Shown: piece by piece, positions 1-40,188 of the stretch
Layout of the letters: the number at the start of each line of letters is the position of its first letter
How positions within the stretch are numbered: position 1 is the stretch's first letter
DNA from: Azolla caroliniana
Lineage: Eukaryota > Plantae > Polypodiophyta
DNA length: 40,188 nt
Assembly: GCA_043228905.1 (NCBI GenBank)
Contig: JBHGNT010000281.1
Coordinates: 1 to 40,188 of the forward strand
Direction of reading: 5' to 3'
Program-made: the position numbers and the translations under genes
Notes under the pieces: model-generated
The model's input: the letters and a program-made list of their open reading frames with translations, nothing else
Told to the model about the DNA's origin: nothing
Databases searched by the model: none

Positions 1-1628
1 ATCGGATATCGCGAACCATCCGAGTCGACTTGATTGATGACCCATCCGATTCCGGTTGGACTTGTGTCAACCGTTACTATGATCGGTTGGTCATAGTTCG
101 GCTTCTTTAGTGCTTCTGCCCTCCATAGTGATTTCTTGAGCTTCTTCATGGCTTTGGTATGCTCCGGTTTCCATTCAAACTTCTTACCCTTCCGCAACAA
201 GTGATAGAGTGGGTCCACAATATGTGCATAGTGCGGAATCCATATGTGATAGAATGCACATGCTCCAAGAAACCTTCGGACTTCAGATTGTGACTCGCAT
301 ACTTCTTTCATAGCTTGAATCGCATTGATTTTGGTTGGTAACTGTCTTCGGCCGTAGGGCCCACATAGATGTCTGACTACCAATATCTCTTCTTGCCCGA
401 ATGCCGATTTCTCCCCAGAAAGTGTTAGGTGCACATCTTCTAACTTTTGAAGCACTTTCTCGCAATCGCGAATATGGTTGACTACGAACTTTCGGCATCC
501 TCGATCATCCATAGTTTTATCTTTTTCTTCTCTCGCACATCCTTTCATCGGAATGTCATCTAGGAACGGCATCGTTATCTCCGATATGCAATCTCGAAGC
601 ACCTTGTTCATCGTGTTCATCATATGTGCAACCGAGTTTGTCGCTCCTTGTGGTAGTGTGCACATTCAGACTAACCCTATCCGTGTCCGCATGGTGGTGA
701 TGTTTCAGCTCTCCACGGCTAGTTGGAATTGGTCATACCCGGAGTATAGGTCTCCGATGGAGTATATCGCGCATCCAGCAAAAGCTTCCGCAAATTCGTC
801 CATTATCGGACCGACTCCCGAGTTCCGGATCGTCACCTTGTTCACCGGTTGCAAGTCTTGGATAAATCGGAGTGACCCATTCTTCTTCGGAACCGTAAAC
901 CATCGATTTGAGTACGAAGCGTTTGATGGCTCTAGAATCCCCATCACCACCTTCTCCTTGAGCAAGTCGATGATTTTGGGAATATGCACCCGTGGCACCG
1001 GAATCGGCTTCAGGTTCCACGACACATGGTCAATTGTGAAGATCACCATCGGCTCCACTATCTTCGGATCAACACACCCTATCTCCTTCGATGTGAATGC
1101 AAATGCTTTCCCATGTTGTTCCAACATCCCATGGAATCGTTCTTTTTCATTTTGTAAAAGGAAACCACCTCCACCAATTCGAAGTATCTTTCGGGTTTCA
1201 TCCGTGAAGGCATGTCTGATATCCACAGACTTCCGAAGTGTCGGATCTCCCGAGACTTCTTTCCTCTTTTGCTCGCTATCGGTGGGTAACGGTCCCGCGG
1301 CCGGTTTCACTTTCTTCTCCACGGTCTTGTATTTCGTACTTACCATTGCTTCTTCTTTGCGGAGCGCATCTGGCCCCATTTTCACAATGATCTCGTACAT
1401 CTCGACTGATTCCACCGGGACTACCCGGTCTCCTTGGCTTTTATCCTCCACAAGCTCTTCAAGCCGTTGTAGTGTGCTCCCATAGAACACTTCTTCGACT
1501 ATTCCCACGATTTCTTCGTCTTCTTTTATTATTGATGCCGACCGTAACTTATCCTCCACTTTCGGTACTCTTTCTTCATTCCTCAGGTTACGGCCGTGTA
1601 CGTGGATGCCCCATCCAGACCGATTCAT
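1..1628 (-). pseudogene. pol reverse transcriptase region of the gypsy element
   Basis: ORF 705..1628 continues in frame through two TGA codons to TLPQGATNSVAHM and PFLDDIP, then on to EVRRFLGACAFY near 250-285. Confidence 0.88.
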
Positions 1629-1659
1629 ACTTGTTTTGCTCCGAGAGTTTTCTTCCTGT

Positions 1660-1723
1660 GTGGGGTATCATGGCTTCTCGAACTATCACTTCCCCACTCT
1701 GTAACAGTCCGCTCTAAAAATCC
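1660..1723 (-). promoter_or_regulatory. Putative -1 programmed ribosomal frameshift signal (slippery heptamer plus pseudoknot)
   Basis: G_GAU_UUU (1723-1717) directly before the UAG. 11-bp stem 1 CGGACUGUUAC/GUGAUAGUUCG. Loop GUGGGG can pair with downstream CCCCAC (1665-1660). Confidence 0.65.
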
Positions 1724-3843
1724 ATCCTTGTTTGGGACAAGAGCTCTCTCTTGTTCCTTTCATGATTTGTCGGCATAGTTCGGAATTGGACGGATTTCCC
1801 TCCGCTTTGGCTCCGAATTCGTGCAAAAGCCGCACCGTTATCGAGCACCTTCGTCTCCATTCGTGATGTCGTGATAAATGGTTGCCCGAGGATCACGGAA
1901 TGTGAAACCTCGTCTTGTACGAAGAAATTTTGGTCGATCTCGACATCCCCGATCTTCACCGTCACATCCGAACAAGCCGCAAATAGATATTCCATTGCTT
2001 TAGTGGCCGCCCGGATCTTCCATCCATGATTGGTGTTAATAGGCCACTTCTCCTTCCGATAGAACTCCTTGGACATCAAATTGATCTCTGATCCGTGATC
2101 AATCAATGCTAGCATGTGCTCTTTGATGTTGCCGATTCGGACCGGAGTTTCCGTAGTTGCACGTGCCCAGTGTGGCCTTGTATAGTGGGAGTTCGGTATT
2201 TCGTCCTCCACTTTGGTGTCATTCATTAAGACGGTATTTGCATTCACCCTTGGAGTATTTTCCTCTATACTTTGTCTTTTTCTCTTCACAAGATCCACAA
2301 GAAGATTGTGGAACTCCTTCTTCGCTATTTTGAGTAATTCCCGAAGCGAAAATTCTACCCGACTATCGAGGATTCTATCTTCGAACACCTTTTTCAATTC
2401 CGTTTATTATTCAATGTCCGAGGCGAGCTTGAATGCCGGAATCGTCTTTTCTTTTCCCTTCCCTCCGGAGTTCCAGCTTTCCGGTGTCTTTGATGGTCCG
2501 GCCACATCATCCGTGCGCCGTCGTTTTTCATCCACATACACTTCATGCAATTGACATAGCGCATGTACGCTATTCTTATCTACGGGGCACTCCCATCCCG
2601 TAGCTTCCCGGATACATTCCGCGGCGCTTCGGATTTCATCATGGTCGGCTTTCTTCGAAATTTCTAACACTTCCGGCCAAAAAGACGCCTTTGTTGCAGA
2701 TGACTCCCCCACACGTATTCCCACAGTTGTCGCATAATTGTCTTTCGCCGCGATCTCCTCCTCTAGGACCTTCTTCATGCCGCCTTTCCATAAGTTCGGT
2801 CAGAGTGGCTTCCGAGAATCCATCGAATGAATCCGATTTCCCTCGTAGTAGATAAGATCCCGTCGTAACGCCTCCTTGTGCTCGTCGCAATCTCTCCGAT
2901 CATGTTCGGTGTTATCGTACCATATGCATCGACGGTCCATGTACTTGGAACTTGTGGGACGGTCTTCCGTCTTCTTCACCATCGCGATTTTCAGATTCTC
3001 CATCTCCTTCAGCAATTGCTCCACCGTGGTTGCGTCGATTCCCTTCTCGGTCGTAGTCTCCCAAGCCCGCGGTTGATGGTCTTCCGATCCAAATCTCGGT
3101 TTTGGAATCGGTTCTGAAACCCTCTTTTCTTCGTTGGCAAGCCATTGCCCCCTCTTTGTGTATCGCGCGACGATATCCCGCACGCTTTCCCATGTTTTGG
3201 TGAGGCCACTCTCGATAGTCGTGTCCTCTAGAAGCACTCCAAGATCCTTTCGGTCCCGGACGTCTACGGCTCGTAAGAACATGATAACTTTGTCTGGTGC
3301 GAGGATAGCTTGATCTCTCGTAGAAAACTCCCCGAACCGACTTTCGAATGCCGAAAACACATCGAGGACCTTCATCCCCTTGTCCGGCGTTTCTACCCAA
3401 TCCTCGAATCCTCTCCGTGTTGCCTTGGAGGAGTCCTCGATAGCGAATGTGGTCTTTAGTGCCTCTTCAAACGCTTCCCATGTAGGATTTTGTTGTCGTA
3501 GTCCGTGGATACTTGCTTGAAGCCTGTCGGTAGCTACCTGGTTGAAGGATGTCACTTGCAGTCCTTCCGAAATCCCACACTGTATCATTTCCGCCTTGTA
3601 GTCCTGAAGATAGCGTGATATGTCCTTTCTGTTGAATTGCCCGATCCGTTGCACGAGCCGCTCTACTGCCGCCGCTATCTTCGACATTGCACGTTGTTCT
3701 TAAAGCATCTGCTCGAACATCATCATCATGTTGTTGGCCTCTGGTTGATTTTCCATCTCCTTGCCACCCGTGTTCACGTCAGGTTCACCAAATGTGTCGT
3801 GCCTTTCGGCTCCGGATCGTTGCGTGAGTCAGGTGGGAACCAT
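1714..3843 (-). pseudogene. gag-protease ORF1 of the gypsy element (~710 codons, five premature stops)
   Basis: Single reading frame ending ...QTRMDF-TAG. Each internal stop restores to CGA or CAA by one C>T change. Confidence 0.85.
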
Positions 3844-4281
3844 TGAGGTTTTGGACTAGGAGAAAAGAAAATTCTAAGGCAATTAAGAATATGAAATATG
3901 TTGTGAGAAAGAAAGATATGAAAAACTCGTTAATCCCACGAGTATAGTGTATTAGTGAGTACTCAAATTAAGAGAGAAAAAAAATAGTTAGCAAATTGGT
4001 GAATCCCACGAATATATTATATTAATCAACCCTTGTAAAATAATCAACAACCCCTATACATCTCTCTCTCTTCCTTATATGGTGTTGGAAGAGTCTAAGT
4101 TTATCACATGCAAGCATCATGCTTTTCCTAACTTTAGTTTTCATGCACACTGCATGTGCATGATTAGCTTTCTATCCCATCTTTTCTTTTAACTCGAGTG
4201 TGTATGCATAAATAACTTTTTGTAACATGCATATCTAGAATATTTACATGGAATAAAGTTTAGTATAACTTTAAAATTCAT

Positions 4282-4352
4282 AATATGCTAGTATAGTTGT
4301 AAGGTTGGGGTTTGTCTACGTGGAGGTATAGGGTTTGAATCTTGCCCTATGC
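4282..4352 (+). other. Degenerate tRNA-like sequence (possible SINE head or tRNA pseudogene)
   Basis: A-box-like TAGTATAGTTGTAAG (from 4289) and B-box-like GGTTTGAATCT (4332-4342) at tRNA spacing, with TGTC at the anticodon position and an AT-rich tail. The cloverleaf is not intact. Confidence 0.35.
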
Positions 4353-4637
4353 ACGTAATAAATATTTTTTAATATTTTATTTTATTTATTATACGTACTT
4401 TAAATCGGATATAGTATTTTACATATTTCACATAGTGTGTGATTCACACTACGACAACGGCGTTCGTATCTAGCATCGCGTCTCGGCGAGCCGGCTTTCG
4501 ATAACCAAAAGCAAGTAATCTTGGGACCAGCACGACTGCAAGCAACGCGGGTCTTTGGTATGCCCTTGAATTCCCACGTTATCGATACCATACGTGAGGA
4601 CTTGAAGACAGATGTTTTCGCTCAAGCCATTCTAGAA

Positions 4638-7595
4638 CATGTTCGTGTTCACAAGTGGAAGGATAAGGAATATTCCGTTTGATTTTGGAGGTCTTTTTGC
4701 TATTTCACAAAACACCTTGATACTGGTATCACATGTTCTCTAAAACTTGATGAAAAAGTTGAAAATTTCACCATTTGGTAAAATTGAAAAATGCGAAATT
4801 TTGGTCAAATACGAAAAGTAACTTTGTGTATTTTTAAAGAAAAATGACAACTAATAAGTTTTTAGATCTTAAAGAAATCAAAAGCAAAGGATTTCAAAAC
4901 AATGAACGTTTTTATTTTATTCGATAAAATGTTGTCTAAATTTGTTACACATAGTTGCACAACAAATACATTTGGGAGTTATTTGCATAAATATCATCAT
5001 TCTTTTTATGAGAATCACTACTATAGATAATATATAATTGTGACTCTTCCTCCTTATTTTCAAATGTACTAGTCAAATCATTGTCTTCACCAAATGGTGT
5101 CTCCAAATTGTGTGGAGTAAATCTTCTTCACATTCAATTTGAGATATCTTCTAGACTTGGTAATATCTCTTTTATTATGTATATCGTTGTTGTCCTTAAA
5201 CATCCAACTTTTGTCAGTGTAAAGTCATACACAATGATATCCACCTAACTAATGTCAATGATAGATGTATTACAAAGGTTTAATGCATCATCACATCCAA
5301 AACTTTACCAATGCAGAATTGGTACCCTAGCTCATGGCCATCTACATGTGTAGTTATTAATATCCCCACCTTGAGTTCTTGTAAGTTTCCTTGTCACTTG
5401 AGTTATGCTCATGTTGTCATCCTTTGTTCCACATAAATGTTTCTCTGTTGTAGATGAACCAAACTATGAAGATCAACATTAAGTGCTTGAAGTGGTCTTG
5501 AGAACCATGAGAATACTTTATAGACCATGTAAATGACATTTGCAAGGTTGAATTACCATCAACACAATTATTAATGGTTTTTTGTTAATCAATGATGCAC
5601 ATGTTCACCATAAGGTATCTTGTTATGCAACATACTTCTTTGCACTATTTGATATGCATCTTTTTCTCTTCTAAAAACAAAGATTTTAGTACGATTCAAG
5701 TTCATGTTTAAAAAACCTCTTTTATTTGAAAAACAAGAAGATTTTTAAACATGAACTCGATATGTTGTATCGAGTTGATGTAAAAAACAGAGTTTTGATC
5801 ATAATTCCATACAATTAAATTCATGTTTAAAGTTTTTTTAACCGGATTAAAAAAAATTTAATAATAATAAGTTGAGCTTGAGTTCATATAAAAACCACAG
5901 TTTTCATCACAATTTGAAACAATGTATCAAGTTCATGTTTAAAGTATATTTTTCTAATTTTTTTTCAATTTTTTTATGGAAAAAAATAATTTTAAACATG
6001 AATTCGATACATTGTCTCGACTTGTGATAAAAAATCTAGTTTTTCATCATTTATTAAAGCTCAAAAAAGAAATTCAAAAAAAACAACAAAAAACCAAAAT
6101 AAATAGAAAAAAAACCAAAAAATTTTAAACCCCCCCCAAAAAAAGCTTTAAACAAGTTAGCTTTTCTACACGAACTCGATACATTGTATCAAGTTTGTGT
6201 CAAAAAGTCGACTTTTCTACACGAACGTGTTGAAAACTCTGTTTTTCTACACCAACTCGATACATAGTATCGAGTTCATGTTGAAAAGCTAACTTTTTGA
6301 CATGAACTCTGTATTGAGTTCATGTTTAAAGCTTTATTTGGGGTTTTTTTTAAAATTTGCTTTTTTTCTTATTATTTTGGTTTTTTGTTTTTTTTTCTTT
6401 TAAAAATTTGAGCTTTAATAAATTATGAAAAAAACAGAGTTTTCATCACAAGTCGATACAATGTATCGAATTCATGTTTAAGATTATTCTTTTCCATAAA
6501 TAAAATTGAAAAAAATCAAAACAAATTGAAAAAATAATTAGAAAAATATACATTAAACATGAACTCGATACATTGTATCGAATTGTGATGAAAATTTTGG
6601 TTTTTATATGAACTCAAGCTCAACTTATTATTATTAAAAAAATTTAAATCCGAGTAAAAAAAACTTTGAACATGAATTCATTACATTGTATGGAATTATG
6701 ATCAAAACTCTGTTTTTTACATCAACTCGATACAACATATCGAGTTCATGTTTAAAAAACTTCTTGTTTTTCAAATAAAAGAGGTTTTTTAAACATGAAC
6801 TCAAATTATACTGAAATCTATGCTTTTACAAGAGAAAAAGATGAATATCGATACTACAAAGATGTATGTTGCACAACAATATACCTTATGGTGAACATGT
6901 GCTTTATTGATTAGCAAAAAACCATTAATAATTGTATTGATGGTAATTGAACTTCGCAAATGCCATTTACTTTACAAATTTTGTAGGGGAATTCTCAAAA
7001 GGAAGAAGAGGATAACATTGTAGATACCTTGATAACTTTGTGATATGTTCAGATTGATATATTAATGTTCACATCTAAAGTTTCACAGTTTTCACAGTTT
7101 ATGAATATCATCTACATTTTAGGAGTTGTGGATTTATCAAAATTGTTTATAAATATTGTCTACATTTCTTGAGTTGTGAATTTATGGATGTTAATGAGCA
7201 CTAAATTTATAGATGATGACATTAAGGATTGCAATGTTATCTCTTATACTTAAAACATTTTCAAGTATAACAAAAGATGTAATCTTAATCTCATCAAGAT
7301 AGTGAAACCATTAATCTTAACTTGTGCCTTGAGTTAACCATTGTGATTTTCTTTAAGTTAACTGCATTTCATATCTGCAAACTCTCAACATTTAAACATT
7401 TACTGAAAAACTATTCAATTTTAGAAATTATCATTTTGAAACTTGTTAAATCTCAAAAAATTAGCAAATTTTACATGTTATTTAAAACATGTGATACTGG
7501 TGTATCAAGTATTTGAAAATTGTCTAAAATCTCAAGATTATGAAAGGAATCTATAAATGGAATGCACAATCCTTCCACTCGTGAACGCAAACGTG
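4638..7595. mobile_element. Non-autonomous TIR DNA transposon (~2.96 kb), superfamily unresolved
   Basis: TIR CATGTTCGTGTTCACAAGTGGAAGGA (4638-4663) matches the reverse complement of 7570-7595, CACGTTTGCGTTCACGAGTGGAAGGA. Flanks are TTCTAGAA and TTCTAGCA. Subterminal inverted GATAC..GTATC motifs lie near 4717-4737 and 7486-7509. Excision restores the integrase frame. Confidence 0.88.
5529..6970. repeat. Large foldback inverted repeat (~700-bp arms, 2-nt centre at 6224-6225) built from palindromic ~45-bp modules
   Basis: The left end GTAAATGACATTTGC..CACATGTTCACCATAAGGTAT mirrors the right end ATACCTTATGGTGAACATGTG..GCAAATGCCATTTAC. The centre is ACACG-AA-CGTGT. The module CATGAACTCGATACAnTGTATCGAGTTCATG recurs along both arms. 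Confidence 0.92.
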
Positions 7596-8517
7596 TTCTA
7601 GCACAAATTGATCCCTCTCGAGCATCTTGTTCACAGTCGCAACAACCAGGTACGGACTATCGACAATTCGAATGTCATGATGGATTACTATTCTTTAAGA
7701 AACTCTTGTATGTTCCTAATGGTACTTGTCGCCTTCAAGTAGTCCAAAACTGTCATGACACATATACAACTGGGAATTTTGGTAGTACTAAAACACTAGA
7801 TTTAGTACAACAATCCTTATGGTGACCCCATATGCGACAATTTGTCGAAGATTTTGTTCGGACTTGTGATACATGTTGTAGAGCAAAAATGCCAAGGCAT
7901 CATCCATATGGTTTATTAGAATCATTACCAATTCCAAACAAGCCATGACAATCCATTGCCCTAGATTTCATCATAGATCTTCCGGTCTCTAAGGGATTTG
8001 AGGCGATCTTAATAGTAGTAGATCGATATACGAAGATGGCCCATTTCCTACCATGTACTAAGGAAATCTCTAGTGAAGAAACTATTGAAATTGTCATGCG
8101 TGAAGTATGTCAGCATCATGGCCTTCCCGATAGTATCATCAATGACCGTGGACCCTAGTTCGTCTCGAAGTTTTGGAAGCACCTCTTTAAAATGCTTAAG
8201 GTCACTTGTAACCTCTCATTTGGCTACCACATGCAAACAGACGGCCAAGCAGAACGAACAAATCAAACGTTGGAGCAGTATCTTCGGTGCTTTTTAAGCT
8301 ATCATCAAGATGACTGGGCGAATATTCTCCACTTCGCCGAATTTGCATATAAAACTTTGTCCACTCATCGACAAAGGTGACACCATTTTATGCTTACACG
8401 GGCTATCACCCCCGATGGTGTGTATTTGAAACCCCAAAGTTACCTACAAATCCTTGTGCAGAGGATCGTTTGGAGCATCTACGTAAGATACAAGCGGATT
8501 TATCTACTCATCTACAT

Positions 8518-8975
8518 TGCAAAAAGTAGCGTGCGGAAGCAAGTATAAAGACCAAACAGAAGGAAGAAAGCTCAGGTTTAATGGAGAGCTTGAGCTTACA
8601 CAGTATACGCGGGAGAGACAAAGAGAGTGTGAGAGAGAAAACACAAGAACTATATTCAACAAAAAAAATACTCAATCTCTATTCACTACTGTATACATAT
8701 GTGTGTTCAATGAACACTTTTATACAAGTCCTAGAAGGACTGACAGAAGTACTGACAGTACTTCAATGCTCATTAAGAGCTCCTACACTAACTCCCAAAT
8801 ATATTCCTCACGGAATATCTTCCCTAATGGCCTCTCGGTTTACGCACCGATCCGGCCCTACCTACGCACCGGTCTGCGTACCGATTTACGCATTCGGCCT
8901 AACCGATCGGTCCCAACCGATCCAGTCCTCGGCTTCTTCAGCCGATCCGGCCGATGTTGAGCTTGTCTCTCAACA
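8518..8975 (-). mobile_element. Solo LTR (458 bp), copia family related to the LTR at 10430-10842
   Basis: TG...CA ends and a perfect 5-bp TSD TACAT (8513-8517, 8976-8980). The reverse complement begins TGTTGAGAGACAAGCTCAAC and shares blocks with the 10430 LTR. Confidence 0.9.
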
Positions 8976-9269
8976 TACATCAAGCTCAACAAACACACAA
9001 GGTTTACGCGGATCGTCATCGGCTTCCATCCAGTTTTGACATTGGAGATCAGGTGTGGCTACTACAACGACACATCAAGACTACTCGCCCATGCGAGAAG
9101 TTGGATTACCAGCGATTAGGTCCTTTCCGTATTATCGGAAAAATTAATGATGTCGCTTTTCATCTCGATCTATCTCCACAACTTCGGATACATCCGGTGT
9201 TTCATAGTTCTCTCCTCGAACCCTATCAAGACAACACCATCCCAGGTCATATTAAACAACCTCCACCCC

Positions 9270-10842
9270 CAACCGTGGAGCACCTTTAGTGCACACACTG
9301 GATACTACGGTATGTTAGTGGCACTAAGGATAAAGGTCTGTTATACCGACACGGTATACCTGAAACGTTAGTTAGATATACAGATGTTGATTGGGCTGGT
9401 GATGCATCGGATTGTCGGTCCACCTCTGGATATAGGTTTTCTCTTGGTAGCGCGACTATTCCATGGAGCAGCAAAAATCAACCAACCGTAGCTCTGTTGA
9501 GCATGAAAGCTGAGTATCGGGGCGTTACCATTGCCACCTATGAAACTATACGGTTTCAACGACTGCTGCAAGACCTCTGAATCGAGGTACCGACCCCGAC
9601 CCTGATCTATTGTGATAACGTAAGCAACATACAACTCGCTAAGAACCTTGTATTTCATGCTCGGACAAAGCACATAGAAGTACATTATCATTGTGTGCGT
9701 GAACGGGTCCTAAGCGGTGAAGTTGAACTTCGGTATGTTCACACGGATCAGCAGGTTGCTGACATCTTCACCAAGCCGCTCGGATCAGACAAGTTGCAAC
9801 ACTTCTAGGAGATGCTCAATCTCTAGCAACTCGACGAGCCGCACTTGAGGGGGAGAATGGAGACAAGTAATGGCACCGGACAACGAGCCGACGAGAAAGA
9901 GAGAACCAAGACAGAGGGAGACAAGAAGAAAAAGGAAGCCGAGTCGATCGAAAGAGTCGGCACATCCAGACAAGTCGAAGAAAACGACGATGACAACAGA
10001 GTCAAGAGAGACATAACTGACCAGAGAAGAAGGCCAATACCCGGACATGGTCTGATTTTGTGGAGGGCTTGAAAATGGAAGACGAGTTGGAGACTACCAA
10101 CTCGGTCAAGAGCTGGAACAAATCGAACACAACCGATTCAGTTCAACAATTTGATTCAGAAGAGCTGAATCTGTTGAAGGCCAAGCGAACTAGAGGGCAA
10201 CGAAGACGGCGCCAGAGTTGCAACAACGAAGGAGCTGAGATGGGCTTGTTGAGCAAACAAGTCGATCGAGGAGGTTGAGTAGCGCAAACCAAATGGGTCG
10301 TGGAAGGAGGAATTGGATCAGACGAGGAGCGAGAGCAAGGCGGAAGGACACCAGAAGAGCAGATGAAAGAATCGGCTGCCCCAGACACTAACACCAAGAT
10401 CCGACCTCAAGTTGAGCTTGAGGGGGGAGTGTTGAGCGAGCAAGCTCAACCGGATCTGGATCGGCTGGATAAGCCAGAGCTGGATCGTATCCAGAACTAG
10501 GAGCCGGATCCACGTGTGTACCGGTAGGCCGTATAGAGGTCTATGCTTCTAAACTACTAGGTAGTCATGGTCCTCGTAGTTAGTGCCAGACACTCATATG
10601 AGTATTGAAGTACATAGTACTTCTGTCAATCCCTTGTGGACTTGTATAAAGAGTGTTCACTGAGCACATCCTATGTACAGAGTGTTATTATTTTGAATGG
10701 TTTTTATGTTTTCTACTCTCTTTCTCTCTCCTGTGTATTCTTTGTTCCTAATCTTCCATTAAACCTTTATTCTCTGTTTTCAGTTTTCAATTGTTATTCA
10801 GATAAACCGGTTTGTCAAATCTTCCGCATATTAACTTTAACA
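9270..10842 (+). mobile_element. Ty1/copia 3' remnant: end of RT, RNase H, extra 3' region, PPT and 3' LTR
   Basis: Motifs ILRYVSGT, DWAGD..RSTSGY, AEYR, IYCDN, FHARTKHIEVHYH and VADIFTKPL. PPT GAGGGGGGAG (10420-10429) directly precedes the LTR. Confidence 0.9.
10430..10842 (+). repeat. 3' LTR of the copia remnant
   Basis: Starts TGTTG right after the PPT and ends TTAACA. The end was placed by similarity to the solo LTR end (CTTCCGCA...CA). Confidence 0.75.
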
Positions 10843-12383
10843 ATAATCTATCTATCTATCTCATAAAAAAGACCAAAAGTACTTCAACACCTATCGACAC
10901 TTACATATTGACTATATGCAACCATGGAACCCTTAAAGGTTTCTTAAGTTATAGTAACATCGACCCACACTGAAACACTATGCTAATTAGAAAAACATGT
11001 TTGTACAACTCAAATAGATAATTATGGGATAAAAAATATTTGAGTTGTCCGAACTAAATATATAAAGTATAAGTAAATAACTTGTATATATCAAATAGTT
11101 AGCGTAGAAATGGCCATGTGGATGGAAATTGCATTTAATAGATGTTGATGGAAGAGTTTGACGAGCACGAAGTGACCCGAAGTTGGAGCATCCAAAGATA
11201 TTTATTTCACAACATGGAAATCCTAAAGTGTTGGTTTTTGGCTTTTGACATTGCCCATCAATAAAAGTAGTTCCCATAAATTACAATGGGATCATGTTTA
11301 TTGTGTATGTCAAGATTGTAGACGAGAATAATATCGAATAGAAGAAGAAATTATATGATTATGACAATATACATTTGGCCCATGCATTATGGATTGGAGA
11401 TATTGAGCGTTGTAAGGTTATTAAAACAAAAAAGATGACATTATTTCCATTTATTGGGCTATGCATATATTGTTATAAGTGTAACCTTAAGGACCCATTC
11501 TAAAGCTAATTTGAACGATTTAAGGGGAGGATAGTTCGGAAGCAGTTGCACTAGGATTTGGAACAAACCTATAATGACCCATGACACATGAGAATGCACG
11601 TTGATTTCGAAGCCTACGATGTTAGGCTATATAAAGGGGACTAGCTAAACCCCTTCATTATGACATCTTGCGATATTGTAGAAACTCTGTGGGTGACACA
11701 AAGCTCGTTTCGTTTTGCTTCACGATTTATATGGAGTTTCCTTATAGAAGGAGCAATTGGTTCATATGAATTTGAAAAGGGACGAGTAAAAAAGAAGAAG
11801 CACACAGGAAAGCATGTGCATGCATTTTAGATGGGAAGAAACAATGAAAAGTGGATCGATTGCACGCGATTAGACGGTTCTTGTATCGAGAGGAGTATGC
11901 AAACAGGAAAGTGTGTCGAGGTCGCCCAAGTCGTCACATCATGACGAGACTTGACCCAGCAAGATAAACCTCACGAAAGGAGAGGAAGAGAAAAGGCATG
12001 AATGAAGGTTCTGGCGGTGGGTAACAATGGCAGCACGAAGCGCGCATGTGTAAGTAAGTAATAGGGTTTAGGGGTGTAACCCTAATACGTATGTATGTAT
12101 GTATGTACATACACAGAAGATGAGGTGAGGATATAAGGAATGGAGAGAGTTGAGTATGTAGTACGTTCTCCATGTCCATGTTGGTTGGTTGTCCAGAATG
12201 AGTCTCTTAAAAAAAGATTTACATCGCCTTTTTTTTGGTCCCAACCAAGATTCGAACTCTCGCCGTTACATTACCTTAAAAAAAAAAAACTCTTCTTCTT
12301 CTTCTTCTTACGTTTTGGCCGCCGAAAAAAGTAAACCTCTCCATATCTATCTATCCAACTATCTATCTATCTAACTATCTAAC

Positions 12384-12400
12384 TATATATATATATAAAA
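12384..12400 (+). promoter_or_regulatory. Probable TATA box of the phytocyanin gene
   Basis: (TA)n-TATAAAA ~130 bp upstream of ATG 12531, followed by a CT-rich leader. Confidence 0.5.
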
Positions 12401-12530
12401 ACAGCCACCCACACACAGAGTCTCTGTCTCTTGTTTCTTGTCTCTGTCACCCTCACCATAATACTCTGCACACGCGCCCGCTCGCAGTTTGAAAACAAAA
12501 AACAGAGAACAGTGACTGAGCTCTCTGGCT

Positions 12531-13861
12531 ATGGCGGCCTCCTCCTCCTCTGCTCTTGCTCTTGCTCTTGCTCTGCTGGCTTTCCTCTTCATCTCCTCCT
12601 CCTCTTCTTCATTGCTCTGTGCTGCCTCCACTACTCACGTCGTGGGCGAGTCCTCTGGCTGGACCGTACCCGACCGCACCTCTGATTACTCTCGATGGGC
12701 CTCTTCTCGAACCTTCTACGTTGGCGACGTCCTCGGTGAGAACAGAAAAGAACTAGAAAACCAAAAAAATCCTCTTGTCACTTCACATTGTTGTTGTTTT
12801 TTAAACTGCTCCTTTCGTATCTCTGATTCCGTTACAAATGTACGCCTTTATGGCACACATTACTTCTGCGTAGTGTCTTTTCTCTTCTTCATTCCTTTCT
12901 TCTTCTTCTTCTTCTTCTTCTTCTTCTAAATCCGTTACGCGTACTATGAACAGATTCGGTTTTTGTATAAGGTTTTAGAGCTTCTGGTTTCTGATTTCTG
13001 GTTGCGCCATTATTGCCTTGCATACCGACGAACTGAATGCGGTTCTCTCCATATCTCAGCCCACTCCCCCTCCTCAAATCGTAGTGGTTCTGGGCTATGG
13101 AGATAAATCTCAAGCAAATCATTGCTAGCTAACTAGCAGAATCAATCGAAACCCACATTTTTAAGTTATAGAATTTCCGCCCCCCCCTATTCTTTCTGTT
13201 ATCGATCTTAACTGATCGGAAAAACAGATATAGGCTATGGAGATAAATGCATTACCAGAATCATTGCCTGTAATAGAAACGTGAAGCGAACCATGACATA
13301 TGCTTCAACAGAAACCCTAAAACACGTATTTTTTCTTTCTTTTCAAGCTCAGCTTACATATTCCATTGCGCATATATATATATGTCTTTTAAATTTTAGA
13401 AGCTCTCTTTTATGCGACTTATCTTCGTGCTTGATCTTTTGGCAGAGTTCAGGTATGATAGTGCGGAGCACACAGTGCTAAAGGTGACGAGATCGAGCTA
13501 CAGTAACTGCAATATCACAGCTCCAATGGCGACCTTTGCAGATGGGATGTCTAGGATCACCCTCTCCACCAGAGGCTCTTACTACTTCATCTGCGGTGTC
13601 CCGGGGCACTGCGATGCAGGCCAGAAGCTTCAGCTCAACGCAGTTCAGCGACATCATCAAGCTCAGTCCCTCGCATCTCTACCTCCTCCCTCGCCATCGC
13701 CATCTCCTTCCCTCTCTTCGTTATCTCCACCTCCCATCTCTGCAGGTGGACCTACCATGTCTTCATCTTCATCATGTTCATCTTCTGCTCCATCTCCCTT
13801 TCTCCAGATTCTCGTTTCCTCCCTCTGTGCCATTTTTCTTGCTCGCTTCTGCTCTATTTAA
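12531..13861 (+). CDS. Phytocyanin (stellacyanin/mavicyanin-type blue copper protein), probably GPI-anchored; exons 12531-12735 and 13446-13861; 206 aa
   Basis: Signal peptide, HVVGESSGW and YSRWASSRTFYVGDVL|EFRY joined across a phase-1 GT-AG intron. Copper ligands are His (HTV), Cys and His (ICGVPGHC) and axial Gln (GQKL). A Ser/Pro-rich linker and hydrophobic C-terminus follow. Confidence 0.93.
12897..12927. repeat. (TTC)n microsatellite in the phytocyanin intron
   Basis: Directly visible. Confidence 0.9.
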
Positions 13862-16483
13862 GCTCCGCTTTCTGTTCCAGTCTTTGTTGTCCCTCTCACT
13901 GTTATCTCTGTTGTCGCCATCGCCATCGCCATCGATTGCCACCTTCATGGAACATTATGTCTCAGTCTCTTTTTTGTTCCTATTGAGCTTCGTCACCATT
14001 ATTGGTCTTTTTCTTCAGCCTGGGGGTGTCTTTTAGGAGTCCTATCTTCCTGTCGTCTGTGTTCCCCATTGAAGTTCTGCCACAAGAAAGCTTCTTCTCC
14101 ACTGAGAGTCTTCTGTTATAGGTCTTTGATTTTCTATTCTTCATCTTTCAATCCTGCATAGATTTTAGTTCTCCATTTTGGACCTACTTTGCAACTTCAT
14201 ATGTTGGGTTGCAATTGTATTGTCCCCATGGGCATTCATTCCACCATGGAAATGCAGAGGATAAACATGTTTTTCTTAGTTTTTTTGGCAATGGAGACCT
14301 TCAGTTTTTTGGTTTTGTTCTTTCAAAAATCAATTCATGGTAATGGAAGGTATAAAAGACTCCAATGGTGAATCGTGATTTATGTACCTGAAAAGATCAG
14401 AATAATGAGATGCACATATCAGAACAAGGAAATGGGCATGTTGTTTAATTACACCGGCCAAAAATGTCAAATGGGAATTGGTAACGAGGCCTAATGATCA
14501 AAATATGATTGATTGCATGTGGCTATGATGGGGTATGTCTGAACTTAGGGTTTTGCATTATAAAGAAAATATTTTCCATTGAAATGGAATTGTTGAGTAT
14601 GGTGTTTATAAGATTGGAAGCTTTCTCTATTACAGGAATCAAATGTAAAATCCTAAGGAAAAAGAATGTCAAGCAATTGGTAAGGATTTTGATGCATGTG
14701 ATGAGTGAGATTATTTATGTGTGTGACTTGTTTTTACTGTCCAGTGCCCCTAATATATGTATGACCTTGCCTTGGTATGCTACAATAACGATCTAATTCA
14801 TCAAGAGTGTGCAACCTTTGAACTACCTAGGCTTTGCCACTAAGACCTTGTTAGAAGTAGGAGACTTGTTCTTGCAACATTAACATACAATAGGTTAAAC
14901 ATCTTCCAAACCAAAAATACTTTGGAAACATATCCATTAGAGAGAACCTTCCATTAGGAGAAGGAAATGATATCCACTTCATATGATCAACATCATGGGA
15001 AGCTCAAAGATCCCTTAAAAGGTTGAATGCATGTAGAGAGGTAGTAGAGGTAGATTTTTATTGGTGCCCTAGGAGGCCAAATATGAACTATGAGATTTAT
15101 ATTATGTGGAAGTTAGTAGTAAATCTCTTTACATTCACGAGTTATAGAAATGAACATTGTAATTGAGAGTGCACATTGTGATTGAAAGAGAAATGTGGCC
15201 CATATTGTGGAGAGCAAACTCCAAGGTAAAGAAATGTATGAAAGTATAACACTCAAACTTGTTGAAGGGAAAATATGTTGTGGTGACTCAAGGCATTCAC
15301 TTTGAGCACATGACTTCATGTAAGGGGAGTTGTATCTTCATGTTCATATTGTTGGTTGATTACCATATACCCAATTCGTGGTGAATCAAGCAAGAGTGGT
15401 TGTCAAGTATTCTTGAACCTCTAGCTTCATTAATCCGAATCACATGAACTCTCACTTACCTCTCTTCGCAATGCTAACCTCGCTAAGAAGCTCATTATTA
15501 CCCTAATTGGCTTTAGAATTAGAAACGGATGATAATGAACACTTAGATCATGTAATTAATAACCACACTTCAAAGAGTAAAATGATGCACCATACAAATA
15601 ATTTGGAGGAATGATTAAGGTTTCTCGAAGCAACACTTAACTCTAATAATTCAACTTACAACAAATGTGTGTGTGCGTGTGTGTTTTCAAACTCACAACC
15701 ACGTATATATGTTGTTCAATGTTTCGTTTGGAATGAGAATGTAACACATGGGAGGACAATGTTTAAGGCTTCATGGTGGCAATTGCTGAAGTGATGTAGT
15801 TTTTTTATCACACTTATTGATATAAATGTTTGCTTTCACACACACATAAAGTTTGGATTAAAAAAGGGGGGCTTAGAGTAGAAGTTCAAGAAGAATAGCT
15901 AAAAGTCTCAAACGTGACTTTTATAGTTGTTTTACAAAGAGATTGTCCCCTTATGTTGCATGGATAGAGGTGACCATTCGGTGTAAAGATCCAAACCAAA
16001 CTTTGTTTTATCCCCCCTTTTACTTATCCTTGCACTTAGTTAAGTGCTCGCACCAATGTTGACGTCTTCATGGTTTTGCTACATATGACACATACTTAGC
16101 ATATGCATTGTTGAATATTCTCCTTATTCGTGCCCCAAACACCCCATCTCAGATAAAAGAGAATATCAACTAACTTGCATGGAACCTATCTCTGTTCAAA
16201 GAAGATGACGACTTTTGTAGTTTGGTGCAACATCTGCAATAGAGTGTGTGAATATGTGATACATTGGCATTGCTAAAAAACTACAAAAACTCCCTCCCCG
16301 AGGAATGTATTAATGCACTAGAAGCAAACACACATCCCACCCGTCTTCCCAAACCATTTATTCATATGCTACCTACCATCTATATAAGGACCCAAATATA
16401 TTGCTTTATTTATTTATTTATATGTCATGTTGAGTCATTTCCAATCGCTTCCCCATACAAATTGAGGAAGGCGACGACATAAG

Positions 16484-17155
16484 TTTTTTTTTTCCCAAAA
16501 AAACATTACTTCACATTTGTTAGCAACTAGAATACAACAGAGTTTACCCGAATCCACAATGGGATCAACATATACAATGTGGAGGAACAACTCCAAAACT
16601 ATCAAACAAAAACAACAAAAACTCACTTGACCCTTAATTCCAACAAAACTTAAATAAACCCCATTTTACCCCGATTGTAAATCTTCCAATTAACTCTTTT
16701 CTTTTTCTTGCAACATTATCTGGGTAACATGACTATACTAACCCCCTTTTGCTTCAACTATACATACATAATTACAACCCATGTACAATATTGGGAGCCA
16801 TCGGTGGAAACAACCACCTAGGCGCACGGTAATTCCACTCAGGCCTCAACGAAGATTTGACCATCATGGGAGAACCACTCCATTTCAGCAAGAACTTTGA
16901 CCTTGCCCTTTCTGCTTCTTCCGATTCCACTTGAATCAAATCATACCGTCTGCGCAACCAAGCCACAAGCTCAAACAAGATATTTAACATCACCTCCCTG
17001 CATGAGAGCTTTCGCTGTTGAAAAACAAACTTACAGTGCATGATCCAGATGTGCCAGATCATTAACCACGCAACCATAAGCCAAATCTCCTCAAAAGATT
17101 TAGAATTTGTGCTTGGTCTCACCCCATCACATTGGAACACGCTACCACCCTGCAC
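16484..17155 (-). mobile_element. 5'-truncated L1-type LINE 3' end (ORF2 C-terminus and 3' UTR)
   Basis: ORF 16772..17155 contains IW..WHIWIMHCKFVF, the W..W..RN..F-type motif of the plant LINE ORF2 C-terminus. An A10 run on the minus strand at 16484-16493 may be the tail. Confidence 0.6.
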
Positions 17156-17584
17156 TATAAATCCATGTCCTTGTGGGTTTTAACTGTTCACCCTAGCTTT
17201 CCCCTTTTAGAGACAATCCTTGTATGGAGCCAAAAGCATACACATGGTAAAACCTCGAGGGATGGGACAATGCGATATGGGCGGGGTCTTGTGTCTTTGT
17301 CGAGTTACCAGGAAGTTGACCAATGGAGACTGTTCCTTTCGGGTGGGGTGAATGAATGAATGAATGAATGGGTGGGATTCTCTCACATTTTACATGGCGA
17401 TGGGATTGACAATTGAGAGTGTGTTTTTTCTTGTAGGCGTCATTTGTTTGTATTTCTTCTGAGTATATATATGTATACATACATATGTATATATGTAGTA
17501 TGAAGGAAGATCTTCCGCACAGACAGTGTAGTGTGTCCAAATCGATCCATCGATGCACGGAGCGTTTTGAAGTGTCCTGCACGC

Positions 17585-20500
17585 ATGGCCAAGACTCCTC
17601 ACTCTCCTCGCCGTTTCCTGCTCCTCCTGCTCTACATTCTCAGCTTGCACGCCATTTCCATCTTCTTCTTCACCAGAGGTTTCCTGCTCACCCGCAATGA
17701 GCTCCCCCTCTACAGCCGGTGTGGCGACATCTACGCGACCCAAGCCACCGTGGACCGTAGTTCGGATCAATGCGATAGAGTTGCCGTTGAAGAAAGTTCT
17801 TGTAATTGCTCCAGTGTTTTGTCAGATTTAGAAACAGGGAATTGCTGGACACGCCCGTTAGTGAACAAAGTTGTAATCTTAGTGCTTGATGCCCTCAGGT
17901 ATGCTTACCCCGCACACACTTTAGCACACTATTGTGCAGTTCGACGAATTGCAGATGTGAGCTTGTGAAGAACACAATCATTCAGTTTTTTTTTTTTTTT
18001 TTTTCCAAAATGAAGCTACATTCCCATTAGTTAGGAAGGATTATTACAAAGAGACTATACAAGGAGTCTTATACACGAAACGGGGAATCTCCCTCCGATC
18101 AAGTTCAAGAAAATGAGACTACTTACATAGCCACAATTATTCAGGTTTGTATATACATATGCATACATGTATGTAAGTAGGTGTGTATGTATACACGTGC
18201 ATATATATTCCAAAGAAAAGGTTTCAAGACTGGAATTTATCTCATCAAAACAACTGGCAGAAAATGGAAATAATGCTGAAAATGGTTCCAACCACATGGC
18301 ATAAATATGAATGCACTATCCCCATTCCAATATACTTGGACTGTCCACACTTAAACATGATCAGAGTGGAAAATAATAGAGTGATCTGAATTGATATCAT
18401 TAAATTGGATAATGAAGAAGATGGGTCAACCCCATAATGTCTTCTGGTATCAAGATCAGAGAGGAAAATAATAGAGTGATCTGAATTGATATCATTAAAT
18501 TGGATAATGAAGAAGATGGGTCAACCCCATAATGTCTTTTGGTATCAAGATGGCCTATTATAAGGTACTAATTCTACACCTGTCACATGATGGATTTATC
18601 ATCTGGCCACCTTATATGGATACATCTAGCTCATGCACTCCTTAGTCTGATAGTGTAACTCAAGTCCTCTTCACATCAGTCAGAGATTAAGATAGGTAGA
18701 TATATTCACAAATCTATGGAAGAACTAATATGCACTTGTGTCATCAGGGGTGAAATGAGAAGAACACTATATTTCCCATTATGCCAATTTTTATGAAATA
18801 AAAGGGTGATATCATGGTTTGTTCAAACAAGGCTTTGACCCATTGCATAGGCTAATATAACATCAAGAGCAATGGTGAGTAGAACTATTCTTGCAAATAA
18901 TCCAAGAGACATTGAGAGAACTTGTTGAAGGACAACAATATAAACACTATAGCTAGATAAAAAGAATCGACACAACTTTCTTTAGCTCCACCACTCATGC
19001 CACAAGTCAATCAAAGGTTATACAAGTATGGTCTTGACTAAGACACTCGCAAGGGACTACAGTGGATCGGGCAATAAAAGCTTGTCACCAATAGGACCCA
19101 ACCATTTAAAGCACAACCTATGCCCCAGCCATTCACTCGGCAATGAAGGTGCTTCCCTCACCTTGGATACCTCTCTATCTTGGTTCGGCCCATGGTAGAA
19201 GTTTCAGCCTATCTAACTTCGTAATTTTAAATGCTTAGATAACATGACTCTTTGGTACCTTACGTCTAGTTATATTCATTTATTTTGGTTTGTTGTTCTC
19301 AAAGACAAGACAACATTTTAAGATGTAATCTAGGTCATGTTAATATATCTGTTCTTTTTCCGTTCTTTCTTCTGTTGGAAATTTTCACATAATCAAAAGA
19401 TCTGTGAGATATATTACCTGTTTTGTCTATCGTAACTTTTTAATGTGCTGATTGTTATTATTTTGCTATTGTAGCATAATAATAACAATTTTCCCTTTTT
19501 GACCTTTTCGGTTCACCTTTCAGGTTTGATTTTGCTGCTCCCAGCAAATTATTTACTTATAGTAAGTATAATTCTAGTGCCCTATCTCCATTCAGGGAAA
19601 ATATGCTTGGGACGAAATTCATTTAGCTCGTTTTCTAGAGCCCCAACCATGGATGGATAAGCTGCAAGTACTCCAACGACATGCGTTCGAAGAGAGGTCA
19701 GCTGTATTGTTCAAATTTATTGCTGATCCCCCAACAACAAGCTTACAACGTTTGAAGGTTAGATTGTTGAGTTCTATTTCATAATAATTAGATAATGAAG
19801 TGAATAAAGTAGATCAACAAGTTAATAGAAACATAGATTAGAATGCATCCCACACATGCATAAATGGAGCCATACAGAATGGTTTCTATGTTTTCCTTTC
19901 CCTGGAAAACATTTTAATTTTAAGAAAGATATATCTATCATAGTGTATATAAAAATACAGTCTCACACTCACGAGAATCTTTGTAAGAGGAGTATATGAT
20001 GGATGGAAACTGCAGAAGTGGCATTGGTACCAATAATCTCTGGCATGAGTCAGGACAAGACATTGATGTCACAAGCTTTGGCACATTCATATTTTGGAGT
20101 TACATATATTGTAGTAGGGCCTCACACAATCTTATCTCATTGATGGCTTATCAATCGTATTTTATTTTAAGTCTCGATAGAGGACTCCAAGATGCTCAAC
20201 CCTTAGGTGTTGTGGCCTTGCTTGTACAGTTGGGATTCACTGTCATATTTACTCAGGGGTCTTTGGCAGAATAATTGTTTGATTCATATCCCAAGCATCT
20301 ACGCCTTACAATGGAAGTAAAGGTATAATGAGGAATGGGGAGAATGAGGTGGGTTGTATAATATTCTTATACATCAGAGAAAAATGAAAGGATAAGAACT
20401 TGGGAAAGGGATATAAAATGATCAAATTTGGTGTATGAAATTAACAATGGACTGATGAGTAATAAGTATAAAGTATTGGTAAGGGAGGCCAAATTCACCA

Positions 20501-23500
20501 CATTTGTAACTAATTATAGTTGGAGGGTGGCAACTCCAGACCTGCACTCTCTTTCATCTTTATTATCTCTCTTTTACATTCTCTCTCTTCCTAGATTCTT
20601 CTCTCTCTAGAATTTGCAACTCTTTAAATGCCTTCTCTCTCTTCCACTTTTTCCAAGATATTCCCTCTTATTCCTAGTTTATTGTACATGTTTGGTAGTA
20701 CAAGAGTCACTTAACTACCAAACAACCATTTCACCCACTTTCCCCAGTTTTGTATAAATAGGCTATACCAGCCTCTTTTGTAAAGACTTTTATTTTTGCT
20801 ACTACTTACAAACAAGCTCTACTGTTTGGCTGTGTCTCTACTCTTTGCAACCATTTTTTCTACTGCTGTCTAACAGCCTTCTCACAGCTTGGCTGTGTCT
20901 GTTTTGTTCTAACAACTCTTCCACTGCTGCTATTAACAGCTTTTCTCACATGGTATCAGAGCAGTGAGGTCTCCATATCCTCAGCCTGTTTTTTTTGCCA
21001 AAGAGCACACATACCTATTCTCTTTTATCCCTCCCTCCCAACCCTATAGAGGAGGTTCTCTTAGCAGCCACCCTCCCAACCTATAGAGGAGGTTCTTCGT
21101 TTTTCTTTTCCCCTCATCTGAGCCTCGCCTAGCATCTAGGGAGGAGTAGAAAGCCCTGAGCATCTACCTACAGCTGCTGCAAATTGTCTAGTTGTAGCTC
21201 AAGTGGAGGATATCCATGGCCTCACATGCCACCATTGTTTCATCCACCATTCCCCAACTCCCGAAAGAGTCCATCTTGGATGGGAACAATTACTTGGATT
21301 GGGAATTACAAATAAAGACCTTGCTACAGTACCATTGTCTATGGAATGTAGTCAATGGTAGTGACAAGAAACCACCGGTAACTTTATCCTCTTCAACCAA
21401 ATCAGTTGCTGGCTCATCTAACGCTGAGATTGATGCTTGGCTAGATAAGGATTCTCATGCTCATGCTTTCCTCATGTTTAATATTAAACCGAGCATGGCT
21501 TGTCAATTTCAAGATACAGATGAAGAGACAGCCAATGAACTATGGGCAGCCATAAAAAAGAGGTATCATCGAGCTAATCATGCCCAAATGATAGCTATTC
21601 AGAGCCAACTAGCAAATCTCAAGATTCATGACACTCCCAACATCATGGATCAAATAATGCAATTTGTTACTCTCTAAAAGGAACTAGTTTCTTTGGGAAG
21701 CAAGTCAACTAAGTTGAGTTTGTGCATTGTCTAATGTTAAAGTTGCCAGAGTCATTCTCAGCCTTTTGTGACACAATTTTTCTTCTTCCCAACACGCTTA
21801 ATATGAATACATTTCTTGGCATGCTACAAGGCAAGGCAACAAGGAAGAAAAGTGCTCAAACTTCCAATGAGACGCTTCTACATGCGAAAAGTAAAGGCAA
21901 GTGGAAGCAAAATGGCAACTCCTACAACAAACCCAATCCGAGACCACCAAACAACCCGGCCTTCAAGGAGGTCACCTGTCATTATTGTGGTTACAAAGGT
22001 CACATTCAGCCCGACTGTGGTTAGTAGACAGTGGTGCCACTGCACACATGACTTATGACAAATCCATTTTGCATGATGTGAAGCCTAGCTCCTACCAAAT
22101 CTCCATCGGAGATGCCTCAAGCATTGAGGCTTCGTTTGTTGGTAATGTGTTTCTGAACACTTCTTCAAATGATGAAGCCGTCGTTCTTCAAGATGTGCTA
22201 CATGTGCCTCACATCTCTGCCAACCTACTTTTGGTCTACTGAATCACTAAGCAAGGTTATGGAGTCTACTTTGATAGCTCAGTTCTGGAAGTCATTGACA
22301 CCAACAACCTACAAATTGTAGCTAGTGGCACACAAGAAGGGGGTTTATATCGCTTGAAAGGTTCTCGTAGCCCCTTGGAAAAATCCAAATCTCATCTTCT
22401 TCATCTTCTTCAAGGCTCTCATGCATTGGTGGCACAAGAATATCCCACGTTGTGGCATGCTAGGTTTGGTCACCTCAACTACGATTCTCTACAAAAGCTC
22501 TCCTCTTCATAGCTAGTTGAGGGTTTGCCTATTTTCAAAACTCCCAATACCCCATGTGTTGCTTGTCTTCACGGAAAGCAACATCGAGAGCCTTTCCCTC
22601 ATGAAGCCACTCACTATGCAACATCTATCTTGGAGTCAGTGCACATGGATCTTTGTGGTTCCATGAAAACCACTACTCTTGGTGGTGCATGCTACTTCAT
22701 GCTTATCATTGATGTAATATCTTATTTGGTCTTATAGGCCATTTTGGCCTCTTAAAAGACGTTAATATATCTTTCTTTCTTTCTTTCTCAAAGACAAAAG
22801 CTACAATATACCTAACTTGAGAATCTCACATGTGCCAAAAACCAGATTCCCTCGTTTCTTCTCTTTTCATCTTATTTACTTTTATATTTACTGTGTAATA
22901 TTTATTTTATTTTTATTTGTTCTCAAAGATGAGACAACACTCAAGATGTAATCTCTCTCATTTGGTCTTATAGGCCATTTTGGCCTCTTAAAAGACGTTA
23001 ATATATCTTTCTTTCTTTCTTCTTTTTCGTAAGGTTTGGGTTTATTTTCTTGTAGAAAAATCTCAAGCCTTCACCAAATTTCAAGAATGGGTAGCTCTTG
23101 TGGAGAACACGACAACAAAGAAAGTTCGAAAGATCAAGTCCGACAATGGTGGAGAGTTTATCTCCCAAGCTTTCCACCATTTTTTCTCTCAACGAGGCAT
23201 TGCTCGCCAATTTCTACACCCAATACTCCTCAACAAAATGGAGTTGTGGAAAGGAAGAACCGGATCGTTCAAGAGATGTCTCATACAATGCTATCTCAAT
23301 CTGATCTTCCTCTCTTGTTTTGGGGTGAAGTTGTCAACACAGCAGTCTACATCATCAACTGCTGCCCAACAAAAGCAGTTCCTGCAATGACCCCTGCGGA
23401 AGCATTTATAGGTGTAAAGCCCTTAGTATCTCATTTTAAAGTCTTTGGTTGTGATGCTTATGTTCACATTTCAGATCATAAAAGGACGAAATTTGAGTCC

Positions 23501-26500
23501 AAAACCAAGAAATGCAAATTTCTTAGTTACAACACACAATCTAAAGCCTACAGGTTATGGGATTTAGAATCAAAGTTCCTAGTCATCTCTAGGGATGTTC
23601 ATTTTGTGGAGTCTAAACCGGATGACAGTAGGATTTCACATGAGTTCACGGTTGAAATTCTAGCTCCTCCGGAATCTCCTATTTTACAAGATGTCTCACC
23701 TTCAAGGCCCCCATCTCCTCCTACTCAACCCCTAACTTCACCAACAATTCAAACCTCTCCCTCAACTCCACTCGTTTCCCCTCCCTCTACACACCAGTTT
23801 CCACCACTTCCCCCAAGTGGCTTCAAGCCACCTTTCGTGATTCTCATCTCTCCGATGCTGAACATCATGAGTATACATCTGGTTCTCCAACCAACATGAA
23901 AAGAACACGTAGGTCACAACGGCCTCTTCACTCATGCAACTTTGCCTTACGGTGCACTGTTGTGCAATCACAAGAATCCACAACAGCAAAAGAGACCCTT
24001 GTTCTTCCAAAGTGGAAAGCAACAATGGAAGTTGAACTTGATTCCATTGAGCAGAATCATACATGGGAGCTGGTCCCATGGCCTCAACATCGACAAGTCA
24101 TTGGACTGAAATGGATTTTCAAGACCAAGTACCATGTTGATGGTACTTTGGATAAGCACAAGGCACGTTTAGTTGCAAAAGGTTGCTCACAAGTGGAAGG
24201 AGTGGATTACGAGGAAACATTTGCTCCAACAACAAGGTACACCTCTATTCGATGTGTGCTTGCGCTTGCTGCTCACCACAAATGGCCCATCTTTCAAATG
24301 GATGTCAAGTCAGCCTTCCTTAATGGTGACTTGAAAGAGGAAGTTTATGTTGAACAACCTCCAGGTTTTGAGATTTCAAAGCGGGAAAACATGGTCTACA
24401 GGTTACACAAAGCCTTGTATGGATTAAAGCAAGCTCCGAAAGCTTGGCATGACAAAATTGATACCTTCTTTCTCTCACTTGGGTTTACGCATTGTTATGC
24501 TGACAACAATCTCTATGTCTTTTCCCAAGAAAATCTGCTATGCTTGATCATATTATATGTTGATGACCTTCTAATTACAGGGTCCCTTGTTTCTAAAATC
24601 GAGGAGCTTCGTGCTGACCTTAAAACCACATTCGAAATGACTGATCTAGGACTTCTCCATTGCTTCATAGGTATGGAGGTCTATCAATCAAATGGTGGTA
24701 TCTTCCTCAGCCAACATAGGTATCTCAGCCAGCTCCTTCAGACCTATGGCATGTCAAATTGCAGGCCACTCTCTTGTTCGATGGATCCTAACTCAAAGCT
24801 ATCTCATGAAGATGATTCTCCCATATTTGAAGATATCACCAAATATAGAAAGTTAATTGGGTCTCTTCTTCACTTACACCAGGCCTGATTTGTCCTATAA
24901 TGTGAGTATTCTCAACCAATTCTCAAGTGCTCCGAAACAAAGTCATTGGCAAGCAGCAATACGAGTTCTTAGGTACTTGGCCAACACACTCGACTATGGT
25001 CTATCTTTTAGAAGTGGCATTGAGTTTGTTGGCTACTCGGATGCTAATTGGGCAGGTGATATTGATTCTAGAAGGTCCACATTTGGCTATTGTTTTATGT
25101 TAGGTTCATGCTTGATTTCTTGGAAATCAAAGAAGCAAATTTCAGTTTCTACTTCATCAACAAAAGTTGAATATTGAGCCTACTTGGATACTTTTTGTGA
25201 ATTGCTATGGTTAATGCAATTATTTTATCACATTGGTGTTTTGCAAGACTCTCCTATAGCAGTTTTCATTGACAACCAAAGTGCTTGTGCCTTGGCACAT
25301 AGCTCGACATTTCATGGTAGAACAGAACATATTGAAGTGCACTACCATTTAGTTCGTGAATTAGTGAAATCACTAGTCATCAACATAGCATATCGTCCTA
25401 CTCAAGAAAATGTGACTGATTTATTTACTAAGCCCCTTCCAAGGCAAGCCATTGATCAGCTCCTTGGTCGACTCAATGTTGGACTGCCGTTCTAGAGCTG
25501 AGAGGAGGTGTTGGAGGGTGGCAGATCCAGATCTACACTCTCTTTCATCTTTATTATCTCTTTTTTACATTCTCTCTCTTCCTAGATTCTTCTCTCTCTA
25601 GAATTTGCAAGTCTTTAAATGCCTTCTCTCTCTAAAATTTGCAACGCTTTAAATGCCTTCACTCTCTTCCACTTTTTCCAAGATATTCCCTCTTATTCCT
25701 AGTTTATTGTACCTGTTTGGTAGTACAAGAGTCATGTAACTACCAAACAACCATTTCACCCGCTTTCCCCAGTTTTATATAAATAGGCTATACCAGCCTC
25801 TTTTGTAAAGACTTTTATTTTGCTGCTACTTACAAACAAGCTCTACTGTTTGGCTGTGTCTACTCTTTGCAACCATTTTTTCTACTGCTGTCTAACAGCC
25901 TTCTCACAGCTTGGCTGTGTCTATTTTGTTCTAACAACTGTTCTGCTGCTGCTATTAACAGCTTTTCTCACAATTATTTTGAATTGGGCTGTCTTTTAGG
26001 GGCTAACAACTGGTAGTCTTCCTACCTTCATTGATGTTGGGAACAGCTTTGGGGCGGCAGCTATTGTGGAGGACAACATCATTAACCAGGTTTCTTGATA
26101 TTATTTTATTTAGTCTTTATTTTACTTGAACAGCTTTAGGGTGGCTGCTATTGTGGAGAACAGCATTATTCACCAGGTTTTGTGATGTTAATTTGTATTT
26201 TTTCAGCTTTCTAGCAATGGAAAAAGAATCATCATGATGGGGGATGATACATGGCTGCAGTTGTTTCCAACAGAATTTACAAAAACATATCCCTTTCCCT
26301 CATTCAATGTCAAAGATTTAGACACTGTAATGACATTCTCAACCTCTACAGGATGCTTTTTATCTCTATTGCTATATTTATGTGAAAGTAAAAGTTGCCC
26401 AAATATGTTGGTGATGTATTGAAATGATTGCTTGCAATATGTGAAGTGTAAACAGCAACATGGCATTACAACATATTAAAATCCAGGACAAATAGCTTAT

Positions 26501-29500
26501 GAACACAGCCAAATTTCTTGTGTTTGTAGGGTTTAAAAGTCAACTGAACTAGAAAATTTCAAAACTATAAAATTCTTAAAAACCTGAAGTAGCTGCTCTG
26601 GTTTTGAGTTTCTCTTAAAAAGACACAACTCATATCAATGCTTGATGTGAAAACAGGTGGACGATGGTGTGGTAGAGCATTTGTTTCCTGCATTATATGA
26701 AGACAGCTGGGATGTGCTCATAGGACACTTCCTAGGAGTGGTGTATTTTTTCTCTAAATCCATTCACATATATTGTTTTTGTGTAAGGCAAAAGAATGTA
26801 TGCATACTGAACAGAGTGATGTTCAGGATCATGCGGGCCACATTTTTGGAGTGGAATCATCACACATGGTTGATAAGTTGGAGCAGTACAACAAAGTTCT
26901 GGAGGTTTTATTGCTGCTATATGTCAACTTGAGTTCTGGATGTAATTGTTCGCAAATGGTTTTGACCTTTATAATTGCTCCATATTTCTTGCAGGATGTT
27001 ATATCTGTACTTCAGAATCATTCGTTTCCAGGTGGGCTCCATGAAGACACATTGCTTCTGGTAATGGGTGATCATGGCCAGACATTGAATGGAGATCATG
27101 GTGGTGGAACAGCAGAAGAGGTAGATCATATTTTAATATTTATTTAATCATGTAAATGTCAAACTATTATATACGAAACATGCCTGTATGTTTCATTTTG
27201 TACTCTTTGCAATTTAATTTATTCCTCTACTTTTCAGAATCATTCAAACAAGAGTTACTTCTGGTTGAAGTTTTCCAATTCGCTGATTTTTGTTCGATAT
27301 GAATTTTATTAGGTGGAGACAGCATTGTTTGCATGGAGTACAAGATTTCCAGTTCATTCTTCTCTACAAATTTGTCCATGCACTGTAGATTTGGTAAGTA
27401 AGGTATTGTGGAGTAGTTTATAGTTGAATCACACATTTAAATTCATCATAACTTGTAGATCTATTTCTTGCGTTGAATTTTTTCTTTTTGTTTTGAGGTC
27501 AGAACTAATAAAAATAAACAAAGGCATTTACAAAATGAGTATATGCCTTAAGACCCACGTTTTAATGAAACTTGTAAAATGTTTTGTAATGTAGCAAAAC
27601 CCATCATTAAGTAATTTCTATCAGAATGTACAATATACATAAGAGAGCAATATTTCTTGAGGCACTAACCAAACTGTCAAAGTTCATCCATATGAGGTAT
27701 ACTTTCTATTTCACAATGGCATTCAGGAGATCAAGACATGATTAAAGCCAAAAGAAGCTGGAGACAAAGAAGTGTTACGTGGTGACTCATTGAGTCTTTA
27801 GAGAATTTTAGTTACTAATTTCCACCTCTATAAACAGGGGTGCTTAAATCTCCCTCTACTGAACATATATGCATATAGAGAAATCTTCATCACGGACAGA
27901 GTGTAAAGGTACAATGGTTCTTTACAGAGACAAAATACATCTTTCTACTTAGGAACCTCTTCAGACATCCCAATGATAGTTCAAATATTTCTCTGCTGAT
28001 AGAGCCATCCAGTTTAGATGCTCTACACGTCCACTGACATAAGAATTTTCTCACAGGAGGTGTGGTACAGAGAGTATGTGACATCATTGATCACCATGAG
28101 AGACCCTCAGGAGGGGCAGAGTGTGGGGGGTGCAATGGTCTTTTACAGAGATAACATACATGTTACTACTTAGGCTCTTCGTCAAAGATCCTAGTGACAG
28201 GATACCATTTTCCTCTTGATAAGGCCCTCCAGTTTGGGCGCCCTAAACTTACAGGGACATGAGTCTTCATACAGGTGTGATCTACTTCATGTTGGTGGTG
28301 ACATTCCCAGAACAAACTTCTATCTTCCACGCTCTCTTGCTACACATTTTTCGCTCTCTACATTTACTTCGTTTCAGTTGACCTTTTGAATCTGCCATTT
28401 CTTCATTACAGAATTACGACATTGTTCATTTCCCTTCACATTCATATTTCTTTGTTTGATTTTCTAGTTGTGGTACATGTTTTTGTGTACAGTGGCATCT
28501 CTCTCTCTCTTACACACACATTATAATTGCTCTCAATTTAATGTTCTAGCTCTTTGCTGTTTTTGATGGATTTCATTACTTTGCAGGGAAAGGAGAACAA
28601 TTCATGCATATGTGACTTTCAACAGGTTGGTAAGTTTTTATTTATTTGTGGGTATATGTATTTACTGTGGAATGAAGATGTTGTGACAAATTACATATTT
28701 TTGTAGCTTGATTTTGCTGCAACATTAGCTGCTATTGTGGGAGTACCACTTCCCTTCGGGAGGTAGTTATTTTTCTATGCCTGATTAACTTGATGACCTG
28801 TAATTCTAAAACCTGCATTAATTCATATTCATGTATTATAAAAATGTAGTTCAATTATATAATACCATGTTTTTGATTAAAATGTTGTTGCTAGCTTATA
28901 AAGATGCCGACTGCTAATAATCAGTCTAGATACATTGGCTTAAAGATTAAGCATTGAGATCCTACTTTCCCATTTTCTTAAATACGCTTTCATCTGGAAT
29001 GCATCAACAAGCTTTCAATTATCAACAACTCTTATTCTCTGTTGTTTGTTTGGTTAAAAGTAAAATGTTAACTGCATGGCTGACTGAGTTATTTACTTCA
29101 AAAATGTAGCATCGGACGCATCAATCCACAGTTATTGAGTTTGCTAGGTGGATCATGGCCAACTCGTACTGTTCAATCTTCTATGAAAGAGGAAGATGGA
29201 TGGCTTAAGTTAAAGTGGTTGGAGGGTTACCATCAGCTACTACGTCTTAACGGCTGGCAGGTTTCGTTCTTTTTGAGACGTTCACAATGTTCATTTAACA
29301 GATGATTGAAGTTTTTTTATTGTGTCTATTTAATTTTTAGACATTTGTAAATATTGAAATGCTAAAATATTCAAACTGCTTGCACAAAAAAAAAGCTCAG
29401 AGGCGCTTCTAACATTTCGTTACAGCCTTCAATAATTGAAGGACAAAAATAATAAATCTATATGACCTAGAAAATTAGTCTTCTGGGTACAAAAGGAAAC

Positions 29501-32500
29501 AAAGGTATTTTTGTTATTCTAAGCAGATCCATTCAAGTTCTTCAACATGGTCCAAAAACGTGTCAGAAATGCATTTGAATGACTAGAATGGGTGCACAAT
29601 AACCATCCCTGAAATGATGAGAGGAGGCTCAGGCAAGGAAACAAGTTAGGGGATGATAAAATGGAAAGCTCAAATATTTCTGTATCTCATGTCTATGAGC
29701 TGCAAAAAGCTTTAACATATTAAGCATAAGATTCCTTCCATCATCTCAAAGGCCCCATCTGAATTGATGTTGAAATAGTATATGTGAGCATGTCTCAAGT
29801 ATAGGTTTGAACCATAGATGGTTGGGAAACTCCTGGAGATGTAAAAAATATAATGCACTGTTGCATTGTGAATCTTTGTGATTGTAAAAATCCACTGTTT
29901 CATGCGTGCGCCAAGCATAGACATCCAATATCACTATGTGTGCAATTTTGATTAAGGACCGCACAGTTTAATGGTTGTCTGATAGTCCAACATTCATTTT
30001 TAATGTGAATATTGGAAAGATCTGCTTCAGACAACTTCCAAAGACTTAAATTGGGCCTAGAAGGGAGTCTTGTCTTTGGGTGTGTCTTGAGAAGGGGTGC
30101 TATGTTTTGTTAAGACTCCAGCCTCTTTAGGTACCACCAATGCTCCATGATGTCAAAGTTGAAAGCTTCCATTAGGAGAAGACATTTGAGACCTAGAAAT
30201 CTGTTAGATCTGGAGTTGGACGTCATGTAAGGTCTAATTTGTGATACTTGATGGTTGAAAGATGATCTATGTGAATTGAGGATTTCTGTTGGGAAGTGCA
30301 ACTAAGTTGATGGAACATTGAGACCCCAATTTGGAAAATTGGATATTTTACCCAACCAAAAAAGCATTCTGAGGTCCGTTTTACAATAATATAAAATGTA
30401 TAAATATAAAGAAGCAATTGATATTCCAATTTTAATCTAAAGGTAGAGTTCGTCACCTAGCCATCCAAATTTAGTGCTGTATATATCTCATTAGTAAGGC
30501 AAAAACCTTCACTCAAAATTTTTGTGCTCTCTTACTATCACGTTTTCTTTACTGTGAGTTATGTGTACACGTTTGCGGTTGGAATTGAATTATTTTCATT
30601 TGGAATTATTTGAGATGAGCTTTGAAAGAAAGTTTTCATAGCACCATATGCTAAGATGACAGATGAGGAAACCCAGTTATGGATATGGGCATGTACCCTT
30701 CACAGATTCATCAAATCATTTTCATTTGGAATTACATCAGAAAAGTTTTGAGCTATGCCATAGTATCATATTGTAAGATGACAGATGAGGAAACCTGATT
30801 ATGGACTGGCATTAGGGGACAGAATATCTGGCATTAGTGGAGATAACTGCAGACAGCGTTGCTTGGCATTTCCTCCTTGGGATGAATAGATTGAGAATCC
30901 TGTAGTGATCATAAATCAGTGGTGACACCAAACAAGTTGAGATAGCAGGAGCCCATTTATGTACAAGAGTTGGCAATGCTTTTGGGCCTTAAAGTTGTGT
31001 ATAAGGTTCAAATAAAGTTTATGTCCTATAATAGTGCCCTAGTACCATAGATTTTCATTCCCTTGTTTATGAAACCATATTGATAGCTTCATCTATCATT
31101 CAGGGTTTATATGCAGTCTTTTAAGCCCAAGTCTGCTTTCAACAATTCCCATCCTTGAGCCCTCATAATTCTGTAAATGAACCGGTCTACAGTTAACCCT
31201 AGGCACATGCTATGATTCTTAACTCTCAGAAACATGCTGTCATCATAGTATAACTTGTGATGTAACTATATAATGCATAAAACTGAGTTATCATCAGGAC
31301 ACGATGGTAAATTTGATATGTTTATATGGAAAGAAACCTCGGAATCAGGCAGGTGCCATTTGACCACATCTGATCCTGTAGAGTCTCCAGATCTGTTTCC
31401 TCTACCATTTGCATATGTTTCTGTGATTGATACGTACTTTATTAACACGAACTCTCCTAAGGTTTCCTTGTCTCCTGATGATTTAACGTACATTAATTTT
31501 TTTTCTAGACAAGACATTTAAAGAAATTCAGAAAATTCAGAAAATTCAGTTGTTGGTTTGTTTCTTAGGTGAATCGTTACTTTGAGCAATATGCAGAATC
31601 AGTTATGAATGGGTTCTCAACAAGTGATCTCCGCAAGCTACAGATGTTGTATTCCCAAGCTCAGTCAGCTCTACCACAGTTTTCGAATGTCCAGGAGCCT
31701 GGTAAAGATTTGAATGAAGCTATGGTTATGCTCTCTGATGCAGTTGGGAAGTACACTAAGTACCTAGATGCTAGTGCATCACTTGCACGATCCAAGTGGA
31801 CCCAATTCTCAGATGACATGATGGGATTAGGCCTAGTGATACTTTTCATTGCTGTGATTATCCAAATTAATGCAGTGTATAAAACTGGGGGAGTCGACTC
31901 TAATATAAATTTTGAAGATTGCAATAAAATATTTCCTCTTCATGAGATGCTCAAAGGAAGCATTGTGTTTGGCATATCCTTTGGCATCTTTGCAGTTTTA
32001 TCCTCAATAATGATATCATCTCTATCCCAAGCATCTACATCCCTATCATGGAATCAAACAATAATGACCATCATTGGAGGAGCAATCTTTGGCTCGGCAA
32101 AATCATTAGTATTTCCTGGAAAGATAATTGCACAGGAGAATGATTGTAAGAAGATAACAGGAATGCAGACTTTCATTAACCTGGCTATATCAGATCCCCA
32201 AGGAGCTGTAGTAATTCTCTTTTGTGTGATGTATGCCTGCAGCTTGCTTTCAAACAGTTATATATGTAAGCTTGAATCTGCACGGTCTTAAGCATTATTT
32301 TCTTTGCTATATCAAGAGTAATGAGCAAATATTCTGATAATGTGCGTTTATTTTCCTTATTCTGATAATGAGCATTTTTTTGTAGTGAAAGAGCAGCAGG
32401 TAGTTACATTTTTCTTAGTCTCTTCTGGATTTCACAGTTTAAGACATGCGATACAGAAAAAGTCGAAAGCTCCACAGGTAAAATTGACACGTCCCGATTG

Positions 32501-35500
32501 ACTAACCCATTGATGCTGTTGATATATGATGGATACTATCTATACCTCTCCTTTATTAGGCACACATTGATCTTTGTATCAGGCATTGTGGCTATAGGTT
32601 GTAAACCTGTATACTAGACAGATTTCCTAGGAAGAGGTACCTTGGAGGAGATCTTGAGGTCTACATGGTGTACATTTCAATATTTCACCTTTTTTACTCC
32701 ACAAAAGATGAGAAATGCCATTGATAGGTTACAATTTGGAAAGACCCAAGGTCATGATGGCTTGTTTGCTGAACTTTTATTTGTCTGTGACACGTTGCCC
32801 CCTCTTCTTTCATAGAGCTATGTGTGAAGGTTTCCCCAGTATATGGACAGAAAATAGTATTGTACTGATCTTCAAGTGCGGAGATCCCATGATACCTAGC
32901 AATTATAGTTTAGCAATACTTGGCTAAACTATATAGTTCAATCCCAAAGTCAGAATTGAATGTATGGGCAGAGAGAAATGACTCTTGCGCAGCTGGACAG
33001 GCAGTTTTCTGAAAGGGGCTCTCAATGTCAGATAACAAATTGACCCTTTGAGTCCTTATTCAGGAGGGAAGAGCGCATAAAAGGAGAATCTGCTGTTGCT
33101 TTGTGGGATTCTGGAAAGCTTTCGACATTGGACTGTGCAATTAGTTCATGTAAGGACTAGAAGCCCATGGAGTCCCTATAGATATGCAATAAGTACTATA
33201 TGAATCAGTGTCAACAAAAAGTCTGCTCTCCTATTGGGTCATTAGAGGCCGTGGCTAACATGAGTTGTTAAAGTGGGGTCTCTATCACAACACTTGAAAT
33301 GGGTCACAATAGATCAGGAATAGTAATGTGTCATGCCCGTTGGCCACAACCATCTGTGCCACAGTCCTTGTTTCCATATGATCGAAAAATAAAGGCCATT
33401 ATCACCCAGTACTGAAAGTACTTCTTTCGCTTCGGAGATCTCTCTGTTTTGGAGCGTTCCATGTCAAACATTTTTTAAAGGCAGAAGTTTGGTCATCTAA
33501 GTTCAGAATCTATTGGCCATTTTGGCCTCTTGAAGGATGTTAATATAGCTTTATTTCTTTTCTTTCTTTTTTTCATCTACTGCTGATACAAGTGATTCGC
33601 TTTATGCATTGGTTGTTTTTAGTAAGATATTTCTTTGGCATGATATCTGATTATTTTTGTAAGTGCAGGTCATGTGCTTTCTCGCAATGAATTTTCTTAT
33701 GGGGCGCTTTGGTTCTAACACTGTTTTCAAGGATGTGGAATTTCAAACAAATGAAACAGTATCATACTTGACCACGTCAGCTGTTATTGAGCAATCTGTT
33801 GTCATCTGCTTCACTCTGTACTTGCCATTGCTTGTCTTGGGCTTTTACACTGTTAAAAAGCTGTGGAGCTCTTGTTTTCTGCAAAGTAGTTCTTCTTGGG
33901 TCGTGTTCTTTGGTGTACCCCTATCATATATAGCCTTAATGCTTCATTGGTTAGTTGGTGACCTTGTCAAGCTGCATTTGCTTTTCATTCCTGAAACTGC
34001 CAAAGAACTTGTGAGGTTGCGGTTACCTCAAATAGTTTATTACATTGTAGCTCTTCAGACTTTGTTGTTGGTTTATGAGATCAAAGACATTGAGCACAAG
34101 AATATGAAATTTCGGCTGAAAAATCTTCTTGAAGATGCTGCCATGTTGTGTATTGCTGTATGGGGCAGTCTGATATTATTGCTGCTTGGGAGGCAGGGAC
34201 CCCTTATCACTTTGATTGCTGCTATAGAAGGTAGAAAAATCGGTTTCTACAGTTTTGACTCCTAATATATTCATGATTGTTCCGTTTAAGTTGAACCAGG
34301 CCTCAAGATTTCATTATTTTCCCATCTTAACTTGGGTCAGTGGGTATTTATGCGTCAGTAGAGGATATGTATAAAATGGCCAGCCGTGCTGAATGAAGTC
34401 TAGGATTTTTTTTGAATACATATGATGGGATCTTCTATTCTCATGTGCATATAAAAGCTTTAGGAATGATGGTGGAATATTCTGTTTTCATCACTGCAAA
34501 TGTCAGCGTTCCAAACTTCATTGAAATTTTTTAATGAATATTATACACATTCTTAATGTGAATTTCACAGTTATACAAGGTGTTGGTTGAAGCTTCATAT
34601 ACCAGAATCTTATGTCTCTTTTCTAGGTTGGTCTCTTATGAACATGCAATTTCCATGTTCATCTCCATTGAAAGTACCTGCTGTGGATGGAGTATACAGT
34701 GTCCCAGATTACTCTTTTGCAAATTTTCAGTGGAGTCTTTTTGCAGTACAGATATTCTTTTCAACGGGTCATAGGTAACTGTGCATCAATACACTTCATA
34801 TTTTAGGATGCAATTTGAAAATTCCCCATGAATTCAATTGTTCTATGATTACTGCTCGTTCCATAGATGTGCTTTTGATGGACTACGGTATGCTGCTGCC
34901 TTCGTAGGGTAAGGATTTAATTTTTTGGGTGCATGTATAGAACCATGTATTTTCACTGATTAATTTGTCTTCATCTACAGATTTGATCAATTCAACATAT
35001 ATCGTCAGGGAATTCTTCTTGGGATTGATACATTTGGAGCTTCTCATATACTCCCCGTGGTTGGACTAGCAGTGCTGGTTGCAAAGAGAAATTCAGGGAC
35101 TGGAATGTTTTCCTCCAATGCATTTTATAGGTCACAGTTTTTTCAGGTTCTTACACTGCCATTTTTTGTATTATAGTAAGCTATAATCCATGATTATTTA
35201 CTCTTGGTCATGCCAGTTATACAAGGTGACATTTTTTGTATTATAGTATGCTATAATCCGTGATTATTTTATAAGCTATAATCTGTGATTATTGTACTCT
35301 TAGTCAAGCCAGTTATATGAGGTCAAATTAACACTTTGTACGCGAAGGTAGATACATTATTAGTGAAAGAGGTAAATCTTGACCAGAAATGAACTAGACA
35401 CCCTTTATGAAACAGCCACTGACCGGTAGTGTGGTGGTGTATATGATGCATGACGTCTGATCCATATAGACTAGAAAGAAAGAAAGATATATTTACTTCT

Positions 35501-36713
35501 CATAAGAGGCGAAAATGGCTTACAAGACTGAATAAAAGATGACACGAGAACAATGTATCATATTGGAGAAAAACCAAAATTTGTAAATTAGTAAGTAAAT
35601 TAGTAAAACTGCCTAGGGTACCAGATATTCCTGATAGTTAACACACAAATGGTGTAATTTTAAATGAATGAGAACTTTTTGTTTTCAAAAATAGGGACCA
35701 ATAATGGTTTACGAAACGGTAGAAACTACAATTGGTTTTGTTTATATTGGGTGAACCTCAGCTGAAAAAATTTACCATTCTAAACGTGGTCTATGAAATC
35801 AAAAGTTTCTGTTCCAACTTCCAGCCATATGAATGTTTACAAAGTGCATGATTGAAAGTTTTTAAACAATCAGCTTAGTTTTCAATCCATCTTTGTCCCA
35901 AATTTGTGGCAACTAATTGGGATGTTCCAGATATAAGATGATCCTCTAGATTCAAATACAGCTTCGTACGTACCGAGAATCAGGCACAAGGTGCCCAACA
36001 GTAAGGGATTTTGTATGCTCCTTTTAGCGATACAGATTTTGCTTTTGGAAAGAAAAACATAAGCTTATAGCAAATCGGGAGAACATTTTGGCCATAGAAA
36101 CTAAATTTTAAGTATAGGCAAAACAATCAATGTATGCCTGCATATTTACTAGGATATCCATTAGTTTTCAAGTCTTACCAGAATACCATTTAGCTTTTAC
36201 TGCTTGACATTCAAGTATAGGGCAAAACCACCAATTTACAACTTTTTGCATATTTACTAGTATGCCCCTCAAATTTCAAGAATTTCTGGACAGCACTCAA
36301 TTTTTACTGCCATACCCTAGACAATGACACTCTATTTTGTTTATAAGAATACAAAAATTTAAAATGTATAACTCATCTTGTATAATGCCATTAAATCCTA
36401 AATTTGACGTCTTCCATTTGAATGTAGGCATTATTAATGTATGGGCTGGTTCGGACGGTGACAACCTTTTTCACTACTGTGTGCGTAACAATTCAGAGAC
36501 GTCATTTAATGGTATACTGCCTTCATTCGTATCTTTTGTTGTTGTTTTGTTCCTTTTTTGTCGTTTCTAATGTGTTTACTCTCTTACTTGATTGTTGATA
36601 TTTAGGTATGGGGATTATTTGCTCCTAAATTTGTTTTTGATGCTGCTGGCTTGCTGGTGACTGACGGCATATTGTTTCTCTTCTATGCATTGTGCCTTCC
36701 TCTTCTTAAATAG
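17585..36713 (+). CDS. PIGO: GPI ethanolamine phosphate transferase 3 (PIG-O/GPI13), 20 exons, ~1064 aa
   Basis: Exons, all GT-AG and frame-consistent, 3195 nt in total: 17585-17898, 19524-19561, 19639-19757, 26000-26089, 26207-26326, 26657-26740, 26827-26904, 26995-27120, 27313-27393, 28587-28625, 28707-28762, 29110-29260, 31569-32265, 32386-32477, 33669-34230, 34627-34774, 34867-34908, 34981-35146, 36428-36511, 36606-36713. Motifs: [82 protein letters not shown] and [14 protein letters not shown]. Confidence 0.95.
18359..18551. repeat. Near-perfect tandem duplication, 95-bp unit x2, in PIG-O intron 1
   Basis: GATCAGAG(T/A)GGAAAATAATAGAGTGATCTG...GGTATCAA starts at 18359 and again at 18454, with about 2 mismatches. 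Confidence 0.92.
18552..19375 (+). mobile_element. RTE-like LINE 3' fragment (C-terminal Cys/His region and 3' UTR) in intron 1
   Basis: Decayed SHQ.EI.IGRY...EE.IC.C...EEHY...FYEI.G.YH.LFKQGF. The 3' end TTGTTCTCAAAGAC..AAGATGTAATCT..GTTAATATATCT-CTTT is shared with the 22715-23027 insert. Confidence 0.65.
20518..20950 (+). repeat. 5' LTR (433 bp; begins AG instead of TG)
   Basis: Direct repeat of 25509-25972, roughly 96% identical by eye. TATAAATA near 20753. Confidence 0.93.
20951..20962 (+). promoter_or_regulatory. Primer-binding site complementary to initiator tRNA-Met
   Basis: TGGTATCAGAGC immediately after the 5' LTR. Confidence 0.93.
22715..23027 (+). mobile_element. Short retroposed insert (two tandem RTE/SINE 3' ends) in the copia integrase
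   Basis: Interrupts YFMLIID|..RKVWVYFL. Two copies of TTTGGTCTTATAGGCCATTTTGGCCTCTTAAAAGACGTTAATATAT(CTTT)n. Confidence 0.8.
25509..25972 (+). repeat. 3' LTR (464 bp, with an internal ~34-bp tandem duplication)
   Basis: TG...CA ends, follows the PPT, and carries an extra copy of CTCTCTA.AATTTGCAA..CTTTAAATGCCTTC absent from the 5' LTR. Confidence 0.93.
26041..26200 (+). repeat. Diverged tandem duplication of the exon 4 3' half plus its splice donor
   Basis: GAACAGCTTTGGGGCGGCAGCTATTGTGGAGGACAACATCATTAACCAG|GTTT (26041) versus GAACAGCTTTAGGGTGGCTGCTATTGTGGAGAACAGCATTATTCACCAG|GTTT (26128). Confidence 0.88.
27895..28280. repeat. Two diverged ~220-bp tandem units in intron 9
   Basis: CAATGGT.CTTTACAGAGA.AA.ATACAT.TT.CTACTTAGG...CCAGTTT...GACAT.AG at ~27912 and ~28133. 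Confidence 0.6.
29650..30070 (+). mobile_element. Highly decayed Ty1/copia RNase H remnant in intron 12, possibly followed by an LTR remnant
   Basis: [18 protein letters not shown] (29886-29940, with a frameshift) and a purine tract AGAAGGGAG near 30059. Confidence 0.6.
30593..30813. repeat. Diverged tandem duplication (~125-bp period)
   Basis: TTTTCATTTGGAATTA...TAAGATGACAGATGAGGAAACC...TTATGGA occurs twice. Confidence 0.7.
32690..33575 (+). mobile_element. Decayed RTE-like LINE fragment (RT N-terminal part and 3' tail) in intron 14
   Basis: [16 protein letters not shown]...SNY, AKLYS, GQA.F..G and CCFV.F.KAFD-like motifs. Ends in GGCCATTTTGGCCTCTT..GTTAATATA.(CTTT)n at 33516-33573. Confidence 0.7.
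35161..35317. repeat. Short tandem duplication (~70-bp unit, 2-3 partial copies) in intron 18
   Basis: ATTTTTTGTATTATAGTA.GCTATAATCC.TGATTATT is repeated, and GCCAGTTATA occurs twice. Confidence 0.75.
35473..35536 (-). mobile_element. Isolated antisense copy of the RTE/SINE 3' tail
   Basis: Reverse complement reads TTATTCAGTCTTGTAAGCCATTTTCGCCTCTTATGAGAAGTAAATATAT(CTTT)n. Confidence 0.65.
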
Positions 36714-37199
36714 ACAGTCCAAGTTTTCTTTTGTATATATTCCTTGACCTGTAATATTCCTCATATATGGTCCATCATGTTTCCAAGTTTGATGTCACCT
36801 TTGTATTGAGATTCCCTCAAATGATGATCTGGGAATTACAAATGATAGTGAGTCAATGCTCATAACTAGTAGATGAGCATCCAACAAGACTTACGTGAAT
36901 ATGGGCCATTGCTCTCCAAACCATCAAATGGGAGTTCAAGCCACAAAAGGCAATCTAACCATAGGGTGCGTGATCATTGTTGTAATATCATTGCCATCAT
37001 ATTCACAGAGACAATCTTGTTCTTGGTGTCAATATTTATTTATTGATTTATAATTATTAATAAATCAAATTTTTACGATAGAAACACCTTCCAACACTGG
37101 TGCAAACAAAATTTGATAAATAATGCCTGCAGGTAAAACACAGTGACTTATTGGGCGCTGATTGCTGTCCAATGTAAGTTAGTGGTAAGCATTGTTAAA

Positions 37200-38800
37200 G
37201 AGTTCCAAGTAACCTCCTTTGTTAGTTTAATGTTGGCTTTATGAATTAAAGGTGGTTCCTTTGCCGATGGTCAGTGATTGCTTGATATCCATAGTTAAAT
37301 GAGTGATGTACCCCTTTTGTGCAACAAAAGTCCCTTTCTACCACCTCATCATTGTGTGCACCACCTTAAGGTCACCTATCAATGCATTGGGAAGGTTGGG
37401 GTATTTGCCTCGGTCATCTGTGTGACTTTTCTTACTAGAGTATTGCTTGTATATCTTTATGAAATGTTTGGATTGAGAGTATTCATCTTGCCAATCTCGT
37501 AATTGAAAAGTTGCCAATTTCTGTATATGGTTTTGTACATGCATGAAAAGTCACTTTGTTTGGTGTCTTAAGGCAATATGGAACTAACAAAGAGAATGCT
37601 AATATAAAAGTTTCAAAGAAAATGTTTGCATTTGGTAAACAATTGCGAAGGTTGTCTCTATTACGTGAAAAAAACTTATAATGTTGGAAAGCCACTCCTA
37701 CATAACCCTAGTGTGCTATTGGCAACTCTTAAGTGGCACTTATCTTAGTAATAGGATGGCTTGCATGAAGGTCACGAAGGCCTGAGTCAACATTGACCCT
37801 TCACATATGGTGATTGCCTTTGCACTTGATGGATATTTACAAGCATGTGCATTCTTTGTGGATCCATGCACCATGGCTTGATACAAGAATCCCTAAAACT
37901 CATCTCACTTGGAGATGTTGCCCTATCCCCTTAGTGATGCTTGAATATGACGTTGCAACACCTATGTTGGGATATCACAACCACTAGAATAATCATTGAT
38001 GATCGCATTGTAGGAATTGCTACTCTAGTAGGTCATTGCACATTGTGGAGTTTCTTTGGACATGGAGTATCGTTGTGTTGTTTAGGAATGCAAAGGTTGT
38101 TGTGATAAAAAAGATTGCCATTAATAGCCCCAACCACAATCAGGGTGCTTTCAACGAAACTAGGTTGGGCATTTGAGCAGCTAGTGCCCACCAATGCTCA
38201 CGTTGCTGATCAAACATATAGGGATAAGTTTTGATCAAACATATAAGGCAACTTGGCTAGTAGGGACACTTGTGGGACACTCCAAATACAAAGAACTTTC
38301 CCACATGGCCATTAACTTGACCATAATGACCATTGGTGAGAATGGTTGCAAGACAATGGAGAACATCATGGTAGACTCTTGTGAGAGCAACCACATTGAT
38401 GAGCTCCATGAGATATGTTCAATTGTGTTCAATGATATTTGGCTCACCCTCCAAATTAGTGAAATGAAGCTATCTTTTAATCTATCGTTTTGTTTCCATG
38501 GCTTGTTGAACCAACTTATGGATGTCATTAAAAACTTAGGTGTCTTGAGATTGAGAAAGGATCCTAACAGCTAGGTAATTAATTGCATGAGAATGTTGTG
38601 CTACATCATTCTTGCTAGTTTGTTACAATGGCAAACATGGAGGATAATACTTTCTACTTTTACAAGAATTGCAACAATATGATTGCTTAGTTTCAAGAGT
38701 ATAGAACCTATCCTCGGTAAAATTGGAGGCTCCTTAAAAGTAAAACGTAAGATTAAAGACATAATTAAGGTTTTTCGATTATTGACATGTGTTTTGTTCC
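37200..38800 (-). mobile_element. Possible very old Ty3/gypsy pol remnant
   Basis: Weak: FKEPPIL..IVAIL..HVCH resembles the RT-RNase H junction. Otherwise heavily decayed. Confidence 0.3.
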
Positions 38801-39244
38801 ATATCGGGATGAGGAAGAGGAAGGATCCAATGCAATCCCAATAGAGTAAACCACAAGGTCTCATACGCAATGGGAGTTTGCTTGTTTGCGTCACCACGGT
38901 GTATTCATCCACATTCAAAATTTCAATCCTCGTCCATACTGACATCCACCACCATGGGAGCTTGCTTACTTTGTGTTACACATACAACGTGCATCCACCC
39001 ACTTGTGTGTGTGTGTGTGTACAACATACGCGATCTGATCCTTTTGTATACATATCAACATAGGGATTCCGCAGGCGCAAAAAAGATGTGTGGCACGACG
39101 ATGCATGCATGTGTGGCTAGGGATGGGGCATAATATTTTGTGGCGTCCGCCCCCATTTGACTTGGCCGGCCGGCCGGCCAACCGAAGAGTAAAGCACCTT
39201 ACCCTTCATCATCATCATCTTCTTCTTCTTCCGACGGCCAAGAG

Positions 39245-39272
39245 GAAGAAGAAGAAGAAGAAGAAGAAGAAG
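39245..39272. repeat. (GAA)n microsatellite upstream of TIM14
   Basis: Directly visible, preceded by (CAT)n(CTT)n. Confidence 0.9.
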
Positions 39273-39519
39273 ACGGCGGCCGGTGTGTGTGTGTGTGAGG
39301 AAGGAAGGATCCGATGGAAACATCCGGAGTCTTCTAGAAAGACAAAGGAGTAAAGCAGATAGAGGCAGGAGAAAAACGCGAAGACTTGCCGAAAGCAGAG
39401 ATTTTTAGGGTTCCGTCGTTCCCGTTCTTACTCTGTGTTTCTTTCTGTGCTCACTCTCTCTCTCTCCCTATCGCGCGCGGATCATCCCAGAACCTCTCCT
39501 CTCTCTCTCGCTCGCTCAC

Positions 39520-40188
39520 ATGGTATGCGTTTCTCGTCGAACTTAGATGATTTTCAATGGTGTCTTCTCTTTATCTTTAGGATCTCCGTATAGAGAAGGC
39601 AGATATGAAAGTTTTGACACAGACGGATTCCTTTAATCTTCTATCTCATCTGAAACCATCCGATTGTGCTTTAGGTGTCGACGAACAATACATGGCCGTT
39701 TTTTTCTATGCTCTGAGCATCCTCTCACAAAAAACTTTGGGAGGGGGTTCGGTCTTGTTCTAGCTGTGTTTTAGTTTTTGATGAAAGGAAAACACCCCCC
39801 CGTGTTTCTCCAACTGTTTCATAAATCAGAAATCAGAAGGTGGGGCTTGGGGGTGTAATGATTTACCCACCCAGGGCCTTGTGAGTACTGAATACTGTTA
39901 GATTCTGAAATGGATTTCGGTTTTCAATTGCGTATGTAGCTTAGGTTTTTGAGTTCCTGCGGAAGGCGAGTAGTTTGATTGATCTCTAACCGTGTTTGGA
40001 GTGTGTTTCTAACCACTCGTGTGACTTGAGTTTCAGAGTTTTATGTGCTTATTTTTTCTTTTTCCGGGTTTCTGGCAACAGGCGACACCATTAATCGCTG
40101 GAGTGGCCGTTGCAGCAGCGGCATTAGCAGGAAAGTATGGCATTGAGGCCTGGCATGCGTTCAAGGCGAGGCCCCGTGTCCCTCGGAT
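39520..40188 (+). CDS. TIM14: Mitochondrial import motor J-protein TIM14/PAM18, 5' part (coding exons 39520-39522 and 40082->40188, truncated by the window)
   Basis: ATG|GTATGC ... CAACAG|GCG gives M-ATPLIAGVAVAAAALAGKYGIEAWHAFKARPRVPR, matching the plant TIM14/PAM18 N-terminus as I recall it. Missed by the ORF track. Confidence 0.88.

Follow-up and report, generated by a model that had tools for sequence, protein, structure and literature searches.

We identified a candidate −1 ribosomal frameshift signal at the end of the Gag-protease reading frame of a retrotransposon in Azolla caroliniana, on the minus strand of a 40,188-nucleotide stretch of DNA (contig JBHGNT010000281.1, here called the window). 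In this element and its relatives, a conserved layout and a predicted pseudoknot likely cause a −1 shift after the protease (PR) that would yield a Gag-PR-RT-RH-IN protein, a reading to which we assign a probability of roughly 0.9. The layout, the frame relation, the conservation of the heptamer, the covariation of both stems, the constraint on the linker and the fold of the protease together point to this reading.

ORF1 of the window copy ends ATG GAT TTT TAG (1725-1714), and the minus strand carries, at 1723-1717, the heptamer G_GAU_UUU that a preliminary description of this DNA had placed there. The other parts of the proposed cassette are likewise present: a 5-nt spacer between the heptamer and an 11-bp stem holding three G-U pairs, an 11-nt loop with GTGGGG, and CCCCAC 13 nt further on. 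All 11 bp pair in the window, while the conserved stem is an 8-bp core that begins 6 nt after the heptamer. By itself the window site is not above chance. About 0.88 chance matches to GGATTTTTRR are expected in the window, 4 of the 55 heptamers of similar type found there are accompanied by a hairpin at least as stable as −10 kcal/mol, and folding z-scores in three intervals around the site were −1.28, 0.15 and −0.45, a score of −4.89 being obtained only for a hand-trimmed 42-nt piece. Chance is excluded by conservation in relatives and not by single-site statistics.

As had been described, the −1 frame of the window copy closes after about 30 codons (TGA 1627-1625) and RT lies in the third (+1) frame. 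One later indel had been assumed to explain this. A single one-base length difference, at about 1559-1561, was indeed found, and the TGA is a separate lesion besides. Compared with the related loci L001 and L002, the window copy shows one frame-changing length difference in 3.8 kb, at 1559-1561 and 3′ of the cassette, and the TGA is missing from ∼97–99% of the read depth in four DNA runs. The TGA and the frame break are private decay of the window copy, which is dead.

The element carrying the cassette is a decayed, moss-type Ty3/gypsy LTR retrotransposon that resembles Phygy in several features (Table 1); LTRs, a primer-binding site (PBS) and the domain order GAG-PR-RT-RH-INT were found in the window and its relatives taken together. 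The PBS motif is likely of the tRNA-Trp type, and Rfam RSV_PBS gave a weak match at the PBS site of L059 (E 0.26). At their 3′ ends, L001, L007 and L009 likewise show a purine tract and then the TGTCGTA start, and the target-site flank reads NCGN in L004 and L044, but not in L007. ORF1 of the window copy has premature stops at 3702-3700, 2802-2800, 2409-2407 and 2406-2404 ahead of its terminator TAG (1716-1714). In L001, ORF1 is uninterrupted over 712 codons and includes the zinc knuckle, and Pol comprises 1,201 codons with RT, RNase H and integrase. The zinc knuckle, CX2CX4HX4C, is intact in L001, L058 and L059. Relatives extend past the part held in the window, through RT-RH-IN. The element length is estimated at ∼7.0 kb by adding the window LTR to the L001 internal region.

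Table 1. Features of the element and of the cassette in the window.
Feature	Position	Strand	Basis or remark
5′ flank CCGT, fits the NCGN target site of Phygy	4457..4460	−	3′ copy lies outside the window
5′ LTR, 662 bp, inverted ends TGTCGT...ACGACA	3795..4456	−	Sequence
Primer-binding site, likely tRNA-Trp	3773..3790	−	Motif in 33 loci and the window
ORF1 Gag-protease, decayed, presumed ATG	1714..3756	−	85.7% identity to L001 ORF1
Nucleocapsid zinc knuckle, one Cys lost	2887..2928	−	Window translation
Retropepsin-fold aspartic protease, putative active-site Asp-His-Gly at 2100-2092	1717..2169	−	AF2 model of L001 orthologue
Slippery heptamer G_GAU_UUU	1717..1723	−	Window sequence and conservation among relatives
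Stem 1, 5′ arm (conserved core 1710-1703)	1701..1711	−	Folding, covariation in relatives
Stem 1, 3′ arm (conserved core 1687-1680)	1679..1689	−	Folding, covariation in relatives
Stem 2, 5′ arm, GTGGGG within the 11-nt loop	1692..1697	−	Loop/downstream covariation
Stem 2, 3′ arm, CCCCAC, 13 nt past stem 1	1660..1665	−	Loop/downstream covariation
Transframe linker, ∼125 codons, broken (TGA 1627-1625; ∼1559-1561)	1341..1716	−	Comparison with relatives
RT and start of RNase H, stops at 707-705 and 668-666	1..1340	−	Element leaves the window

Several other features were observed in the window. A Ty1/copia element occupies 20519-25972 on the plus strand, with LTR blocks 95–96% identical and ∼5 kb apart and with gag (21198-21677), integrase (22992-23390) and RT (23656-24888). 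A second gypsy relic at 7618-9289 (+) combines an integrase-like DNA match with a Tf2-type SH3 domain, and the DNA at 4650-5276, which shows 71–77% similarity to L030 in its 3′ part, may be left over from a related family. A long AT-rich inverted repeat at 5529-6970, with arms 85–93% complementary and internal short repeats, is MITE- or foldback-like. At 12516-13861 (+) lies a plastocyanin-like (phytocyanin) gene split into two or more pieces.

The last domain of ORF1 is a retropepsin by fold, which places the junction after the protease and bears out the gag-PR then RT layout proposed in the preliminary description. An AF2 model of the L001 orthologue built from 110 rows reached a pLDDT of 87.9 (42 with 29 rows), and its top Foldseek matches were Ddi1 and retroviral proteases (E 1e-6). 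Pfam Asp_protease_2 scored below its cut-off in 13 of 29 members, an Atlas search with a Physcomitrium homologue agrees with a protease, and a PDB sequence search gave no significant match. The putative active site reads Asp-His-Gly instead of Asp-Ser/Thr-Gly in 158 of the 185 motifs counted. The in-frame MAV protease is reported as attenuated in the available text of PMC3185560, and the Asp-His-Gly site may be a matching attenuation.

Relatives were collected by a metagenome scan from which the best 80 of 194 loci were kept, 75 of the 80 coming from one series of assemblies. The stop was callable in 79 of these best 80 loci and the heptamer in 72, giving 73 sequences with the window. The 8 loci without a heptamer call are truncated, rearranged or mis-framed, and a covariance model finds the cassette in 3 of them. 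Gag-PR ends in Asp-Phe in 63 of the 79 loci, which were selected on protein only among the best 80 of 194. All 63 encode Asp by GAT, Phe is TTT in 60 and TTC in 3, and a G precedes the Asp codon in 62, so that 62 of 63 read G_GAU_UUY, a heptamer of the X_XXY_YYZ type in which G_GA is a known XXX variant. The stops of these loci (TAG 27, TAA 25, TGA 11) show that the stop is not a decayed sense codon; some families stop 5 codons later, within stem 1. When the loci were thinned to 28 families, the G was kept in 25 of the 25 where a synonymous choice existed, and it is retained across Glu, Ser, Ala, Gly, Gln, Thr, Leu, Val and Pro codons, indicating selection on the nucleotide and not on the residue. 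The corresponding log10 P of about −11 holds only if rows are independent, and the rows are related. P values here overstate independence because of this relatedness, the single assembly series behind 75 of 80 loci and the choice of the best 80 of 194. Two heptamer variants, G_GGU_UUU (L074, L078) and G_GAU_UUC (L063-65, L072), are compatible with slippage.

On the preliminary description, RT should lie in −1 with no stop between it and the heptamer, and this is what the relatives show. Of the 73 sequences, 58 are open for 125 or more codons in the −1 frame and 2 in the −2 frame, and not one is open in frame 0; 3 of the remainder reach the end of their contig, and 10, the window among them, have every frame closed. 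In 28 of the 73, the −1 frame is open for 1,000 or more codons into RT. Across nine pairs, pN/pS was 0.16–0.64 in the linker vs 0.04–0.09 in RT; the linker, 120–150 residues long in relatives, is under protein-level constraint.

Protein homologues end at the same place. Among the best 120 longer homologues, 68 end in [DN]F, 29 in [DGN]F plus 5 residues and 3 in VFx, and only 1 of the 120 carries RT domains; in 111 of 111 proteins ending DF after the protease motif, the preceding residue can be encoded by a G-ending codon. Named sources of homologues are Physcomitrium, Riccia, Calypogeia and Adiantum, and a search of viral contigs found no relative, the 30 pattern matches there being without PR or RT similarity. 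The wider lineage does not rely on a frameshift throughout: P0217 (1,374 aa), a distant relative, encodes PR-RT-RH-IN as a single frame in which Asp-Phe occurs roughly where the junction would be, and PR is joined to RT in P0386, a gene model from Riccia. In P0123, P0147, P0214 and P0301, ORF1 ends VFFKDYG or EFFQDYG in a short-spacer-type register, possibly a further variant. The PR-linker joints differ among the Physcomitrium and Riccia gene models P0076, P0103, P0106, P0180, P0306 and P0386. L034 has two cassette matches (1354-1429 and 1692-1767), probably an internal duplication within a decayed copy. An element of the same family lies inside a cyanobacterial genome bin (L081:1-3841), likely as plant contamination.

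The region downstream of the heptamer was aligned, almost without gaps, for 32 cassettes. RNAalifold returned the same 8-bp stem 1 unprompted; 97.3% of its 256 cells are paired, as against 22–46% in slid controls, and 6 of its 8 pairs show compensatory changes. The three additional pairs of the 11-bp stem vary among families. The spacer from heptamer to stem is 6 nt in 28 of 29 representatives outside the L057/L058 type, inside the 5–9 nt range of canonical −1 signals. For stem 2, each loop pairs better with its own downstream segment (−339 kcal/mol) than when cross-paired (−274 ± 11 kcal/mol), and none of 20,000 permutations over 31 representatives was as good; the rows are related, so that none of the structure statistics is a strict probability. 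The stem 2 sequences are swapped between families (GCGAGA/TCTCGC, CAAGG/CCTTG, ATGAGGGT/ACCCTCAT). With fixed columns stem 2 is 77.6% paired; some families have no more than 4–5 bp of it, and for roughly one family in four, pairing with its own segment is not stronger than with those of other families. The loop thus pairs with a downstream segment by covariation, and we predict a conserved H-type pseudoknot 6 nt downstream of the heptamer. The conservation of heptamer and stems that the preliminary description anticipated is therefore found in the relatives, compensatory changes included. A covariance model matched the window only at the cassette and recovered 45 of 50 held-out loci, which are close kin. 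On the divergent L081, whose stem 1 differs in sequence but not in position and whose −1 frame is open to the contig end, the model reached only E 0.85. Rfam found no matching frameshift family in L001, L058 and L059.

A stop codon directly before a pseudoknot is also the layout of readthrough, as in MuLV. Reading through the ORF1 stop, either as a Retand-like single stop (GAG-PROT:s:RT in the available part of PMC6317226) or under stimulation by the pseudoknot, would suit this order of elements. It is refuted by the frame, as frame 0 is never open for 125 codons in the 73 sequences; all three stop codons are used, some of them 5 codons on and inside stem 1, and the probability of readthrough is close to nil. 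Hardly more credible is a continuous ORF broken by chance mutations. Six premature stops interrupt the Gag-PR and RT frames of the window copy, besides the linker TGA, and P0217 offers a single-ORF distant relative, but 28 families whose frames are otherwise open over long stretches share this junction, by which decay is refuted.

Separate initiation of Pol, by reinitiation or internal entry at a linker AUG, would leave the heptamer and the open overlap unexplained. An AUG does precede RT in every intact linker, and one linker Met is common to L057 and L058; the first AUG, however, varies from codon 1 to 109 across families, so there is no conserved start, and we regard this route as very improbable. 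We give equally little weight to an Ogre-like intron covering the PR-RT region and removed from some transcripts. Splicing is documented for Ogre (PMC6317226, available part), and the junction is spanned in several gene models from Physcomitrium, Adiantum and Riccia, but these jump to different points, as automatic predictions would, and the introns drawn over the frameshift in the Physcomitrium and Riccia models are likely artificial. The linker evolves as a protein, which argues against an intron, in 58 of 73 sequences no stop closes the −1 frame between the heptamer and the end of the linker, and splicing provides no explanation for covarying stems at a fixed spacer.

Two loci, L057 and L058, depart from the −1 layout. 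Their cassettes (L057:2836-2900, L058:2498-2562) read AG_GUU_UUU with Pol in the −2/+1 frame, and ORF1 ends CAG GTT TTT NAC TAG in both. The −1 frames close after 0 and 5 codons, respectively, and Pol is open in the −2/+1 frame over 1,152 codons in L057 and 1,099 in L058. The two loci are 77.5% identical over 5.6 kb and form one clade in the RT tree (support 100/99). Purifying selection is seen in PR, in the linker (0.23 in the −2/+1 frame) and in RT (0.07), so both lines replicated with the −2/+1 layout. Both stems are kept and covary, with a spacer of 5 nt vs 6 nt in the others. Among the cluster members listed, 6 of 15 have the L057 type of protein end, 2 of 4 the L058 type and 2 of 2 a third type; at the protein level only, VFx ends also occur on P0052, P0292 and a Calypogeia protein.

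A −2 shift to Pol is the best reading of these two DNA loci and a reasonably probable one. AG_GUU_UUU is a −2/−1 site in PRRSV (PMC7618472), −2 shifting is optimal at spacers 1–2 nt shorter than −1 shifting (PMC3458567), both according to the available text of these papers, and the 5-nt spacer fits this optimum. Re-pairing in the A site in −2 is possible for G_GUU_UUU and impossible for G_GAU_UUU, so that GAU to GUU is the enabling change. Less probably, Pol is reached in these two loci by shifting +1, or by slippage of the polymerase along the U run. The +1 and −2 shifts arrive in the same frame, the A-site codon of L058 could re-pair UUU to UUU in +1, and P-site re-pairing is poor both ways; the spacer, the heptamer and the GAU to GUU change all speak for −2, and the U run is merely 5–6 nt. 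On a wider scale, we lean slightly towards an ASLV-like, pseudoknot-dependent −1 shift throughout this lineage of bryophyte and fern retrotransposons, with one living branch switched to a natural, pseudoknot-driven −2 shift by a change of heptamer from G_GAU_UUU to AG_GUU_UUU and a shortening of the spacer from 6 to 5 nt. The RT tree leaves the −2 clade unrooted at its basal forks, so the direction of change is not fixed.

The layout resembles that of ASLV (RSV, MAV), in which, according to the available parts of PMC3185560 and PMC5009743, the protease is in frame with Gag, a −1 shift occurs near the gag end and a pseudoknot is the stimulator. The element is a plant retrotransposon with another heptamer and a compact pseudoknot, and in L001 Pol reads up to the purine tract and 3′ LTR and is followed by no env ORF; the element would work alike, but is not a member. 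In the umbravirus and dianthovirus signals, as far as the source text at hand describes them, G_GAU_UUU is likewise followed closely by a stop and read by plant ribosomes, but the stimulator is a stem-loop with long-range pairing, in contrast to the local H-type pseudoknot predicted here. L057 and L058 share AG_GUU_UUU and a −2 ORF with PRRSV nsp2TF, the −1 frame of L057 meeting an immediate stop. The PRRSV site, in the portion of the literature available, has no RNA structure and depends on nsp1beta and PCBP, its stimulator being a C-rich element bound by protein, whereas L057 and L058 have a covarying pseudoknot 5 nt downstream.

Among plant elements, a likeness is seen to Phygy of Physcomitrium patens, a non-chromovirus of the Ty3/gypsy group, with which this element shares the lack of a chromodomain and a compact internal region; the 5′ flank fits the NCGN site of Phygy, and the PBS is likely of its tRNA-Trp type. 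Physcomitrium homologues are close (∼50% over the query), and all five Pol frames scanned have one RNase H region each and no chromodomain match. The estimate of ∼7.0 kb compares with 7.7–10.0 kb for Phygy, and relatives of the element reach liverworts and ferns. Flank, PBS and domain content are the features that suggest a Phygy-like element. The ORF organisation of Phygy is listed as not determined by Neumann et al. 2019 (PMC6317226, as are the organisations below, all from the available text). Ogre has GAG-PROT, a spliced spacer and RT, and Retand has GAG-PROT, one in-frame stop and RT; these Tat-clade elements also set GAG-PROT apart from RT-RH-INT. Unlike Ogre, the present element has no non-coding spliced spacer or extra RNase H, but a −1 overlap with heptamer and pseudoknot, and unlike Retand it has no single in-frame stop before RT. 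The overlapping GAG:o:PROT-RT-RH-INT of Tcn1 and Selgy, in mosses and lycophytes, implies recoding; their break precedes the protease, whereas here it follows. GAG-PROT:o:RT is listed as prevailing for no lineage. The layout put forward in the preliminary description stands, but the Gag-PR/RT split is already documented in Ogre and Retand, and the new part is the mechanism. Full-text literature searches found no description of the cassette, and the available parts of PMC7466625 and PMC2864245 do not describe the junction; subscription papers were mostly beyond reach, so absence from print is unproven.

In the mechanism we propose from these comparisons, most ribosomes would terminate after Gag-PR. 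A minority, likely paused by a pseudoknot that presumably forms in vivo, would slip by −1 at G_GAU_UUU, tRNA-Asp and tRNA-Phe re-pairing from GAU UUU to GGA UUU, and would go on to read the linker, RT, RNase H and integrase. The position of the signal would make the protease stoichiometric (1:1) with Gag and ration RT and integrase. The frameshift would also explain mis-joined ORFs in gene models. A plant LTR lineage would thus carry a classical −1 signal in about 30 natural covarying variants, and the −1 families and L057/L058 would form a natural pair on one pseudoknot scaffold for testing shift direction. If the switch to −2 is true, evolution has run an experiment whose outcome agrees with the mRNA-tension model for the direction of shifting.

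What the first reader, a model, noticed from the sequence alone, without database searches (positions are those of the whole stretch)
5529..6970. 1.44-kb 'palindrome of palindromes' foldback
Two ~700-bp arms meet at ACACG-AA-CGTGT (6219-6230) with almost no spacer. The arms hold roughly a dozen full or partial copies of a self-complementary module, TTTT.ACA(C/T)GAACTCGATACAnTGTATCGAGTTCATGT.AAAA (e.g. ~5745, 5990, 6162, 6242, 6440, 6553, 6713), separated by A/T tracts. It can fold as one long hairpin or many short ones. A related GATAC..GTATC motif sits just inside both outer TIRs, suggesting a shared protein-binding site. Modular long inverted repeats are known from Foldback/FARE-type elements, but I see no convincing TSD here. 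Possible roles are a transposase-binding array, a hairpin small-RNA source or a cruciform.
Basis: partly seen in the sequence, partly recalled or inferred. Interest (0 to 1): 0.7.

Follow-up and report, generated by a model that had tools for sequence, protein, structure and literature searches.

The report
Foldback core of gutted plant transposon
This 1.4-kb hairpin is a real mirror-image duplication inside a 3-kb, multi-copy plant jumping gene that has lost its working enzyme genes but kept and doubled a row of short palindromes, which likely serve as docking sites for a protein made by its intact relatives.

Summary
The foldback is real: arms 5529-6223 and 6226-6970, 616 of 686 aligned columns identical, with nine full modules against 0.16 in shuffles. 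It is not an inserted Foldback/Mutator element. It lies inside a 2.96-kb TIR element (4636-7597) that interrupts a Gypsy pol gene. The outer ~165 bp of each arm is decayed coding sequence of a DUF7869 transposase, which runs unbroken across the left arm's edge; that explains the missing TSD. The exact 23-bp module core occurs in a relative with the same TIR, in an intron-like segment of an N6/N4 DNA-methyltransferase gene. Diverged contigs from three studies bridge the outer junctions, and depth over the foldback is of the same order as over the flanks, so it is a family feature. Best reading: a non-autonomous, likely Sola-type deletion derivative that joined the transposase 3' end to the parent's palindrome array, made a U-turn at one module, and then spread in trans. 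The array likely binds the parent's accessory methylase protein (untested). A Mu-killer-like hairpin RNA role and neutral hitchhiking remain open. New variant of a known kind; moderate interest.

The parts
4632..4635 (.). Left target-site duplication, CTAG (alternative parse: TA at 4633-4634 with G4635 as first base of the element)
   Evidence: Same 4-mer at 7598-7601; empty-site joints skip 2966 nt in 4 of 4 runs
4636..4664 (+). Left terminal inverted repeat of the outer element (begins AACA)
   Evidence: 29 of 33 identical to the right end, TSD included; same TIR in 8 metagenome loci
4718..4731 (.). Left subterminal GATAC-N2-GTATC motif
   Evidence: only the GTATC half is kept in most related ends
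4996..5674 (-). Decayed 3' end of a DUF7869 transposase gene (about residues 634-907 of the 908-aa relative P0004; stops, frameshifts, an internal deletion; catalytic region absent)
   Evidence: tblastn E 5e-20 and 3e-17 with P0004, 2.8e-31 with the L005 ORF; profile hits; DUF7869 at P0004 387-582
5529..6223 (+). Left arm of the foldback; 5529-~5695 is transposase coding sequence continuous with the flank, the rest is the palindrome array
5696..6802 (.). Doubled A/T-rich palindrome array (24% GC); full modules at 5754, 5911, 6001, 6173, 6254, 6450, 6562, 6675, 6724, each 23 nt
   Evidence: exact core in L003 at 2740
6213..6236 (.). Axis of the foldback: the two flanks of a module with its inner 21 nt missing; spacer AA at 6224-6225
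   Evidence: Alignment of the centre to module 6173 shows one 21-nt gap
6226..6970 (-). Right arm: inverted copy of the left arm
6802..6970 (+). Inverted second copy of a transposase coding piece (about residues 655-712 of P0001)
   Evidence: tblastn 6802-6891, 43% over 30 aa, E 0.033; profile iE 0.002; mirror of 5529-5697, 87% identical
6971..7568 (.). Right-end non-coding DNA of the element, with a subterminal GATAC-N4-GTATC motif at 7493
   Evidence: 7433-7598 is 77% identical to the right end of L001 and 7460-7598 73% to L003, both of which carry a methyltransferase gene; 6971-7310 has no match
7569..7597 (-). Right terminal inverted repeat (ends GTGTT)
7598..7601 (.). Right target-site duplication, CTAG (or TA at 7599-7600)
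7602..8360 (+). Host sequence: broken Gypsy-type pol (integrase zinc finger and core), interrupted by the element
   Evidence: Pfam Integrase_H2C2 E 6.6e-16, rve E 1.8e-08; empty-site joints

Best explanation
The foldback is an internal inverted duplication inside a 2.96-kb non-autonomous DNA transposon, likely of the Sola type, that kept both ends, the 3' end of the transposase gene and a doubled row of palindromes which likely act as docking sites for the accessory DNA-methyltransferase protein supplied by intact relatives. Shown: TIRs, TSD and empty site; transposase remnant running across the arm edge; module core inside a relative's methyltransferase gene; diverged family copies that share the junctions. 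Inferred origin: repair synthesis on a full-length parent left the transposase gene for the array, folded back at one self-complementary module, copied array plus ~165 bp of transposase backwards, and jumped to the right end; the centre module lost its core. Inferred spread: parent transposase moved the element in trans to some hundreds of sites, with near-perfect arms that decayed afterwards. Inferred function: the array recruits the parent's accessory protein (ParB-like plus amino-methyltransferase in earlier notes and in an algal Sola1), which would mark or shield the gene-less copy; doubling the array would double the sites.
For: Transposase codons continue across 5529 without a break, and reappear inverted at 6802-6891. 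Relative L005 has the same TIR and an uninterrupted transposase frame through the place where the window switches to the array. Right ends L003 and L001 with the same TIR carry an N6_N4_Mtase gene (E 1.8e-08 and 0.04). The core is matched 20 of 20 at L003 2740, once in 19,330 nt of loci, 0 in 100 shuffles, within a GT..AG segment 2644-2837 between coding-like stretches. The fold axis is a module missing its core. Diverged contigs bridge 6970/6971 (X1, 34 other letters in 342), 5529 (X2, X5) and the transposase/array junction (X6). Mean summed depth, foldback versus left and right flank: X1 20,458 / 24,742 / 28,242; X6 4,092 / 7,207 / 10,857, with single contigs at 34-66 and 9-16. At 12 of 12 listed arm-mismatch sites the family majority restores symmetry. 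Published plant and algal Sola1 elements have AAC termini and 4-bp TSDs, and Sola1-1_Ec32 carries a ParB-methyltransferase gene.
Against: No locus fetched here holds transposase, array and methyltransferase together; the parent's layout is pieced from separate contigs and from unreviewed earlier notes. L003 has only one perfect and one degenerate module, and no transposase in its 2.7 kb upstream. No ParB family matched the putative first exon of L003. Binding and methylation are untested. One derivative family is one event, so keeping the array may be chance. Module spacing shows no significant helical phasing (p 0.08). TSD length is ambiguous, and my TIR pattern forced the leading G. Depth is by the tool's own statement no copy number, and is lower over the foldback in X6. 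The 16 sites were those the tool listed as best supported, out of 70 arm mismatches.
Confidence: 0.6

Rival explanations
1. Same origin, but the array and its doubling are neutral: a one-off repair accident carried along because the two ends alone suffice for mobilisation.
For: Only one derivative family is seen; repair accidents giving inverted duplications are known from Mu killer and Ac/Ds; self-complementary modules would favour template switches at the array whatever their function; no phasing.
Against: A long near-perfect palindrome is normally unstable (own knowledge), yet it persisted through amplification; arm identity is higher in module-bearing segments (97%, 93%, 91%) than in the transposase piece (87%), although the innermost module segment is only 82%.
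Confidence: 0.25
2. Mu-killer-like silencer: read-through transcripts fold into a ~700-bp hairpin that yields siRNAs against the parent's transposase and array, and this is the foldback's main effect.
For: The arms hold ~165 bp of transposase coding sequence at 87% identity and six perfect runs of 21-74 bp; the RNA fold is one stem; precedent in maize.
Against: The family appears to have amplified after the foldback formed, which needs an unsilenced parent; no promoter is evident; the transposase part is far shorter than Mu killer's ~1300 bp.
Confidence: 0.1
3. The module block 5696-6802 is a separate Foldback/MITE-type element that inserted into the transposase gene, the modules being its own transposase sites.
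For: The block has modular long inverted repeats and ends in half modules.
Against: It does not explain the inverted transposase piece outside the block; no TSD; depth over the block is not above that of the flanks; no empty-site joint for it among the 15 joints shown in each (240 and 148 not shown); the core lies inside a related element's gene.
Confidence: 0.04
4. Assembly or amplification artefact.
For: No listed contig spans the centre.
Against: 70 mismatches and 68 gap columns between arms; outer junctions bridged in runs of three studies.
Confidence: 0.01

Closest known systems
Sola1-1_Ec32 of Ectocarpus (PMC12477816; passages and one supplementary table row seen)
   Same: TIR element with AAC termini, 4-bp TSD and an accessory gene joining a ParB-like domain to a predicted N4C/N6A methyltransferase, proposed to bind and modify its own element
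   Different: 21.5 kb, autonomous, 282-bp TIR; no foldback derivative mentioned in the passages seen. Here both genes are gone and only the array is kept and doubled; transposase homology to Sola1-1_Ec32 was not tested
Moss and fern Sola clusters 4006-4009 (PMC12973397 Table S2; rows seen, sequences cut at 400 letters)
   Same: 26-32-bp TIRs, 4-bp TSD, seed-free plants; cluster_4009 TIR begins AACAC and ends GTGTT like this element under the CTAG parse
   Different: TIR sequence differs after the fifth base; about 10-11 kb autonomous elements; internal sequence could not be compared
Mu killer of maize (PMC3440606, passages) and Ac composite insertions (bioRxiv 10.1101/2020.01.07.897926, abstract)
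   Same: Internally deleted transposon derivative with an inverted duplication that includes transposase sequence
   Different: Mu killer is a single locus with two copies of the same end and ~1300 bp of transposase in the stem; this element keeps both ends, is multi-copy, and its stem is mostly a non-coding palindrome array; no RNA data here
Plavaka accessory gene PAG3 with adjacent inverted-repeat arrays, red alga Bostrychia (bioRxiv 10.1101/2025.02.11.637652, one passage)
   Same: Tandem arrays of inverted repeats inside a DNA transposon, proposed as binding sites of a ParB-like accessory protein
   Different: Different superfamily; ParB fused to an oxygenase; array beside an intact gene, not doubled in a gene-less derivative
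Foldback/FARE-type Mutator elements (features recalled)
   Same: Long modular A/T-rich inverted repeats
   Different: There the repeats are the element's termini with a long TSD; here they are internal, have no TSD and include transposase codons of a non-Mutator family

Membership tests
Sola DNA transposons | Short TIRs at both ends | tested here: met
   29 of 33 identical; shared with 8 loci
Sola DNA transposons | 4-bp TSD | tested here: inconclusive
   CTAG on both sides fits, but a TA parse fits the same empty site; the search pattern forced the disputed G; one insertion only
Sola DNA transposons | Termini like published plant/algal Sola1 (AACAC, AACCG) | tested here: inconclusive
   AACA..GTGTT under the CTAG parse; depends on the parse
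Sola DNA transposons | Transposase homologous to Repbase Sola1/2/3 with DDD triad | not testable with these tools
   No Repbase library; defining papers not held. Relatives are DUF7869 with conserved DGMDQ, QLDN and GHTH motifs
Sola DNA transposons | Catalytic region present in this copy (autonomy) | tested here: not met
   Only residues ~634-907 of P0004 are kept; motifs at 369 and 448 are absent
ParB-methyltransferase transposons (Sola1-1_Ec32 type), as parent | Amino-methyltransferase gene in elements with this TIR | tested here: met
   L003 N6_N4_Mtase E 1.8e-08; L001 E 0.04
ParB-methyltransferase transposons (Sola1-1_Ec32 type), as parent | ParB-like domain fused to it | tested here: inconclusive
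   No Pfam or PHROG match for the broken putative first exon of L003
ParB-methyltransferase transposons (Sola1-1_Ec32 type), as parent | Transposase and accessory gene on opposite strands of one element | tested here: inconclusive
   Orientation relative to the two ends fits (L005 left end, L001/L003 right ends), but no contig holds both
Foldback/FARE-type Mutator elements | Long modular inverted repeats (recalled) | tested here: met
Foldback/FARE-type Mutator elements | The long repeats are the element's ends, flanked by a 9-11-bp TSD (recalled) | tested here: not met
   No TSD; left arm edge lies within continuous transposase codons
Foldback/FARE-type Mutator elements | MULE-family transposase | tested here: not met
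   8 full-length relatives scanned: DUF7869 in 8, no MULE family
Moss Tc1-like PpTc1/PpTc2 | CAGT..ACTG termini, 338-aa DD34E transposase (PMC4054914, part 1 read) | tested here: not met
   Termini (G)AACA..GTGTT(C); ~900-aa DUF7869 relatives
Mu-killer-type hairpin silencers | Inverted duplication that includes transposase sequence | tested here: met
Mu-killer-type hairpin silencers | Transcribed, yields siRNAs, silences the parent in trans | not testable with these tools
   No RNA data laid

The most novel reading that the evidence does not exclude
A gene-less transposon family that hijacks its parent's self-marking system: it discarded transposase and methyltransferase but doubled the palindrome array to draw the parent's ParB-type methylase, gaining a non-plant methyl mark or protection from silencing and out-multiplying the parent. 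It would be a natural deletion map showing that the array is a cis-acting element, and it hands over a defined 23-bp target in hundreds of copies for direct 6mA/4mC calling in a land plant.
Probability: 0.25. Interest if true: 0.72.

Novelty: new variant of a known kind. Interest (0 to 1): 0.42.

Why it matters
Algal papers propose that ParB-type accessory proteins bind and modify their own transposons, without a test. Non-autonomous derivatives tend to keep what is needed in cis (own knowledge). A high-copy derivative that lost both genes yet kept and doubled the internal array is indirect genetic support for a cis role, and it gives a precise, abundant target for binding assays and modified-base calling. 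If the array is neutral, this is an ordinary repair-born foldback derivative and matters little.

Tried and rejected
No whole genome was held, so copies could not be counted or paired for TSDs. Rfam: 0 matches in the window. Six-frame Pfam scan of the element's flanks: 0 families in 12 readings; direct homolog search with the decayed frame: none of 79 candidates; identity came only through L005. TIR pattern and transposase profile in viral contigs: 0 loci. Homolog search with a methyltransferase exon: none of 377 candidates. PDB sequence search with the transposase profile: 2 rows, best E 0.12; full-length model too poor (pLDDT 49) and fold search without a match at E 0.001. No RNA holder listed. 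Neither read-laying run resolved the terminal base or bridged the centre. I first read the terminus as G with a TA TSD, then dropped that as unproven because the pattern forced the G. PpTc1/PpTc2 rejected (PMC7466625 passages). Helical phasing not significant. CpG retention in modules (19 CG in the array against 1-6 in each other segment) was considered as a sign of protection, but several module CpGs have decayed and no fair control exists; not used. Paper searches for a description of this derivative found none: (listings only, except papers named elsewhere); the library lacks most subscription journals and Repbase, and bioRxiv supplements were closed. Earlier-finding look-ups by sequence, words and near place returned nothing.

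Full report
Observation. The foldback is present as described: arms 5529-6223 and 6226-6970 across a 2-nt spacer, 616 of 686 aligned columns identical, 68 gap columns. A 23-nt self-complementary core occurs 9 times with at most 5 mismatches, all inside it, against 0.16 in 100 block shuffles of the window; half modules, one short variant and the centre make about a dozen. The + strand folds as one stem. There is no TSD at its edges, no Rfam match and no second copy of the element in the window.

The outer element. A 33-nt inverted match (29 identical) at 4632-4664 and 7569-7601 bounds a larger element that interrupts a Gypsy-type pol gene (integrase domains directly to the right). Contigs of 4 of 4 runs laid skip exactly 2966 nt here. 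That length fits a 2962-nt element AACA..GTGTT with a CTAG duplication, or a 2964-nt element with a TA duplication. Eight metagenome loci carry the TIR; their flanks are not TA-specific, but my pattern forced the leading G, so they cannot place the terminus. Published moss, fern and brown-algal Sola elements have 4-bp TSDs, and two listed Sola1 termini begin AACAC and AACCG, which favours the CTAG parse. The host is likely a seed-free plant: the only named close transposase homologs are from the fern Ceratopteris; that the Gypsy flanks look moss-like is my recall.

What the arms are made of. Locus L005 is a left end followed by the 3' part of a transposase gene with a DUF7869 domain; it led to 18 full-length proteins of 865-932 aa and 7,922 representatives at E 0.001 or better. 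The window's 4996-5674 (minus strand) is the decayed 3' end of this gene, about residues 634-907 of P0004, without the catalytic region. The codons run on across 5529: P0001 residues 663-717 map to 5674-5513 and 724-796 to 5495-5277. So the left edge of the foldback is not an insertion point. The right arm ends in an inverted copy of the same codons (6802-6891). Between them lies the A/T-rich array (5696-6802).

Where the array comes from. Right-end loci L003 and L001 carry an N6/N4 DNA-methyltransferase gene pointing to the right TIR. L003 holds the module core with 20 of 20 specified bases at 2740 and a degenerate one at 2791; shuffles of the 19,330 nt of loci give none at that stringency. 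Both lie in a GT..AG segment (2644-2837) between coding-like stretches upstream of the methyltransferase exons. Unreviewed earlier notes on this genome describe full-length elements with transposase, a ParB-methyltransferase gene and a palindrome array in its first intron; I could confirm the methyltransferase and the intron-like position in L003, not the ParB domain, and I could not see whether their palindrome has the same sequence. The gene pairing is published for Sola1-1_Ec32 of Ectocarpus, and inverted-repeat arrays beside a ParB-type accessory gene for red-algal Plavaka elements.

A family feature. Contigs that differ from this copy by 10-15% bridge the right arm's outer junction (X1, 6792-7143), the left arm edge (X2, X5) and the transposase/array junction (X6). 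Summed depth over the foldback is of the same order as over the flanks (X1 20,458 against 24,742 and 28,242; X6 4,092 against 7,207 and 10,857), while single contigs stand at 34-66 and 9-16. The tool warns that depth is no copy number; 'some hundreds of copies, many with the foldback' is a rough inference. Of 16 listed variant sites inside the foldback, 1 has no partner, 12 are arm mismatches and in all 12 the majority letter restores symmetry, and 3 (two pairs) are sites where both arms share a variant. X1 lists 189 variant places over the 3,011 nt laid, about 6%; twice that is near the 10% arm divergence. The arms were therefore probably near-perfect when the family spread. No listed contig spans the centre.

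Mechanism. Shown: anatomy, transposase continuity, the module in a relative's methyltransferase gene, and that the axis is a module lacking its inner 21 nt. Inferred: three template switches during repair of a full-length parent (transposase to array; U-turn at a self-complementary module; back-copied transposase to right end), then mobilisation in trans. Inferred and untested: the modules bind the parent's accessory protein, which would mark or shield the copy. The subterminal GATAC..GTATC motifs have other spacers and only their GTATC half is kept in most relatives, so a shared transposase site is weakly supported. Phasing of the modules is not significant (p 0.08). Rivals: neutral accident (0.25); Mu-killer-like hairpin silencer (0.10; precedent; six perfect runs of 21-74 bp); separate Foldback insertion (0.04); artefact (0.01).

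Comparison and novelty. It works like a non-autonomous deletion derivative, and resembles Mu killer in having an inverted duplication with transposase sequence. It is not a Foldback/FARE or Tc1 member. Sola membership is likely but unproven: TSD parse ambiguous, Repbase profiles unavailable. My searches listed no description of such a derivative; they miss most subscription journals, Repbase and bioRxiv supplements. Papers seen: PMC4054914 part 1 of 5; passages of PMC7466625, PMC5751038, PMC4455052, PMC12477816, PMC12973397, PMC3440606, PMC9033089 and bioRxiv 2025.02.11.637652; abstract of bioRxiv 2020.01.07.897926; supplement rows of PMC12477816, PMC12973397 and PMC3627910. Verdict: real, explained in origin, a new variant of a known kind; interest 0.42, carried by its use as a natural pointer to the cis target of a transposon-borne methylase.

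Noticed in passing
P0039 / window 5011-5495 (-): The C-terminal domain of this transposase family is predicted as an SH3-like beta barrel (pLDDT 80-94 over most of residues 11-130); best fold matches are BAH domains (Z 6.0, rmsd 3.9, 82 aligned; Foldseek E 0.013). Weak, within the range of common folds, but a chromatin-reader lead.
   Followed up: partly
window 20519-25972: Copia-type element (RVT_2) with LTRs 20519-20950 and 25510-25972, 89% identical with gaps, inside a multi-exon gene that looks like a GPI ethanolamine-phosphate transferase (about 17.5-34.3 kb; weak Phosphodiest hit; name recalled).
   Followed up: no
window about 12500-13860 (+): Phytocyanin-like gene (Cu_bind_like E 3.7e-17).
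   Followed up: no
window 8574-8773 and 10598-10766: Inverted pair of about 200 nt, 70% identical, probably two related LTRs in opposite orientation in the nested retroelement block.
   Followed up: no
window 22711-22785, 22945-23021, 33511-33571, 35473-35544: A short repeat of about 70 nt, twice inside the copia element and twice further right, one inverted.
   Followed up: no
L005 2047-2084, L008 near 945-965; window 4650-4664: Left ends of relatives carry a short tandem duplication of the inner TIR motif that this copy lacks; family contigs show it too.
   Followed up: no
L003 1-2700: This relative has the methyltransferase gene and right TIR but no transposase in the 2.7 kb upstream; it holds an 800-nt-spaced and a 283-nt-spaced direct repeat instead: possibly another independent derivative.
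   Followed up: partly
L009 1077-2165: A distant DUF7869-like match (30%, E 1e-9) in a short contig of a bacterial MAG; likely eukaryotic carry-over (inference).
   Followed up: no
window 5857/6638 and 5590/6909: Both arms share a variant that differs from many family contigs: a subfamily marker or arm-to-arm conversion.
   Followed up: no

What the first reader, a model, noticed from the sequence alone, without database searches (positions are those of the whole stretch)
20505..26000. Copia inserted on the predicted branch point of PIG-O intron 3; the LTR end may supply a replacement
The empty site reads ..GTAACTAATTATTTTGAATTGGGCTGTCTTTTAG|exon 4. CTAAT fits the CURAY branch consensus, with its A 27 nt before the exon, and that A is the first base of the TSD. 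The insertion moves CTAAT 5.5 kb away. The 3' LTR end offers CTCAC (A at 25970, -30), TTAAC (25958) and CTAAC (25934), but also a competing CAG at 25959-25961 that would add 38 nt and shift the frame. The ORF is otherwise intact and the LTRs are ~4% diverged by eye, so the insertion has been tolerated. This may be exaptation of LTR sequence as a splicing signal in a probably essential gene.
Basis: partly seen in the sequence, partly recalled or inferred. Interest (0 to 1): 0.72.

Follow-up and report, generated by a model that had tools for sequence, protein, structure and literature searches.

The report
Jumping gene displaces fern splice signal
An old, broken jumping gene sits 27 bases in front of the most conserved exon of a fern membrane-anchor gene, cutting off the predicted splicing branch site; the gene is still intact, so it is likely still spliced, probably using a look-alike signal that the element's end carried by luck, but this has not been shown at the RNA level for the insertion allele.

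Summary
A 5,455-bp same-strand Copia (LTRs 4.0% diverged, target duplication ATTAT, about ten coding breaks) lies in intron 3 of a fern PIG-O gene. Its target duplication starts on the A of CTAAT, the best U2-pairing site of the empty intron (-27). The junction is real (independent contig; a second sample), and three relatives' haplotypes carry the empty site. The 1,064-aa frame and all 19 GT-AG pairs are intact (about 2% expected if neutral since insertion), so in-frame splicing to 26000 is likely. LTR CTCAC (-30) scores as well as the lost site and better than host-retained adenosines; about 5% of random donor sequences do that. Against 'exaptation': the only RNA contig showing 19757>26000 carries empty-allele letters. 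The LTR end is unmodified (last 27 nt identical in both LTRs). A loose YUNAY match arises by chance in 35-42% of trials. One empty allele appears to lack the supposed branch A. The LTR also holds a better-scoring frameshifting acceptor (CTAAC -28 / CAG). Verdict: passive, lucky co-option of an LTR branch site (about 50%) versus host-retained adenosines (about 30%). TE-borne branch points are a known kind; the filled/empty allele pair makes this a clean test case.

The parts
17585..36713 (+). PIG-O (GPI ethanolamine phosphate transferase 3) gene, 20 exons, 1,064 aa, all 19 introns GT-AG
   Evidence: groups with the Ceratopteris protein 100/100
19639..19757 (+). exon 3; donor GT at 19758
   Evidence: RNA-guess contig of X15 covers it and joins it to exon 4
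19758..25999 (+). intron 3, 6,242 nt with the element, 782 nt without
20510..20514 (+). displaced branch-like motif CTAAT (A20513, -27 in the empty site; pairing score 10); a second site GTAAC (A20509, -31, score 9) overlaps it
   Evidence: use as a branch point is predicted only
20513..20517 (+). 5' target-site duplication ATTAT
20518..20950 (+). 5' LTR (first base T>A); holds decoy acceptor CTAAC(-28)..CAG ending 20939
20951..20962 (+). primer-binding site TGGTATCAGAGC (initiator-Met type, label recalled)
   Evidence: sequence
21216..25495 (+). degenerate Copia gag-protease-integrase-RT-RNaseH frame; at least 4 stops, 6 frame changes, one ~160-nt gap
   Evidence: Pfam; tblastn against P0121, 73-91% identity per piece
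22723..23027 (.). ~305-nt nested high-copy repeat inside the integrase region
   Evidence: gap between pieces; repeat family D7/I5/I7
25500..25508 (+). polypurine tract
   Evidence: sequence
25509..25972 (+). 3' LTR
   Evidence: junction identical in locus L001 and in an X2 contig
25931..25961 (+). decoy acceptor in the 3' LTR: CTAAC (A25934, score 12) 28 nt before CAG 25959-25961; frameshifting if used
25955..25959 (+). candidate LTR branch site TTAAC (A25958, -42, score 12; the CAG is only 2 nt downstream)
   Evidence: predicted only
25967..25971 (+). candidate LTR branch site CTCAC (A25970, -30, score 10, no AG between it and the acceptor)
   Evidence: predicted only
25973..25999 (+). retained host end of the intron: 3' TSD plus 22 nt, with weak candidates A25976 (-24, score 5) and A25982 (-18, score 6) and the acceptor TAG
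26000..26089 (+). exon 4, 30 codons, most conserved exon of the gene (21 of 30 columns shared by at least 90% of 85 homologues)

Best explanation
A same-strand Copia retrotransposon inserted on the predicted branch site of intron 3 of a fern PIG-O gene, and the enlarged intron is likely still spliced to the native acceptor at 26000, probably by branching on an adenosine in the unmodified end of the 3' LTR (CTCAC at -30, or TTAAC at -42). Shown: the insertion, its position, empty alleles in relatives, the intact host frame, the decay of the element. Inferred: the insertion came after the split from the empty-site relatives (introns 4.7-5.7% diverged) and long before the two insertion-bearing haplotypes split (0.4%), so it has lasted most of this lineage's history. 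Inferred: it survived because the family's LTR end already offered U2-pairing sites equal to the lost one at the right distance while the host's U-rich tail and AG stayed in place; that is a survivor filter, not remodelling. Predicted: the better-scoring decoy CAG 38 nt upstream (and its twin in the 5' LTR) is mostly passed over because the U-rich host tail marks those 38 nt as intron, any leak being lost to a stop at codon 164.
For: Junction real: L001 is identical to window 25881-27439 (0 differences in 1,559 nt); X2's single 7,001-nt contig runs 25 nt into the LTR end, flat depth 20, no second path. Empty alleles: one X9 contig maps to 20374-20512 (record 170-308) and resumes at 25976 (record 312); X10 and one X3 haplotype leave the window at 20514. 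Selection after insertion: P(no stop and all GT/AG/ATG intact) = 0.0185 at the LTR clock (0.004-0.09 over the range tried); window versus X2, both with the insertion, 0 replacement, 2 silent, 13 non-coding differences (about 3 replacements expected, P about 0.05); the element took about 10 breaks in 4.1 kb. Exon 4 is the most conserved exon. Pairing scores: lost site 10, LTR sites 10 and 12, host-retained sites 5-6; random donors reach 10 in 4-5% of trials. A branch A very close to an AG can send selection to the next AG (PMC3017782, passages); stronger B-boxes tend to outcompete weaker ones (PMC4315302, passages).
Against: No RNA from the insertion allele was seen: the X15 contig with the 19757>26000 joint has non-window letters at 19547, 19559, 19681, 26210 and 26230, shared with X9. 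No lariat data. X9 appears to lack the A at -27, so the lost motif may never have been needed. 4 of the other 18 introns have no site scoring above 6, and 5 of 18 lack YUNAY altogether, so weak host sites can suffice. The score is a crude hydrogen-bond count chosen after seeing the sequence. The window lineage has two atypical residues (H132 where 61 of 85 homologues have L; S189 where they have V, A or I), and 7 of the 10 listed exonic differences from X9-type alleles change the residue, a hint of loosened constraint. In 5,305 of 13,873 Arabidopsis introns a more distal AG is used (PMC12746065, passage), so first-AG logic is not strict.
Confidence: 0.5

Rival explanations
1. The LTR is a bystander: splicing uses adenosines that stayed with the acceptor (A25976 at -24 in the TSD copy, followed by a U-run, or A25982 at -18), which may have been in use before the insertion.
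For: X9's empty allele appears to have lost the -27 A but keeps the -24 A (alignment ends), and the spliced X15 contig shares X9-specific letters at 29179, 29204, 29207 if these contigs come from one allele. 13 of 18 sister introns lack CURAY. Plant branch points sit in U-rich context and about 20% of introns have several (PMC12746065, passage); 32.4% of human exons have more than one (PMC4315302, passage).
Against: These sites score 5-6 against 10-12 for the LTR sites. X9 still has GTAAC (-31) as a possible fallback if unchanged, which I could not read. The loss in X9 is deduced from where the alignment stops; the letters were not shown.
Confidence: 0.3
2. The allele is a tolerated hypomorph: part of the transcripts use the decoy CAG (25961 or 20939) or end prematurely in the same-strand LTR, and enough correct message remains, perhaps with the help of heterochromatin-linked read-through.
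For: The decoy has the best branch score in the region (12 at -28), a 50-nt AG-free zone and 9 of 14 pyrimidines against 10 of 14 for the native site. Sense LTR insertions near exons are over-represented among mouse mutations (20 of 26; PMC3088655, passages). IBM2/EDM2 prevent ectopic 3' ends in long heterochromatic introns in Arabidopsis (PMC5364540, passages). Two atypical residues in the window lineage.
Against: No contig joining exon 3 to 25962 was listed, but the loose-end table was cut (371 rows not shown) and contigs drop rare forms. The allele has persisted for about 4% LTR divergence with the frame intact. X15 holds the window letter at 27364 beside the X9 letter, compatible with expression of a window-type allele, though unphased.
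Confidence: 0.15
3. The insertion killed this copy and the gene is decaying, with another copy doing the work.
For: No insertion-allele transcript seen; several replacement changes on the window lineage.
Against: No stop, frameshift or splice-site loss (P about 0.02 from substitutions alone; about 4e-4 at the element's own break rate); X2 shows one contig at flat depth and no second copy at 85% or more identity over 25948-29400; 0 replacement against 2 silent changes between the two insertion haplotypes.
Confidence: 0.04
4. The family targets branch sites or its LTR end mimics a 3' intron end as an adaptation to intronic life.
For: The LTR end falls in the top 5% or so of donors.
Against: One insertion only; no genome was held to survey other copies. 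The same end carries a harmful decoy acceptor.
Confidence: 0.03

Closest known systems
Ty1/copia LTR retrotransposons (Pseudoviridae); nearest protein P0121, unnamed, 90% identical over the RT region
   Same: LTRs, 5-bp TSD, PBS, PPT, gag-PR-IN-RT-RH order
   Different: This copy is dead (about 10 breaks, nested insertion) and its first base is T>A; its clade within Copia was not determined.
Branch points carried by inverted Alu elements (Mercer 2015, PMC4315302, passages seen)
   Same: An unmodified TE consensus motif lies at branch distance from an acceptor; 154 mapped cases
   Different: There the TE supplies the whole acceptor of a new TE exon; here only the branch site of an old constitutive host exon would come from the TE, in a plant, from a sense LTR, and nothing is mapped.
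TE under-representation zones near exons (Zhang 2011, PMC3088655, passages seen)
   Same: Full-length, sense LTR element next to a splice acceptor is the class most purged in mammals
   Different: This one has persisted; mammalian numbers may not transfer to ferns.
RPT5b intron 7 branch-site variant in Arabidopsis (PMC3017782, passages seen)
   Same: Competing branch-like sites shift 3' splice-site choice and give partial mis-splicing
   Different: A point change, not an insertion; its branch points are also predicted only.
IBM2/EDM2-dependent tolerance of heterochromatic intronic insertions (PMC5364540, passages seen)
   Same: Long insertion-bearing intron spliced out whole
   Different: Concerns 3' end processing, not branch choice; not tested in this fern.

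Membership tests
Ty1/copia LTR retrotransposon | Two direct LTRs bounded by TG...CA | tested here: met
   3' LTR TG..CA; 5' LTR AG..CA (one change); 96% identical
Ty1/copia LTR retrotransposon | 5-bp target-site duplication | tested here: met
   ATTAT on both sides; a 5-nt single site in X9's bridging contig
Ty1/copia LTR retrotransposon | Integrase upstream of RT (RVT_2); copia-type gag | tested here: met
   Retrotran_gag_2, Pol_BBD, rve (below its curated cut-off, split by the nested insert), SH3, RVT_2 in that order
Ty1/copia LTR retrotransposon | PBS after the 5' LTR and PPT before the 3' LTR | tested here: met
   sequence at 20951-20962 and 25500-25508; the tRNA-Met label is recalled
PIG-O / GPI ethanolamine phosphate transferase 3 | Full-length similarity and tree placement with named plant PIG-O proteins | tested here: met
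   50% over 1,081 columns to the Ceratopteris protein; fern clade 100/100. No PIG-G outgroup was in the tree; names come from source annotations
PIG-O / GPI ethanolamine phosphate transferase 3 | Transfer of phosphoethanolamine to the third mannose; essential function | not testable with these tools
   Activity seen only as a reference title; embryo lethality seen for another GPI gene, pnt1 (PMC7437025 passage)
TE-derived branch point | Host branch-like site removed from the acceptor by the insertion | tested here: met
   as a motif only
TE-derived branch point | TE supplies a U2-pairing site 18-45 nt from the acceptor | tested here: met
   scores 10 (-30) and 12 (-42)
TE-derived branch point | Insertion allele is spliced at the native acceptor | tested here: inconclusive
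   joint seen only on a contig with empty-allele letters; indirect support from selection
TE-derived branch point | Lariat maps inside the TE | not testable with these tools
   only assembled contigs were available
Adaptive exaptation | TE sequence changed or measurably constrained after insertion | tested here: inconclusive
   last 27 nt identical in both LTRs, so no gain of a motif; under 1 change expected in 45 nt, so no power to show constraint

The most novel reading that the evidence does not exclude
A retrotransposon LTR end now serves as the working branch point for the most conserved, constitutive exon of a single-copy GPI-anchor gene in a fern, while a better-scoring LTR acceptor 38 nt upstream is ignored; filled and empty alleles, including a plant that appears to carry both haplotype types, form a ready natural experiment on how plant spliceosomes choose branch and acceptor.
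Probability: 0.45. Interest if true: 0.55.

Novelty: new member of a known kind. Interest (0 to 1): 0.4.

Why it matters
Plant branch-point rules are loosely defined, and insertions this close to an acceptor are normally purged. If lariats map in the LTR, this would be a mapped plant case of a TE supplying a core splicing signal to an old housekeeping exon, and would explain survival of such insertions by a chance filter. If they map in the host tail, it shows that a textbook CURAY site can be dispensable. Either result is cheap to get. The broader idea (TE-borne branch sites) is known, and this scan has noted similar unverified cases elsewhere, so the conceptual gain is moderate.

Tried and rejected
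No whole genome was held, so no survey of other copies or paralogues in the assembly. No RNA holder on record was listed; X15 is an RNA guess, although its contigs skip introns. 5 of the 22 listed runs were laid (X15, X2, X3, X9; X15, X3, X9, X10), on two separate flanks, so no joint across the whole element was read and the empty-site letters were crowded out of the cut loose-end tables (371 and 221 rows not shown); the empty-site reading rests on record coordinates. Lack of X15 cover in introns or of a 25962 joint is not used as evidence. Assembly artefact: rejected. Exon 4 skipping keeps the frame (90 nt) but would delete the most conserved exon: rejected as the main product. Absolute age: not given; 1.6-9 million years over four recalled rates, none calibrated for this fern. 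No solved structure for the closest homologue P0006 (0 hits). Zhang 2019 (plant lariat map) was not held and is cited only second-hand. PMC6326789 gave one uninformative passage. Searches for a printed plant case: 5 papers, none relevant by listing; 33 papers, 20 listed, none by title; 0 papers for five exact phrases; subscription literature and supplements were not seen, so absence from print is not established. No paper on plant PIG-O mutants surfaced. Earlier-findings look-ups by place, by sequence and by eight words returned nothing.
Full report
Observation. The element spans 20518-25972 on the same strand as the host gene. Its LTRs (20518-20950, 25509-25972) differ at 17 of 430 aligned columns (K2P 0.041) with three indels, and ATTAT flanks both ends. 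Pfam finds copia gag, protease, integrase, SH3 and RVT_2 in Copia order. Against an intact family protein (P0121) the copy shows six frame changes between seven pieces, at least four true stops, a gap of about 53 codons and a 305-nt nested insert. The host is PIG-O: hits are named GPI ethanolamine phosphate transferase 3, a 20-exon model gives 1,064 aa with no stop and 19 GT-AG introns, and it groups with Ceratopteris at 100/100 in a tree of 19 chosen rows, so the host is a fern.

Is the insertion real and how old? A metagenome contig is identical to 25881-27439, junction included; it may be the same clone. In run X2 (another sample and study, same species label) one 7,001-nt contig at flat depth 20 covers 25948-29400 with 15 differences and runs 25 nt into the LTR end without branching at the TSD. 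X2 therefore carries at least the 3' junction with no sign of an empty allele or of a close second gene copy. In X9 (another species label) a 2,878-nt contig maps to 20374-20512 with record bases 170-308 and resumes at 25976 with base 312: an empty site with five bases where the TSD is. X10 and one X3 haplotype follow the window to 20514 and then leave it. Divergences are 5.5-5.7% (X9), 4.7% (X10), 4.0 +/- 0.9% (LTR pair) and 0.43% (X2). The insertion thus postdates or roughly matches the split from the empty-site relatives and is far older than the two filled haplotypes. Whether X3's window-like haplotype has the element was not shown.

Is the gene still working? Indirectly, yes. At the LTR clock (2% per copy) the chance of no stop and of all splice dinucleotides and the start codon surviving is 0.0185 (0.004-0.09 over the range tried); at the element's own break rate it is about 4e-4, an upper-bound rate since some breaks may predate insertion. 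Between the two filled haplotypes there are 13 non-coding, 2 silent and 0 replacement differences, with about 3 replacements expected (P about 0.05). Exon 4 is the most conserved exon. Against this, 7 of the 10 listed exonic differences from X9-type alleles change a residue, and H132 and S189 are atypical window-lineage residues; the lists are cut, so this is only a hint.

RNA. X15 (RNA by guess) has a 537-nt contig that joins exon 2 to 3, exon 3 to 26000 and goes on to exon 5 (loose end at 25998 matching the end of exon 3). This confirms the gene model. But the contig has non-window letters at 19547, 19559, 19681, 26210 and 26230, all shared with X9, while X2 has the window letters at the two of these places that were laid. 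It most simply comes from an empty-type allele. At 27364 X15 holds both letters (5.8 of 12.2 depth for the X9 letter), which fits but does not prove expression of a window-type allele.

Branch-site logic. By a simple U2 hydrogen-bond count (motif recalled; score chosen after the fact) the lost AACTA[A]T scores 10; the LTR offers TTCTC[A]C at -30 (10) and TATTA[A]C at -42 (12, with the CAG only 2 nt downstream); host-retained sites score 5-6. Best sites of the other 18 introns range 0-11, four of them 6 or less; 5 of 18 have CURAY and 13 of 18 YUNAY. Pasting real sequence in front of the retained 27 nt gives a YUNAY in 35-42% of trials, a CURAY in 6-9%, and a score of 10 or more in 4-5% (strict) or 7-11% (loose). 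So a weak replacement is commonplace, an equal one is uncommon, which is what a survivor filter predicts. The last 27 nt are identical in both LTRs, so the motifs came with the element. X9's alignment stops at 20512, implying that the supposed branch A is changed there while the A at -24 is kept; branch A and the -2 U are normally more constrained than coding bases (PMC10711541, abstract, first part and passages), which weakens the premise. The LTR also carries a decoy acceptor, CTAAC (-28, score 12) with CAG, in both copies (20939, 25961); eight such decoys lie in the element. Use of 25961 stops the frame at codon 164.

Mechanism and odds. Most likely (0.5): the intron is removed whole, branching in the unmodified LTR end, a lucky co-option kept by selection. 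Next (0.3): host-retained adenosines do the job. Partial mis-splicing (0.15) can overlap with either. A dead copy (0.04) and family-wide mimicry (0.03) are unlikely. Shown: structure, position, empty alleles, intact frame. Inferred: correct splicing of the filled allele, essentiality. Predicted: branch position and decoy avoidance.

Comparison. TE-borne branch points are documented for inverted Alu exons (154 mapped; PMC4315302, passages). Sense LTR elements near acceptors are depleted and often mutagenic in mouse (PMC3088655, passages). Competing branch sites shift acceptor choice in Arabidopsis RPT5b (PMC3017782, passages). Plant branch consensus is loose and about 20% of introns have several sites (PMC12746065, passages). 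Long insertion-bearing introns need IBM2/EDM2 in Arabidopsis (PMC5364540, passages). My searches found no printed plant case of an LTR-supplied branch site, within a partial library. Earlier notes of this scan describe similar unverified cases in two mammals and a fungus; in the fungal one the spliced message was explained by an empty allele, the same trap found here.

Verdict. Real and well supported as an insertion that displaced a good branch-like motif and was tolerated; LTR-supplied branching is plausible but unproven; adaptive exaptation is unsupported. New member of a known kind; interest 0.4.

Noticed in passing
window 22723-23027; also 19277-19331, 33498-33563, 35473-35544 (inverted): A short high-copy repeat with two 66-nt direct copies is nested in the Copia integrase and has relatives in three PIG-O introns; contig depth at 19294-19337 is 15,800-26,700 against about 20 in the flank. 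TRIM-like or retroposon-tail-like; not classified.
   Followed up: partly
window 26041-26107 and 26128-26194: The 3' part of exon 4 with its donor site is duplicated in intron 4 (84% identical); present in X9 too, so older than the Copia, and skipped by the X15 contig.
   Followed up: partly
window 19681 and 26210: Window-lineage residues H132 and S189 fall at columns that are hydrophobic in nearly all of 85 homologues.
   Followed up: partly
runs X3 and X15 over window 19250-20546 and 25400-29400: X3 holds two haplotypes about 5% apart in introns, and X15 carries X9-type letters despite sharing the window's species label: hybrids, mixtures or loose labels.
   Followed up: partly
window 20355-20374: X9 and X10 contigs both break here and resume with 157-169 unaligned bases, suggesting another insertion in their intron 3.
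   Followed up: no
window 5529-6970: Large foldback element: nested inverted arms of 120-170 nt at 87-93% with internal palindromic units.
   Followed up: no
window 18356-18545: 95-nt tandem duplication (97%) in PIG-O intron 1, within sequence that looks like decayed retroelement by eye.
   Followed up: no
window 451-3778 (-), 8903-9289 (+), 16772-17179 (-): Other retroelement remnants: a broken gag-pol-like run, a Tf2-type SH3 fragment (Pfam 2e-17), and an unassigned 135-aa frame just upstream of PIG-O.
   Followed up: no
window 12516-13861 (+): Two-exon plastocyanin-like (phytocyanin) gene with a hydrophobic tail, a possible GPI-anchored protein next to a GPI-pathway gene; probably coincidence.
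   Followed up: no
window 39520-40188 (+): Start of a further gene cut by the window end; the last frame resembles a mitochondrial import J-protein by recall, not tested.
   Followed up: no
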